Below, piece by piece: positions 1 to 64,000 of a DNA stretch of 64,000 nt (position 1 is the stretch's first letter; the number at the start of each line of letters is the position of its first letter). The translations under genes and the position numbers were made by a program. The notes under the pieces are model-generated. The model saw only the letters and a list, made by a program, of their open reading frames with translations. It was not told the origin of the DNA and made no database searches. Source of the DNA: an uncultured delta proteobacterium (lineage in GTDB: Bacteria; Desulfobacterota; DSM-4660; Desulfatiglandales; HGW-15); assembly GCA_963815145.1 (NCBI GenBank), contig CAWFFS010000027.1, positions 448,751 through 512,750 of the forward strand. The letters are read 5' to 3'.

Positions 1-1219
1 CGGCATGATGGATACATTCCTTAATGTAGGAATAAATGAGGATATTGTACAGGGTATAATAGATATAACAGGAGAGGTCTGGTTCGCATGGGACTGCTAC
101 AGAAGATTCCTCCAGTCATATGGTATGGCATTCGGCCTGGACAGGAATGACTTTGATGATATCATTGCAAATGTGAAGGAAAGACTGAATGTCCAGCATA
201 AAATAAACCTTACCGGCGAACAGATGAGGGAAATCACCCTTGACTATAAGAGTTTCATAATCGGTCATGGTATAGATGTTGAAGAATCACCAATCAAACA
301 GCTTTATATCACCATAGGTAAAGTCCTGGAATCATGGAATACAACCAAGGCAAAGGCCTACAGGAAAATCATGAAGATTTCAGATGACTGGGGTACATCA
401 GTTACAGTCCAGTCAATGGTATTCGGGAATATGCATAAATATTCCGGCTCAGGAGTAGTATTTACACATAACCCGAGACTCTCAGGGGATCTTATAACTC
501 TCTGGGGAGACTATGCCATTGGCAACCAGGGTGAGGATGTTGTGTCAGGGCTTGTCAATACAATGCCAATCTCCAACCGACAGGCGGAAACAGAAAACAG
601 GGATATCAACGGCACATTGCAGAATTCTTTCCCGAACATTTACAATGCAATCAAGAACTGCGCAAAGGAACTCATATACGACAGAAACTGGAGTCCGCAG
701 GAAATGGAATTTACATTTGAATCAGGTGAAGAAGAGGACCTGTATTTTTTGCAGACGAGGGATATGGCGATAAGGCAGGGCAAGAAAGTTCTGTCTTTTG
801 TTGCAGGAACAAAAGAGGAAACAAGGTTTTTAGGACACGGCATAGGTGTCAGCGGAGGTGCCATGGCAGGTAAAGTGGTATTTAATCTTGAAGAAATAAG
901 AGCTTTCAGAACAAAAGAGCCCGATACATCGCTGATACTGGTCAGGGGAGATACAGTACCGGATGATATTCAGGAGATATTTGAGAGCGACGGCCTGCTT
1001 ACCGCCAGAGGGGGGTCTACCTCACATGCAGCCATTGTTGCACACAGGCTTGGAAAAACATGTGTTGTCGGAAGCCCCAACCTTGTATGTATGGAAAGAG
1101 ACAGTTCCTGCTCGCTTGATCAGATTCATCTCAATGCAGGTGACTGGCTCAGTATTGACGGCAGAGAAGGATCTATATATTCGGGGAAGATGGAAATCGA
1201 AGAAGTTGCAAGGAGGTAA
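1..1219 (+). CDS. Pyruvate,phosphate dikinase-like protein, 5'-truncated by the window edge. It has a nucleotide-binding domain and a phosphohistidine swivel domain but lacks the C-terminal PEP/pyruvate domain.
   Basis: The ORF is open to the window start (frame from nt 2). It begins inside the PPDK motif G-MMDTxLNxG. It contains QGEDVVSG and the phospho-His motif GGSTSHAAIVAHRLGK. The stop comes about 60 aa after that motif. Confidence 0.75.
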   Translation, partial: GMMDTFLNVGINEDIVQGIIDITGEVWFAWDCYRRFLQSYGMAFGLDRNDFDDIIANVKERLNVQHKINLTGEQMREITLDYKSFIIGHGIDVEESPIKQLYITIGKVLESWNTTKAKAYRKIMKISDDWGTSVTVQSMVFGNMHKYSGSGVVFTHNPRLSGDLITLWGDYAIGNQGEDVVSGLVNTMPISNRQAETENRDINGTLQNSFPNIYNAIKNCAKELIYDRNWSPQEMEFTFESGEEEDLYFLQTRDMAIRQGKKVLSFVAGTKEETRFLGHGIGVSGGAMAGKVVFNLEEIRAFRTKEPDTSLILVRGDTVPDDIQEIFESDGLLTARGGSTSHAAIVAHRLGKTCVVGSPNLVCMERDSSCSLDQIHLNAGDWLSIDGREGSIYSGKMEIEEVARR

Positions 1220-1222
1220 AAA

Positions 1223-2491
1223 ATGCAAAACGAAAATGTGCATGGAAATCAAAGTGATCTTATACTGGGTATAAATGGATTGGGAAGGATTGGGAAACTG
1301 GCTCTATGGCATCATGTCGGAAGAAAGTTTTTTAAAGAGATAGTAATCAACATGGGCAGAGCGGTAGGCACCTCAATGAATGATCTTGCCCATTATATCG
1401 AACGGGATTCCACCTACGGCTGGCTGCATGGGCATTTGCATGGATATAATGCGCAAAGTGTAATTTCAGACATTAATGAATCCAATGGATCCATGATTAT
1501 TGATGGAATAAAGGTTACTGTTTTAAGAGACACAAGGAACCCAAGAGAGATCAAATGGGAGGACCATGACGTTCGTATTGTCGTTGATGCTACAGGGAAA
1601 TTCCTTGACCCCACAAAACCGGGCGACAGCCCTGGCGGATCTGTAAGAGGTCATCTGGAAGCAGGTGCCCATAAGGTTATTGTATCGGCACCTTTCAAGA
1701 TAAAGGATAAAAGCCTTCCGATGCCTGAGGATGCAGTAACAACGGTCATGGGAATAAACGGAAATGTTTATGACCCGAGACGCCATAATATTATCTCGAA
1801 TGCATCATGTACCACCACATGTCTCGCGCATATGATCAAGCCTCTGATCGACAGTTACGGACCCAAACGGATACTGTCTGCATCAATGGCAACAATCCAT
1901 GCAATGACTGGATCTCAGGAAGTTCTTGATAAGCCGGCAAAAACAGGCGCAACTGATCTTAGAAAAACCCGCAGCGTAATGAATAATATTATTCTTACAA
2001 CAACCGGTGCAGCTAACACCCTCGGACTTGTGATACCTGAAATGAAACAGATAGGATTCATTGCAGAGTCTGTACGTGTTCCTACCACAACAGGATCTTT
2101 AATAATTCTGGTAATCAACCTGCAGGAGGATTCTTCGGGAGACCCCATAAGAAGGGATACAATAAACAAGATTTACAGGGATACGGCATCAAGTGATCCT
2201 CATAAATATCTTCAATATACGGACCAGCAGAACGTTTCAAGTGACATCATCGGTATGCCGAAAGCGGCCGCAATTATTGAAGCTCATGAAACCCATACAC
2301 GCACTGCCGATGTGGCCATTGATCTTAACAAGGTATCAGGAATCTCGGAAGAAATACTCAAAAAGATGGAACAAACATATGCAAAGGTGTCGATTACCCA
2401 GGCAGTTATTTATGGCTGGTATGATAATGAGTCAGGGAGTTATGTGAACATGCTGGGTGACAGGGTCGTATCCATTGCGGAAAATTTATAA
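1223..2491 (+). CDS. gap: Glyceraldehyde-3-phosphate dehydrogenase, atypically long form (422 aa)
   Basis: Motifs INGLGRIGK (Rossmann), catalytic SNASCTTTC and C-terminal WYDNE. It is about 90 aa longer than canonical GAPDH through internal insertions. It starts 4 nt after the upstream stop. Confidence 0.8.
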   Translation: MQNENVHGNQSDLILGINGLGRIGKLALWHHVGRKFFKEIVINMGRAVGTSMNDLAHYIERDSTYGWLHGHLHGYNAQSVISDINESNGSMIIDGIKVTVLRDTRNPREIKWEDHDVRIVVDATGKFLDPTKPGDSPGGSVRGHLEAGAHKVIVSAPFKIKDKSLPMPEDAVTTVMGINGNVYDPRRHNIISNASCTTTCLAHMIKPLIDSYGPKRILSASMATIHAMTGSQEVLDKPAKTGATDLRKTRSVMNNIILTTTGAANTLGLVIPEMKQIGFIAESVRVPTTTGSLIILVINLQEDSSGDPIRRDTINKIYRDTASSDPHKYLQYTDQQNVSSDIIGMPKAAAIIEAHETHTRTADVAIDLNKVSGISEEILKKMEQTYAKVSITQAVIYGWYDNESGSYVNMLGDRVVSIAENL

Positions 2492-2832
2492 CGTATAAAG
2501 GGCAATTTTCAATTAAATTATTGACTTTAATCTATATATTCATATAATTACTTTTTCTGGTGATCTGTCAGTCGATTTCACCATATTTTAATTAATATTA
2601 TCAGATAGTTATTTACTATCTTGCTATCTGCTAAAAACCATAAAAAGGGGGTGATTCCAATTAATATTATATGCGGCATAAAACTATCGGTTTTTTTTCG
2701 CATAATATCGGGATTTCCCTGCGTTGATATGCAGTTTAACAATGCTTTCAATGGGTTAACAGGCAGAGGTGAGGTAATATCAATATAAGTGAATATTACT
2801 GTTCAAATATAATCTGGCTTTAACAATATTGT

Positions 2833-2868
2833 AAGCATTCCAAATTATTACTGGAATGCTTTTTTTTT
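2833..2868 (+). terminator. Intrinsic terminator-like hairpin 45 nt upstream of rpsU
   Basis: Stem AAGCAUUCCA / UGGAAUGCUU with a 9-nt loop, followed by a U8 run. Confidence 0.6.
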
Positions 2869-2913
2869 GAGAAAAGGCAGATATTTCAAATTTATAAAAA
2901 AAAGAGAGAAAAT

Positions 2914-3108
2914 ATGAAAGTAATCGTACAGAACAATCAGATTGAAAGAGCAATAAAGGATTTAAAGAAAAAACTGACAAAAGAAGGGTTTTTCTCTGAA
3001 ATCAAAGAACGTCGTTTCTATGATAAGCCAAGCGTTCAGAAAAAGAAAAAACAGGCAAAGGCTGCAAAAAGACGCAGAAAAAGGATGAGGAAATTTCCTC
3101 GTTTTTAA
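2914..3108 (+). CDS. rpsU: 30S ribosomal protein S21
   Basis: 64 aa with a very basic C-terminus. MKVIVQNNQIERAIKDLKKKLTKEG...RRFYDKPS matches the S21 pattern. Confidence 0.9.
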   Translation: MKVIVQNNQIERAIKDLKKKLTKEGFFSEIKERRFYDKPSVQKKKKQAKAAKRRRKRMRKFPRF

Positions 3109-3140
3109 CCGGGTTCTATCTGTTAACCAACCGGGTCTGT

Positions 3141-3173
3141 AGGAATTCTCTTCTGTTTTTCAGGAGAATTCCT
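3141..3173 (+). terminator. Hairpin downstream of rpsU, a weak terminator candidate
   Basis: 10-bp inverted repeat AGGAATTCTC / GAGAATTCCT. The downstream T tract is poor. Confidence 0.4.
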
Positions 3174-3299
3174 TTCCGACCAGGGGCTGGGTCCGCATGG
3201 GTTTTTAAGGTCGTCTGTTAATCATCAAATAAGCATTTATCTGATTTTATCTTCACACGGATGAACACATTGATGAGAGGTTATTACAGGGCTTTTCCC

Positions 3300-3328
3300 T
3301 TGACAAAATATTGATGAGCAGGTAAATA
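3300..3328 (+). promoter_or_regulatory. Sigma70-like promoter candidate for the qrc-like operon
   Basis: TTGACA, 17-nt spacer, TAAATA. It lies about 60 nt upstream of the cytochrome c start. Confidence 0.35.
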
Positions 3329-3390
3329 CGCACGAATTATTAAACTCTTTCTTAAGAAAGCTTTTAACTAAACCCAAAGAGGATTAATAG

Positions 3391-4140
3391 ATGGCTAATC
3401 AAGAACATTCCTCCGGAAATTCATCCGGTGATGGATGGATTCAATCTCTTATACACTCGGCATTATCCTACTACGCAGGTCTGATTTCCAATCCTTTTAA
3501 AAGTGGACTCGCCTACTTTGCTGGCGGACTTATCGTTGCCCTGATTGTAGGGTGGGTGATTTTCCCAATGGTCCTGTATTCAAAACAGCAGCAGCCTGTC
3601 GATTTCAATCATGCACTGCATATGGATCCGAATATCGTCAGCAAGATAAAGGGAGTTAATATAAATTTTGGCAACACTGAGGCTGAAAGATGCCTTTTCT
3701 GCCATTCCTTCCGCGCTGATGGCAGTTTTGCAGGTATTCCCAAACTGGCCTTATGTGAAAAATGCCATGATGGCTCACTTCCTCCGCTGGGTGAATCCCC
3801 CGAAGAGGCGTTGTTTTTAAAGGACTACGTTAGAAAAGGGAAAGAAGTTCCATGGCTTATCTATTCAAAGCAACCTGACTGTGTTTATTTCTCTCACATT
3901 GCTCATGTAAAAAAGGGAGAAATGAAATGCAGGACATGTCACGGAGACCATGGTAAAACAATGACCCTGCCAACATATGAAAAGAACCGGATATCGGGTT
4001 ACAGCATAAACATCTGGGGGAAAAATATAGCAGGAATTAAAACAAACAGCTGGGACAGCATGAAAATGGATGACTGTGCAGCCTGCCATACTGAAAAAGG
4101 GCATGAAGAAGACAATGCCTGTTTTGTCTGTCATAAATAG
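3391..4140 (+). CDS. qrcA: Membrane-anchored pentaheme cytochrome c (QrcA-like)
   Basis: Five CxxCH motifs (CLFCH, CEKCH, CRTCH, CAACH, CFVCH) and an N-terminal TM helix. It is the first gene of a cytochrome / Mo-pterin-like / FeS / NrfD operon. Confidence 0.65.
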   Translation: MANQEHSSGNSSGDGWIQSLIHSALSYYAGLISNPFKSGLAYFAGGLIVALIVGWVIFPMVLYSKQQQPVDFNHALHMDPNIVSKIKGVNINFGNTEAERCLFCHSFRADGSFAGIPKLALCEKCHDGSLPPLGESPEEALFLKDYVRKGKEVPWLIYSKQPDCVYFSHIAHVKKGEMKCRTCHGDHGKTMTLPTYEKNRISGYSINIWGKNIAGIKTNSWDSMKMDDCAACHTEKGHEEDNACFVCHK

Positions 4141-4154
4141 TGAGGTTTATAAAT

Positions 4155-6605
4155 ATGAAATCTAATGGAAAAAACATTACCGAACTATTAGCCATAAATC
4201 GTAGAAATTTCGTAAAACTTGCCGTTGGTGCTGCCGTTGGTACAGGACTCTCGCCGCTTCCATGGAAACTGTTGGATGATAGTTCAATATTCTCCCAGAA
4301 TTTTCCATGGGTACCGGTCCCTGAAACCGGTGAGTTCACCAATGTAAAATCTAACTGTTCATTGTGCCCGGGTGGTTGTGGTATTGAAGTAAGGAAAGTC
4401 GGGAATAGAGCGGTTAAGATAGAAGGCCGAACCGATTCTCCTGTTAATCCTGGAGGGATATGCCCTCTGGGCGTGGGAGGCCTGCAACTCCTCTACGATG
4501 AAAACAACCGTTTTACAGGACCTATGAAGAGAAAAGGATCAAGAGGATCCGGAATATTTGAGCCAATCAGCTGGGATGAAGCCCTTAAGATACTGGCACA
4601 TAGGATTCTTGAGTTGAGAAACAAGGGAAAGGCATCCTCCATTGTTGCGGTTGACGGGAACCGGAACGGATCGACAATGTCTGTTATGATCGAAAGATTT
4701 CTCAAGACCATAGGAAGCAATAATTATATGACTATCCCGACAGCTGAGGATACCGCTTCTATTGCCTCCGGTCTTATGTATGGCTCGGACAACCCTGTAA
4801 GCTATGATCTCGAAAATTCGGATTTCATCCTTAGTTTCGGATGCGGTCTTCTCGAAGGCTGGGGGGCCCCCGGGCGTATCCTCAACGCATGGGGCATATG
4901 GAAATCAGTCGAAGACAGAGGTAAAGTAACAATTATGCAGGTAGAATCAAGGGCTTCCAATACTGCTTCAAAGGCAGATAAATGGATACCTGCAAAACCC
5001 GGAACCGAGACAGCCCTTGCCCTTGGAATAGCAAATGTAATTATCAGAGAAAATCTCTACGACAAGGAATTTATAAATAACAAAACGTTCGGATTTGAGG
5101 ATCATGGCAAATATAAAGGTTTCAGGGACCTTGTTCTGAATGCCTATACGCCGGAAAAAGTATCGGTAATTACAGGCGTAAAACCAGACGAAATAATTGC
5201 AGTAGCAAGGGCCTTTGCCAGGGCAAAATCACCTGTAGCCATATGCGGAAAGGGGAAAGGCCGGTTAAATGGGGATGTTTTCGAGTTCATGGCAGTCTAT
5301 GCGCTCAATGCCCTTACAGGAAACATTAATAAGCCGGGCGGTGTGTTAATCAGTAATCCTCTCCCGCTCAGCCCGCTTCCAGAGGCTGAAATTGATGATC
5401 TTGCAGCCGAATCATTAAAGGCACCCTGCCTGACAAACGTAGGAATTAAACTAGGCACAAGCTGCAACCGGTTCAATGCACTTACAGACAGCATTCTATC
5501 TGAAAAAACACAGACTGTTGACACTTTGCTGGTATTCTCTTCAAATCCTGCCTATACACTGCCGGATGGAGGAGACTTCTACCAGAGCCTTACAGAATTA
5601 CCGTTCATAGTCAGTTTCTCACCATACCATGATGAAACGGCTTTCATGGCAGACCTCATTCTCCCGGATCATACATATCTGGAAAAGACTGATGATATTC
5701 CATGTCCGGCATCTCTTCAGTATAATTTCTACGGCATGACTCAGCCTGTTATAGCGCCCCTCTATGACACGAAAAACAGTGGGGATGTGTTGCTTCGCCT
5801 GGCCGGCATAATAGGCGGATCGGTCGAGAAGTCGTTTCCCTGGAAAAACTATGAAGAGGTATTAAAGGTTAGGGCTCGGGGCCTTTTTGACAGCGGCGAA
5901 GGCACATTAAACTATAATCCTTCGGCCACGCCTTGGAAGCTTATAAAAAACGACACAAAAGTTAAGCCCGATTATTCAAGCTTCGACAATATGTGGGGAA
6001 GGCTTAAAAAAGGTGGAATTTGGTACAACCCCACATCCGGCATAAAACCGGGTAAGGACCTGTTCACAACTGAGAGCGGAAAATTTGAATTCTTCAGCAA
6101 CAGATTGAAATCGGCTTTTGAGACATCGTCGGAAAAACCTGAGCTTTCCGCCCCGGAAGAAATACTTTTCCTTCCCCATTTTGAACCAGGGGAAAAGGCT
6201 GAAGGTATATACCCCCTGAAAATGATACCTTATGAATTAATAAACCTTTCAAGCGGATGGCTTCCGGATCCGCCATATCTTTACAAGACTCTGTTTGATG
6301 ATCAGCTTCGGAAGGATGACTCTTTTGTAGAGATAAATCCGGCGACAGCCCGTAAATATGAATTAAAAGAGGGTGATAAAATAACAATCGCCTCCGAAAA
6401 AGGAAGTGTTGAAGCAAAGGTGCGCCTATTTGAAGGTGCAATGCCTGATGTAGTATATATGCCGATGGGATTCGGTCACACCGCGTTTGATGATTTTGTC
6501 AGAGGCAAGGGTTGCAATCCGAACAGTCTTATGGGCGCATACACAGATCCATTAAGCGGCCAAACCGCATGGTGGAATACTCCAGTAAGAATTAAAAAAG
6601 TATAG
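4155..6605 (+). CDS. qrcB: Molybdopterin-oxidoreductase-family large subunit with Tat signal (QrcB-like)
   Basis: Twin-arginine motif NRRNFVKLAVGAAVG and N-terminal FeS motif CSLCPGGCG. About 815 aa of MopB-family length and architecture. ATG at 4155 is preferred over GTG at 4140. Confidence 0.65.
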   Translation: MKSNGKNITELLAINRRNFVKLAVGAAVGTGLSPLPWKLLDDSSIFSQNFPWVPVPETGEFTNVKSNCSLCPGGCGIEVRKVGNRAVKIEGRTDSPVNPGGICPLGVGGLQLLYDENNRFTGPMKRKGSRGSGIFEPISWDEALKILAHRILELRNKGKASSIVAVDGNRNGSTMSVMIERFLKTIGSNNYMTIPTAEDTASIASGLMYGSDNPVSYDLENSDFILSFGCGLLEGWGAPGRILNAWGIWKSVEDRGKVTIMQVESRASNTASKADKWIPAKPGTETALALGIANVIIRENLYDKEFINNKTFGFEDHGKYKGFRDLVLNAYTPEKVSVITGVKPDEIIAVARAFARAKSPVAICGKGKGRLNGDVFEFMAVYALNALTGNINKPGGVLISNPLPLSPLPEAEIDDLAAESLKAPCLTNVGIKLGTSCNRFNALTDSILSEKTQTVDTLLVFSSNPAYTLPDGGDFYQSLTELPFIVSFSPYHDETAFMADLILPDHTYLEKTDDIPCPASLQYNFYGMTQPVIAPLYDTKNSGDVLLRLAGIIGGSVEKSFPWKNYEEVLKVRARGLFDSGEGTLNYNPSATPWKLIKNDTKVKPDYSSFDNMWGRLKKGGIWYNPTSGIKPGKDLFTTESGKFEFFSNRLKSAFETSSEKPELSAPEEILFLPHFEPGEKAEGIYPLKMIPYELINLSSGWLPDPPYLYKTLFDDQLRKDDSFVEINPATARKYELKEGDKITIASEKGSVEAKVRLFEGAMPDVVYMPMGFGHTAFDDFVRGKGCNPNSLMGAYTDPLSGQTAWWNTPVRIKKV

Positions 6606-6619
6606 ATGTGAGGCAGAAC

Positions 6620-7432
6620 ATGGAAAAAACAGAAACCCATGGACACAAATATGGAATGGCAATTGATCTGGACAAATGTACCGGATGCAGTACATGCATG
6701 GTCGCCTGTGCTTCTGAGAACAATGTTACAGTACGCCGCGATGAATCCGACAAGGAACGCAGTATTGCCTGGATGACACTTTATAAGATTAACAACGGTA
6801 AACCTTTTCCTGATACGGAAGTAAGCTACTTCCCAAGGCCATGTATGCAATGCGATGAAGACGGGCACGGTGGAGAACATTCGCCATGTGTATCTGTGTG
6901 TCCCGTCACCGCCACAAAGCTTGATCATCATACAGGGATTGTCTCCCAGATATACACAAGATGCGTGGGATGCAGATACTGTCAGGCAGCGTGCCCTTAC
7001 CATGCGAGATACTTTAACTGGTGGGATGGTTATTCGCTGGTCCAGCCTTTTGCGAAAGGAATGGAGAGGTCCCTTTCCCCGGAGGTATCTGTCCGCATGA
7101 GAGGTGTTGTGGAAAAATGTACTTTCTGCCATCACCGCCTGATGAGGGCAAAAAACAAGGCATATGCTGAAGGCAGAAAAGAACTCAGAGAAGAAGATTA
7201 TATTACTGCCTGCACCGAGGCCTGTCCGGCACAGGCCATCACATTCGGTGACCTTAGTAACCCTGAACATCAGGTTTCAAAACTGGCTAAAAGTGACAGG
7301 GCGTTCAGGCTTCTTGAACGATTGAACTCAAAACCAAAAGTGTACTACCTTTCATCAAAAGACTGGGTAAGAAAATTCGCGGATAATTATTTACCTGAAC
7401 AATTCAAGCCTGTCACAGAGAAAGTTATCTAA
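6620..7432 (+). CDS. qrcC: 4Fe-4S ferredoxin-type subunit (QrcC-like)
   Basis: Several cluster motifs: CTGCSTCMVAC, CMQC...VCP, CVGCRYCQAACP, CTFCHHR...CTEACP. Confidence 0.7.
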   Translation: MEKTETHGHKYGMAIDLDKCTGCSTCMVACASENNVTVRRDESDKERSIAWMTLYKINNGKPFPDTEVSYFPRPCMQCDEDGHGGEHSPCVSVCPVTATKLDHHTGIVSQIYTRCVGCRYCQAACPYHARYFNWWDGYSLVQPFAKGMERSLSPEVSVRMRGVVEKCTFCHHRLMRAKNKAYAEGRKELREEDYITACTEACPAQAITFGDLSNPEHQVSKLAKSDRAFRLLERLNSKPKVYYLSSKDWVRKFADNYLPEQFKPVTEKVI

Positions 7433-7447
7433 TGAGGAGGATATAGA

Positions 7448-8683
7448 ATGGATTCCGCTTTCATCCCGGAAGGAACAAAAAGATGCTCTACATCGAGTTT
7501 TTTCTTCTGGACTCTTCCATGGGTTCTGCTTCTTGCCTTTGGGGGTTTTTGTGCAGCACTGTGTCTGATCCTTGGGCTGAATCAAACCCATATGAGCAAT
7601 ATCTTCGCATTCGCTCTCTGGATAGTATTCGACCTTGCGGTAATAGCCCTTGGTGCCGGTGCCTTTTTTACCGGGTTTCTTACCTATATCATTAAAAAAG
7701 ATGAACTGAAAGATATTATCAACGCCGCAGTAATAATAGGTTTTATATGCTATTCAGGCGCAATGGGCCTGTTGGGCATTGATATTGGACAACCTCTCAG
7801 GGGCTGGTTTTTCTTCTGGCATTCGAATATTCATTCCATGCTGGTTGAAGTCTCATTCTGTATTTCCTGTTATCTCAGTGTCCTTGCAATAGAATATATC
7901 CCTATAATACTGGAAAACCGCAAGCTTGATAAGGTAAAGGATTTTCACTTTTTCGGGCACCATCTTCATCATATAATGGCAATTTTTGCCGCCACAGGTA
8001 CATTCCTTTCATTCTTTCATCAGGGTTCACTGGGTGGTATGTTCGGTGTCATATATGTAAGGCCCTTTGTGGCACGCGGTGGTTTCTATATCTGGCCATG
8101 GACTTTCTTTCTCTTCGTGCTCTCAGCCATTGCGGCAGGTCCCTGCTTTACAATCCTTTGCACAAAACTGACCGAGGCAATATCAAGGAAAAAGCTTGTC
8201 CCCGATAGTGCCACACAATTACTCGCAAAGATATCAGGCGGTCTGCTTGCCCTGTACATGGTATTGAAGATAGCGGATACAATTGGGTGGATATATGGCC
8301 TGCCACAGGCGGGTCAAGGCCTTACCGAATTCCTGAGGACCGGATATTATGGTAAGATGTTGCTTATCTTCGAGATAGGGATATTTGGAATAATTCCGAT
8401 GATTCTACTGTTGATTCCTGCGATCAGAAAAAATAAATTATGGCTGATAATTGCCTGTCTTATGAACTGTACAGGAATAATTCTTAATCGATATATTGTT
8501 ATAATTGGATCAGCGGCAATACCTGTAATGCCCTTTGACAGGTTATGGACTTATATGCCAACATGGCAGGAATGGGGAATATCACTGGGCATGATAGGAT
8601 ATGGAGTTCTTATATTTTCCATTTCATACAGATATCTGCCGGTTTTTCCGAAGGAAAAAGTATTGAATTCTTTAAAGGCTTAG
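7448..8683 (+). CDS. qrcD: NrfD/PsrC-family integral membrane quinone-interacting subunit (QrcD-like)
   Basis: 411 aa and polytopic, about 10 hydrophobic helices. AGGAGG RBS. Its position after the FeS subunit is typical of CISM/Qrc complexes. Confidence 0.7.
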   Translation: MDSAFIPEGTKRCSTSSFFFWTLPWVLLLAFGGFCAALCLILGLNQTHMSNIFAFALWIVFDLAVIALGAGAFFTGFLTYIIKKDELKDIINAAVIIGFICYSGAMGLLGIDIGQPLRGWFFFWHSNIHSMLVEVSFCISCYLSVLAIEYIPIILENRKLDKVKDFHFFGHHLHHIMAIFAATGTFLSFFHQGSLGGMFGVIYVRPFVARGGFYIWPWTFFLFVLSAIAAGPCFTILCTKLTEAISRKKLVPDSATQLLAKISGGLLALYMVLKIADTIGWIYGLPQAGQGLTEFLRTGYYGKMLLIFEIGIFGIIPMILLLIPAIRKNKLWLIIACLMNCTGIILNRYIVIIGSAAIPVMPFDRLWTYMPTWQEWGISLGMIGYGVLIFSISYRYLPVFPKEKVLNSLKA

Positions 8684-8721
8684 TTACAGTTTAACAAGCA
8701 ATGATTTATAGGAGATAGATA

Positions 8722-8919
8722 ATGACTCCCTTTTCATTTGAATGGCAATGGAACGTTGAATATTTTATTTTTTTTGGCTTTCTCTACCTTGCTCTTACAA
8801 TAGTAGGTTGCGGACTGCTATATTCTTTTATTAGAACATGGCTTGATTTAATGAAGGATAAAGAAGAAAAATCTTCATCCCAGAAAATCGATCAAAGGGT
8901 AAAATATACCGATTATTAA
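8722..8919 (+). CDS. Small single-TM protein, a possible accessory subunit of the Qrc-like complex
   Basis: 65 aa with a GGAG RBS 8 nt upstream and one hydrophobic helix. It is the last ORF before the operon terminator. Confidence 0.45.
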   Translation: MTPFSFEWQWNVEYFIFFGFLYLALTIVGCGLLYSFIRTWLDLMKDKEEKSSSQKIDQRVKYTDY

Positions 8920-8940
8920 TTAAATACCGCTCTTATAAAA

Positions 8941-8986
8941 GAAAACCCGATACCGGATTTCCGATATCGGGTTTTCTTTTTTTTTA
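8941..8986. terminator. Bidirectional intrinsic terminator between the qrc-like operon and nadB
   Basis: Stem GAAAACCCGAU / AUCGGGUUUUC, flanked by an upstream A tract and a downstream T10 tract. Confidence 0.7.
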
Positions 8987-8997
8987 TTTTATATTTT

Positions 8998-10611
8998 CTA
9001 ATTCCAGATAACCGTGTCGCGCTTCCAGTTTTCATCATCTTTTTCAGGGCAGTCCAGATTATAATGCAGCCCCCTGCTCTCCTTTCTGAGTATGGCGCAT
9101 GAAATTATCAATTCACCGACAAGTGCAAGGTTGCGGAGTTCGAGCAGATCTCTTGTAACTGTAAAGTTCCAGTAGTACTCCTTAATCTCGGATTGAATAT
9201 TTTCAATCCTTGCTCTTGCCCTTGCCAGCCTGCGGTTTGTTCGTACTATCCCTACATAGTTCCACATCAGGCGCCTTATTTCATCCCAGTTATGGGTAAC
9301 GACAACCATTTCTTCGCTGTCTATAGCTATCCCCTTCTCCCAGGCCGGCGCTTTTGAAAATGGTATCTCCCTGTTGTTTTCCAGATCCCGTTTTGATCTT
9401 ATTGCTGCCTTCCGGGCAAAAACAAGCGCCTCAAGCAATGAATTACTTGCAAGTCTGTTTGCACCATGAAGCCCGGTACAGGCAACTTCGCCGATCGCAT
9501 AAAGATTACTTATGTTAGTCATACCATTTTCATCTGTAACCAATCCTCCGCACATATAATGGGCAGCAGGGACCACCGGTATTGGTTGTTGAGTTATGTC
9601 TATCTGATATTTTAAACAATTCTCATAAATATTTGGAAAACGTTCCCTGACAAAATCCTTATGTTTATGACTTATATCCAGGTATACACACTCGTCACCG
9701 CTCTTTTTCAGCTCCATATCAATGGATCTTGCCACAATATCCCGGAAGGCAAGATCCTTCAGAGGGTGATATTTTTCCATAAAACGTTCACCCCTGCTGT
9801 TTAACAGTATTCCGCCTTCGCCTCTTACTGCCTCGGATATCAGAAAGTTTTTTGCAAGGGGATGGAAAAGACAGGTAGGATGAAACTGCACAAACTCCAT
9901 ATTTGCCGCCTTTACACCGGCACGATATCCCATTGCTATTCCGTCACCCGATGCAATATCCGAATTGCTTGTATACAGGTATATCTTCCCGACACCTCCG
10001 GCAGCAAGAACAGTAACCTTGGCCTGAAATGTGATTACTTCATCATTTTTTACATCCAGGACATATGCACCCCAGCAGGACTCCCTTGATTCGGATTTAA
10101 CGATCCCGCGTCTTATAAGTTTTGAGATTGTTATCAGATCGATTGCCATGAAATCTTCATAGATTGTTATATTTTCATTTTCTTCGGCCCTTTCAAGGAG
10201 CGCCCGCTCCACCTCATTGCCGGTTTTATCCTTTGTATGAACAATCCTTCTTTTTGAATGGCCACCTTCCATCCCGAGTTCAAGATCATCTGTTCCATCA
10301 TTTTGTCTGGAAAAATTTACTCCCATGGAGATAAGCTCCCTGATCATTTCCGGACCATTTTTTACTACCATTTCAACAATTTTTTTATTGCACAGGCCAT
10401 CACCCGACTTTAAAGTATCCTCGATATGTAAATCAAAACTGTCGTCGAGATTAAAAACAGAGGCAATTCCGCCCTGTGCATAGTTGGATGAGGCCTCCAT
10501 TTTTTCTTTTTTCGTAACTATTGCCACCTTTCCTGATTTTGCTGCCTCAAGGGCAAAACTCAAACCGGCAATGCCCGTACCAATAACCAGATAGTCGGTT
10601 TTAATTTCCAT
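8998..10611 (-). CDS. nadB: L-aspartate oxidase
   Basis: FAD motif DYLVIGTGIAGL plus FVQFHPT and HGANRLASNSLLE, typical of the NadB/succinate dehydrogenase flavoprotein family. 537 aa. Confidence 0.9.
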   Translation of the reverse strand: MEIKTDYLVIGTGIAGLSFALEAAKSGKVAIVTKKEKMEASSNYAQGGIASVFNLDDSFDLHIEDTLKSGDGLCNKKIVEMVVKNGPEMIRELISMGVNFSRQNDGTDDLELGMEGGHSKRRIVHTKDKTGNEVERALLERAEENENITIYEDFMAIDLITISKLIRRGIVKSESRESCWGAYVLDVKNDEVITFQAKVTVLAAGGVGKIYLYTSNSDIASGDGIAMGYRAGVKAANMEFVQFHPTCLFHPLAKNFLISEAVRGEGGILLNSRGERFMEKYHPLKDLAFRDIVARSIDMELKKSGDECVYLDISHKHKDFVRERFPNIYENCLKYQIDITQQPIPVVPAAHYMCGGLVTDENGMTNISNLYAIGEVACTGLHGANRLASNSLLEALVFARKAAIRSKRDLENNREIPFSKAPAWEKGIAIDSEEMVVVTHNWDEIRRLMWNYVGIVRTNRRLARARARIENIQSEIKEYYWNFTVTRDLLELRNLALVGELIISCAILRKESRGLHYNLDCPEKDDENWKRDTVIWN

Positions 10612-10741
10612 TTTTACTCCTGAAATTATGCGTTCTATACTTATTATTTCATGGGGTGGAATTATTACACTATTCTTGTATAAATGTATATTTATTAATA
10701 GCGAAGATTACTGAGAAAAAATTATTATTCGTAGATGGGAC

Positions 10742-11572
10742 TTATTCCTTTAGCTCAATACTGTCCAGTATTTTCGAAGCCTCTTTTGCATATTGATCTC
10801 TGGGGTTTGTGCTTATGATGAGATTTAATTCTTTTATTGCTTCCTGTCTCAGGCCCATCTTTAAGTATAATCTGCTTAAACTCAAATGAATATCCCAGGC
10901 TTGAGGTGCAATTGCAACTGCCGCCTTATAGGTAGCAAGGGCTTTATCCTGCTGTCCGATAGAATCATAAAGAACCGCGAGATCTTTATAGACTGCAACA
11001 TAGTTTGGGGCTATTTTTATAGCCTTTTCATAATTTTCAATTGCCTTTGGATAATCGCCAGTACGAAAATAGACAGACCCGATATTGTGATATGCAAATT
11101 CCGGGGTATTGTATAATACATCCGCAGCAGCCTTTTTAAAACAATCCAGGGCCTTGTTCCATTCCTTTTTTTTGGTATAAAGAATCCCCATATTGTTATA
11201 GGCTTCCGGATATTCCGGTTTCAGATGTATGGCTTTCTGAAAATGATTCAGGGAAAGATCGTATTCCCCTATTTCCTCATATATAAGTGCCAGTTTATGC
11301 TGAAGGTCAGGATTTGACGGATTTATTTTCTCTGCCTTAAGAAGATAAGCAAGCCCTTCTCTTGGTTTTCCATCAAGAGCCAGAGAACTGCCCATATCTT
11401 CCTGTATCTGTGCCCTTTTATTTTTGGAAAGCATCGTTCCGGCACAGCATGTAATAATAAAAGAGGAAAGAATTATCAAGGCCGACAGATATAATGCCTT
11501 TTTATTCACAGAAATACCGCTCCCGGGACTTGCCCCTGGTGAAAATTCAAACCCGTTTTTATTAAAATTCAT
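10742..11572 (-). CDS. TPR-repeat lipoprotein, PilF/PilW-like type IV pilus biogenesis factor
   Basis: N-terminal signal and Cys, then repeated TPR units (AxxxYxxAL...P). It lies immediately downstream of pilQ. Confidence 0.6.
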   Translation of the reverse strand: MNFNKNGFEFSPGASPGSGISVNKKALYLSALIILSSFIITCCAGTMLSKNKRAQIQEDMGSSLALDGKPREGLAYLLKAEKINPSNPDLQHKLALIYEEIGEYDLSLNHFQKAIHLKPEYPEAYNNMGILYTKKKEWNKALDCFKKAAADVLYNTPEFAYHNIGSVYFRTGDYPKAIENYEKAIKIAPNYVAVYKDLAVLYDSIGQQDKALATYKAAVAIAPQAWDIHLSLSRLYLKMGLRQEAIKELNLIISTNPRDQYAKEASKILDSIELKE

Positions 11573-11586
11573 TTCAACAATTTTGT

Positions 11587-13671
11587 TTAGTTAAAAGTTT
11601 TTACCGGAGATGGAATTACATTGGGTGTCAGGAATATCAACAGTTCGGTTTTACTATGCTGTTTTCTCTTGGCTTTAAACAACCACCCAAGACCAGGAAT
11701 ATCCTTGAGCACAGGTACACCTTCGACCGTATCATTTTCCTTCTCCTTGATGATGCCGCCTATTACAACAGTTTCACCACTTTTAACCATAAGAGTTGTA
11801 GAAACCGTTTTAGTAGTCTTTCTGTTATCAGTAACTCTTTGGTCATCCGATACATTAACTGTAAGTGTAATATAGTTATTAAAACTTACTGAAGCAGGTG
11901 TTACGCTTAATGACAGTTCAGCCGGGAAGTCTTGTGCCGCCACATTTTCAGTCGCCGCTATCTTTATAATTTCACCGCTGCTTATTGTGGCTTCCGACCC
12001 TTCCTGCGCAATGACCTTTGGGGCTGAGAGTGTTTTTGCTTTGCCGGTACTTTCGGCTAAAGCCAGCGTTGCATTTAAAGAGGTGAGGCCAAAAGTGCTG
12101 GGTGATATCTTCGAAAAATTCAAACCAATATTCCCCCAGTTTGTGGCCGGTGAATTAGTTGAAAATGAACCGCCATATTTTTCCCCATTATTATTATCAT
12201 GGGCAAAGATAGTGCCGTCATCATATGTCCAGGTAGCAGTGGTAACGCCTGTTGTTGGATCGGTTGTTTCTGTCCTTACAGGGTTTCCTCCTGCATTCCA
12301 CTTGAGTCCCAGGTCTCTCGTAAAGTCATCGGAGGCTTCAACAATTTTCGCCTCTATCATGATCTGCTTAACCGGCGTATCAAATTGCTTTACTATCTTT
12401 TTTGCCTCTTCAATACTCGCGGCAGTATCCTTTATAATAATCGTATTCGTTCTTGAATCGATGCTCATACTACCCCGTTTAGAGAGAATTATGTGATCCT
12501 TTATTTTATCAGCTTTTGCAAAATCAACAGGCAGATATTCAGTTACAAGTGGGGCGTTATCCTCGACTCTTTTCGCCTGTTCTTCCAGTTTAAGCCGCTC
12601 ATCCTCAAGTTTCTGTTCCATCTTCTTTGACTCGGATTCCTCCTCAGCAAGTATCTGAGCCATCTTCTGTTTTGTAGTTATCCATACTATGTTCCTACCT
12701 ACATAACGCTCGGCAAGATCATTGTTTTTTAGAATCAGATCAAGGGCTTCATCCCAGGGTACATCATGGAGTATCATAGAGACCTTTTTCCCCTTAATTG
12801 CAGGGTCCCAGATAATATTCTCCTTACTGACCTCATTTATAAGTTTCAGAATATTTGTAACATCGGCGTTTACAAAATCCAGATATAAAGGCTGACCGGT
12901 ATATTTTTTCTTTGCTGAAGGGGAAAAGGCCTGTATTTCACCCTGTTGCCCTGTATTTGGTTCGTAAGCAGCTGGAGGGTTCTTCGCTTCAGACTTCTTG
13001 AGACTAAGCGGAACTATCTTATCCTCTGCTATCTTTGTTGTTATTTTTCCGAAATCTATTACTATACCGCTATCGGACTGTTTGACGTGGAATGGCACAA
13101 CCTCGCGCATCGTAATGCCCAGCTTGACTTCTTTATTCTTTTTATCAAATACAGGCTGTACATTCTCCAATGCCGTCTGAAACTGTGTGGTATCTATATC
13201 CTTCAGCAGCAGTTCTCCAATCTGACTGTCATGTATGTTTAAAGATAACCTTTTCCGATCAACACGATCAAGGTCATAACTGACTTTTTTATTGGTGGTA
13301 ACTGTCAATCTTGATTTGCCCTGGGGTAACATTGAAAAATCGATGCCCAGCACCTGCCCGAGTTTGGAGCCGGAAGGTTTAATGAAAATACGAGGTTCCG
13401 ATTCGGTATATTTCTCTGTTTCCTGAGCCTTTTGTAATGCTACGGCGGAATCGGATGCCTTATCTTCTGCTGGAGTTACCGACTCAACGGCCTTTTTAAC
13501 CGGCGCCTGGTTAACAGCTACATTCTCCTTTGCAGGTTGTGAATCAGCCTTTGCTTCATTCATCTCAACGGATGATTTGGCCGCACATCCGCTCATGAGC
13601 CAGATGGCAATCAAAATATATAATAAAAAAGAGTTAAATCTTCTTTTATCGAAACCGTGCATTTTACTCAT
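11587..13671 (-). CDS. pilQ: Type IV pilus secretin PilQ
   Basis: C-terminal secretin signature VPVLKDIPGLGWLFK. N-terminal lipoprotein-like signal (LMSGC) and AMIN-like region. ATG at 13671 with an AAGGAG RBS is preferred over the TTG at 13689. Confidence 0.9.
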   Translation of the reverse strand: MSKMHGFDKRRFNSFLLYILIAIWLMSGCAAKSSVEMNEAKADSQPAKENVAVNQAPVKKAVESVTPAEDKASDSAVALQKAQETEKYTESEPRIFIKPSGSKLGQVLGIDFSMLPQGKSRLTVTTNKKVSYDLDRVDRKRLSLNIHDSQIGELLLKDIDTTQFQTALENVQPVFDKKNKEVKLGITMREVVPFHVKQSDSGIVIDFGKITTKIAEDKIVPLSLKKSEAKNPPAAYEPNTGQQGEIQAFSPSAKKKYTGQPLYLDFVNADVTNILKLINEVSKENIIWDPAIKGKKVSMILHDVPWDEALDLILKNNDLAERYVGRNIVWITTKQKMAQILAEEESESKKMEQKLEDERLKLEEQAKRVEDNAPLVTEYLPVDFAKADKIKDHIILSKRGSMSIDSRTNTIIIKDTAASIEEAKKIVKQFDTPVKQIMIEAKIVEASDDFTRDLGLKWNAGGNPVRTETTDPTTGVTTATWTYDDGTIFAHDNNNGEKYGGSFSTNSPATNWGNIGLNFSKISPSTFGLTSLNATLALAESTGKAKTLSAPKVIAQEGSEATISSGEIIKIAATENVAAQDFPAELSLSVTPASVSFNNYITLTVNVSDDQRVTDNRKTTKTVSTTLMVKSGETVVIGGIIKEKENDTVEGVPVLKDIPGLGWLFKAKRKQHSKTELLIFLTPNVIPSPVKTFN

Positions 13672-13760
13672 GGAATATCTCCTTAACAATTAATGCGGAA
13701 ATTGAGTATAAATAGTTAAATAAAACTGTCAAATATACATAGGACCTAATACCACCGCTA

Positions 13761-14282
13761 TCATCTATCGGAAGGCGCCTTTTTTTCTATCAATCTGGGT
13801 TCTTTTTCACCTTTAAAATTTGTTACTTCTTCCTTTATTATAACCTCACCTGGCTCAATCTTATAGACAACTCCGCCATTGGTGCCTATTGGGGTGCCTA
13901 CCTTTATGACATGTCCATCGCCTTTTGAATCAGTTACCATTGCCCATCTATTCGTTTTACCTATTATAATGACAGAAAGACTCAACTGAGAAAGCTCAAG
14001 TGTTTCAAGATATGTCTTTGGTTTTCCCTTATCTTTTTCGGCCTTTTCCTCCCGGACAACAATGAACGACTTAAATGGATCAGTCTTTCCGGTCGGGTCA
14101 TATATATATTTTTTCTCTTCTTTTTCCGTATCAGTCGGTATCTGAGGAGCTTGCTTATCACCCTGTATAGTCTGTTTGCTATCTTCCGTTTTCGCCTGCA
14201 CTGAAAATACTGATGAGGACAAGAGTGCACAGAATATAATAATATTTAGATTTTTACAGTAGATGTCTTTCAGCTTCTGCAT
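13761..14282 (-). CDS. pilP: Pilus assembly protein PilP
   Basis: 173 aa with a signal peptide. Assigned mainly from its position between pilO and pilQ. Confidence 0.6.
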   Translation of the reverse strand: MQKLKDIYCKNLNIIIFCALLSSSVFSVQAKTEDSKQTIQGDKQAPQIPTDTEKEEKKYIYDPTGKTDPFKSFIVVREEKAEKDKGKPKTYLETLELSQLSLSVIIIGKTNRWAMVTDSKGDGHVIKVGTPIGTNGGVVYKIEPGEVIIKEEVTNFKGEKEPRLIEKKAPSDR

Positions 14283-14284
14283 TT

Positions 14285-14857
14285 TTATTTCCCTTTGACA
14301 AAGGTATATGTGATTGCATCACACGTTACATTCAGGATAGTAGATCGTTCCTTTTCGGGTTTCATGGTAACATTCTGAATATTCATAATACGCTTCATGT
14401 TGCCTACTTTTTCAAAAAAGACGGCCACATCTTGGTACGTTCCTTTGATCCGAAGGGATATCGGAATCTCTTCATAAAAGCCTTTCTTCCTGTTGCTTTG
14501 AGGCCGGAAGGTAGATATATCAAGATTGGCATTGACACCAAGTTCGGTTATCTTTGTCAGTAGTTCCGGGATTTCCATATTATTCGGAAGCATCTTTAAT
14601 GCCACTGCAAATTCCTGATCAACTTTTTTCTTTTCTTCCCTGGTCTCGGGAAGCTTTTTTCTCTGTACTCTTGCCTGGTTCAACTTACCATTTAAAGCTT
14701 CTATGCTTTGCTGGGTTGTTTCGATCTGTTCCGTTTTCGGCATATAGCCCCAAATGATAAAAACGGCAATAAGTAAAATCAATGTACCGGCAAGGATGGC
14801 GATCCTTACAGGCATCTTGATTACTTCTACTCTTTCAATGAAGGATTTTTTTTCCAT
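14285..14857 (-). CDS. pilO: Pilus assembly protein PilO
   Basis: 190 aa with a single N-terminal TM helix followed by a coiled coil. Conserved operon position. Confidence 0.7.
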   Translation of the reverse strand: MEKKSFIERVEVIKMPVRIAILAGTLILLIAVFIIWGYMPKTEQIETTQQSIEALNGKLNQARVQRKKLPETREEKKKVDQEFAVALKMLPNNMEIPELLTKITELGVNANLDISTFRPQSNRKKGFYEEIPISLRIKGTYQDVAVFFEKVGNMKRIMNIQNVTMKPEKERSTILNVTCDAITYTFVKGK

Positions 14858-14885
14858 TATATATCAACCCGGGAAATTATTATTA

Positions 14886-15476
14886 CTATTTCTTTTGCGC
14901 CTTCTTTTTTGTTTTCTTTTTTGCCGCTGCATATGTTTTACACTGCAAAACAAAATCCGAAACAGTCAATCTGAATTTAGGTAAATCCCTCCTTGTGGCA
15001 CTCTTAAGTACGGGGTCAGCAATTATCTGATCAGCACTTTTAAGGTTTTTCATAAACAATGATACGGTCTCATTATCCATTGCCGTGCCACTTAAGTACA
15101 GATTGCCGTTTTTTTCAGAGAGGGAAGTGAGCCATAATTTATCCTTGGGAACAGCGTCTGAAATATCTGCAAGCAAACGAACAGGCCCTGTTTTTCCTTT
15201 CTCGAGATCATTGATGACAGCAAGTTTACTCTTTATCTGCTTAATCTTGTTTTCAAGGTCTTTAATTTCCTTTAATTCTTTCTGATAGCCGGCCAACTCC
15301 TGATTTAACCTGCTCTCTTCATCTTTTAACCCGGAAAGTTGACTGCTCTTTTGAAAGAATAAAACACCCACCAATGCCAGAGTTAAGCAGACAGCAGCAA
15401 TATAAATAAATATTTGCCGTTTTACATTCTCCCGTTTACGAGCTGCCCTGAAGGGCAAAAGGTTAATTCTTATCAT
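14886..15476 (-). CDS. pilN: Pilus assembly protein PilN
   Basis: Starts MIRINLLPFR (the conserved PilN INLLP motif). Has a TM helix and coiled coil. Overlaps the pilM stop by 4 nt. Confidence 0.75.
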   Translation of the reverse strand: MIRINLLPFRAARKRENVKRQIFIYIAAVCLTLALVGVLFFQKSSQLSGLKDEESRLNQELAGYQKELKEIKDLENKIKQIKSKLAVINDLEKGKTGPVRLLADISDAVPKDKLWLTSLSEKNGNLYLSGTAMDNETVSLFMKNLKSADQIIADPVLKSATRRDLPKFRLTVSDFVLQCKTYAAAKKKTKKKAQKK

Positions 15477-16564
15477 TTGTCACCAACACTCCTTAATGCC
15501 AGGCCTACTGCAACACCAGCCTGGGGAGCTATATCGCTCAGGTATTTGGGGTCAAATATCTTTTCATTAATCTGTAAGCCTGCGAATGGATTCATTTCTT
15601 CAACCGGAATACCGGTTTCCATTTCAAGATACTTGATAAAATCCGGAATCTTGCATGCCCCTCCACTTACAAAAATCTTTTCTATTTTTTCATCAGGGTA
15701 TGTTGTTGACAGAAAATCCAGCGCCCTGCTTGTTTCCTGTACCCATCCGGATACCATTGAAGTAAATATTTCCTCCAGAGCTGCTTTATCTTCTAATTCC
15801 AGACCACCCAGCTTTATCTTTTCGGCATCTTCATAAGACACATCAAGCTGAGCGGCTATTGCTTCAGAGATCTGTGCACCGCCATATGATGAATCCCTGG
15901 TAAACATGGATACGCCATTTTTTATCGCATTTATACCTAACTCTTCAGCGCCAATGTTTATTATAGCATAGCATCCTGAAATATCACCGGCACCTGCTTC
16001 AAAGGCATTTTGAAGCGCGAAGGCATCTACATCCATAACAACGGGATTAAGCCCTGCGAGGTGAATAAGGCTTTCATATTCTTCGATTATATCTTTTTTT
16101 GCTGCAACCAGCATTACATCCATCAACTCGGAATCATTTCCGTTTTCTTTTTCACCATTCTCTTCCTCAACATCCTCATCAGAGTGTTTGAGGATTTCAT
16201 AATCAAGATTAACATCGCTGATATCAAAGGGAATGTACTGCTCTGCTTCTTCCTGGATACTCGAGTCCAGCGCGGCTTCGTTTCTTTTTGCAATGCTTAT
16301 TTTCTTAACAATAACAGAAAAACCGGAAATTGAAGTTGCAACATTTTTATTCTTTACGTTCAGGTTTTTAAGGAGGTTCTTAATAGCAGTGGCGGCTACT
16401 TCCATTTCTTTGATACTGCCTTCAATAATAGTATCTTTGGGTAAATGAACGATTCCAAAACTTTTTAAAATCATTCCTTTTTTACTATCATCGATTTCAA
16501 CCAGCTTTATAGAGTGGGAACCGATATCCAGACCCACCAACTGATTCTTTTTAGGTACAGGCAT
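15473..16564 (-). CDS. pilM: Type IV pilus assembly ATPase-like protein PilM
   Basis: Actin/FtsA-like fold motifs: GLDIGSHSIKLVE near the N-terminus and SGGACKIP near the C-terminus. 363 aa. Confidence 0.85.
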   Translation of the reverse strand: MPVPKKNQLVGLDIGSHSIKLVEIDDSKKGMILKSFGIVHLPKDTIIEGSIKEMEVAATAIKNLLKNLNVKNKNVATSISGFSVIVKKISIAKRNEAALDSSIQEEAEQYIPFDISDVNLDYEILKHSDEDVEEENGEKENGNDSELMDVMLVAAKKDIIEEYESLIHLAGLNPVVMDVDAFALQNAFEAGAGDISGCYAIINIGAEELGINAIKNGVSMFTRDSSYGGAQISEAIAAQLDVSYEDAEKIKLGGLELEDKAALEEIFTSMVSGWVQETSRALDFLSTTYPDEKIEKIFVSGGACKIPDFIKYLEMETGIPVEEMNPFAGLQINEKIFDPKYLSDIAPQAGVAVGLALRSVGDK

Positions 16565-16578
16565 AAATATCCTCGTTA

Positions 16579-16779
16579 TTAAACGTCAAGAAAAACCTTG
16601 CTTTTATCGGCCAGGTCATACCCAAGAGCAAGGATGATTTTTCTCTTGGTTTCCATCCGGCAGCTTTTGCCTTTCTCTATCCGGTCTATGGTCAGCGATG
16701 AGACCCCAGCCTTTCTTGCCAGTTCTGCTTTGCTCATTAAAAGCTCTTCACGGATTTTTTTTACTATGTTACGGCCCAA
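16579..16779 (-). CDS. XRE-family helix-turn-helix transcriptional regulator
   Basis: 66 aa. MSKAELARKAGVSSLTIDRIEKG is a classic Cro/C1 HTH. It heads the pil operon. Confidence 0.75.
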   Translation of the reverse strand: MGRNIVKKIREELLMSKAELARKAGVSSLTIDRIEKGKSCRMETKRKIILALGYDLADKSKVFLDV

Positions 16780-17188
16780 TTTTGCCTCCGATTTACTTTG
16801 TTAACCACTACAGTCTTATCGTATTAGGCAAATATCATATATATATTGTATATTTTGTCAAGAATTTTTTATTAAATTTACCTAATTTAATATAATTTCT
16901 ATATATATCGTACATATTAATATAAATTAATACCATATATTGTATCGAATTTATCACACAATACCACTATTACAAATAGGCACAATTTACAAATTGCGTA
17001 TTCACTATTAATACCCATTGTATATTTTAAAGCAAAAACCATGCCTCCGGAACTTTTCAGAAGTAATAAAATAAAAAATAATACAGGAAAAAAACCTTTA
17101 CAGTAAATAATAATTTTATTAAAAGACAAAAATCTTACTCCATTAAGCTGAATATCGGCAGAAATGTGTTTCACGTTAACTTAATAAT

Positions 17189-17926
17189 ATGTCCGGAGGC
17201 CATTTGGAAAAGAAGAAGAAAACAGAAGCAACTGAAATAAATAAAAAAAGCACCGTAAGAGAATATGCAGAGGCACTCGCCATTGCTATCCTCCTTGCAT
17301 TATTTATACGCACATTCGTAATCCAGGCATTCAAGATCCCATCGGGTTCAATGAAGCCAACCCTTCTTGTAGGTGACCACCTGCTTGTTAACAAATTCAT
17401 ATATGGCATTAGGATACCAATCATTGATAAATTTTTAATAGAATTTAAAGGGCCCGAAAGAGGAGATGTTGTTGTTTTTAAATGGCCTAAAGATGAGAGT
17501 CTTGATTTTATCAAGAGAGTTATCGGAGTTGAAGGAGACACAATTGAGATTAAAAATAGGCAACTTTACGTCAACAATAAAAAAGTAAAAGAACAACTCC
17601 TGGATAAAAAAGTAAAAAATGAACTTTTCGGCAGATATGATGATGATGAAATAACAAACGCAGAAGCCTATAAGGAAACGATTGGCAACAGGAAACATGT
17701 AATCCTTTATCAACCTGCCCTTGAGCAACTTGAAAATAATAAAACCGTTAATTTCGGTCCCGAAACTGTACCAAAGGACTCTATATTTGTTATGGGGGAC
17801 AATAGAGATAACAGCGACGACAGCCGATACTGGGGTTGTGTCAAACTTGATAAGATAAAAGGTGAAGCCCTGATAATTTACTGGTCATGGCCCCACTGGA
17901 AACGGTTCTTAAAAATAATCAGGTAG
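17189..17926 (+). CDS. lepB: Signal peptidase I
   Basis: Catalytic Ser box PSGSMKPTL, Lys box KRVIGVEGD, and GDNRDNSDDSRYWG. Confidence 0.9.
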   Translation: MSGGHLEKKKKTEATEINKKSTVREYAEALAIAILLALFIRTFVIQAFKIPSGSMKPTLLVGDHLLVNKFIYGIRIPIIDKFLIEFKGPERGDVVVFKWPKDESLDFIKRVIGVEGDTIEIKNRQLYVNNKKVKEQLLDKKVKNELFGRYDDDEITNAEAYKETIGNRKHVILYQPALEQLENNKTVNFGPETVPKDSIFVMGDNRDNSDDSRYWGCVKLDKIKGEALIIYWSWPHWKRFLKIIR

Positions 17927-18104
17927 ATATTTTTTATCATAGCAACCTTACCCGCTATTATTAAAGATACAAAGATTCAGATAACAGGAACATTCCTATA
18001 AATCCTTATATTTTTTTACACACCTGTGTCTTTATTAATTTACATATCTGTAAAAATTATATAAACTAATCATTTTTCTTTAAATACGAAATAAATCCAT
18101 ATGA

Positions 18105-21641
<3,537 letters not shown>

Positions 21642-21715
21642 ATAAAATTACTTTTCCCTCACATTTATAATTGACAAGATGAAGGATAATTGGTACGAGA
21701 TATCCTTCATTGAAT

Positions 21716-21789
21716 GCGCCCGTAGCTCAGCTGGATAGAGCGCCGGGCTTCGAACCCGTAGGCCGCAGGTTCGAATCCTGCCGGGCGCG
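21716..21789 (+). tRNA. tRNA-Arg (anticodon UCG)
   Basis: A hand-folded cloverleaf: acceptor GCGCCCG/CGGGCGC, D arm GCUC...GAGC, anticodon loop CUUCGAA, T arm GCAGG-UUCGAAU-CCUGC. No CCA is encoded. Confidence 0.85.
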
Positions 21790-21810
21790 CTTGGTATGAT
21801 AAATAAATCA

Positions 21811-21886
<76 letters not shown>

Positions 21887-21906
21887 GAAATAAGCAATTA
21901 AGTTAA

Positions 21907-21940
21907 GGGGTTACGTCAAAAGCGTAATCCCTTTTCTTTT
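21907..21940 (+). terminator. Intrinsic terminator after the tRNA pair
   Basis: Stem GGGGUUACG / CGUAAUCCC followed by UUUUCUUUU. Confidence 0.6.
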
Positions 21941-22162
21941 ACCTTGGGATTACATAGTATTTATAGGGCTTTCAATGCCCTGCCCTACCCTAAACCCTTA
22001 TCAATAAAGGTTATACAGTCGGGATTAAATAAAATAAATAATTTGCACAATATCACGTGCATGGTGCACATTTTTTTTACAAATTATCTACCTCTATCCT
22101 GCCATCTGATTCGGATTTGGTTTTCTAAGGTGGCTTTATCAGTTAATATTAAGAAAACCTGG

Positions 22163-22471
22163 TCAGAAAGGAAGAAGCCTGATTTCAGTTTCATCGGCAC
22201 CTTTTTTTTGTCCCATCTCAAACTCGCCGATTTTCGTGACTGTGAAATTCCTTTCCATTGCCTCTTCATTCAGCTTGCTTTCTATTTTTTCGGCAGCCGC
22301 TTCTTCGCAATCCACATTAAAATACAAATTCATGTTTTTTTTATTTTTATCATCAAACTGTATAATAACCGGGTTGTCTTCTATGAACACCAGGTCGTCA
22401 TACGTGTATGTTACGCTTAATCCTGAAGCCAGTATGATCTCTTTTACTATTCCTAATGGTCTGGATTTCAT
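22163..22471 (-). CDS. Hypothetical protein (102 aa), last gene of the TRAP transporter operon
   Basis: The ORF starts 19 nt after the dctM stop on the same strand. I recognise no motif. Confidence 0.4.
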   Translation of the reverse strand: MKSRPLGIVKEIILASGLSVTYTYDDLVFIEDNPVIIQFDDKNKKNMNLYFNVDCEEAAAEKIESKLNEEAMERNFTVTKIGEFEMGQKKGADETEIRLLPF

Positions 22472-22489
22472 TTTAGGTAATTCCTTTTT

Positions 22490-23788
22490 TTATGACATTA
22501 AATTTGGTATGAAAAGAACAATCTGAGGGAACATTACAAGAAAAGCCACCAATGCCAGATCAGCTATGAAAAAGGGAATAATTCCCCTGAAGATGGTGCT
22601 GATGGACACATCGGAAATGCCCTTTATGACAAAGACGTTCATACCTACAGGCGGAGTGATCAGCCCCATCTCTGTCACCATTACAACCAGTATCCCGAAC
22701 CATATTGGGTCAAACCCCAGATTGACGATCAGGGGATAAAATACGGGTATGGTTAAAAGCACAATGGCCATTGAGTCCATGATGCATCCCAGTGCCAGGG
22801 TGATGATCAGGATTACAGACAGGACAATATACCTGTTTAAAGAGAGATCCCCGACAAGGTTTGCGAGCTCAAAGGGAAGCTGGGAGATGGAAAGAAAATA
22901 GCCGAAGATCATTGCGCCCATCATGATAAGGAACAGCATCCCGGTTGTCCGCAGTGTGTTTACCAGGCTTTTGTTAAACACCTTCCATGATAGTCTTTTC
23001 CGCACCAGTGCAAAAAAGAAGGTCCCGAATGCACCTACTCCTGCGGCTTCAGTCGGGGTAAACATCCCGGCATAAATGCCGCCTATCACAACGATAAAAA
23101 GAAGCAGCACCTCCCAGGTCTGTTTGAGCGCCTTTGCCTTTTCCCTGAAAGTTGTCTTTGGCCCCTTAGGCCCTTTATCAGGATTTAAGGTGGTCAGCAG
23201 CCACACAGTCAGCATGTAAAAAAGCATTTCCAGCACACCGGGTATAAACCCTGCCAGGAAAAGCTTACCGATGGATTGTTCGGTTATTATGCCATAGATG
23301 ATCAGTATTACACTTGGCGGGATCAGGATACCCAAACAGCCGCCTGCAGCAACTGCCCCGGTGGCGAGGCTGTCATCGTAACTGTATTTCCGCATCTCGG
23401 GGAGCGCCACCGCTCCGAGCGTAGCCGCAGTAGCGAGGCTTGACCCGCTTATGGCCGCAAAACAGGCGCAGGCCGCAATAGTCGCCTGCGCGACCCCGCC
23501 CCTGAGATTCCCCAGCCATTTATAGACAGCGTTGAAAAGGTTTTCACTCATCCCTGCTGCAAATGCAAAGGACCCCATGAGGATAAACAGCGGTATAACA
23601 CTCAGATTATTGCTGGCAAAGGTAGTATAGGGGACAGTTCTCAGGAGCCCGAGGGCGGCATCCATATCTGCAAGGTATGCAAAACCCAAAAAACCAACCA
23701 GGGACATCCCCACACCAATGGAAAGTCCTGCAAACAACAGGAAGATGAGGACCACTATGCCGATAACGCCTACTGTGATTGGTTCCAT
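22490..23788 (-). CDS. dctM: TRAP transporter large permease subunit (DctM family)
   Basis: 432 aa and highly hydrophobic (about 12 TM). Overlaps the small-subunit gene. Confidence 0.9.
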   Translation of the reverse strand: MEPITVGVIGIVVLIFLLFAGLSIGVGMSLVGFLGFAYLADMDAALGLLRTVPYTTFASNNLSVIPLFILMGSFAFAAGMSENLFNAVYKWLGNLRGGVAQATIAACACFAAISGSSLATAATLGAVALPEMRKYSYDDSLATGAVAAGGCLGILIPPSVILIIYGIITEQSIGKLFLAGFIPGVLEMLFYMLTVWLLTTLNPDKGPKGPKTTFREKAKALKQTWEVLLLFIVVIGGIYAGMFTPTEAAGVGAFGTFFFALVRKRLSWKVFNKSLVNTLRTTGMLFLIMMGAMIFGYFLSISQLPFELANLVGDLSLNRYIVLSVILIITLALGCIMDSMAIVLLTIPVFYPLIVNLGFDPIWFGILVVMVTEMGLITPPVGMNVFVIKGISDVSISTIFRGIIPFFIADLALVAFLVMFPQIVLFIPNLMS

Positions 23789-24282
23789 TTAAATATTACA
23801 CGGATGATATATGTTAAAATTTCGGCCAGAAGCAGAAAGCACAGGACCACAAATGCCGCCGCCATTACCCCGATAAAGGGATATACAGGGATATACAGAA
23901 CCGCTGATGTAACTCCGGATTTATACTCTTCGGCAACATAAATAATTGCCTGCCATGCTATCAGGACAAAGAGGAATAATGAAAGGATGTTACCGATAAA
24001 TACGAAAAACGACCTTACCCCCGGGCTGAAATGTTCAAGCATAATATCAACCTGAACATGCCCGTTTTCACTTGCGCAGAATACGATACTGAAGGGCACT
24101 ATAAGGGCCATCATCAGTTCAACCAGCTCAAAACTTCCTGTAATGGGGCTGTTGAAGACATAACGAAGACAGACACCAATGGCAGTAAGAAGCATCATGG
24201 CCGTGAGGGTCCATATGCCTAGATGCTTGAGGATAAGCACAAGTAAACTATTTAATTTGTTTATAAAGTTGATGATCCGCAT
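23770..24282 (-). CDS. dctQ: TRAP transporter small permease subunit (DctQ family)
   Basis: 170 aa with 4 predicted TM helices, located between DctP and DctM. Confidence 0.8.
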   Translation of the reverse strand: MRIINFINKLNSLLVLILKHLGIWTLTAMMLLTAIGVCLRYVFNSPITGSFELVELMMALIVPFSIVFCASENGHVQVDIMLEHFSPGVRSFFVFIGNILSLFLFVLIAWQAIIYVAEEYKSGVTSAVLYIPVYPFIGVMAAAFVVLCFLLLAEILTYIIRVIFKWNQSQ

Positions 24283-24321
24283 TCGTTTTTAACCTTTTAG
24301 AGCTGAACGTTCATCTTTTTC

Positions 24322-25365
24322 TCACTCCTGTAAAAGCTTCAGCGTTGTATCCAGAATCTCCCTGGCATTTTTATACCCTTCTTTTTCCATTCTCTTCACC
24401 CATTCATTCCAGATGGGCTTTCCGCCTATTTCAAGCCATCTTTTTCTTTCGGCTTCAGGGAGGACATAGTAGTCTATTTTTTTGCCGCTTTCTTTCGCTA
24501 ATTCAGAAACACCTTCCCTGGCCTTGTCATAATTTTGCCCCCAGAATTTTGATCCTTCGAGTCCGCTGACACTCATGATGGCCTTTTTTACATCATCGGG
24601 GAGTGAATTCCATTTTCTCTTGTTGATCGCTATTGAAAAATATACGGCAGGAAACGGTGTCTGGGTATAATAATTTGCCACCTCGTAGAGCCTGTAAGTG
24701 TTGATTGCTTCCCAGCAGGTCCCCATCCCGTCAATAACTCCCTGTTTAAGGGCCAGATAGACATCGGGCATGGGAATTGACATGGGAACGCCTCCAAGGG
24801 CCTTCATCTGGTCTGTTGGAGGCCCTCCGGTCATTCTTATCTTCATGCCCTTCAGGTCTTCAAGGGTCCTGACCTGCTTTTGAGTTGTAATCAGGGAATA
24901 TGGCTCAGTGGTATAAAGGAGTAAAATGTGATTATCATCAAACTCTTTTCTTATTTCCGGGAATTTTTCATAGAGTTTCCAGAGTACTTCACTCCCCTTT
25001 TCCCCGGTCTTAAAGGGCAAAGCAGGCAGGCTTATGACATCTGCAAGAGGCGTCATCCCGGGCCAGTAACCGTGAAAACACCATCCCATGTCTGCAATAC
25101 CGGTCTTTATAGCGTTCCAGTTGTCCTTGCCCTTGGCCAGGGTCTGGTTGGGATAAATGTTTATCTTCAGTTCATTTCCTGTATTTTTTTTTACGGCATC
25201 CTCTAGCATCTTCACCCACGGCTGGAGGGCATGGACAGGCCCCCATCCGATCCGGGAATTCTGGTCTGAAAATCTGAGTGTTATTTTCTTCGCACCCGCA
25301 GGGAGCGAAAATAAAAAAGTCAGGCAAAACAATACGACAGAAGTGATAGCAAAATTCTTTTTCAT
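24322..25365 (-). CDS. dctP: TRAP transporter substrate-binding protein (DctP family)
   Basis: 347 aa with a signal peptide. First gene of the PQM operon, with DctP-like length and composition. Confidence 0.8.
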   Translation of the reverse strand: MKKNFAITSVVLFCLTFLFSLPAGAKKITLRFSDQNSRIGWGPVHALQPWVKMLEDAVKKNTGNELKINIYPNQTLAKGKDNWNAIKTGIADMGWCFHGYWPGMTPLADVISLPALPFKTGEKGSEVLWKLYEKFPEIRKEFDDNHILLLYTTEPYSLITTQKQVRTLEDLKGMKIRMTGGPPTDQMKALGGVPMSIPMPDVYLALKQGVIDGMGTCWEAINTYRLYEVANYYTQTPFPAVYFSIAINKRKWNSLPDDVKKAIMSVSGLEGSKFWGQNYDKAREGVSELAKESGKKIDYYVLPEAERKRWLEIGGKPIWNEWVKRMEKEGYKNAREILDTTLKLLQE

Positions 25366-25610
25366 ACCCTACCTCCTTTTTACTGCACATGCATTAACAT
25401 ATTCGGACAAAAATATAAAGAGGCTGATATAAATAGTGTCAATCCGGAAAAAGGCAAATTCCGGATGGGCACTAAATAGAAAACCATTGTCTTTAATCAG
25501 AGCCAGTCTATTTACTTTTTAAGATTAATCAGGTATTTATAGAGAATTCCATGCCAGTGACACAGTGATTCATGGAAATTGTTTTTTATTTCCTGCTAAG
25601 GGAGGCATTA

Positions 25611-26972
25611 ATGACTATAAAATCCATATCCCCGCTTGACGGGCGCTACAGCAAGAACCTTGAGCCCCTGACAGCATATTTTTCAGAATGGGGGTTAATA
25701 AAATACAGGATACATGTTGAAATCGAATGGCTGATCATGATGTCAGAGCGGCCTGAAATAACCCATGTAAGAGAACTGTCTAATTCCGAAAAAGCCTGTT
25801 TGAGAAGTATTGTTACAGACTTTGATGACCTTAAGGCCTTAGAGGTAAAGGAAATCGAAGACAGGACAAGACATGACGTAAAGGCGGTTGAATACTATAT
25901 TAAAAACGCGGTCAGGGGTACATCCGTCGAAGACCTTGGAGAATCCATCCATTTCTGCTGTACATCGGAGGACATAAACAACCTTTCCCATGCCCTTATG
26001 CTGAAGGAAGGTATAACCCGTGAATGGCTTCCATTGGCCTCCGACATGCTTAACAAACTTGGCGTGGTCGCGGAAGAGGCAAAGGACCTACCCATGCTTG
26101 CAAGGACCCATGGGCAGGCAGCCACTCCAACTACCACAGGAAAGGAGCTTGCTGTTTTTATCCACAGATGGAAAAGACAGCTCAGCCGGATCATGAAACA
26201 GGAATATCTCGGCAAGTTCAATGGCGCTGTGGGTTGCTACAATGCCCATTGTGCTGCCTATCCTGACGCCCCGTGGGAGGAGATATCAAAGGCATTCATC
26301 GAAAAGCTGGGATTGACATTCAATCCCCTTACAACCCAGATAGAATCCCATGACTACATGGCAGAGCTTTTTCATGCACTCATAAGGTTCAACAATATCC
26401 TCATGGATTTTGACAGGGATATGTGGGCATACATCTCTCTTGGATATTTCAAACAGAAAGTGGTGAGTACAGAGGTAGGTTCATCAGTTATGCCTCACAA
26501 GGTAAATCCTATAGATTTTGAAAATTCCGAGGCAAACCTGGGTATAAGCAATGCCCTCCTGGATCATCTTGCATCCAAGCTCCCCATATCCAGGCTTCAG
26601 AGAGACCTGACGGATTCATCCGCCATCCGCAATGTGGGTAATGCAGTGGGACATTCCTATCTGGCAATAAAATCTGCCATAAGGGGTATAAGCCGCGTAT
26701 CTGTTGACAGGGAAATTATAAGAAGGGATCTTGAAAATGCCTGGGAGGTCCTGGCTGAACCAGTACAGACTGTAATGAGAAAGGCCGGGATTGAAAATCC
26801 CTATGAAAAAATGAAAGAACTTTCCAGAGGGAAAAAAATTTCACAGGGTGATCTCCAACGATTTATCAACAGCCTTGAACTGGCTGAGGAAGATAAGGCC
26901 AGGCTTCTTGCACTCACGCCAGTGGATTATGTAGGGAATGCATGTGCGCTGCTGAAACATATAAAAAGTTAA
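25611..26972 (+). CDS. purB: Adenylosuccinate lyase
   Basis: N-terminal SPLDGRY motif, the fumarate-lyase signature SSVMPHKVNP, and E. coli-type length. ATG at 25611 has a GGGAGG RBS. Confidence 0.9.
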   Translation: MTIKSISPLDGRYSKNLEPLTAYFSEWGLIKYRIHVEIEWLIMMSERPEITHVRELSNSEKACLRSIVTDFDDLKALEVKEIEDRTRHDVKAVEYYIKNAVRGTSVEDLGESIHFCCTSEDINNLSHALMLKEGITREWLPLASDMLNKLGVVAEEAKDLPMLARTHGQAATPTTTGKELAVFIHRWKRQLSRIMKQEYLGKFNGAVGCYNAHCAAYPDAPWEEISKAFIEKLGLTFNPLTTQIESHDYMAELFHALIRFNNILMDFDRDMWAYISLGYFKQKVVSTEVGSSVMPHKVNPIDFENSEANLGISNALLDHLASKLPISRLQRDLTDSSAIRNVGNAVGHSYLAIKSAIRGISRVSVDREIIRRDLENAWEVLAEPVQTVMRKAGIENPYEKMKELSRGKKISQGDLQRFINSLELAEEDKARLLALTPVDYVGNACALLKHIKS

Positions 26973-26982
26973 AGAGAATAAA

Positions 26983-27474
26983 ATGGATAAAGAAAAAATA
27001 TTAAAAGACAAGAAAATCCTTATCGTGGATGATGAGAAGGATATACTCGACACGCTTAATGACATGCTGTCCATGTGCCGCATTAAAAAGGCATCCAGCT
27101 TTAAGGACGCAGTAGAACTCATTGAAACGGATTATTTTGATATTGCCATTCTTGACATCATGGGAGTTGACGGATTTAAGCTCCTCGAAAAGGCAGTGGA
27201 AAGAAAAATCCCCGCTGCCATGCTCACCGCCAACGCCCTGAGCCCCGAAAACACTGTTAAATCATTCAGGAAAGGGGCAGTTTACTATATCCCCAAGGAA
27301 AAAATGCCTGAAATCAAGTCCTGCCTGATCGATATATTTGGATCCATTGAAAAGGTAAAGTCATTCTGGGAAAGGTGGCTTGACAGATTTGCAGGTTATT
27401 ATGATGAAAAATTCGGAAAGAACTGGAAGGACGATGATAAAGACTTCTGGGACAATTTCCCCAATTATATCTAG
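26983..27474 (+). CDS. Stand-alone response-regulator receiver protein
   Basis: KILIVDDEKDILDTL, a phospho-acceptor context ILDIMG, and a conserved downstream Lys (YYIPKE). No output domain. Confidence 0.8.
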   Translation: MDKEKILKDKKILIVDDEKDILDTLNDMLSMCRIKKASSFKDAVELIETDYFDIAILDIMGVDGFKLLEKAVERKIPAAMLTANALSPENTVKSFRKGAVYYIPKEKMPEIKSCLIDIFGSIEKVKSFWERWLDRFAGYYDEKFGKNWKDDDKDFWDNFPNYI

Positions 27475-27485
27475 AAAGAAGACAG

Positions 27486-28787
27486 ATGACAGATTTTGTA
27501 TTCACGCTTCCAAAGGACGAAGCGGCTTTAAGAGAAAGACTGGCACCACGCAAAAAACTCCTCGACAGTTCCCTCATAGCTGATATTACAGCACTCTTCA
27601 ATAATGTTGCCGAATCAGGAGACAACGCAGTCAAAGAGGCAACGGAAAGGTTTGACAGGATCAAAATCGATGAAGTCAGGGTATCGAACACGTATATTTC
27701 ACAGTGTATGAATAACCTTTCACCCCTGCTCAAAAAGGCTGTTGAGAAGGCCATAAATAACATCAGGGAAGTAAATGAGGCATTGATGCCTCCGGCAGAC
27801 TGGAGAAAGGAGATACGCCCCGGAACTGTAATAGGTGAAAAAATCAGTCCCCTTGATTCGGTCGGGCTCTATATCCCGGCAAGGAAAGGGCCTCTCATAT
27901 CCACAGCACTCATGCTGGTAACGGCTGCAAAGGTGGCAGGTGTAGAAAATATAGTTGTCGGCATGCCCCCGCAGGAAAACGGTTTGGCAAATCCTTCCAC
28001 AGTAGCGGCAGCCCATATTGCAGGCGCTGACAGCATTGTTATGGGAAACGGTGTGGCAATATTGGCAGGCATGACTGTAGGAACGGAATCCATCCCCGAA
28101 GTTTCCGGTATGTTCGGGCCTGGACCTGCCGGGATTGCCGCGGCAATGAGTGTCGCCTTTTCATACGGGAAAAAGACAGTTGTGGGAATCGGCCCCACTG
28201 ACTGTGCTGTTATTGCGGATGACAGTGCGGACCCGGATTGGATCGCACGCAATCTGATGTGCGAGGCGGAGCATGGGCCTGACTCTTCGGTCCTTCTGGC
28301 GACAACATCCGAAGCATTAGCAAAAAAGGTTGCAGAGGCGCTTATCAAGCGGATTCCCCGAATAGATGAAAAAAGAAGAACGATCCTTTCAAAGGTATTC
28401 GGTAGAGAGGGCATGGGTGCTGTTGCGATTCTTTCGGATATTAAAGAAGCAGTGAGAATAATCGATGAATTCGCACCTGAGCATCTCATGGTTGCATGCA
28501 GGGAAGATATGCAGGAAGAAATCCTGTCCATGATACGCAATTCAGGCGAAATACTTTTAGGTCACAATACCCCCTTTTCCGCAGCGAATTATGCCATAGG
28601 GATTACGGCGGTATTACCCACAAACGGCTTTGCGAGCGCCTTCAGCGGGATCACCTGTAAGGACATGATCAAGACATCAACCATAGGATCATTATCCGAA
28701 GAAGCCCTTAAGGAACTTAAAGATACAATCCGAGCGCTTGGCGAACAGGAAGGACTTCCCTGCCACATTGGAGCGGCAGAAAAGTAA
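27486..28787 (+). CDS. hisD: Histidinol dehydrogenase family protein (divergent)
   Basis: 433 aa. EAEHGPDS (compare QAEHD), GPGP/GPGN-like loop, and LPTNG..A..SG near the C-terminus. Confidence 0.7.
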   Translation: MTDFVFTLPKDEAALRERLAPRKKLLDSSLIADITALFNNVAESGDNAVKEATERFDRIKIDEVRVSNTYISQCMNNLSPLLKKAVEKAINNIREVNEALMPPADWRKEIRPGTVIGEKISPLDSVGLYIPARKGPLISTALMLVTAAKVAGVENIVVGMPPQENGLANPSTVAAAHIAGADSIVMGNGVAILAGMTVGTESIPEVSGMFGPGPAGIAAAMSVAFSYGKKTVVGIGPTDCAVIADDSADPDWIARNLMCEAEHGPDSSVLLATTSEALAKKVAEALIKRIPRIDEKRRTILSKVFGREGMGAVAILSDIKEAVRIIDEFAPEHLMVACREDMQEEILSMIRNSGEILLGHNTPFSAANYAIGITAVLPTNGFASAFSGITCKDMIKTSTIGSLSEEALKELKDTIRALGEQEGLPCHIGAAEK

Positions 28788-28855
28788 ACTTCAATGTCAA
28801 AACAATGAGGAGATAGGAAGTTTCGCTTTTTATAGAGAAGCAGGGTAAACACTGG

Positions 28856-29317
28856 ATGAAAGAAGACAAAATTCCCCCATGCATGATATACATTGATAAG
28901 GAAGGCAAATGGTTTCATAAAGGAATCGAGATGATACACAGGGGTATTGTCAATGAATTCTACAGGAATCTGACAACGGATTCCAGTGGCGGATACCTGA
29001 TAGTAATGGGCAACGAAAAATGCCTCGTTGAGGTGGAGGACACACCGTTCATAATTACAAGGGTGGAATTCGATGGTACCAAAGGGGATGAGGGGGAAGG
29101 GGTAGTCCTGTGTTTAATTGATGATACTACAGAATCCCTTGAACCTGACACCCTCAGTGTGGGGGACGAAAACGTCCTCTACTGCCGAATAAAAAACAAC
29201 ACTTTTAAGGCCCGGTTCAGCAGGGCCGCCTATTATCAACTTGCTTCACACATAAAAGAAGAGGGAGATAAATTTTATCTCCCTCTTAAAAACAAAAAAT
29301 ACTTTATAGCAATCTGA
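28856..29317 (+). CDS. DUF1285-like protein
   Basis: The pattern IDKEGKWFHKG..I.H..IV..F...L, VEVEDTPF and ARFSRAAYYQL matches my recollection of the DUF1285 consensus. Confidence 0.5.
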   Translation: MKEDKIPPCMIYIDKEGKWFHKGIEMIHRGIVNEFYRNLTTDSSGGYLIVMGNEKCLVEVEDTPFIITRVEFDGTKGDEGEGVVLCLIDDTTESLEPDTLSVGDENVLYCRIKNNTFKARFSRAAYYQLASHIKEEGDKFYLPLKNKKYFIAI

Positions 29318-29325
29318 ACATCTGT

Positions 29326-31254
29326 TTATTTTATCCTATCGAAATAACTCGTATCTATATCCGATTTAGCCTTCATTTTATTGAGCCAGTCATTGAAAAC
29401 CTCCTGCCGTTTTGTCCTTAACAGGGATTCCGCATACCTATCCTTTTCTTCTTTATACTTGGTAATATCTATATCCTGTTTTGCTTCCCATTTGATAACA
29501 TATGCACCCTCATCATTTTTAAACACCTTATCGGGAAATGGTTTATCTGCGGTCAGTCTGAAGGCCGCGTCCTGAATACCGGGGACTATGCCGATTTTTC
29601 CCGGGGTACCGTTCCTGGTAAAGAAACCGGTTGACTCGATCGTCCTGTTTTTCTCCTTGGCGAGCCCTTCCCAGTCGCCTTTTTTCCTGAGTTCCTCCAG
29701 ATATTTTTCAGCTGCTGTACCGGCATCCTTTAGCGCCTTATCTTCAATATAGTCTGACTCAACCTTTGTATACACTTCATCAAGTTTGGGCAGGTATGAA
29801 TTCTTTTTATCAATCAACTGCATGATATAGTATTCATCATTTTGCTCAATCAGATCCGTTGTCTCTCCCTTTTCAAGACTGAAAAGCGTTTCAATCAGTT
29901 TGCTGTTACCGCTGACCAGTGGAGCCGGCTCCGATCTTGAGAATAATTCGGTGCTGTCGTAGGGCACATCATGATCGGTAGCAAATTGTTTGAGATTAAC
30001 ATCATAGGGCAACTGATCGATGAGCGACAGTCCCTTTTCATTTGCCATATCCATGGCACGGTTATGTCTCATGATGCCGTCTATCTGTGCCCTGACTTCA
30101 TCGAATTGTTTTACCTTTTTTTCCTTTATATCATCGACCTTGATAATGTGATAGCCATAGGATGTCTTTACCAGACCGCTTATTTCGCCTTTTTTGAGAC
30201 TGAAGGCCGCATCTTCGAATGGCTTTATCATCCTGCCTCTTTTAAAATATCCGAGATCACCGCCGTTTTCTTTTGACGGATCGTCCGAATATTCCTTTGC
30301 CAGCTTGGCAAAGTCTTCACCCTTTTTGGCCATTTCAAGCACTGATTCCGCTTTTTTCTTTATTTTTTCCTGTTCTTCAGGTGTGGCATTCGGCGGAACT
30401 CTAAACAGTATATGACTTGCCTTTACCTCTTTTTCCTGAGTGAACATGTCGATGTTGTCTTCATAATATTCTTTAAGGTCGTCCTCACTCAGTTTGACCT
30501 TATCATTGAAGCTCTCCGGGCTGATTTTTATGTAGGCGATCTTTATCTTCTCGGGAACCCTGTAATTTTCCTTCCTTTCTTCGAAGAAGACCTTTATAGC
30601 TTCCTTGTCTTTTTTTACAGAGGCCTTGAATTCATCAGGTGAAAATTTGATAAAATCCAGATTTATCTTTTCATTTACATATTTGTAATTATCGAGTATC
30701 TCCTGATCGGTCAGCACCAGGAAGGTCGAGAGAAATTGAATCAGCTTCTGTCGCAGAAGATCCTGTGAATAACTTTTTTCAAATTCCGCGGGGGTTGAAT
30801 GGTTGTTTGCGAGTACATAGCGGTATCTGCTTTCATCAAATCTTCCGTCAGTCAGAAAAGCGGGGATTTCAAGGATTTTTTCGCGAACCTCTTTTTTTGT
30901 AACAGTGAGACCTATTTTCCCGGCTTCCTGGGCGATCAGTTTCTGTTCAATCAATCCTTCAAGTGCCCTGTTTTTTAAATCAAAGACCTTTATCAGATTA
31001 TCGTTCCATACACTCTTGTACTCATTCTGGAGATTAGTGAGCATAGTCCTGTAGGCATTATCATATTCCACCCGGCCTATTGATTCACCGTTTACCTCTG
31101 CTACCTTTACACCTTCATCCGAATTGAAGGAATATCCGAAGTAAAAGATAAAAACCAGAGCAATCATAAATATCAGGAATTTAATCATCCATGACTGGGC
31201 GTGTTTTCGCATCAAACTGAGCATATTTTTAAAGTCCTCCAATAGAATCTTCAT
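29326..31254 (-). CDS. ppiD: Periplasmic chaperone / peptidyl-prolyl isomerase PpiD
   Basis: 642 aa with an N-terminal TM anchor, a SurA-like N domain and a parvulin domain (ASHILF...GGDLGYF...YGYHIIKV). Confidence 0.8.
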
Positions 31255-31484
31255 ACAAAAAGTGATTTTATTAACATTATCTATGGGTTCTGTCCATAAT
31301 ATTCTGGGCGCAATCTTGAAAAGGTATAAAGTAAATCAATAAACCAAAAATTACTTGACATTTCGGCATGCTCAACTCAAAATGCACCTATAAAATTCAT
31401 GGCAGAAGCCATGCCAAATTTAAATTATATTTAGTATAAAGCTTGAATTATCGCTGTAAACCGGCGATTTAAATTATTGAAAAA

Positions 31485-31545
31485 GGCCACGAAGGTCATT
31501 GTCCTCGAAACAGGGACGTGATGTCGTGGCCTTTTTTTTATTTTT
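31485..31545 (+). terminator. Terminator-like hairpin element, GCCACGAAGG family copy 1, inside the divergent ppiD / TonB-receptor intergenic region
   Basis: AAAAAGGCCACGAAGGUC...GUCGUGGCC followed by U8. Confidence 0.55.
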
Positions 31546-31611
31546 AAAAGCCCAAAAATTACACAATATGGATGATTGTTATTAAAAAATTGACTGATAA
31601 ATAAAAATGTT

Positions 31612-31760
31612 GGAGGACGGCGTGCACCGGCCAGGGTTTCCACCGTCCTCCGTGTGAAGTGCTCCTGGGAAAGGAATACTTCAAAGTGATTGATACCACT
31701 GCTTTCCTTTCCCGTCAAGGTGCCTCTCATTACTATTGTGAGAGGCACCGCGAGCACCTT
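31612..31760 (+). promoter_or_regulatory. Structured 5' leader (hairpin plus predicted three-way junction) upstream of the TonB-dependent receptor operon
   Basis: P0 is GGAGGACGG / CCGUCCUCC. P1 is AAGUGCUC / GAGCA(C)CUU and encloses P2 (GGGAAAGGAA / UUUCCUUUCCC) and P3 (GGUGCCUCUCA / UGAGAGGCACC). Confidence 0.4.
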
Positions 31761-31808
31761 ATGAGGTTTTAACAATAGGGTTGAAGATAAAAGGGAGAAA
31801 TTTATTCG

Positions 31809-33974
31809 ATGCGAATGTGGAAATGGAAACAGTGGAAGACAAGTGTTTTATTAATATTAATTATGCTTTCAATTCCGGCTATTGCCATGGCCGAACAGAG
31901 GGATATGAGTGAAGCAATCCAGAAACATCTGACTTCGGAAGAAATTGCACTGGAAGAGATCGTTGTGACTGCTGATGCGGGAATCAACCAGATGGACACC
32001 AAAGTGGGTATCAAGAAAATCGAAAAGGGCAAAAACATAAATATACCGGATGTACTGAAATCCGAACCGGACATAGACCTGAAACGAAGGTCTCTGGTGG
32101 GTGATACGACCGACAGCCTTGCCATAAGAGGTTTTACGGGTAACCGCATTATGCTTGATATCAACGGCAGGCCGGTAAACGCTTCGGGTGTTGTTGGCGG
32201 TTATTATATCGACTGGAGTACGATCCCCCTTGATAACATAGAAAAAATAGAACTGATCCGGGGCGGAAGCTCAGTCAGGTATGGAAACAATGCCCTGGGC
32301 GGTGTTGTAAACGTGATTACAAAAAAGCCCACGGAAAAACCCACATTGACATTCTACGGAACCTACAGTGTCGGGGACGGTATTGATTCCATACAGAACT
32401 ATCGCCTGACCCACACCTATAAAATCGGCCCCTTGGGCTATTCCCTGGCTGGCAGCTACCAGAAGGCCGATCCTTTTCTCTGGAATAATGATTTTAAGGG
32501 TAAAGATTTTTCAGCTTTCTTCGATCTTGATATGCCCCTGGACGGAGAATTTACCTTCGGTTTTCAGTATGCCGATTCCGATCGGGGATTTATCCGGGAA
32601 AACAGGGTTTCAGATGATCCCGGTAATCCCGGCTTCTATCAAAAAAAGGACGATAACTATCCCCTTGCCTTCGGGGAGACCTTCAGCCCCTATTCGGGCA
32701 CTGCCTTTATTCCGGGGCCAGGGGCGAGATGGAATAAAACCAAATACTATTTTGACGCCGGTTATTCGCAGCCCATTGGTGACGCGTTCATTGATTTCAA
32801 GGTCTACAAAAATATTGAAGACCGGAAAGAGAAAAATTATTCATCCGCTGATATCAACCCGGCATACCAGGATGGCCAGCTTGTGCTGGACAGGGATGTG
32901 GCATCGGATCGCTCCTATGGCGGAAATATTGAACTTAAAAAGCCTTTTAGTGACCATGAACTGCTCCTGGGCGCTCAGCACAAGGTCCTTGCTTATGGAG
33001 ACATAACCACCAATTATATAGATATGACCTATAATAACGCCCCCTGGGTGACCATGGCGAGCCTTTCAAACAAGCCGTCATCCGAAGGTGTGACCTGGGG
33101 ATATTATATGCAGGACACCTGGACGCTTTCGGATCGTTTGACCCTGACCGGAGGACTCAGGTATGACGATTACAGGAACAGAGCCATCAACGGCAGCACA
33201 TCGCCTGAACTGAAAGACAATGCCCTCACTCCCAAGCTCACCGGTACTTATATTATAAACGACAAAGATACCATTACCGCCTCGGCATACCAGGCACTGA
33301 GGACACCGGGATTACCGGAAACCTACTGGTGGGCCAACGGAGCAACCAAAGGCAATCCTGTCCTGACGCCTGAAAAGAATAATGCAATAGAGCTTTTTTA
33401 CCGGCATAGATTCAACGGGTCAGGGCTTATAAGGCTGTCTTCCTATTATTATGATGTAAAGGACTATATCATATTCCGCTTCGACCCCACATGGCGAGGT
33501 GTATACAATATTGACAAGGCTGAGATCTACGGTGCATCTCTGGATGGCATGACAGTTTTCAATGACCGGCTTTCAGGAAGGGCATCCGTGACCTTTCAGA
33601 AATCAAAGAAGAAAGGGGATATGTACGATACTGCCGGCCTGTCGGATGAAATAGACTATCTGCCCGAATGGAAGGCCAGCGGAGGGCTTGATATTAACCT
33701 GCCAAGACGTTCTGCCCTGAATATTTCTCTAAAGTATGTAGGAGAACGCAGTGCAATCTATGCATACAGCAGTGGATATCCGGCACAGGAGTTCTTCAAA
33801 CGCGTTGAACTTGACTCCTACTTAACTGCGGATATCAACCTTAAAATCCCCGTCAGTAAACACGCGGAATTCAACTGTTACATAGAAAACCTTTTTAACA
33901 AAGAATACGAAGAGCAGTTTGGCTATCCCATGTCCGGCCGTATTATCGGCGCAGCATTTAAACTGTCAATATAA
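31809..33974 (+). CDS. TonB-dependent outer-membrane receptor
   Basis: Signal peptide, plug-domain motifs (IEKIELIRGGSSVRYGNNALGGVVNVITKKP) and a 22-strand-barrel-sized C-terminal region. Confidence 0.9.
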   Translation: MRMWKWKQWKTSVLLILIMLSIPAIAMAEQRDMSEAIQKHLTSEEIALEEIVVTADAGINQMDTKVGIKKIEKGKNINIPDVLKSEPDIDLKRRSLVGDTTDSLAIRGFTGNRIMLDINGRPVNASGVVGGYYIDWSTIPLDNIEKIELIRGGSSVRYGNNALGGVVNVITKKPTEKPTLTFYGTYSVGDGIDSIQNYRLTHTYKIGPLGYSLAGSYQKADPFLWNNDFKGKDFSAFFDLDMPLDGEFTFGFQYADSDRGFIRENRVSDDPGNPGFYQKKDDNYPLAFGETFSPYSGTAFIPGPGARWNKTKYYFDAGYSQPIGDAFIDFKVYKNIEDRKEKNYSSADINPAYQDGQLVLDRDVASDRSYGGNIELKKPFSDHELLLGAQHKVLAYGDITTNYIDMTYNNAPWVTMASLSNKPSSEGVTWGYYMQDTWTLSDRLTLTGGLRYDDYRNRAINGSTSPELKDNALTPKLTGTYIINDKDTITASAYQALRTPGLPETYWWANGATKGNPVLTPEKNNAIELFYRHRFNGSGLIRLSSYYYDVKDYIIFRFDPTWRGVYNIDKAEIYGASLDGMTVFNDRLSGRASVTFQKSKKKGDMYDTAGLSDEIDYLPEWKASGGLDINLPRRSALNISLKYVGERSAIYAYSSGYPAQEFFKRVELDSYLTADINLKIPVSKHAEFNCYIENLFNKEYEEQFGYPMSGRIIGAAFKLSI

Positions 33975-33989
33975 CAGGAGGTTTTCAAG

Positions 33990-34781
33990 ATGAGTGATAT
34001 ACATGGGACATATTTTCGGCAGGAAAAATACAACGCCTTCTGGAACAGAATGGCGCTTCATTATCCTGATCCCTTTAATTCAAAGACACTTTCGGATACC
34101 AGCGAAGTTCTTTCTGTTGTTAAAGGCAAAGGGGTGGAAATATACGGGGCAGCCATACTGGATATCGGGTGCGGTACAGGGACCTATACGCTGCCCCTTG
34201 CCAGGGATGCAGCAATGGTTACAGGGCTTGATGATTCCACTCGAATGATCGAACGCCTTACTGCTTCCATATCCAATTCCTGTTTACAGAATGTCCGCAC
34301 TGTAATGGCCTCATGGAAGGATATAGACATCTTGCAGGCGGGCTTTGAGAAGGCCTTTGATATCGTATGGGCTTCTATGACCCCTGCTGTGAGGACTCCG
34401 GAGGATTTCATAAAACTGGAGAAATGTTCAAAGAACTGGTGTGTTTATATAGGCTGGGGTGGAAAAAGAGAAGACAGCTTAATGAAAGAGGTATTTGATC
34501 TGCACGGTCTTAAGTTTGGTCCACCGCCGGGTGTGACGGAGGCGTACAATATCCTGCTGCAATCAGGGAAAACACCGACTCTTGATTATTTTGAAACCTC
34601 ATGGGACTGGACCGGAAGTGTCGATGAGGCAATGGAGTATATGGAGTTCTTTATCGAAATGCAGGGCGGAAATCCGGATCGTGGCTTGATTGAAACGGCT
34701 CTTGGCAGGCATGAACGGCAGGGCATGGTTTCACACACAACCTATGCAAAGGAAGGTATAATGGTATGGCAGGTACCATAA
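33990..34781 (+). CDS. Class I SAM-dependent methyltransferase
   Basis: Motif I ILDIGCGTGTYTLPLA and post-I VTGLDDS. 263 aa. Confidence 0.75.
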   Translation: MSDIHGTYFRQEKYNAFWNRMALHYPDPFNSKTLSDTSEVLSVVKGKGVEIYGAAILDIGCGTGTYTLPLARDAAMVTGLDDSTRMIERLTASISNSCLQNVRTVMASWKDIDILQAGFEKAFDIVWASMTPAVRTPEDFIKLEKCSKNWCVYIGWGGKREDSLMKEVFDLHGLKFGPPPGVTEAYNILLQSGKTPTLDYFETSWDWTGSVDEAMEYMEFFIEMQGGNPDRGLIETALGRHERQGMVSHTTYAKEGIMVWQVP

Positions 34782-34816
34782 GAACTGTCCATGTAGCTTT
34801 GGGATAAAATTCAGGG

Positions 34817-35860
34817 ATGACAGTGAAATATTTATTACATAAAACAGGCCATGGCACCATCACAGCAGCCTATCTGAAACAGGTAAGACACAAACTGTCT
34901 CTCCTGGGGTTGCTTATGTGTGTAATAGCACTTGTTTCGGTTTATGCGATTGCAGCGGGATCCTATTATATTCCATTTAGAGAGGTTATGAGTACTCTGA
35001 TTGGATTCAGTGATAATACCACTCGCGTGGTGATTACCAACATAAGGATGCCAAGGATTGTTGCGGCGCTTTTTTGCGGATGGGGTCTTTCTCTTTCCGG
35101 ATTGACCATACAGTCCCTTTTAAAAAATCCCCTCGGCTCTCCCATAACACTCGGCATAAGTCAGGGTGCTGCCTTCGGGGCTGCTGTTGCAATCGTTGTG
35201 TTTGGCGCAGGGATGGTCTCGGTAACTGCTTCAGCTTTTGCAGGAGGAATGTCTGCCACAATTATCATTCTTGCACTTGCAAAATTTAAACGGCTTTCTC
35301 CCCTTGCAATTATTCTGTCAGGCACTGCACTTCATTCCCTGTTTCTTTCGGGAACTTATTTGATTCAATATCTTGCAAATGAGGCCGATCTTGCCAGGGT
35401 AGTGTTCTGGAGCTTCGGAGATGTCGCCCGTTCAAGCTGGATGGAGATATGGATTATGGCAGGGGGTGTCTTTATTCTTTCCCTGTTTCTTGGAGCATTC
35501 AGGTGGGATCTGAACGCCCTTGCTTCGGGAGAAGAGACTGCAAAGGGGCTGGGAGTGAGGGTCGAACAAATAAGGTTATCCGGAATGTTTATTGCCACAC
35601 TTGTAGCTGCACTGGCAACGGCCTTTCATGGGATTATAGGATTTCTTGGGTTGATTGCTCCTCACATGGCAAGACGTATTGTAGGTGAAGATCATTCGAT
35701 TTTAATTCTCTTTTCTGCTGTTCTGGGTGCCCTGCTGCTCCTTGTGGCCGATACACTGGGGCGCGTGTTTATCGGCTCAGGGTCATTACCGGTTGGTGTG
35801 ATCACATCATTCTTAGGCGCACCAATGTTTCTTTTTCTTTTAGCCAGGGAGGTGAAATGA
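34817..35860 (+). CDS. FecCD/BtuC-family ABC transporter permease
   Basis: 347 aa, about 9-10 TM helices, typical Gly-rich FecCD C-terminus (GVITSFLGAPMFLFLL). Confidence 0.9.
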   Translation: MTVKYLLHKTGHGTITAAYLKQVRHKLSLLGLLMCVIALVSVYAIAAGSYYIPFREVMSTLIGFSDNTTRVVITNIRMPRIVAALFCGWGLSLSGLTIQSLLKNPLGSPITLGISQGAAFGAAVAIVVFGAGMVSVTASAFAGGMSATIIILALAKFKRLSPLAIILSGTALHSLFLSGTYLIQYLANEADLARVVFWSFGDVARSSWMEIWIMAGGVFILSLFLGAFRWDLNALASGEETAKGLGVRVEQIRLSGMFIATLVAALATAFHGIIGFLGLIAPHMARRIVGEDHSILILFSAVLGALLLLVADTLGRVFIGSGSLPVGVITSFLGAPMFLFLLAREVK

Positions 35861-36609
35861 ATCTTGAAGTGACAAATATCCGGTTCTCCTATAACGGTCA
35901 CCAGGTATTAACCGATGTTACATTTTCTATCGAACCGGGGCAGGTGGTATGTGTCCTTGGCGTAAACGGGGCTGGCAAATCCACCTTGCTTAAATGTCTT
36001 AACCGCATACTGAAGCCCCAAACAGGGGTTGTACTGGCTGATGGTGATGATTTATTCCATATGGGTTCCAACAGAATAGCCCGCCTTATGGGGTATGTCC
36101 CCCAGCGACACCCTGAAACACAATCTACAGTCTTTGAAACAGTACTTATGGGGAGGAAACCTTATATTCAATGGTCTCTCGGGCAGGAGGATTATGCCAT
36201 TGTAGAAGAGACTATAGAGCAGATGCATATAGCTCATCTGGCTATGCGAAAGGTTTGTGATCTGAGCGGAGGTGAAATCCAGAAGGTAATAATAGCCAGG
36301 GCTCTTGCTCAGTCACCGGAGGTCCTGCTCCTGGATGAACCTACAAGTAATCTTGACCTTAAAAACCAGCTTGAAGTCATGAGGCTGGTTCGCAGTGTGG
36401 TTAAATCGAAGGGGCTGTCCGCAGTCATTGCCATTCATGACCTGAATATCGCCCTGCGGTTTGCTGACAGCTTTGTCTTTTTAAAAGAAGGGCAGATCCA
36501 TGAAATATGCAAAAAGAACGAGTTGTGTCCTGAGATGATCCACCAGGTTTATGGTGTGGATGTGGCATTGAGTGAAGTAAACGGGCACACCCTTGTGGTT
36601 CCTTTATAA
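35857..36609 (+). CDS. ABC transporter ATP-binding protein (FecE/BtuD type)
   Basis: Walker A GVNGAGKST, signature LSGGEIQ, Walker B LLLDEPTSNLD. 4-nt overlap with the permease gene. Confidence 0.9.
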   Translation: MNLEVTNIRFSYNGHQVLTDVTFSIEPGQVVCVLGVNGAGKSTLLKCLNRILKPQTGVVLADGDDLFHMGSNRIARLMGYVPQRHPETQSTVFETVLMGRKPYIQWSLGQEDYAIVEETIEQMHIAHLAMRKVCDLSGGEIQKVIIARALAQSPEVLLLDEPTSNLDLKNQLEVMRLVRSVVKSKGLSAVIAIHDLNIALRFADSFVFLKEGQIHEICKKNELCPEMIHQVYGVDVALSEVNGHTLVVPL

Positions 36610-36633
36610 GAACACACTGCATGGAGAAGCATC

Positions 36634-37731
36634 ATGAAGAAGTTCATTATATTTGTATGTTGTTTCATTTTAGGCATCCCATTGATATCCGGTGCCGCTG
36701 CATCAATAGATGTAACCGATATGGCTGGCCGTCATGTGACAACCCAGGTTAATCCGGGCCGAATCCTGTGCCTGGGTCCGGGTACCTTGCGTCTTATCGT
36801 ATATCTTCAGGCAGAATCCAGGTTAGTGGGTGTCGAAGATATGGAAAAGATGAATCCGGGCGGAAGGCCATATTGGATTGCACATCCGGAGCTTCATAAA
36901 CTCCCCCGGTGCGGCCCCGGAGGACCGGCGGGTATAGGTAAAAAACCGGACCTGGAAACAGTTCTTTCATTAAGGCCGGATATTATATTTACCACCTATA
37001 TGGAAGGAACAATGGCCGATGATATACAGAAGACACTCGGTATTCCGGTAATTGTATTGAGTTATGGAGAATTTGCGACTTTCGATGAGACGGTCTACAA
37101 ATCATTGCTTGTCGCAGGCAGTATCCTGGACAGGGAAAAACGTGCCAGTGATGTTGTCGCATATATCGAATCCCTGAGAAAAGACATGCTGAACCGAACC
37201 AGCGAAGTACCTGATGGGGCAAGGCCATTAGTGTATGTGGGCGGCATAGGTTACAAGGGGTCATACGGCATAGAAAGTACAGAGCAGAGTTATATCCCCT
37301 TTAAATGGCTCAACGCGGATAATGTATCCGAGCGTGTTAAGGCCACCACAGGCAGCCACGTATTCATGGATAAGGAAATACTCTTAAAATTGAATCCCGA
37401 TGTCATATTCATCGATGGCGGCGGTATAGATCTGGTAAAAGATGATTTCAGAAAAAAGCCAGAATACTACCGCACCCTGCGCGCCTTTTCCCGGCAGCAG
37501 GTATATACCCTGTTGCCATTCAACTGGTATGCAACCAACATCGGGACTGCCCTGGCAGATGCCTATGCCATAGGCAGGATCATTTATCCGAAGCGATTTA
37601 AAGATATCGATCCGGAGATCATGGCTGATGAGATATATAAGTTTTTACTTGGGACGCCTGTGTATAAGGATATGAAAAAAGCTTATGGCACTATAGGGCA
37701 AAAAGCACAGTTTAAATCACTGACTAATTAA
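36634..37731 (+). CDS. Periplasmic substrate-binding protein, class 8 (FhuD/BtuF-like)
   Basis: Signal peptide, 365 aa. The pattern RILCLGPG..R..VYL and PDIIF/PDVIFIDGG is typical of siderophore/corrinoid-binding proteins. Confidence 0.75.
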   Translation: MKKFIIFVCCFILGIPLISGAAASIDVTDMAGRHVTTQVNPGRILCLGPGTLRLIVYLQAESRLVGVEDMEKMNPGGRPYWIAHPELHKLPRCGPGGPAGIGKKPDLETVLSLRPDIIFTTYMEGTMADDIQKTLGIPVIVLSYGEFATFDETVYKSLLVAGSILDREKRASDVVAYIESLRKDMLNRTSEVPDGARPLVYVGGIGYKGSYGIESTEQSYIPFKWLNADNVSERVKATTGSHVFMDKEILLKLNPDVIFIDGGGIDLVKDDFRKKPEYYRTLRAFSRQQVYTLLPFNWYATNIGTALADAYAIGRIIYPKRFKDIDPEIMADEIYKFLLGTPVYKDMKKAYGTIGQKAQFKSLTN

Positions 37732-37733
37732 TA

Positions 37734-38378
37734 ATGGAGGAAACTATCATGGATGCAAAACAAATAATGGAAGGCGATAAGTTTAAAAAATGCGCTGACT
37801 TTCACGGCCATATCTGCCCCGGTCTTTCAATAGGATACAGGGCTGCCGAAACTGCCATGGGATGGCTCAGGGAAAATCGTTCTGAGGATGAGGAGATCGT
37901 TGCCATTGTAGAGACTGACGCCTGTTCTGCTGATGCGGTACAGGTCCTTACCGGCTGCACATTTGGCAAGGGCAACTTTATTTATAAGGATTACGGAAAG
38001 ATGGTGCTTACTCTCATGAGCCGAAATAGCGGTCAGGGCGTTCGTGTGGCAATGAAGGCCGGGACCTTTTCTCCCGATGATATCCATCAAATGCTTCTCA
38101 GGAAGGTAATGAACGGGTCAGCCAGTGAGGAAGAAAGAAAGCAGTTTCAGGACCTCCATTTCAAACGGAGTTGTGACATTCTTGAGAAGCCTGAAGAAGA
38201 TCTGTTTACCATCAAGCCTGTTCAAATGGCACTGCCTTCAAAAGCACAGATAGCGCCATCCGAACCCTGTGCGCTTTGCGGGGAACCAACCATGCGCACA
38301 AAGCTGCAAGAATCTGTCCACGGCCTGATCTGTAGAGGTTGCGCGGAACAGTCTACAGCATGGTATAACACATTGTAA
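37734..38378 (+). CDS. FmdE-family protein with C-terminal Cys4 zinc ribbon
   Basis: FHGHICPGLSIGYRAA motif of the FmdE domain. C-terminal CALCGEP...CRGC. Confidence 0.75.
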   Translation: MEETIMDAKQIMEGDKFKKCADFHGHICPGLSIGYRAAETAMGWLRENRSEDEEIVAIVETDACSADAVQVLTGCTFGKGNFIYKDYGKMVLTLMSRNSGQGVRVAMKAGTFSPDDIHQMLLRKVMNGSASEEERKQFQDLHFKRSCDILEKPEEDLFTIKPVQMALPSKAQIAPSEPCALCGEPTMRTKLQESVHGLICRGCAEQSTAWYNTL

Positions 38379-38402
38379 AACTATTTTAGAGAGTGTAGTG
38401 AG

Positions 38403-38825
38403 TTGCCAAAACGAATTTGTATTATAGATGGACAGGGAGGTGGAATCGGAGCAGCTGTGATCCGGTCCATAAAGAGCAACTTTGAAGAATCAATTACGCT
38501 GATTGCTCTGGGTACAAACACCATAGCAAGCGCCAATATGTCGAAGGCTGGAGCCAACCTTGTTGCAACAGGTGAAAATTCCATATGCAGGACAGTGCCC
38601 GAAGCTGACATAATAATAGGTCCTGTGGGGATAGCATGGCCTAATGCCATGATGGGGGAGGTGACTACTGAAATTGCCGAGGCGGTTGTATCAAGCCCTG
38701 CATATAAAGTGTTACTGCCTTTCACTCAGGAGCCTGTTGAGATAATAGGCGTAGTAAAAGAACCACTACCCCACATGATTGAAAAAGCTGTAAACCTGAT
38801 TAAGGAGGTTTTAAAAAATGTGTGA
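38403..38825 (+). CDS. DUF3842-like protein
   Basis: The N-terminal IIDGQGGGIGAAVI motif and about 140 aa match my recollection of DUF3842. TTG start. Confidence 0.5.
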   Translation: MPKRICIIDGQGGGIGAAVIRSIKSNFEESITLIALGTNTIASANMSKAGANLVATGENSICRTVPEADIIIGPVGIAWPNAMMGEVTTEIAEAVVSSPAYKVLLPFTQEPVEIIGVVKEPLPHMIEKAVNLIKEVLKNV

Positions 38826-39006
38826 AGCAAACGCATATCTTATTAAAGACGGTGAGGAGATTCTTATAATGGAATCTGTAGACATGGTCACGCCTGAAGA
38901 AGAGGAGAGTTGGCATCTGGTAAATATTTTCGGCGAGCAGAAAGACGTAAAAGCCAAAATCAGGGAAATGAACCTGGTTGATCACAGAATCTTGTTTGAA
39001 GCGTAA
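38818..39006 (+). CDS. CooT-family small nickel-binding protein
   Basis: 62 aa beginning MCEANAYL. Cys2 is the Ni ligand in characterised CooT. Overlaps the upstream gene by 8 nt. Confidence 0.6.
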   Translation: MCEANAYLIKDGEEILIMESVDMVTPEEEESWHLVNIFGEQKDVKAKIREMNLVDHRILFEA

Positions 39007-39111
39007 TAAATCCAGGAATATATCTGCAGAAGCTGATTATTTTTGATTTCGGGGCGAAGTCCGAATAGTTTTTAAATATTTAACCATCATTTCATTGCAA
39101 TCTGAATAAAA

Positions 39112-39165
39112 GGCCACGAAGGTCTGTTGTATCAGTCATGATACACGCCCTTGCGGCCTTTTTTA
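39112..39165 (+). terminator. Terminator-like hairpin element, GCCACGAAGG family copy 2
   Basis: AAAAGGCCACGAAGG...CCUUGCGGCC followed by U6, with an inner stem GUAUCA / UGAUAC. Confidence 0.6.
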
Positions 39166-39192
39166 TGAACACCGATAAAAGGAAAACCATAC

Positions 39193-40179
39193 ATGGATAA
39201 AACCGAAGTCCTGCGCTCTATTAAGTATGACCTGGTAGAGTATATCCAGGCAAAGGTTTCGGTAGACTTTGGCAATGCCGGACAAATTCCCATTTCCTTT
39301 ATCTATAATAAAAAGACCTATGTAATCAAAGAAGTACTGGGCAGGTTTTTAAAGAGAGATGTTTTTTTATCCAACGGATTTCTGGTGACAGTCAATGATG
39401 GTGATGTTTTTTATATTTATTTCCATACCCGGAATTTTGCTCAACATATGCAAATATGTGAAGGAAACTGGATTTTATGTTTCAGGATACTTAATGACCA
39501 TGAGTTGATGGCTTTTTACAGGGAGGATCGAAAGGTGCTTTTAAATATGACAATGAAGATGCTCGTGGATTTCCACGGACATATTTGCCCTGATCTGGTT
39601 ATAGGTGCAAAACTCAGCGAGTATATCCAGCAACTGGTCTCTGAAACCAGTGGGTTGGATGTCGGTATATCGATTCTGGCACAGAATTGTACTTCTGCCA
39701 TTGATGCTATCCAGGTCCTGCTGGGTACAACCTTTGGAAACCAACGCCTGCAGGTCCTGGATTTTGGGAAACACATCTATTCCCGCTTAATCATCGATGC
39801 TGAAAAAAGTTACATGTTTTCCATGAGGAAGCAGTATTATGGCGATGAAGATGAATTCGAAAACCTGGAACAGAAGATTTTAAACAGCCAGATAACACTG
39901 GAGGAAGCAGTCAATTTTCAAAAATTAATGGACAGACGTATAGAGACGCTTTTTTCTCTGACACCTGCGGAGCTTTTTGGCTGTGACAGCATTGAAAGGG
40001 GACAGCCATTCTATGAAATACCAAGTATTTACCTGACATGCAGCGAGTGCGGACATCAGGTGGTAAAAAATCGATCAATAAATTACCACAATAAAATCTA
40101 TTGCGTCTCATGTTTTCAAGATGTCTGTAAAGAATGTAAACACTACAACGTTCAATGGAAGGAAAAAAACAATGGATAA
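39193..40179 (+). CDS. Fusion protein: unknown N-terminal domain (~115 aa), FmdE domain and C-terminal zinc ribbon
   Basis: FHGHICPDLVIGAKLSEY (FmdE motif). C-terminal CSECGH...CVSC...C.EC. Confidence 0.65.
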   Translation: MDKTEVLRSIKYDLVEYIQAKVSVDFGNAGQIPISFIYNKKTYVIKEVLGRFLKRDVFLSNGFLVTVNDGDVFYIYFHTRNFAQHMQICEGNWILCFRILNDHELMAFYREDRKVLLNMTMKMLVDFHGHICPDLVIGAKLSEYIQQLVSETSGLDVGISILAQNCTSAIDAIQVLLGTTFGNQRLQVLDFGKHIYSRLIIDAEKSYMFSMRKQYYGDEDEFENLEQKILNSQITLEEAVNFQKLMDRRIETLFSLTPAELFGCDSIERGQPFYEIPSIYLTCSECGHQVVKNRSINYHNKIYCVSCFQDVCKECKHYNVQWKEKNNG

Positions 40180-40375
40180 TAACACAAAGGCAAGGATACA
40201 GATTGAACACTGGCTGAAACACAACAATTCTCATATTCAGGAATATGAGGCTTTTGCCTCCTACCTTGAAAAAGCCGGAAAAGAGGAGAGTGCTTTGTAT
40301 ATCCGGGAAATGGCTACCCTGGTTATCCAAAGCAATGAAAAACTGGAAATGGCTCTTGAGAAACTGGTGGATTAA
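40172..40375 (+). CDS. Small helical protein with an H-x3-H-x3-H ladder
   Basis: 67 aa from ATG 40172, overlapping the upstream stop by 8 nt. The segment EHWLKHNNSH places His at i, i+4 and i+8. Confidence 0.4.
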   Translation: MDNNTKARIQIEHWLKHNNSHIQEYEAFASYLEKAGKEESALYIREMATLVIQSNEKLEMALEKLVD

Positions 40376-40397
40376 ATATGAGAGAGATTGTTTTGTC

Positions 40398-41387
40398 ATG
40401 AAGAGCGTTATTGTTACCGGTGGCGCGGGTTTTATCGGAAGCTGCTTTGTCCAGAAGCTCAACAAAGAAGAAATAGATGATATCCTTATTGTTGATGATC
40501 TAAAGGAAAGCGATAAATGGAAAAATCTTTCAGGCCTTCGTTTTTCAGATTACCTTCATAAAAACACATTTCTGGAAGCTGTCAATTCCGATAGTCTGAA
40601 ATTTGAACCCCAGGCTGTTGTATAGATGGGTGCATGTTCAGACACTACCGAAAATAACGCAGAGTATCTGATGGAAAACAATTACAGGTTCAGCAGTATA
40701 CTCGCAGAATGGACAGTAAATAGGGATATACGATTTCTCTATGCAAGCAGCGCCGCCACCTATGGCGGCGGTAAAAAAGGTTTTTCCGATGAAATTGACC
40801 TGTATTCGCTCCGCCCGCTCAATATGTACGGATACTCAAAACATCTTTTTGATCTCTATGCAGATCAGAGCGGGCTTCTTGATAAAATTATCGGCCTTAA
40901 ATATTTTAATGTTTTCGGACCGAATGAATACCACAAGGGTAAGATGGCAAGTGTAGTGTTTAAAGAATTTCACCAAATTAAAGAAACCGGACGAGTAAAT
41001 CTGTTCAAATCTCATCGTGATGATTACTACGATGGGGAACAGATGCGTGATTTTATTTATGTCAAGAATTGTGTAGATGTAATGTGGTGGCTCTTAATGT
41101 ATTCAAAAGCAAACGGGCTTTTCAACCTGGGCACAGGACGTGCCAGGTCGTGGAATGACCTCATAAATGCAGTTTTTTCAGCAATGGGACGAGAGCCCCA
41201 AATCAATTACATTGACATGCCACCAACAATCCGTGACAACTATCAGTATTTTACACAGGCTGATATGAGCAGACTCAGGAAAACAGGCTGTCCTCTGGAT
41301 TTTCGATCTTTGGAAGAATCGGTACAGGATTATATTGTGAACTATTTGCAGACCAATCAACCACAAATAAGCAAACCGGATAAATAG
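40398..41387 (+). pseudogene. hldD: ADP-L-glycero-D-manno-heptose 6-epimerase interrupted by an in-frame TAG at 40623..40625
   Basis: VTGGAGFIGS, GACSDTTE, LYASSAATYGG, YGYSK and NVFGPNE..KG.MASV are collinear with E. coli HldD. TAG aligns with the His of the FHEGAC motif. Confidence 0.8.
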
Positions 41388-42044
41388 GATATAGGCTGTG
41401 ATTTGGAGGATGATGCCTTTACTATTTTTTTTATCAGATAGTTTTTTCAATCGCTTTATTAAAGCTATTCCAACCATTATAAGTAATTCAGGATCAAGAG
41501 ATACCTCGGCCTGCCTTTGAAACAGAATGGAGCACGTAGCCAGAAATTCATCATCGCAATCATTAAAAAGCAGCAGTATATTTATCTTGGGCAGGGCCTT
41601 GAATTTCATGGCAAGATCATAGGATGCACTCAATTCACAGGGAATGCCGCCCAGCCTTTGAGATGCATCAGTCAATGTATCAAGGCGGCCCGAAAATCTT
41701 TCAACAATGGGCCGCTCTGCATCACTGGTAAAAACATTGAGGTTTGTGAACTGGGACAACCTGTGAAAATCTTTAAGTGCCGACCACTCGTTGTTCACAA
41801 CTGGAGTTTCATTGCACAGTAACAAGTACTTGGAGAGTATCACGCAAACCATATAATCGGGGCGGTTACCGAGATTATCTGAAATTCCCTCACTGGAAGC
41901 AATATGCTCCTCACCGAAAAAGGGAATAACAGCATTTTTGTCCCTTGCTTCTATACCGAGTATGTGTTTTATGGATGGAAGATACAGCTCAGCAATCTGC
42001 CGGCAGTAATCTTTGTAATGGGTTTCAAAAATAATGGTTTCCAT
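41178..42044 (-). CDS. Hypothetical protein (possibly DUF3786-like) whose 3' ~70 codons run antisense into hldD
   Basis: The first ~205 aa look protein-like. The tail after a T8/A8 homopolymer (41425..41432) is low-complexity and hydrophobic, resembling read-through. Confidence 0.4.
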   Translation of the reverse strand: METIIFETHYKDYCRQIAELYLPSIKHILGIEARDKNAVIPFFGEEHIASSEGISDNLGNRPDYMVCVILSKYLLLCNETPVVNNEWSALKDFHRLSQFTNLNVFTSDAERPIVERFSGRLDTLTDASQRLGGIPCELSASYDLAMKFKALPKINILLLFNDCDDEFLATCSILFQRQAEVSLDPELLIMVGIALIKRLKKLSDKKNSKGIILQITAYILFIRFAYLWLIGLQIVHNIILYRFFQRSKIQRTACFPESAHISLCKILIVVTDCWWHVNVIDLGLSSHC

Positions 42045-42378
42045 ATTTCAATAAGCTCCCTAATATAGCAAATGCCATCCCCTCGGTGGCTCGGTCAATG
42101 GGTACAGTCTTTTCATACTATCTGACAATTCCATTAGCAATCCTTCATATTCGATCAAATTAATAATGCAAATTTTTGCAAAATTAACAATTTACTCTCC
42201 TTGGAGAAAAATAGAGAAATGTTTACTGATTGAATTTAAGATTAGCCACAGGGTGGAAAAAGAGGGTGTTATATAATAGTATCTATCTGGCTGAGTCATG
42301 ATAAAAAAACCGGAGAATTACACACAAGAGGGACAATAATCAGCGATGGCCATACATATCCCGATTCGCATAACCATT

Positions 42379-42410
42379 TGGCCGATCCGGCAATATTGCC
42401 GGATCGGCCA
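42379..42410. repeat. Perfect 32-nt palindrome
   Basis: TGGCCGATCCGGCAAT|ATTGCCGGATCGGCCA, located in a 600-bp divergent intergenic region. Confidence 0.9.
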
Positions 42411-42654
42411 AATAATGATCTGAAGAAGGATTTCACAGTCTACCATGTCGTTGAAAAGCACGGCTGGCTTTGGATCTCTGTTGTTGGCAGTTAAACTGGA
42501 TAGGAATAATGACTTTCCCAGATACAATGAATTACAATGGAGGATCAGGAACAAAAAGCGTTTTAGTAAAAGCAAGTTTTCTTGATAACTCTATGATTAT
42601 TACTATGATTATTATGTTATCAAATTTAATACACATAGAAAAAGGACATAAACG

Positions 42655-43497
42655 ATGGATGACATACGTAATTTTTTGCGTAAAGCAGTTTTGCTTGTGC
42701 TGCCTGGCATTCTTTTATTGGCCGCGTGCGCGAGTTATAAAAAGCAAAGCAATTTAGGAATTCCGCAAGGATACTTGCCTTTTGAGGCGCTTCCCGACAG
42801 TCTGGTACTATTACCACCTCCTCCTGCCGAAGGCACGCCTGCTTTCACTCTCGACGAGGATATAAGCCAGAAAAGCCTTGCTCTGCGCGGTACATGGCGC
42901 TGGAAGTTGGCTAGTGAGGACGCAAACCTGATGTTTCCCCATGCAGCGGGCACATTTTCCTGTGCAATAAATGCACCAATCACGGAGCAGGATACACCGC
43001 ATCTTTACAGGTTACTGCTTCGCACTCTTGCCGATGCAGGCCTTGCTACTGACAAGGCCAAGATAAAATATATGCGCATCCGCCCCTTTGTTGCAAACAA
43101 AACCCAAACCTGTGCACCGGATCAGGAGCCGGTCCTGAAAGATAACGGCTCTTATCCTTCGGGCCATGCCGCCGTTGGTTGGGCATGGGCGCTCATTCTG
43201 AGTGAAATTGCGCCTGAGCAGACTGATGCAATAATTGCCAGAGGGCGGGCTTTTGGCCAGAGCCGGGTTATTTGTAATGTCCACTGGCAGAGCGATGTCA
43301 TTGAGGGGCGTTTCATAGGAGCTGCCGTGGTTGCCCGGTTGCATGCCGATCCAGAGTTCAGGGCTGAATTAAAATCGGCTAAGGCCGAACTTGCATTCGT
43401 TCGGAAAAAAGGCTTGCCGCCCCAACGTGATTGTAAGGCTGAAACTGAGGCCTTATCTCAATATCCACCGTCGGCACCCTGGCCAGCCAACAAATAG
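42655..43497 (+). CDS. Class A (PAP2-type) bacterial acid phosphatase
   Basis: The three PAP2 motifs: KIKYMRIRPF, PSGH and SRVICNVHWQSDV. Lipoprotein-like signal (LLLAAC). Confidence 0.85.
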   Translation: MDDIRNFLRKAVLLVLPGILLLAACASYKKQSNLGIPQGYLPFEALPDSLVLLPPPPAEGTPAFTLDEDISQKSLALRGTWRWKLASEDANLMFPHAAGTFSCAINAPITEQDTPHLYRLLLRTLADAGLATDKAKIKYMRIRPFVANKTQTCAPDQEPVLKDNGSYPSGHAAVGWAWALILSEIAPEQTDAIIARGRAFGQSRVICNVHWQSDVIEGRFIGAAVVARLHADPEFRAELKSAKAELAFVRKKGLPPQRDCKAETEALSQYPPSAPWPANK

Positions 43498-43629
43498 AAA
43501 ACCAAGTATAGAAGGCAGGATTTTATCTATTTAAATAAATTTCAAACTGAAATATCAACAGGAATATTGTATATGTTAATGCAATAAATAAAAGATGACA
43601 AATAGCAAGGAAAAGAAAGGAGGTATATT

Positions 43630-43935
43630 ATGCCGGAATTTTGTAGTCCCTTTTCAGTATTGAAAAGCGATAGAAAATTAACAAAGGAAGAATTGGTTCG
43701 TGCAATACGATTTATGGTCGCCGCTGAATATGAAGCCATACAGCTTTATCAGCAGACTGCTGAAAGCACGAATGATAAGCTTGCAAAAACGGTTCTCATA
43801 GACATTGCCAACGAGGAAAAAGAGCATGCCGGGGAATTTCTTCGCTTGTTGCGTGAGTTGGACCCGAAGGAAGAAGACTACTATAAAGAAGGTTATGAAG
43901 AAGTTGAGGAGATGATTGAAAAACTAAAGAAGTAA
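43630..43935 (+). CDS. Small ferritin-like protein (EncFtn / rubrerythrin-like)
   Basis: 101 aa. AAEYEAIQLY...IANEEKEHAGEF carries the ExxH di-iron motifs of the EncFtn-type family. AGGAGG RBS. Confidence 0.6.
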   Translation: MPEFCSPFSVLKSDRKLTKEELVRAIRFMVAAEYEAIQLYQQTAESTNDKLAKTVLIDIANEEKEHAGEFLRLLRELDPKEEDYYKEGYEEVEEMIEKLKK

Positions 43936-43994
43936 TCATTTATTACCCTGCCTGGGACAGCAAAAAAGCTGTCCCAGACAGGGTAATTTTAACT

Positions 43995-44603
43995 TTAATC
44001 AAATGCCATATCAGTTTTCCAAACTTCCCAGACTTTTCCAACAAGATCAGGTCCGGGGTTAAGGGTTTGCTTGCCCGGTTTCCAGCCTGCGGGCGTGGCT
44101 TCAGTGCCTTCACTTTTCCTGACATATTGAAACGCCTGGATTTGCCTTATACTCTCCATTACATTTCTTCCGACAGGGTCAGTAAGAATTTCATATGCCT
44201 GCACAACACCGTCAGGATCGATGATGAATCTTCCTCTGGTATTAACACCTATCTCACCATTATATACTCCGTATATATTTCCCACTTTTCCACCTGCATC
44301 GGATAGCATGGGGAATGGAATGCCTTGAGGGACCATCTTAGATAGTTCATTATCTACCCACATCTTGTGAACATACATGCTATCAACGCTCATGGTCAGC
44401 ACTTCTACTCCGAGATTTTTGTATTCAGGGTATTTTGCAGCAACTGCTGCAACCTCGGTTGCTCATACAAAAGTAAAATCTCCAGGGTAAAAACATAAGA
44501 CAACCCATCTTCCCAGGTATTCTGATAACTGGATGCTAAAAAATTTACCATCTTGATATGCTGGAGCAATAAAATCCGGAGCTTTTTTCCCTACCTGAAT
44601 CAT
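43995..44603 (-). CDS. Peroxiredoxin (AhpC/Prx1 type) with in-frame UGA (candidate selenocysteine) at 44463..44465
   Basis: Two in-frame ORFs joined by a single TGA. The motif [14 protein letters not shown] corresponds to FYPxDFTFVCPTE. GGGAGG RBS before ATG 44603. A hairpin lies right after the UGA. Confidence 0.8.
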
Positions 44604-45048
44604 GGCCTTTACCTCCCTAACTGTATTTTCATTTTTTTTCTTTTGAATCATTTGGCGCCTGTGATTCTCCCACTGGTCCGCCAGTTGGTCTTGCACATTT
44701 TACCTTTAATTCTTCACCCATAGGCATACCTCCTTGTTTAATATTATGCAGGATTAACGATATCTACGTGCGGAATTTCTGCATTAAATTATACCATAAA
44801 TCTCCTAATCTAATCGAAATAATAGGGGCGTAAGACAACTATGCTAATGGTTCTGATTAGTTAAATAGGTTTTATGAGCAGGATATCTCTGCAGACAGAT
44901 TCCTGATCGGTTATTTCTTATCACAATAAATAGTCTTTGAGAAAAGCCATAAAGAACACTTGACATTTTAGAATTGCAAAATTAAAGTATGAGCTATTAA
45001 TAATATTAGATCATTCTAATAAACAGGCCTTTAAATAAGGAAGGTTAA

Positions 45049-45567
45049 ATGTCCGAAAATCAGATAACATCAACCATGGAAGATTACCTTGAGACAATAT
45101 TCCAGCTCAATAAAGAAAAGGGCGGAATCCGTGTAAAGAATATTGCCAAAAAAATGGGGGTTAAAATGCCCACTGTTACCAACATGCTTAAAATTCTCAA
45201 TGATAAAGGCCTGGTTGACTATGAAAAACATGAATATCTGGAGCTTACAGATAAAGGTCAAAGAATTGGTGGGGAAATTCAAAAAAGACATGATGTAATC
45301 AGGGATTTTCTTACTGATATATTAAAACTGGATCTTGTTTCGGCTGATGAAGAGGCGTGCAAGATGGAGCATGGCATAAGCACAGAAACGCTCAACCGGC
45401 TTATCAAATTTATTGAATTTGTGCAGACGTGCCCCAGAACCGGTGAAAGCTGGCTTAATTATTTTGAAGAATATTGCGAGAATGGCTTTAAACCCGAAAA
45501 ATGTAAAGAACACATGAAAAACTTTACCGCAGATTGTGAAGCAGAATTAATCACTATTAAACAGTAA
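45049..45567 (+). CDS. DtxR/MntR-family metal-dependent transcriptional repressor
   Basis: MEDYLETIF...IRVKNIAKKMGVKMPTVTNMLKIL...LTDKG is a typical DtxR N-terminal wHTH plus dimerisation domain. The C-terminal part is Cys-rich. Confidence 0.85.
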   Translation: MSENQITSTMEDYLETIFQLNKEKGGIRVKNIAKKMGVKMPTVTNMLKILNDKGLVDYEKHEYLELTDKGQRIGGEIQKRHDVIRDFLTDILKLDLVSADEEACKMEHGISTETLNRLIKFIEFVQTCPRTGESWLNYFEEYCENGFKPEKCKEHMKNFTADCEAELITIKQ

Positions 45568-45611
45568 AAAATTTTTACCCCGATAGTTAGAGAGAACTAA
45601 CAGAGTTAGTC

Positions 45612-45908
45612 ATGCCTAAAAATAATATTGACGACAGTAATATATTGGAAAAACTCCGGAGCAGCACCGAAGAAATCCATAGACGGCTGGATGTTCAATG
45701 CGCTTTGATGGAGAGTATCCTTAATAAAGAGAAGGATGCTGATAATTATCAGACTTCGGTTTTTAAGAAGAATAATGAGCAAGAAAAAAAATTAATCAGC
45801 GCTATAAGGGATACTATTGATGTTCTGGAGCAGACAAAAAAGTCCTTTAAATCCAAACGGCTGGAAATGTTGCGGAAAAAACTTACAGATGTGCTGATAG
45901 GAGCCTGA
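45612..45908 (+). CDS. Hypothetical coiled-coil protein
   Basis: 98 aa, charged and helical. Sits between the repressor gene and a terminator. I recognise no motif. Confidence 0.4.
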   Translation: MPKNNIDDSNILEKLRSSTEEIHRRLDVQCALMESILNKEKDADNYQTSVFKKNNEQEKKLISAIRDTIDVLEQTKKSFKSKRLEMLRKKLTDVLIGA

Positions 45909-45999
45909 TACATAAAACCTCCAACCATAAATTATCAATTTATGGTTGTTAAATCGGAATGTCTTACGGTCTTTGGCCTAAAGGCGCAAAGAAAGTGAA

Positions 46000-46046
46000 G
46001 GCGTAACTGACGGTAAAGTTATTACCGGCCGGTTACGCCTTTTTTA
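46000..46046 (+). terminator. Intrinsic terminator between the repressor unit and feoA
   Basis: Stem GGCGUAAC / GUUACGCC followed by U6. Confidence 0.65.
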
Positions 46047-46064
46047 TATTTAAAGGAGGATAAT

Positions 46065-46298
46065 ATGATTATGACAATAGGAAGCCTGGAAATGAACGAA
46101 ATAGCAAAAATTTCAGGCTATGCAAAAGAAGCCAGGCCTTTGATGAGCAGGCTGTTATCCATGGGACTCACAAAGGGAACGGAAATAAAGGTGGTGCGTG
46201 TGGCGCCTCTTGGTGACCCCATAGAGATAAATATAAGGGGATTTAACTTGAGTCTCAGGAAGGCTGAGGCTGAAGCTGTCCTCGTGGAAAGGAGTTAA
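46065..46298 (+). CDS. feoA: Ferrous iron transport protein A
   Basis: 77 aa. FeoA SH3-like pattern L..MGL..G..I.V......GDPIEI.IRG..LSLRK.EA. GGAGG RBS. Confidence 0.8.
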   Translation: MIMTIGSLEMNEIAKISGYAKEARPLMSRLLSMGLTKGTEIKVVRVAPLGDPIEINIRGFNLSLRKAEAEAVLVERS

Positions 46299-46302
46299 TA
46301 AG

Positions 46303-48624
46303 ATGAGTTCAATAACAATTAGCCTTGCAGGCAATCCCAATTGCGGAAAGACCACTTTATTCAACTGTCTTACAGGGGCAAAGCAAAGAGTGGGAAACTG
46401 GCCGGGGGTAACGGTTGAGAGAAAAACCGGTGTTTATAGTCATAAGGGTAAGGAAATAGAGGTTGTTGACCTTCCGGGAATATATTCCCTTTCTGCAACT
46501 TCCCTGGATGAAAAAATATCCAGAGACTTTGTTATATCCAGAGAGCCCGGTCTCATCCTGAATATAATAGATGCCTCAAACCTTGAAAGAAATTTGTATC
46601 TTACTGTTCAACTCCTTGAAATGAAGGTCCCCATGGTTGTGGCCCTCAATATGATGGATATTGCTGAGCAACACAAGATCAGGGTAAATATTGAAAAACT
46701 TGGAAAATATCTGGACTGCCCGGTAATTCCCATTGTTGCAAGCAGGAACCAGGGAATAGATAACCTCAGGGATGCTGTAAACAATACAGCAGTATCCGGA
46801 AAGATCCCCGAAGCAGGCTTTAGATATCCAGCCAAGATTGAACAGACAATAGAGTCCTTTAAAACTCTCCTAAAAGAACAGGCCGTGGCCAGGAATCTGG
46901 ACAGCAGGTGGCTGGCAATTAAACTCCTTGAAGAAGATGAAATGGCAGAGGAACTTGCCGAAAAAATATCTTCATCCGAACTGGAAGAAGCAAGGAAAAA
47001 GATGGACAAGATCCTTGATGATGATCCTGACATAATCATTGCGGACGCCCGGTACGGTTTTATCAACGGTGCATGCAGGGATGCGGTCGAAAAAAAATAC
47101 GAGGTCAGAAGAACCGTTTCGGATGACATTGATAATATTCTACTGAACCGGATTCTGGGCATCCCCGTATTTCTCGTGGCAATGTATGCGACATTCATGG
47201 TAACTATTAATATCGGGGGATGCTTTATAAATTTTTTTGATATTCTCTTCGGGACTGTGTTTGTTGAAGGTTTAGGCGCTGTTCTTAAAACTCTCCATTT
47301 TCCTGCATGGCTTGTTACCTTTCTTGCCGGAGGAATAGGCGGCGGTATACAGACGATGTCTACATTTATTCCACCCATAGGATTCATGTTTTTGTGCCTG
47401 GCAGTACTTGAAGACTCCGGTTATATGTCCCGTGCAGCCTTTGTAATGGACAGGTTTATGCGCTATGTAGGACTTCCGGGAAAATCATTTGTTCCCATGC
47501 TTGTGGGTTTCGGTTGTAATGTACCGGCTATTATGGCTACAAGGACACTTGATAATGAAAGGGACAGGACTCTGACCATAATGATGAATCCCTTCATGTC
47601 CTGCGGCGCAAGGCTTCCGGTTTATGCACTCTTTGCTGCGGCTTTCTTTCCTACATCAGGAAGTGCGCTTGTTTTCGGACTTTACATCGCTGGAATACTC
47701 CTTGCCATTATGACGGGCTTTATCCTCAAAAGCACTGTTCTTAAAGGGGAAATATCCCATTTTATAATGGAACTTCCTCCCTATCATTTCCCAACAGTCA
47801 GAGGTATTCTATATCATGCATATGAAAGGCTTAAAACCTTTATGTTCCGTGCCGGAAGAGTGTTGATACCCATCTTCGTGATACTTGCCTTTCTTAATGC
47901 ACTGGGCAGCAACGGCAGTTTCGGCAATGAAAACAGTAAAAACTCGATACTGAGTGCAGCAGGCCGTGCTATTACACCCGTATTCGAACCTATGGGACTA
48001 ACCGAAAAGAACTGGCCGGCTACAGTGGGGATCTTTACAGGGATCTTTGCAAAGGAAGCGATAGTGGGAACACTTGATGCGTTATATACCTCCATGGCCA
48101 AAGAAGATAGTGGCAAAGAGATGGAAAATTTTGATTTCATCGGCAATGTTGCTGAGGCATTCGGATCCATACCTGCCGCATTCTCTAAACTTGGCAGGAC
48201 CGTGACAGATCCCCTTGGCATAAGTGTTGGTGATGTTTCGAATGTTGATACTGCTGCCGGAGAGCAGGGGGTAAGCAAAACAACATTTGGCACAATGGTG
48301 GCAAGTTTTGACGGAAGGATCGGGGCAATCGCTTATCTCTTATTTATCCTTATTTATTATCCATGTCTGGCCGCCATTTCGGCTATATACCGTGAAACCA
48401 ATATAAAGTGGACCATCTTTGCAGGGACTTATTTAACTCTGCTTGCCTGGGTGGTTGCAACGTTGTTTTATCAACTCGGAACATTCATAAGACACCCCGG
48501 TACTTCGATGATGTGGGTTGTCATCCTGGGGGCGGTCTTTGGGGCATTTGTGTTCGGCATGAAAAAGGCTGCCGGAACAACCCCGGACAGGAAAAGTCGT
48601 TTTCATAAACTTAAAACTGTATAG
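46303..48624 (+). CDS. feoB: Ferrous iron transporter FeoB
   Basis: N-terminal G-domain (GNPNCGKTTLFN, DLPG), then a polytopic membrane domain. 773 aa. Confidence 0.95.
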   Translation: MSSITISLAGNPNCGKTTLFNCLTGAKQRVGNWPGVTVERKTGVYSHKGKEIEVVDLPGIYSLSATSLDEKISRDFVISREPGLILNIIDASNLERNLYLTVQLLEMKVPMVVALNMMDIAEQHKIRVNIEKLGKYLDCPVIPIVASRNQGIDNLRDAVNNTAVSGKIPEAGFRYPAKIEQTIESFKTLLKEQAVARNLDSRWLAIKLLEEDEMAEELAEKISSSELEEARKKMDKILDDDPDIIIADARYGFINGACRDAVEKKYEVRRTVSDDIDNILLNRILGIPVFLVAMYATFMVTINIGGCFINFFDILFGTVFVEGLGAVLKTLHFPAWLVTFLAGGIGGGIQTMSTFIPPIGFMFLCLAVLEDSGYMSRAAFVMDRFMRYVGLPGKSFVPMLVGFGCNVPAIMATRTLDNERDRTLTIMMNPFMSCGARLPVYALFAAAFFPTSGSALVFGLYIAGILLAIMTGFILKSTVLKGEISHFIMELPPYHFPTVRGILYHAYERLKTFMFRAGRVLIPIFVILAFLNALGSNGSFGNENSKNSILSAAGRAITPVFEPMGLTEKNWPATVGIFTGIFAKEAIVGTLDALYTSMAKEDSGKEMENFDFIGNVAEAFGSIPAAFSKLGRTVTDPLGISVGDVSNVDTAAGEQGVSKTTFGTMVASFDGRIGAIAYLLFILIYYPCLAAISAIYRETNIKWTIFAGTYLTLLAWVVATLFYQLGTFIRHPGTSMMWVVILGAVFGAFVFGMKKAAGTTPDRKSRFHKLKTV

Positions 48625-48646
48625 ATACAATTGGAGATTAAATAAA

Positions 48647-48886
48647 ATGATACTCTCAGATATAAAAGAATATTTTGCAAAGCATCCTGCTGCATCTCTT
48701 TCTGACCTTTCCATCCGCTTCAATGTTGAGCCGGAGGCTATGAGGGGAATGCTGGAGCACTGGATACGAAAAGAAAAACTGCGCAAGCTGGATCACGCCC
48801 CTTCATGTCCAAACTGCTGTTCAAACTGCAATTCGCATCACCTGGAAATATATGAGTGGACTGGTAAAAGGAGCGGAACATGTTAA
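48647..48886 (+). CDS. feoC: FeoC-like winged-helix protein with a C-terminal Cys cluster
   Basis: 79 aa. MILSDIKEYF....ASLSDLS..F matches the FeoC N-terminus. Cys cluster CPNCCSNC. Confidence 0.6.
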   Translation: MILSDIKEYFAKHPAASLSDLSIRFNVEPEAMRGMLEHWIRKEKLRKLDHAPSCPNCCSNCNSHHLEIYEWTGKRSGTC

Positions 48887-49224
48887 ATGATCTTCAGTGT
48901 GAAAAGGACAAATTCCGGGCGCTGATTGAAGAAGACATTATCGGCAATGTGGTAGAAAGGCTCAATATAAAGCATAGAAAGCCTCTCATGTCTCTGGCCA
49001 TGGGCAGGCCGGGTGAAAGACTGATTATTGTTGAGGTGAGAGCAGGAAGGCATGCCAGGGAAAGACTCACCTCTCTCGGGCTTAATCCCGGAGACCTGGT
49101 AGAAATAATCAATAACAGCAAAGATGGCAGGCTGGTGATCGGCCATAACAATACACGTGTAGCCATAGGCAGGGGAATCGGAGAGAAAATTCTTGTTACA
49201 GTATCCGATAATATCAAAAGTTAG
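48880..49224 (+). CDS. Second FeoA-domain protein
   Basis: The C-terminal 75 aa read G..L.IVEV..G....RL.SLGL.PG..VEI.....G..VI......VAIGRG...KILV. Confidence 0.7.
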   Translation: MLNDLQCEKDKFRALIEEDIIGNVVERLNIKHRKPLMSLAMGRPGERLIIVEVRAGRHARERLTSLGLNPGDLVEIINNSKDGRLVIGHNNTRVAIGRGIGEKILVTVSDNIKS

Positions 49225-49299
49225 ATTTTTGGCTTATTTACAATAAACGAGTAAGGAATAAAGAAATAGTATAAAGAAAATAAATAAAGGATCTCAGTT

Positions 49300-50391
49300 G
49301 TGAAAATAGATATTATCAAGATTACTTTTGTTACACTTTTTTTCTTAATCGCAGGTTTTGTGTCTGCACCGGTTGCAAGTTCAGGTGTATCAGGTAATTC
49401 GGACATAAAACCGGAAACCACAAATCCTGATAACGGATTATTTCAATCGGCTCTGGATGGGATTAATATAACCGGAGGAATCAGCGCGGGTTATTTTTAT
49501 GCATCCCATCCAGGGGAAGATACATCCGACGATGAATTTCTCCTTTCCAACTTTCTTATAGATATCTCGTCATCAGATGAGGACCTCCCCGTGGAATTTG
49601 TAGGGGCATTCGGCGAGACTTCTACACCATCGCTCCTGGACACTCCTGAAAACAATTCCAAATTCAGGGTAGAGTATGCATCCCTGAAATTAAAACCTGT
49701 CATCGGGTTAAGCCTGGAGGCCGGTCTGCTCCAGCCGAATGCCGGTTATGAAAACACATATACCTTCAACAACAAAAACATCATCCTGGGTGCGGTCGCT
49801 TCCCAGCAACCCTATAATGCCTATGGTGCCAGGATCGGATATGATGTGAACGGACTTTGTTTATGGGGCGGATATTTCAAGGAAAGACTTGCTGATGAGG
49901 AATACAATTCCCCTGATGCTGCCTGGGAAATCGGTTTAAGTACCTCCACCGGTGGTAATAACGTCACCCTGTATCATTATTACATCAAGGGGCAGAGGAA
50001 TCTGTCAGGAGCAGTTATTGAGCGCTCCATAGGTGATATTGACCTTGCATTTGTAATCGATTACTGGAGATGGGACAGTTCCGTGAAGAATTTATACGGA
50101 AGCAGGTCGTCCGTCGGTGGGGCGTTCTATATCTGTCCTAATTTTGGCAGGTTCTCGATCCCGCTGCGGCTTGAATACATCGACCAGAATAAAAGCCTGA
50201 TTTATATTGAAAGTCCGAACACAAAATATATATACACGGTAACAGTAAGCCCTACCTGGCATTTTAAAGAGAATGCCTATATCAGGGAGGAATCAGCCTA
50301 TGTAAAGGCTGATAAAGCATTTGCCGATGAAGATGGACACATCAGAGATAACAGAATAAATCTGGCAATAGAGTTGGGGTTCAAATTTTAA
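49300..50391 (+). CDS. Outer-membrane beta-barrel (porin-like) protein
   Basis: Signal peptide, alternating aromatic/Gly-rich strands, C-terminal ...ELGFKF (terminal Phe). GTG start. Confidence 0.5.
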   Translation: MKIDIIKITFVTLFFLIAGFVSAPVASSGVSGNSDIKPETTNPDNGLFQSALDGINITGGISAGYFYASHPGEDTSDDEFLLSNFLIDISSSDEDLPVEFVGAFGETSTPSLLDTPENNSKFRVEYASLKLKPVIGLSLEAGLLQPNAGYENTYTFNNKNIILGAVASQQPYNAYGARIGYDVNGLCLWGGYFKERLADEEYNSPDAAWEIGLSTSTGGNNVTLYHYYIKGQRNLSGAVIERSIGDIDLAFVIDYWRWDSSVKNLYGSRSSVGGAFYICPNFGRFSIPLRLEYIDQNKSLIYIESPNTKYIYTVTVSPTWHFKENAYIREESAYVKADKAFADEDGHIRDNRINLAIELGFKF

Positions 50392-50630
50392 ACAGGTGCG
50401 TCCTTCCCTTAATTTACACTGGAAAAAATACCTGTTAAATTTTATCTTGAATTACGGACATGGCAACTATAAAAATAATGAGGAAAAGGATCTAATTACA
50501 GCGCAGTTTGCTTTTGAATTTTAATTATTGCCCATCCAATAAAATTTTTTCAAGTATGATATTGATCATTTTCTGATAAAGTTATATTAAGTCATAATGT
50601 TTTCTGAGTTTTAATTCAAAGCGTGTTTGT

Positions 50631-51740
50631 ATGTTTCTGCTGTGGCTGATGTTGTTATTTCTGCCTGCTGTTGCGTTCTCGCAACCCAGTGTGATAGTGG
50701 AGGCAGACGTTCTCAATGTTCGCAGCAAACCCTGGGGTGAGAGAATCGGACGTGTCTATGATGGTCAGCAGTTTCTGGTTGAAGAGCGTCAGGGAGAATG
50801 GGGACTCATTATTTATAAGACCGGGGAAAAAGGATGGATTTCCCTGGATTATACCCGGCAATATGTCGCCCCAGTTCCTACAGTTTCCAAAGCTAAATAT
50901 TGTACCGAATTGAATGCCGAATTCGATCTCCTTGGCTGGAAGGATATCCGCTGCCGACCGGAGGACTGGAAGTCGGGCGGCGCTTCGGTACAGGGCAGGC
51001 CCCTGCTGTATACCGAGATCAAGGGCGCAAGCCCCTCGTTAACCCTCATGATCTGCAGTGTCCATTCCGATGAAAATACATGCTATCAGTGCTTCAGACT
51101 AAACGACATGCTGCGGAAAAATCCGGGTCTGCTCATAAACCGGCTTATTATCGTTCCCCTGCTCAATCCGGACGGATTCCTGCGGAAGCAAAAGACGCGC
51201 ACCAATGCTCATGGCGTGGATCTCAACAGGAATCTGCCATCCAGCGACTGGCAAAAACTCGCAGTCAACGCCTGGGTTCAACGTTATGGCCGTGACCCAC
51301 GTCGTAATCCAGGGCCGAATGCCAACAGCGAGCCCGAAAACCACTTTCTGCTTGATCTCATCGAGCATATGCAGCCCGATAAGATCATTTCCATCCACTC
51401 TCCGCTTAACTTTCTGGATCTTGATTTTCTGGAACAGCCCTCCGACGATCAGAATCTCCGGCAAGTTTCAGAAAAGGCAACGGCCCTCGCTGCGGACATT
51501 TCGAAAAACAGCAACTTTCACTTCCGCAGTTATAACACCTTCCCGGGTTCGCTCGGGCGTTACGGCAGCGAATGGCGCATTCCTATATTTACCCTTGAAC
51601 TGCCCGACGTAAATCCATCACTTTCCGCCTCGTTCTTCACCCGTGTCAGAGACAGTCTGGTCCATTCCTTCAATGTCATTCTCGATGAACATAAAACCGC
51701 CATGTCCAAAGGCAATAGCCATGATTTGAACCGAAAATAA
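50631..51740 (+). CDS. SH3b-domain plus M14-family zinc carboxypeptidase/amidase (MpaA-like)
   Basis: SH3b pattern VLNVRSKPWGERIG.V..G....V......W..I. M14 motifs HSDE, NPDG and HGVDLNRN. Confidence 0.7.
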   Translation: MFLLWLMLLFLPAVAFSQPSVIVEADVLNVRSKPWGERIGRVYDGQQFLVEERQGEWGLIIYKTGEKGWISLDYTRQYVAPVPTVSKAKYCTELNAEFDLLGWKDIRCRPEDWKSGGASVQGRPLLYTEIKGASPSLTLMICSVHSDENTCYQCFRLNDMLRKNPGLLINRLIIVPLLNPDGFLRKQKTRTNAHGVDLNRNLPSSDWQKLAVNAWVQRYGRDPRRNPGPNANSEPENHFLLDLIEHMQPDKIISIHSPLNFLDLDFLEQPSDDQNLRQVSEKATALAADISKNSNFHFRSYNTFPGSLGRYGSEWRIPIFTLELPDVNPSLSASFFTRVRDSLVHSFNVILDEHKTAMSKGNSHDLNRK

Positions 51741-51855
51741 TGATGCTCTTTTAATTTTCTTGACACAAAAGGTTTGCCTCATATACTCTTTCATAAAAAG
51801 GGATTTCTTATCAATCAGGCTAAAATTTTAATCCCTTTGATTTTAGAGATATAAC

Positions 51856-52122
51856 ATGGTCAAACGCTTTTCCATTTTTTTAGTCGGCATTTTTTTCCTG
51901 GCCACTCTAATAGGGGCATTCCATAGCCATAAAGATGGCTTAGAACATCACGACTGCCCCATCTGCATGACTATCTACCATCAGTCTAATTCAGTCTTTA
52001 CTCCCCCTGCTACCTGTGAAATCCCTGCTGCAATTTCAGGATGTGTATATATCAAGACTGATTCAGCTTTTATCAATAAAATCTATTTTGGTCCGGCACA
52101 GGGCCGGGCACCTCCAGCCTAA
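51856..52122 (+). CDS. Small membrane-anchored His/Cys-rich protein (DUF2946-like)
   Basis: 88 aa with an N-terminal TM helix, then HSHKDGLEHHDCPIC. Confidence 0.4.
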   Translation: MVKRFSIFLVGIFFLATLIGAFHSHKDGLEHHDCPICMTIYHQSNSVFTPPATCEIPAAISGCVYIKTDSAFINKIYFGPAQGRAPPA

Positions 52123-52255
52123 GTACATTAAAAATCCTGTAATCCATTAAATGGACCCTCGACCCATGGAGTATAATATTTGTACACCCGCAGGGTGATG
52201 TGCAGCTTTATGGGTATCTGTACTATTTACAATTTGAATATACGGAGGTGTTATT

Positions 52256-53656
52256 GTGAGAATCATGAAATCAATTGCTATCCTCTGCGTGCTGTCTTTG
52301 TTTCCAACAGTGGTGTTTGCTCAGAATATGGAAGACCGGCTGAAACATCTCGAAGAAACACTGAAACAACAGCAGCAGACCATAGATCAACAGCAAAAAA
52401 CAATTGAACAGTTACAAACTAAACTCAATCAAATTCAGCCCGCTGCTGCCACAGGCGCCGGGACCGGCCAGATCACTTCATCCGGACAGGTGCAAGAGCA
52501 AATGAAAGAATTGAACGAAAAGGTGGATAATGTTGTTGAAGCGCAGCGTAAGGTTCTGCCGAGCGAATTCAACCCTTCCATAGGGTTGGTAGGTGAAACA
52601 GTCTTTTCCTATCGAAACCGGAACAGCGATGAGACAGGAAGCGAACGGCCCGGGGGATGGGACGCTTTCCAGCGCTCGGTGGAGCTGAATGCAGCCGCCA
52701 CAGTCGATCCATTCGCCACTGCGTATGTGGTGGCCAACGCCACTGCGGACGCTACGACCAGGGAATCAACATTTGGCATCGAGGAAGCGGCCTTGGAAAC
52801 CAATTCCCTTCCCTGGAACCTTACCGTGAAAGCCGGACGCTTTTTCGGTGAATTCGGCCGTCTGTCTGACATCCACGATCATGAACTCCCCTTTGTGAAC
52901 CGTCCCCTCGCACTCGACCAGTATATCGGCGGAGAATCGAGGACTGACGGCCTGCAGCTTAACTGGCTGCTGCCGACTGAACATTACGTGAGTATTACAA
53001 TGGGTGCAGGAGACCAGTTCGGCGGGGACGCGCCCCCGAATAACGTCGATGGATTCCGCCATGGCAGTGGACTTAATTACTGGGGTCGTCTCTCTACATA
53101 TTTCGATCTGACCCCGGATATCTCCTTTGAACCCGGTGTTTCGGCCCTGTGGAACCCGAGCACTATTGACCGGGGAGGATCGTTTCTCCAGCCTGACGGC
53201 AGTTCGCTGACTGAACGGGAGCGCCGTTTGTTTGGCCTGGATATGGTGTTAAGCTACAAGCCGCTGCGAAATAATCAGTTCAAAAGCCTCACGTGGGGGA
53301 CTGAACTGCTTTACAGCGACAACCGCTATGATGCCGATACGGAAGATACGCTAACCGGCCGAACCGTCGGCTCCCTCGGACTCTATTCATATATTACCTA
53401 TAAATTTCACAGGCAGTGGTCGACCGGTTTCCTCTTCGATTATGTGGAGGACGCTACGGACAGCCATGCCAGGACCATTGCCTATTCGCCGTATATTACA
53501 TGGGCCTTGAGCCACTGGAACCAGCTCCGGCTTCAATATACCTATACCGATTACAACGCTGAATCAGCGGCCACCGGCCTGCGTCCGGATAGCGCTGTTT
53601 ATCTGCAATGGGCCTGGATCATCGGTTCACACTCTCACGGCTGGCAGCAACGATGA
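52256..53656 (+). CDS. Outer-membrane beta-barrel protein with N-terminal Gln-rich coiled coil
   Basis: Signal peptide, coiled coil LKHLEETLKQQQQTIDQQQKTIEQLQTKL, then about 350 aa of alternating strand-like sequence. Confidence 0.5.
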   Translation: MRIMKSIAILCVLSLFPTVVFAQNMEDRLKHLEETLKQQQQTIDQQQKTIEQLQTKLNQIQPAAATGAGTGQITSSGQVQEQMKELNEKVDNVVEAQRKVLPSEFNPSIGLVGETVFSYRNRNSDETGSERPGGWDAFQRSVELNAAATVDPFATAYVVANATADATTRESTFGIEEAALETNSLPWNLTVKAGRFFGEFGRLSDIHDHELPFVNRPLALDQYIGGESRTDGLQLNWLLPTEHYVSITMGAGDQFGGDAPPNNVDGFRHGSGLNYWGRLSTYFDLTPDISFEPGVSALWNPSTIDRGGSFLQPDGSSLTERERRLFGLDMVLSYKPLRNNQFKSLTWGTELLYSDNRYDADTEDTLTGRTVGSLGLYSYITYKFHRQWSTGFLFDYVEDATDSHARTIAYSPYITWALSHWNQLRLQYTYTDYNAESAATGLRPDSAVYLQWAWIIGSHSHGWQQR

Positions 53657-53676
53657 TAATAAAAGGAGAAATACCT

Positions 53677-54609
53677 ATGAAATCTAAAACAATTCGTTTG
53701 TTCATGATACTTATGTTTACCTGGTCGTTGTGCTTGGCTGGTGTTCCTGCACAGGCAGCAAAAATCCGGGTTGTCACAACACTCACGGATCTTGCGGACC
53801 TCACCCGCGCCGTGGGCGGAGACCTGGTTGATGTCAAAAGTCTGGCCACCGGTGTAGAAGATACACACGGGGTCCCGATGAAGCCAAGCTTCGTGCCGTT
53901 GATGAACCGGGCTGATCTGCTGATGCTGGTAGGGTTCGATTGCGAGCATGCCTTTCTTCCGGCCTTGATCGAGGCGAGCAAAAACCCGCGCATCCGGTAC
54001 GGATCGCCCGGGTATATCGATTGCTCCCAGGGAATCGTGCCGCTCAATGTCCCCAAATCGACCGGTCACTTCGAAGGGGACGTACACCCCTACGGCAACC
54101 CGCATTATATGCTAGACCCCGTCCTCGCTGAGACCGCACTTGAGAACATCTACAACGCCCTTTCGGAATTCGCACCGGAGCACAAAGCCGAATTTACGCG
54201 GAATCGGGATGCTTATCTCGCCAGGCTCAACGCAAAGATCATCGAGTGGCATGCGGCTCTGGCGCCGTTCAAAGGGACTGCGTTCGTGTCGTATCACGAG
54301 CACTGGCCCTATTTTGCAGCGCGGTTTGGCCTGGTATATTTCGGCACAATTGAACTGAAGCCGGGTATTGACCCGACTCCGCGGCATATTGAGGAGTTGA
54401 TTACGGCAATGAAGGAAAATCATGTTCCCATCGTCGTACGCGAACCGCAGTTTCCTGAAAAAGTACCAAGGCTTATCGCCCAACAGACCGATGCAACCAT
54501 GATAACACTCCCCATCATGCCTGGCGGAGTACCCAACACTAAAACCTATATCAGGATGATGGATTATATCGTACATACAATTGCTTCCGCTATGAAATCA
54601 AGAAGATAG
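53677..54609 (+). CDS. Metal (Zn/Mn) ABC transporter substrate-binding protein, ZnuA/TroA family
   Basis: Signal peptide. Motifs D.HG.P..PS and H.YGNPHYMLDP are typical of cluster A-I binding proteins. ATG at 53677 has an AGGAG RBS. Confidence 0.85.
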   Translation: MKSKTIRLFMILMFTWSLCLAGVPAQAAKIRVVTTLTDLADLTRAVGGDLVDVKSLATGVEDTHGVPMKPSFVPLMNRADLLMLVGFDCEHAFLPALIEASKNPRIRYGSPGYIDCSQGIVPLNVPKSTGHFEGDVHPYGNPHYMLDPVLAETALENIYNALSEFAPEHKAEFTRNRDAYLARLNAKIIEWHAALAPFKGTAFVSYHEHWPYFAARFGLVYFGTIELKPGIDPTPRHIEELITAMKENHVPIVVREPQFPEKVPRLIAQQTDATMITLPIMPGGVPNTKTYIRMMDYIVHTIASAMKSRR

Positions 54610-54611
54610 AT

Positions 54612-55370
54612 ATGGAAAGGATGCCCGCCCTTTCGGGCGGGTATATAAAACAAACTATGAATGCACCACTTATCACATTAGACAATCTTAGCATCGGTTA
54701 TAACAGCCAGCCCGTGTGTTCAGGGATTTCACTCTCCATTGCCCGTGCCGGCTATACAGCCATACTTGGCGCCAATGGTTCGGGCAAATCCACCCTGCTC
54801 AAGACACTTCTCGGCCTGCTTCCGCCTGTCGCAGGAAGAGTTGAAAGCTCATTAAGGGACAGAGCAATCATATTCGGTTATGTGCCGCAATCGGCACAAT
54901 TCGACCCTATGTATCTGCTTACTGGCTTCGACGTGGCCCTGATGGGGGTGTATGGACGTATCAGGCCTGGCAGGTTTGTTCCTCAACATGAGCGCGAGTT
55001 TACAAAAGAATGCATGAATGCCACAGGAGCCGCTGATCTTTCCCGGAAGTGTTTCGCAGAACTCTCAGGCGGCCAGAAACAGCGCGTACTTATTGCCAGA
55101 GCCCTTGCCACGCGTCCGGATGTTCTTGTGCTGGATGAACCGACTGCCGGTATTGACCGGGAAACCACAAAATCGGTACTTGCGTTCATTGACCGGATAA
55201 ACAAGGAACAGAAAATTACAATTCTGCTCGTCACCCATGACTTCGCAGCCGTGCGCCGCCACGCGCAATACGTCATCTGGTTTTATGAAGGTAAGCTATT
55301 TCACGGTGAAACATCTACGCTTCTCACTGCCGACCGGATGGCGGAAATATTTGAGACAGGAGTTGAATAA
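54612..55370 (+). CDS. Metal ABC transporter ATP-binding protein (ZnuC/TroB type)
   Basis: Walker A GANGSGKST, signature LSGGQKQR, Walker B VLVLDEPTAGID. Confidence 0.9.
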   Translation: MERMPALSGGYIKQTMNAPLITLDNLSIGYNSQPVCSGISLSIARAGYTAILGANGSGKSTLLKTLLGLLPPVAGRVESSLRDRAIIFGYVPQSAQFDPMYLLTGFDVALMGVYGRIRPGRFVPQHEREFTKECMNATGAADLSRKCFAELSGGQKQRVLIARALATRPDVLVLDEPTAGIDRETTKSVLAFIDRINKEQKITILLVTHDFAAVRRHAQYVIWFYEGKLFHGETSTLLTADRMAEIFETGVE

Positions 55371-55372
55371 AT

Positions 55373-56275
55373 ATGGAAATACTGCATCAAATCCTATCGC
55401 CTGATTTTCTTCTGCGAAACTCGCTGTATACAAGCGTATTTATCGGTTTTGTGTGCCCTCTTCTCGGAGTATTCCTCGTATTGCGCCGGCTGGTGTTTCT
55501 AGGGGTTGCTCTCCCTCAGATATCTTCGACAGGTGTTGCTGTTGTGCTCTCACTCCCAATGTGGCTGGGGTTCAGTCTTTCAGGCAGCACGCACAGCATG
55601 CATGCGTTTGCCTTTGCCGGATCGATAACCTTTTCGCTGATCGCTATCCTGATACTTGCATTTCTGGAACGGCGCGGGAGCGGACAGCCCGAAGGGCGGC
55701 TTGGTACTGCATATGTGGTAGCCGCCGCACTGAGTATCCTGCTTCTATCGAAGAATCCCTATGGCGAGATCGGATGGCTCAATATGCTGAAAGGAGAAGT
55801 CATCACCATCTCCAATTTTGATCTCCTGCTGACAGCGACAACTCTTGCCCTTGTTATTGCCATTCTGGCAATATTCCGCAAAGAGTTTCTCTTGGTTTCC
55901 TTTGACAGGGAGATGGCATTGACGCTGCATAGAAATGTCGTCCTTTGGGATGTGTTGCTATATATGCTGATCGGCATTACAGTTTCCATGGCCGTACTCA
56001 GCGTGGGCCCGCTCATCTCCTTCGGATTTCTTTTGATTCCTGCTATGACTGCCCACACGATCGCCCGCAACATGCGTCTATTTACGGTGTTGGCATCTTT
56101 GATCGGTGGTATAGCCGCCTTTTTAGGCTTTTGTGTTGCATATGCGTGGGATCTGCCTGTCGGACCAACTGATGTCGTTCTCCTCGGTGTGCTGTACTCA
56201 ATAACATGGGTAGTCGTGAGGATTCTTCCCGGAGGTTTTCGGTCCTCAGTGCGAAAAGGGAGAGCACCTGACTAG
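55373..56275 (+). CDS. Metal ABC transporter permease (ZnuB/TroC type)
   Basis: 300 aa, about 8-9 TM helices, adjacent to the ATPase gene. Confidence 0.85.
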   Translation: MEILHQILSPDFLLRNSLYTSVFIGFVCPLLGVFLVLRRLVFLGVALPQISSTGVAVVLSLPMWLGFSLSGSTHSMHAFAFAGSITFSLIAILILAFLERRGSGQPEGRLGTAYVVAAALSILLLSKNPYGEIGWLNMLKGEVITISNFDLLLTATTLALVIAILAIFRKEFLLVSFDREMALTLHRNVVLWDVLLYMLIGITVSMAVLSVGPLISFGFLLIPAMTAHTIARNMRLFTVLASLIGGIAAFLGFCVAYAWDLPVGPTDVVLLGVLYSITWVVVRILPGGFRSSVRKGRAPD

Positions 56276-56396
56276 CGCATGTAAAAATACAGATATAAAT
56301 AGGAAAAGTGTTAGCAACTTCGACTTTTCTTTGGCATCCCATCTGCGGTTGAGAGCCCGAAATATTGGATCCTCATTCTTCATCGGGACAGATTCC

Positions 56397-56609
56397 TCAC
56401 TTCTTCAGAATGATCGGTAGTAAAAGTGCTAGCACCAGTCCGAGAAAAAGAAATAAAAAGAAGGTAAAACCGCCAGTCCTGAGAGATGCTTTTTTAATAT
56501 TCCTCTTGTCGGGATAATGGCGACTGTATTCCTGGTATGTGACAATATAGGCCATAACCGCTGCTATAATACTAAAAATTACAGAGATGAAAAACAGTGC
56601 TACAACCAT
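56397..56609 (-). CDS. Small two-TM membrane protein
   Basis: 70 aa with two hydrophobic helices flanking a basic loop. No motif recognised. Confidence 0.35.
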   Translation of the reverse strand: MVVALFFISVIFSIIAAVMAYIVTYQEYSRHYPDKRNIKKASLRTGGFTFFLFLFLGLVLALLLPIILKK

Positions 56610-56633
56610 ATTGTTTATCCATATATGGTTATC

Positions 56634-57912
56634 TCAAGATACCAGCGGATTGCCGAATACGGCCGTTTTCCCCAGTTCGAGATCTATCTCAAGCAGCCTG
56701 TTATACTTTGAAATGCGCTCGCTGCGGCATAGAGAACCTGTCTTGATCTGCCCTCCGCCCATTGCAACGGAAAAGTCGGCAATAAAGGGGTCTTCCGTTT
56801 CGCCTGAACGATGTGAGACAACAAACCTCCAGCCCGCTTGGCGACAGAGATTAATTGCCTCAATTGTTTCAGTGACCGTGCCGATCTGGTTCAGCTTTAT
56901 GAGAACAGCATTGGTTGTTTTTTCCTTAATACCTCGCTCAATAAATCGTGTGTTGGTCACATAGAGGTCATCTCCGACGATCTGAATCTTTTCACCCAGT
57001 GCGACTGTTTGCTCTCGAAATCCTTCCCAGTCATTTTCATCAAGACCGTCCTCGATGGAAACAATCGGGTATTTTTCGACCCAGACTCGAATAGAGATCC
57101 GTGAGCTCAGGACTTTTCTTCTTGCCTTGTCCTGATTTACTCAGATTGTAGATCCCATGGTCAAAAAAAGAGCTTGCAGCCGGGTCAAGGGCGATAGCTA
57201 TATCTTTTCCGGGTATGTAGCCGCAGGTGTCTATGGCTTCAACAATGACCTCACAGGCTTCATCATTGCTTTTCAGGTTTGGCGCGAATCCGCCTTCATC
57301 GCCTACATTCGTGTTATAACCTTTCTTTTTAAGGATTGATTTGAGGGCGTGAAATGTTTCGGTTCCGTAGCGCAGGGCTTCCGCAAAAGTTGGAGCCCCG
57401 ATGGGCATCACCATGAATTCTTGAAAATCCACGCTGTTATCGGCATGTTTACCTCCATTTAGTATATTCATCATGGGCATTGGGACGCGAAAGGCTCCTG
57501 ATCCACCAAGGTAGTGATACAGTGGCAACCCCGCGGCCTCCGCCGCTGCACGGGCAACAGCCATGGAAACCCCCAGAATGGCATTAGCACCGAGTTTTCC
57601 CTTGTTGGAAGTCCTGTCCAGGTCTATCATCATGCGATCGACTTCAGTCTGGCGGGACGCGTCCATTCCTATCAGATGGGGAGCAATTAGTTCATTGACA
57701 TTCCTTACTGCCTTTAAAACTCCTTTTCCTCCATACCGCCCTTTATCACCGTCGCGTAGTTCAACTGCCTCGTGCTCGCCGGTCGATGCCCCGGAAGGCA
57801 CGGAAGCAGAAACGGTCAAGCAGTTATCCAGTGTAAGGAACACACGGATGGTCGGATTACCGCGTGAGTCCAAAATCTCCATAGCACGTATAGCGGTTAT
57901 TTTAGAGTTCAT
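56634..57912 (-). pseudogene. eno: Enolase with a 1-nt frameshift near 57080..57082
   Basis: The N-terminal ORF ([12 protein letters not shown]..., [10 protein letters not shown]) and the C-terminal ORF ([14 protein letters not shown]) are enolase. The intervening [11 protein letters not shown] reads in the second frame from the shift site with no stop. Confidence 0.9.
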
Positions 57913-57999
57913 AGTACATACTCCATTTTTAAATTGGATTTTGATCCGGTCATAAAACTGTTTTCAGGGCGCGGCCTGGCAGAAGCTTATTATCGGTAA

Positions 58000-58385
<386 letters not shown>

Positions 58386-58525
58386 GATCTTTCTCCTCTT
58401 AAAATTGGTTATTGTATAATTTTAACATGATTATTTCCGAAACCAAATAAATTTTAATGGATATGCAAAAAATGTCATTAGTATCATTATGATCCCTTTT
58501 TTTATTTTCCCATTCCGCGTTCCTG

Positions 58526-59296
58526 TTATTTCATTTCCTTAAATTCGACCCACATAACCGCACCTATCTCCACATCTTTATCCTCTCCATTGTGTTTTAT
58601 TTTTTTATCTGATGTGTTTAACCCGGCAAATCCCCACCATCCGGCCTTTGGAACTGCATATGTAAAAACACCATTTTTGTCTGTCTTGACCACCTGGGTG
58701 ACAAAATAGTCATTTGGCGCCTTAAATTTCCTGTCTTTATTGTAGTACTCTATTTCAACATCCGTTCCGGGTGAAGGCCTGCCGTCCACAAGCACTGTCC
58801 CCTGAAAGACATTTCCTGCATAGAGCCCGAAGGGTCTTGTAAGCGGCACAATCTCGGTTTTTAATCCTAGCGGCTCATCCCAGCCGGCGTCTTCGCCAAA
58901 GGCTGCAACGACTGTTTTTGTATAGTGAATGATATAGCAATCCTCGGTAGGTTCCCAATAGGGTTTGGGCTCCATATAGAACCAGTACACACCGGGTCTG
59001 TTTATTTTGTGGGTGGCTTTCCATGCCTTCCTGTTCATGACCTTTATTTCCTTTAGAGAAGGGATGAGATCGGTCTTTTTACCATTGAGAACAAATCCGA
59101 ATTTTGCAGGTTTTTCCATATCCATGCCCTCCATTTCAAAGGGATGCGAAAAGGATAATGTCAGGGAAATATCCCTTGCATCTCCCTGCATTACCATGCT
59201 GTTTGAGGGAATCAGCATGCCGAAATGGGCAAAGCTGTTGCTGCTTATCATTAAAAACAGAATTGACAACAGGGTTGTGATACTAATTTTTTTCAT
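58526..59296 (-). CDS. nikK: DUF4198 / CbiK(COG5266)-type periplasmic component of a Ni/Co ECF uptake system (NikK-like)
   Basis: Signal peptide ending SFA-HFGML. Later G..LEIVPL, G.V..DG.P and KTDKNGVF, typical of DUF4198. ATG at 59296 has a GGAG RBS. Confidence 0.6.
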   Translation of the reverse strand: MKKISITTLLSILFLMISSNSFAHFGMLIPSNSMVMQGDARDISLTLSFSHPFEMEGMDMEKPAKFGFVLNGKKTDLIPSLKEIKVMNRKAWKATHKINRPGVYWFYMEPKPYWEPTEDCYIIHYTKTVVAAFGEDAGWDEPLGLKTEIVPLTRPFGLYAGNVFQGTVLVDGRPSPGTDVEIEYYNKDRKFKAPNDYFVTQVVKTDKNGVFTYAVPKAGWWGFAGLNTSDKKIKHNGEDKDVEIGAVMWVEFKEMK

Positions 59297-59314
59297 AGTT
59301 ACTTTCTCCTTTTT

Positions 59315-59382
59315 ATAAAAAAATATAAAAGCCACAAAAGCAGTGCAGGCATACTTCATGTCTGTAAAAGCCTTCGTGGCTG
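59315..59382 (-). terminator. Terminator-like hairpin element, GCCACGAAGG family copy 3 (proximal in the nikK leader)
   Basis: The minus strand reads AGCCACGAAGGC...GCUUUUGUGGCU, then UUUUAUAUUUUUUU. It ends about 20 nt before the RBS. Confidence 0.55.
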
Positions 59383-59508
59383 ATGGTCCTGTAATTTCTG
59401 ATTGATATTTTTAAAACGTTTGTGAATCAGGACTTCATGTCCCGATCCATAAATAAAAAAGCCCCTTTAACCCCTGAACTTTGTGTCCCCCGTGGCAAGA
59501 AACAGATA

Positions 59509-59568
59509 CAAAAAAAAACCACAAAATCTTTTTTGGAATTTAGAGTTTCAAAAAAGCCTTCGTGGCTG
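59509..59568 (-). terminator. Terminator-like hairpin element, GCCACGAAGG family copy 4 (distal in the nikK leader)
   Basis: The minus strand reads CCACGAAGGCUUUUUUG...CAAAAAAGAUUUUGUGG (about 17 bp), followed by U9. Confidence 0.6.
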
Positions 59569-59621
59569 GATTTTCATTATTTGATAGTACGTTTTAAAAG
59601 GCTTCATGCCTTTTGACGCAG

Positions 59622-59649
59622 AATATAACAGTATATTTTGTTATGTCAA
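59622..59649 (-). promoter_or_regulatory. Sigma70-like promoter with an embedded palindrome (nikK leader)
   Basis: The minus strand reads TTGACA, 16 nt, TATATT. The spacer contains ATAACA-N8-TGTTAT. Confidence 0.5.
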
Positions 59650-59987
59650 TAATATTTTATTTCCGATCTGAAATCCATACAGGGAATAACAGACAGGAAG
59701 CCACCTTCTTCTGGCTTCTTCGGCCCGGATATCAGACCCAATGTTGTTAACTTAAGGAATTCTCCATACAAAAGTATGTGAAGTAAATAGAAAAATAGTA
59801 AAAATAGCGACTGCATTAGTAGTAGGAAAACTGATACCTATTAAGAGAATTGATACGATAAGATCTCTTACCATGTATGAGGCTCAAAAATACATTCTCA
59901 AACCCATAACATTTTTTGGTGAAAAAGTTGAAAATAATAAGAATTCGTGATTCTGAAATAATTACAGACAAAAAGGAGTACAGGGTG

Positions 59988-60068
59988 ATGAAACGCTTGA
60001 CTGGCTTTTTTATGCTAATGATTACAAAAATCTTGTTTGCGGGCTGCATGTCACCAGTTAAAATATAA
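59988..60068 (+). CDS. Candidate 26-aa mini-lipoprotein or leader peptide upstream of the ZIP transporter
   Basis: MKRLTGFFMLMITKILFAGCMSPVKI. AAGGAG RBS 8 nt upstream. Lipobox LFAG|C. It ends 21 nt before the ZIP start codon. Confidence 0.3.
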   Translation: MKRLTGFFMLMITKILFAGCMSPVKI

Positions 60069-60089
60069 TTCAACAAATAATTTTTCGGC

Positions 60090-60915
60090 ATGAATCTGAC
60101 AATATTAAAAATCATCTTTTCTGTTGCTGTTTTTTTTACAGGCGCTTTTGGAGCACTTTTTCCCTGGAGTATGAAAAAGGCATCTTCCGGAGGCCGCTTC
60201 ATGATCTGGGGAGATACTCTTGCGGGGGGTGCGCTCTTGGGCGCCGGGCTTATACACCTGCTCAGCGGCAGTGTCGAAGGTTTCCAAAATCTGGCCCCCG
60301 GATTGGGCTATCCGCTGGCATACCTCCTTACAGGAGCCGGATTTCTTCTGATCCTGTTGATCGAAGCTGTGCTTATGGCCGACCACGATCCCAATAATTC
60401 CCCCCTCCACTGCGGTATCGGAGGCGCCGGCCATGAGGTCGGTGCAGGGCCTCAGACGCAAGAACGACACCCCTATACATTCATTCTTCTTTTAGTGCTA
60501 TCAGTGCATTCAGTTATACTCGGCCTGGCGTTGGGGGCACAGACCTCCCTGACGAGCGCACTTGCTGTTTTTATCGCCATTCTCTCCCACAAGGCAATGG
60601 CGGGCTTCGCGCTTGGGGTCAGCTACAGGCGGGTAAATTCTCCGCTAAGTAAAACAGTACCTATTGCAGCGCTTTTTGCCAGTATGACACCACTGGGGAT
60701 TCTGACGGGCACGGCCGTCAACATGATGATCTCTCCTGCCAATCGTTTGTGGTTCGAGGTGATCTTTAATGCCAGTTGGAGCCGGAACTTTCATCTACAT
60801 TGCCACGCTGGATATCATCCGGACGGAGTTTGAACTTCCGGGAGACAACTGGCAAAAATGGCTGCTGGCCACCTCAGGATTCGGATTCATGTCGATTCTC
60901 GCCATATGGATTTAG
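60090..60915 (+). pseudogene. ZIP-family divalent metal transporter (ZupT-like) with a 1-nt frameshift near 60772
   Basis: TM-rich with a His-containing cytoplasmic loop and the HKAMAGFALG motif. The conserved C-terminus GAGTFIYIATLDII... continues in the +1 frame to TAG 60913..60915. Confidence 0.8.
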
Positions 60916-60990
60916 TGCTCTTAAAGGTTAATTTCCGTTCCAGCTAAAGTCATTTCTTCATGTCCCGATCCATAAATAAAAAAAGTTCCT

Positions 60991-61644
60991 TTAACCTTGA
61001 GCCCTGGGTCCTGCGCCTTTAGCCATGTTCTTCTTTGATTTCATATAGGCAATAACCCCCATCAGCCCAAAAATATAACCTATCCCGCCAATGACCTCTG
61101 TAACAGTGGGACCTTTGTCCTCCCTGAGCAATGCCAGTTCTTTTACAACCGGTTCAAGTTTTGCATCAAGGGCCTTATCCAGCTCCTTCCGCAGTCGATC
61201 CTGCCCGTATGCTACCCGGGCCGGGCTTTCCGACTTAACATTGGTATCAGTATCAGCATTCGCTTCTGCCGCCGGGACCTTGTCTGATACAAACTCCGAT
61301 TTCTTAAACAGATACTCGGCACCATGCCCCATGGATGCATCCAGGACAATCCTGAGGTCAGCTATTTTCGGTATTTTAAATGAAAAATCCCCGTTCTCAT
61401 CGGTCTTACCGCTCACAAGCTCTTTTCCTTGCATGTCAAAGACCTTTACAGTTCCATTCTTGACCTTTATATTTCCGGGAAAATAACTTTCAGTATGGAT
61501 CATATCCCCTTCGGCCCATGCGAACAGGTAGACCTTGTGGGCATAGGCCGTGGAAACATAAAAAAAGAAAACAAACATAAATGTGAGTGCAGTAAAAAGC
61601 CTGTATTTTTTATTTCTCTTTGATCTTTTTTCACTGGTTTTCAT
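60991..61644 (-). CDS. nikL: Two-TM accessory component of the Ni/Co ECF transporter (NikL-like)
   Basis: N-terminal TM, a periplasmic transthyretin-like segment (HKVYLFAW..G.....V.V.D..G......KTDENGDFSF) and a C-terminal TM. Overlaps the nikM stop by 14 nt. Confidence 0.5.
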   Translation of the reverse strand: MKTSEKRSKRNKKYRLFTALTFMFVFFFYVSTAYAHKVYLFAWAEGDMIHTESYFPGNIKVKNGTVKVFDMQGKELVSGKTDENGDFSFKIPKIADLRIVLDASMGHGAEYLFKKSEFVSDKVPAAEANADTDTNVKSESPARVAYGQDRLRKELDKALDAKLEPVVKELALLREDKGPTVTEVIGGIGYIFGLMGVIAYMKSKKNMAKGAGPRAQG

Positions 61645-62245
61645 AAACCGCCTCCAGAATATCCGGTTTTACTTTTTTCAGGAACCTTATGCAGAAAAAG
61701 GTAATTATCCCTTCGATCAGCATTATTGGAAGATTGGCCAGCACAATGAGTTTGGCGACCGTCAGGAATTGCTCCCCTGTAAAATAAAGAGAAAACGCGA
61801 CCATAATAGCGCTTAAAAACACCGCTCCGAATCCGCATAAAAAGGATGCAATAGATGATGCTATAACATTATTACCTTTGACCGCCCGCCCGAACACAAG
61901 GTAGCACACAACTGCCGGAAGGGCCATGTTCAGCGTATTAACGCCAAGAGTAGTAAATCCACCATACTGAAACAGTATGGCCTGGAGCAACAAGCCTACC
62001 AGGATAGCAGGAAAGGCGGCCCAGCCCAGAAATATGCCCACGAGCCCGTTCAAAACAAGGTGTATGCTGCTTGGCCCCACAGGCACATGAATAAGTGATG
62101 CGACGAAAAATCCTGCCGAGAGTATGGCAACCTGCGGAATGCTGTCGTAATCTATCTTTTTGAGACCGATCGTTGTTCCGGCAACTGTAAGGGCTGCCCC
62201 TGAAAGCAGCACGGGTGCAGTAAGAATTCCTTCAGAGATATGCAA
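61631..62245 (-). CDS. nikM: CbiM/NikM substrate-capture component of an ECF-type nickel/cobalt transporter
   Basis: N-terminal MHISEGIL (the metal-ligating Met1-His2 motif of CbiM/NikM). 204 aa, about 6-7 TM helices. Confidence 0.85.
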   Translation of the reverse strand: MHISEGILTAPVLLSGAALTVAGTTIGLKKIDYDSIPQVAILSAGFFVASLIHVPVGPSSIHLVLNGLVGIFLGWAAFPAILVGLLLQAILFQYGGFTTLGVNTLNMALPAVVCYLVFGRAVKGNNVIASSIASFLCGFGAVFLSAIMVAFSLYFTGEQFLTVAKLIVLANLPIMLIEGIITFFCIRFLKKVKPDILEAVYENQ

Positions 62246-62340
62246 TTCATTAATCCTTTCGCTTAAAATAACCCGGCTTCGTTCTTACGAGCTATGCCAT
62301 GGTTTATTTTGTATTCATACTGAAGTAAGGCGCAGTGCTG

Positions 62341-62408
62341 AATATAAAAATAAAAAAGCCACAAAAACTTTTTCTGGAATCATAAATTCCTAAAAGCCTT
62401 CGTGGCTG
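62341..62408 (-). terminator. Terminator-like hairpin element, GCCACGAAGG family copy 5 (nikM leader)
   Basis: The minus strand reads AGCCACGAAGGCUUUU-(GGAAU...AUUCC)-AAAAAGUUUUUGUGGCU, then U7AU5. Confidence 0.6.
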
Positions 62409-62502
62409 AATTTTTCATTATTTGATGCTACGATTTTTAATAAGGCTTCGTGCCTTTTTTGTGAAGAATATAACAGTATATTTTTTTATGTCAATAATAT
62501 TT
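62352..62502 (-). repeat. Duplicated promoter-leader module, copy 2
   Basis: Collinear with 59509..59656. Confidence 0.85.
62467..62494 (-). promoter_or_regulatory. Sigma70-like promoter (nikM leader)
   Basis: The minus strand reads TTGACA, 16 nt, TATATT. Nearly identical to the nikK promoter. It starts directly after the SDR stop codon. Confidence 0.5.
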
Positions 62503-63396
62503 CTACATATCAAAGATATAGGGCAGGGTCTTCGGATATTTTTCCCTTTCCTTTCCCCTTGTAAGTGTTTCGGGCATTACCCGGGAGAATTCCTCGGGGG
62601 TCCAGCGGCCGTCCTTCCAGAGGACCTGCTCAAGGGGTTGAGGTTCTGTGAATATGCCCACCCTGTTCCTGAATACCTCAAAGATACAGCCGTTTATGTT
62701 TCCGGCCTGTTCACTGGCCAGGTAGGTAACAAAGGCGGCAACATCTTCAGGCCTGTTTTCTTCCATGATACCCTGTTTATCTTCTATGCCCCGCCAGGCT
62801 GCGAGGGGGCGTATGATGTTACATGTTGTTCCGAACTGTCCCATGTCCCTTGCCACTGTCCTCGCAAAACCTACTATACCTTCCTTTACGCATGAGTATG
62901 CTGCCTGCCCGAAAAAGCCAAACCCTATATGGGAAGATGTACAGACAATCCTTCCATAACCCTGTTTCTTCATTGTTGCAGTCGCAGACCTTGTGCAGAA
63001 AAATGTCCCGTAAAGGTGTGTCTTTATCATGGCATCCCAGTCCTCGGTTTTTATTGCCCAGATCACTTCATTGCGTATAATTCCCGCATTGTTTACAAGA
63101 ATATCCAGGCGGCCGTAGTTATCAATGGCTGTTTGAATGATGTTTTTTGCCCCTTCCTCCGAAATAACACTGTTATAGTTTGCGATCGCTTCTCCGCCGG
63201 CCTTTTTAATGGTATCTACAACCCTGTCCGCGTCTTCTGATGATGCACCCCTGCCGTCGTGGCTGGTCCCCAGATCGTTTACAACCACTTTAGCCCCCTG
63301 GGCAGCCATGGCTATTGCCTCGGCACGGCCAAGGCCGTTGCCTGCTCCTGTTATAACTGCCACCCTGTTTTTCAACATGTCTCCCATTTTTTTCAC
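62503..63396 (-). CDS. Short-chain dehydrogenase/reductase (MFE-2 / hydroxyacyl-CoA dehydrogenase-like)
   Basis: VAVITGAGNGLGRA cofactor motif, NNAG, and a catalytic S...Y...K region. The start may be ATG 63387 rather than GTG 63396. Confidence 0.85.
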   Translation of the reverse strand: MKKMGDMLKNRVAVITGAGNGLGRAEAIAMAAQGAKVVVNDLGTSHDGRGASSEDADRVVDTIKKAGGEAIANYNSVISEEGAKNIIQTAIDNYGRLDILVNNAGIIRNEVIWAIKTEDWDAMIKTHLYGTFFCTRSATATMKKQGYGRIVCTSSHIGFGFFGQAAYSCVKEGIVGFARTVARDMGQFGTTCNIIRPLAAWRGIEDKQGIMEENRPEDVAAFVTYLASEQAGNINGCIFEVFRNRVGIFTEPQPLEQVLWKDGRWTPEEFSRVMPETLTRGKEREKYPKTLPYIFDM

Positions 63397-63640
63397 CTTA
63401 TATCTTCAGGTTTTGGTATTTATGTGTAAGTCATGATTGACCGAGAATAAAACTGGTTTTGTATATAGTGTTTATCCTTACGCCTTGAGCCCTGTGTCTT
63501 GCGCCTATTTTATTCGCTCCTCATATTTTTTTGCATAACAATAAAAGATCTATCTTTATTTCCTGATCAGGAATTGTAATTTTAGCAGGGGTTTTATAGT
63601 TTGAAAAGAGATGTCTTTCATAAAGTAGGGGTCATAACAA

Positions 63641-63670
63641 GAAACCCTCCCCGAAATTGGGGAGGGTTTC
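63641..63670. terminator. Perfect 12-bp hairpin, a possible terminator for a gene beyond the window
   Basis: GAAACCCTCCCC-GAAATT-GGGGAGGGTTTC. There is no clear T tract on the plus strand. Confidence 0.4.
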
Positions 63671-64000
63671 ATTAGGAGAGGTACTAGAACACAAAACAAA
63701 ATTACTTTTTAAGTTTCCGCGTTTTGCGGATAAATTGAGTTAAATTAACGACCTCCTTTCTTTATTAAGTTAAAAGTTACTTTTCACCAATCCTGGCAAT
63801 AGTCCTTACAGAAACAATGCCACCACAGTCATAATAGGTATTAATTGTATTATTTTTATCATTAAATCAGTGTGTTTAATAACTGGTATTTGCAATATGC
63901 ATACCAAAGATGAATAAGGGCGGGTGAAAGGCGGTTTCGAAGATATGGAACTGATATGTCATGACAGGCCTTATGATTCCAAAAACCTTGCTGCACAAAT

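Follow-up and report, generated by a model that had tools for sequence, protein, structure and literature searches.

A duplicated leader upstream of nikM and nikK as a probable cis-regulatory RNA of nickel uptake in anaerobes without NikR

Two closely similar stretches upstream of nikM and nikK, within a window of 64,000 nucleotides, are probably copies of a conserved cis-regulatory leader that serves a nickel-uptake regulon. The leader family is widespread in anaerobes without NikR and has apparently not yet been described. Anaerobes that use nickel enzymes such as hydrogenases and CODH/ACS need tight control of nickel import. With NikR lacking in 120 of the 124 genomes searched in the class, the leader offers a concrete and testable answer to how nik genes are controlled. 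The mechanism that we judge most likely, with somewhat better than even confidence, is factor-dependent antitermination at a pair of ANGAA loops, similar to that of ANTAR proteins. If true, the leader would represent a new class of attenuator RNA, possibly with a new metal-sensing RNA-binding factor. In a bolder and less likely reading, the factor is a previously unrecognized nickel-responsive antiterminator. It would then be the first nickel regulator to act after initiation through a protein and an RNA, and would take the place of NikR throughout a class of anaerobes that comprises sulfate reducers and their relatives.

The duplicated module and its origin

As an earlier note on this DNA had observed by eye, regions 59509-59656 and 62352-62502 (minus strand) are collinear and alike: BLAST gives 84% identity across 146 nt, and a global alignment has 127 identical columns out of 155 (82%). 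Identity is approximately 45% in the 100 nt that flank each region on either side; thus, the duplicated unit is bounded. Each unit is a promoter-plus-leader module with an intrinsic terminator at its end, and all of the elements named earlier (promoter, hairpin, AU-rich linker, terminator hairpin and U-run) were found as described in Table 1. Both predicted promoters are near the σ70 consensus and have a TG extended -10 element. The gene names nikM (CbiM/NikM) and nikK (DUF4198, NikK-type) agree with Pfam and NCBIfam matches. The similarity might have been part of a larger mobile repeat present in unrelated loci. Whole-genome blastn identified only these two full copies of the module in the 5.9-Mb genome, plus partial copies at the same locus. 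Since all matches are local, a mobile or dispersed repeat was ruled out.

Alignment with the unsplit loci of genomes G010 and G009 identified an insert of approximately 1.5 kb that carries an apparently frameshifted ZIP-family transporter gene as well as leader copy 1 and its duplicated promoter. A direct repeat of 56 nt (repeat family D3; 59433-59488 and 60956-61011, 79% identity) flanks the insert on both sides. A second, tandem leader is located directly 5' of nikK, and its orthologs in G010 and G009 lie between nikL and nikK. By these sequence comparisons, the tandem leader is the ancestral nikL-nikK intergenic leader. The ZIP-transporter insert split an ancestral leader-nikM-nikL-leader'-nikK operon, and nikK then gained a separate copy of the promoter and leader of nikM ahead of the old intergenic one. 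As a datable duplication, this event shows that the promoter-leader unit acts as a portable regulatory cassette.

Table 1. Leader copies, their parts and neighboring genes in the window.
Feature	Position	Strand	Details
Promoter, nikK copy	59622..59649	-	TTGACA, 16 nt, TG-n-TATATT; 11/12 matches; holds ATAACA-N8-TGTTAT
Promoter, nikM copy	62467..62494	-	TTGACA, 16 nt, TG-n-TATATT; 11/12 matches
Leader copy 1 (before nikK)	59506..59622	-	R1 91.3 bits, copy itself in seed; whole fold -30.9 kcal/mol, z -4.55; terminator part alone -19.0 kcal/mol, z -3.4
Copy 1 P1	59614-59596	-	AAAAGGC-AUGAA-GCCUUUU
Copy 1 P2/terminator 5' arm	59566-59556	-	GCCACGAAGGC; 3' arm end 59519; U9 59518-59510
Leader copy 2 (before nikM)	62346..62466	-	R1 95.1 bits, copy itself in seed; whole fold -33.6 kcal/mol, z -4.84; terminator part alone -27.6 kcal/mol, z -6.5
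Copy 2 P1	62456-62442	-	AAGGC-ACGAA-GCCUU
Copy 2 terminator 5' arm	62406-62396	-	GCCACGAAGGC; 3' arm end 62358; U-run (U6) within 62357-62346
Tandem leader directly 5' of nikK	59319..59453	-	R1 56.5 bits, not in seed; fold -38.2 kcal/mol, z -4.5
Tandem leader P1'	59447-59424	-	GGAUCGGGAC-AUGAA-GUCCUGAUUC
Tandem leader 5' arm	59380-59370	-	GCCACGAAGGC; 3' arm 59341-59331; U-run 59330-59317
Further leader copy	31355..31539	+	Pattern and fold; -52.2 kcal/mol, z -6.5; promoter 31355-31383; P1 CAUGGC-AGAA-GCCAUG 31398-31413; terminator GGCCACGAAGGUC...GUCGUGGCC-U8 31485-31539
Further leader copy	39018..39165	+	Weak R1 match, 28.9 bits; sequence and fold
Hairpins of the 39018..39165 copy	39022-39037; 39048-39065	+	AUCUG-CAGAAG-CUGAU; UUCGG-GGCGAAGU-CCGAA
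Terminator of the 39018..39165 copy	39112-39164	+	GGCCACGAAGGUC...GCGGCC-U6
nikK	58526..59296	-	Periplasmic component of NikKMLQO-type importer; Pfam DUF4198, E 9.6e-65
nikM	61631-62245	-	Pfam CbiM, E 1.4e-59; NCBIfam NF004905, E 3.8e-86
nikL	60991-61644	-	NCBIfam NikL family NF058648, E 1.3e-50
nikM and nikL	60991..62245	-	Genes transcribed through leader copy 2
DUF3842 gene	38403-38825	+	Pfam, E 1.7e-50
CooT gene	38818-39006	+	Pfam CooT, E 1.7e-22; match to solved CooT 6FAN, E 3e-13
Second FmdE-domain gene	39193-40179		Preceded by the 39018..39165 copy
Insert, approximately 1.5 kb	59489..60955		Alignment with unsplit loci of genomes G010 and G009
ZIP-family transporter gene in insert	60090 to about 60915	+	Pfam Zip; apparently frameshifted

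Gene context and distribution of the leader family

The window contains five leader copies within 31 kb, including one tandem pair. A covariance model, R1, was built from the leaders in this analysis with both copies of the duplicated module in its seed; two of the five window copies score poorly or not at all against it. The copy at 31355..31539 was assigned by pattern and fold because R1 gave no match at E ≤ 1. It heads an operon composed of TonB receptor, methyltransferase, FecCD, ABC, PBP, FmdE, DUF3842 and CooT genes. The weakly matching copy at 39018..39165 precedes a second FmdE-domain gene. All five have a terminator with the 5' arm (A/G)GCC-ANGAA-GG(C/U) followed by a U-run.

R1 matches were obtained in 43 of the 61 genomes of the taxonomic family. 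Among 124 genomes of the class, each at least 90% complete, 81 genomes and 53 of 69 genera had a match. The matches vary from 28 to 56% in G+C content. The leader lies immediately 5' of genes for nickel uptake or handling and has the same orientation as these genes, which here are nikM-nikL and nikK. Genes 3' of the best R1 matches encode NikM, NikL, FecCD permease, FmdE, NikA-like binding proteins, methyltransferase and DUF3842, and the DUF3842-CooT pair is also headed by the leader. A search of the whole window against Rfam 15 at the gathering score identified two tRNAs only. The regions around the leaders, searched at E ≤ 10, gave chance matches only, for instance to rimP in the wrong orientation. 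With no Rfam match to the leaders, a known RNA family was ruled out. No description of the leader was found in the literature on nickel-linked riboswitches and RNA motifs, DUF3842 and CooT, and the leader is absent from the text of a paper on nickel in cable bacteria.

The earlier note had considered the two modules as paralogous sRNAs with regulated read-through into the nik genes. Regulated read-through is retained in our interpretation; the two-sRNA part is too narrow, as these are two of five window copies of a cis-regulatory leader family that extends across many genera. It is quite improbable that the modules are chiefly sRNA genes, each with a product of approximately 110 nt that acts in trans, and that read-through is incidental. 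A strong promoter and a strong terminator with no intrinsic antiterminator do imply that the terminated RNA is probably abundant. However, the element is always co-oriented and immediately 5' of transport genes, copies also occur within operons between nikL and nikK, and the linker, where a seed region would most likely lie, shows no conservation. Between the U-run and the start codon of nikM, close relatives often have only 13-29 nt. Since this gap leaves no space for a second promoter, read-through must be the regulated step. A leader with a dual role in cis and in trans may also be considered.

Structure of the leader RNA

In an alignment of 38 leaders, all six pairs of the first hairpin (P1) show changes in both partners, and pairing is kept in 93% of cells. 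Covariation is observed in P1 and in the terminator. For the whole structure, the observed level was reached in none of 500 shuffles and slid controls were far lower. The P1 loop consists of five unpaired bases, A-N-G-A-A, closed by a Y-R pair (C-G, U-A or U-G), and its defined columns are near-invariant (A 33/38, G 37/38, A 37/38 and A 38/38). The columns of the terminator 5' arm, GCCANGAAGGC, are conserved in 30-38 of the 38 leaders, with variable 3' partners. P1 and the terminator are separated by a non-conserved linker of 27-47 nt (median 34.5).

The terminator 5' arm is predicted to form a mini-hairpin of 3 bp, P2 (GCC-ACGAA-GGC), that presents the same ANGAA loop. RNAalifold calculations on alignments that stop short of the 3' arm produced exactly P1 and P2 with no other conserved helix. 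As a result, an intrinsic antiterminator helix beyond these two was discarded. A pairing of the P1 loop with the terminator 3' arm was also discarded since, by inspection, the loop varies (CACGAAG, CAGGAAG, UGUGAAG, UACGAAA) and the 3' arm does not change to match. The P2 pairs can form in 95-100% of sequences. Only two compensatory cases were observed and shuffles reach the observed covariation, a comparison that cannot test P2 because the hairpin is too conserved. In the leader of genome G034, GUC-AUGAA-GAC, P2 is kept and an A-A mismatch is put into the terminator. The energy of P2 (-2 to -4 kcal/mol) is far weaker than that of the terminator (-16 to -29 kcal/mol), from which it follows that a stabilizing factor would be needed.

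A direct riboswitch is one alternative to a trans-acting factor. The leader itself would sense Ni2+/Co2+ or a nickel-related small molecule by means of its two ANGAA loops, and would choose P2 or the terminator with no protein involved. The NiCo riboswitch is a precedent for the sensing of these metals by RNA. The loops and 5' arm are near-invariant across genera, the regulon is composed strictly of metal-uptake genes, and no regulator gene is consistently adjacent, all of which are consistent with a riboswitch. Nonetheless, we consider it unlikely. What is conserved amounts to two simple hairpin loops around a variable linker, neither a junction nor a pocket is conserved, RF02683 and all other Rfam families gave no match, and a 3-bp P2 cannot outcompete the terminator unaided. 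Furthermore, a P2 stabilized by Ni2+ would turn uptake on at high nickel, the opposite of what an importer needs.

Attenuation by ribosomes that translate a leader peptide was rejected, and its probability is close to negligible. While short AUG-started frames are present in the linkers of both window copies, the two copies use different frames. In the alignment, 10 of the 38 leaders have no AUG frame of at least five codons and the frames that exist are inconsistent in position and frame.

NikR and control at the DNA level

The ATAACA-N8-TGTTAT repeat noted earlier is present in the promoter of the nikK copy, and its left arm is ATAAAA in the nikM copy. The proposal that it serves as a NikR operator was not borne out. 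The deltaproteobacterial NikR box is a 27-28-bp inverted repeat, GTGTTAC-N13/14-GTAACAC (Rodionov et al. 2004, PMC545781), from which the palindrome differs in both spacing and half-sites. Moreover, the palindrome is not conserved in the same-genus promoters of genomes G010, G008, G003 and G009. A search for nikR by way of the NikR_C domain (PF08753) gave no match in this genome, which is 89.7% complete, and was positive in five control genomes. NikR_C was found in 5 of the 61 genomes of the taxonomic family and 4 of the 124 in the class. The three NikR-bearing species within the genus (genomes G004, G005 and G006) are all without the leader. In genome G013, NikR adjoins an FmdE gene with a NikR-like box; thus, the NikR and leader regulons overlap.

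A broader form of DNA-level control would have both P1 and the promoter palindrome act as operators, either for NikR or another metal-dependent repressor, with a terminator that is constitutive and leaky. In the nikK copy, the palindrome overlaps the spacer of the promoter, and P1 is an inverted repeat just 3' of the predicted start, where operators are classically located. In addition to the scarcity of NikR_C and the divergence of the palindrome from the NikR box, the nikM copy has only a degenerate form of the palindrome and orthologous promoters lack it. The P1 stem varies freely with compensation around a conserved, asymmetric ANGAA center, which is the signature of an RNA hairpin and not of a protein-bound DNA palindrome. 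Control of this kind is therefore very unlikely.

Proposed mechanism and candidate readers

In the antitermination mechanism that we favor, the strong σ70 promoter would start an RNA with P1 as its first element. The intrinsic terminator would follow the linker, and its near-invariant 5' arm, GCC-ACGAA-GGC, could fold as P2 before the 3' arm is made. By default, the terminator would win by a wide margin and the nik genes would be off, with a terminated leader of approximately 110 nt as the expected product. When nickel is scarce, we infer that both of the like loops are bound by a factor acting in trans, probably a protein that is dimeric or has two binding sites. By holding P2, the bound factor would block the terminator and allow polymerase to read into nikM-nikL or nikK.

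As for the factor, the DUF3842-CooT pair, with CooT as a nanomolar nickel sensor, or some other unrecognized nickel-responsive RNA-binding antiterminator may be put forward as a tentative candidate. Both DUF3842 and CooT co-occur with the leader, belong to its regulon and are candidate readers. The co-occurrence of CooT and the leader is perfect, but uninformative since CooT is nearly universal in the class. A role for CooT as an RNA binder is weakened by the acidic nature of its three copies (pI 4.4-4.7). RNA binding by DUF3842 is unsupported as no solved homolog was identified by sequence, the best match being uL1 with a non-significant E of 0.57. The AlphaFold model of DUF3842 (pLDDT 80.6) presents a generic Rossmann-like fold, for which the best PDB matches were the NAD domains of alcohol dehydrogenases and FtsZ (TM 0.46-0.55). 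The ANTAR domain (PF03861) gave no match in the genome in a search that was also silent in all 14 control genomes.

Comparison with known systems

The leader and NikR have target genes in common, namely those of nikMLK-type, TonB-dependent and ABC nickel importers, and the physiological logic is presumably shared. While NikR, which represses nik operons (as in E. coli), acts on DNA at initiation, the leader is proposed to act on RNA after initiation. No nikR was found in this genome or in 120 of the 124 genomes of the class. The NiCo riboswitch (czcD motif, RF02683) is also a leader RNA for nickel/cobalt homeostasis that controls a terminator. It is built on a four-way-junction aptamer and turns efflux genes on at high metal; in contrast, the leader has no such core and heads uptake genes.

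In the PyrR-pyr, TRAP-trp, HutP-hut and LicT/SacY RAT systems, as proposed here, a trans-acting protein that responds to a small ligand determines whether the leader adopts a terminator or another fold. The recognition elements and proteins of these systems are unrelated to the leader. PyrR and TRAP promote termination, whereas the leader would terminate by default and its terminator has to be blocked.

The loop motif of ANTAR substrates is AANGRR and the eut 13-mer is AGCAANGRRGCUY; the loop core of the leader bears a resemblance to AANGRR in its A-N-G-purine-purine run. ANTAR regulons concern nitrogen or ethanolamine use, and that of the leader concerns nickel uptake. ANTAR substrates are hexaloops with A1 and G4, and the linker between them is 5-12 nt with a critical length (Ramesh et al. 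2012, PMC3369931). The leader differs on both counts: its loops are ANGAA pentaloops with A1 and G3, and its linker is three to four times as long. As in the leaders targeted by EutV, NasR and AmiR (PMC3369931), two small hairpins with like, conserved loops are predicted. The second, P2, would arise from the 5' base of the terminator, with the two folds excluding one another, and termination is the expected default.

A duplicated leader upstream of nikK and nikM

The earlier note described a promoter-plus-leader module that is doubled before nikK and nikM on the minus strand. The two stretches, 59509-59656 (nikK copy) and 62352-62502 (nikM copy), are collinear, with 84% identity over 146 nt by BLAST and 127 of 155 columns identical in a global alignment. 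Identity in the 100 nt on either side is at background (~45%); thus, the duplicated unit extends from a few nucleotides upstream of the -35 box to the U-run. Both copies carry the described promoter, TTGACA-16 nt-TATATT (59649-59622 and 62494-62467), with 11 of 12 consensus matches and a TG ahead of TATATT that makes an extended -10. The small hairpin AAGGC-A(U/C)GAA-GCCUU (P1), an AU-rich linker common to both copies, and a long terminator hairpin starting GCCACGAAGGC and followed by U9 or U6 were likewise present. Predicted folding energies of the two leaders are -30.9 and -33.6 kcal/mol, and none of 200 shuffles folded as well. The gene names nikM, nikL and nikK were borne out. The objection that the similarity might belong to a longer mobile element repeated at many unrelated places does not apply, since a blastn search of the 5.9-Mb genome returned two full copies and partial ones at this same locus only.

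The leader is one family with five copies within the window. A third GCCACGAAGGC hairpin (59380-59317) lies just before nikK with its own upstream hairpin, GGAUCGGGAC-AUGAA-GUCCUGAUUC (59447-59424), so that two complete tandem leaders precede nikK. A pattern scan of the genome identified the same terminator type at two additional sites, one of which precedes an operon in the order TonB receptor, methyltransferase, FecCD, ABC, binding protein, FmdE, DUF3842 and CooT. Approximately 270 nt (31540-31808, plus strand) separate that terminator from the receptor start codon. Outside the window, a long hairpin with three CAYGAAG repeats and their complements follows a gene end (contig C8:280470-280640, minus strand); an A-run, not a U-run, comes next.

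The window from 31800 to 62250 is a metal-uptake island, and a 52-aa ORF with no Pfam match lies just 3' of nikK.

Table. Leader copies and genes of the metal-uptake region
Feature	Position	Strand	Remarks
Leader copy, TonB operon	terminator 31485-31539		promoter and CAUGGC-AGAA-GCCAUG hairpin upstream
Leader copy, second FmdE gene	terminator 39112-39164		two GAAG-loop hairpins upstream
TonB/FecCD/FmdE/DUF3842/CooT operon and second FmdE gene			within metal-uptake island
NAD-epimerase	40245-41384	+	two adjacent frames
DtxR-family regulator	45049-45567		metal-uptake island
FeoB/FeoA	46303-49224		metal-uptake island
ZnuABC	53608-56275		metal-uptake island
Enolase	56634-57912	-	two adjacent frames
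nikK, ZIP, nikL-nikM			within metal-uptake island
52-aa ORF	58227-58385	-	
DUF4198 (NikK-type) protein	58526-59296		
ZIP transporter	60090-60915	+	two adjacent frames
NikL	60991-61644		
CbiM/NikM	61631-62245		

Origin of the duplication

In two related genomes (G009 and G010), the gene order is leader-nikM-nikL-leader'-nikK, where leader' is the intergenic leader directly before nikK. In the genome under study (G000), the stretch following nikL (61011-60956) agrees with the beginning of leader' as far as the GAAG of the P1 loop, past which it gives way to a ZIP-transporter gene of opposite orientation. The same 56 nt occur again at 59488-59433, followed by a complete leader' and nikK. This direct repeat (59433-59488 and 60956-61011, 79% identical) flanks an insert of ~1.5 kb (59489-60955) that carries the ZIP gene and the duplicated promoter and leader. 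A broken and a complete leader' around the ZIP gene indicate that the insert severed nikK from the nikM promoter. As judged from sequence comparison, it split an ancestral nikM-nikL-nikK operon, with the break inside the P1 loop of the intergenic leader. The nikM promoter and leader now occur a second time, ahead of leader'-nikK, and the two versions have diverged to 82-84% identity.

The ZIP, enolase and NAD-epimerase genes are each split between frames; in the case of ZIP, a second frame supplies a proper C-terminus and runs to ~60915. These splits are probably assembly indel errors and not pseudogenes.

Distribution and regulon

A covariance model comprising P1 and the terminator was built from 14 aligned leaders. 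In its own genome, the model matched the three nik leaders strongly and that of the second FmdE gene weakly. The leader was identified in 43 of 61 genomes of the family and, among class genomes at least 90% complete, in 81 of 124, representing 53 of 69 genera and five of six families. Ahead of NikM orthologues from other genera, the leader design recurs with different stem sequences. With this genome left out, the first genes after the 29 best loci encode NikM (11), NikL, FecCD permeases (2), FmdE (2), NikA-like family-5 binding proteins (2), a methyltransferase, DUF3842, and a small unnamed protein ahead of DUF3842-CooT. The leader-headed genes are a nickel-uptake regulon. Both FecCD-type and TonB-dependent nickel import are known from Helicobacter (cited in PMC11247825).

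A small protein (52-64 aa, motif YTCxDYRxEMLLLxLxxRL) has no Pfam family and is encoded immediately after the leader, ahead of DUF3842 or CooT, in G064, G011 and G063 (loci L138, L139 and L147).

Leader and NikR

The nikK copy contains the palindrome ATAACA-N8-TGTTAT, which is degenerate in the nikM copy, as had been noted. Its proposed role as a NikR-type operator was not supported: the spacing is unlike that of the deltaproteobacterial NikR box (PMC545781), and the palindrome is not kept in orthologous promoters. No NikR_C domain was found in the genome (89.7% complete) by a search that matched in five control genomes; the domain occurs in 5 of 61 family and 4 of 124 class genomes. Within the genus, leader and NikR are complementary. 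G000, G001, G003, G008, G009 and G010 have the leader and CooT without NikR, and DUF3842 in all but G009. G004, G005 and G006 encode NikR, with sites resembling the NikR box close by, and are without leader, CooT and DUF3842. G002 and G007 are without all four, and nikM directly follows an SDR gene.

G013 is among the few genomes that encode NikR; there, a NikR-box-like GTATTAT-N14-GTAACAC (locus L155, contig C137, position 1762) lies directly upstream of an FmdE gene (1823-2434) adjoining nikR, which places FmdE in the nickel regulon under either regulator type.

RNA structure and proposed mechanism

Covariation and column counts were taken from 38 leaders. All six pairs of P1 show changes on both sides, with 93% of cells pairing, and the terminator shows double changes at eight pairs. 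The covariation score was 0.433 as compared to 0.218 in shuffles, none of 500 reaching the observed value, and at most 0.163 in slid controls. The P1 loop is Y-A-N-G-A-A-R (A 33, G 37, A 37 and A 38 of 38). A DNA operator is unlikely, since free covariation of the stems about a center that is both conserved and asymmetric marks an RNA hairpin.

Columns of the terminator 5' arm, GCCANGAAGGC, are conserved in 30-38 of 38 leaders while their 3' partners vary between all four bases; thus, the 5' arm is constrained beyond the needs of pairing. The arm could fold on itself as GCC-ACGAA-GGC (P2), a 3-bp stem carrying the same ANGAA loop as P1. Given alignments ending before the 3' arm, RNAalifold produced exactly P1 and P2 and no other conserved helix. 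P2 is too conserved to be judged by covariation, since shuffles reach the observed values. Compensatory changes occur in two cases; in one, GUC-AUGAA-GAC of G034, P2 is kept while the terminator acquires an A-A mismatch. The stability of P2 amounts to -2 to -4 kcal/mol against -16 to -29 for the terminator, and the linker is 27-47 nt and unconserved.

With a strong terminator and no RNA-only antiterminator, termination would be the default. We infer that regulation is by antitermination, in which P2 would form and be stabilized by a factor. If the leader RNA itself sensed the metal as a riboswitch, there would be problems in that the conserved core is very small and a P2-stabilizing metal would induce uptake when nickel is abundant, the wrong sign for an importer. 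A conserved leader ORF was not found, which makes ribosome-mediated attenuation unlikely. Two like loops on separate hairpins with an indifferent linker are what a dimeric or two-site protein typically binds, and a protein reader contacting both loops is proposed for antitermination. Nickel may be the signal; with an importer under control, binding of the factor would be expected at low nickel.

CooT and DUF3842 as candidate readers

Within the family, cooT lies 16-26 nt after the DUF3842 gene in 49 of 62 cases, and 11 of 82 leaders are at most 1 kb upstream of the pair. Among the leader-bearing genomes of the class sample, CooT is present in 81 of 81 and DUF3842 in 80 of 81; the leader is absent from all seven CooT-less genomes, which represent approximately three lineages only. 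The co-occurrence holds but is weak evidence, as almost every genome of the class has both genes. The window CooT matches the solved CooT 6FAN (E 3e-13) with Cys2 kept, and R. rubrum CooT is a dimer with one bound Ni (Kd 9 nM; reviewed in PMC6006190). The three CooT copies of the genome are acidic (pI 4.4-4.7). A sequence search identified no solved homologue of DUF3842; in its model (pLDDT 80.6), the fold is Rossmann-like, with NAD domains and FtsZ as the closest structures. Neither protein has the appearance of an RNA binder, and the two may be no more than regulon members that handle nickel.

A second DUF3842-CooT pair (contig C15:440329-440910, minus strand), outside the window, has no ANGAA leader upstream, so the genome holds one leader-controlled and one leaderless pair. 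The third CooT (contig C7:367469-367648) is encoded after genes for a histidine kinase and a small His-rich protein.

Relation to known systems

Nothing in Rfam 15 matches the leader, and full-text literature searches found no description of it. It is classed as a probable factor-dependent terminator/antiterminator leader that is a member of no described family. An ANTAR protein was not found in the genome by a search that was also silent in 14 control genomes. The logic of two like loops and antitermination is that shown for ANTAR regulators (PMC3369931); however, the leader differs from ANTAR substrates in features that define them, namely loop size and positions and linker length.
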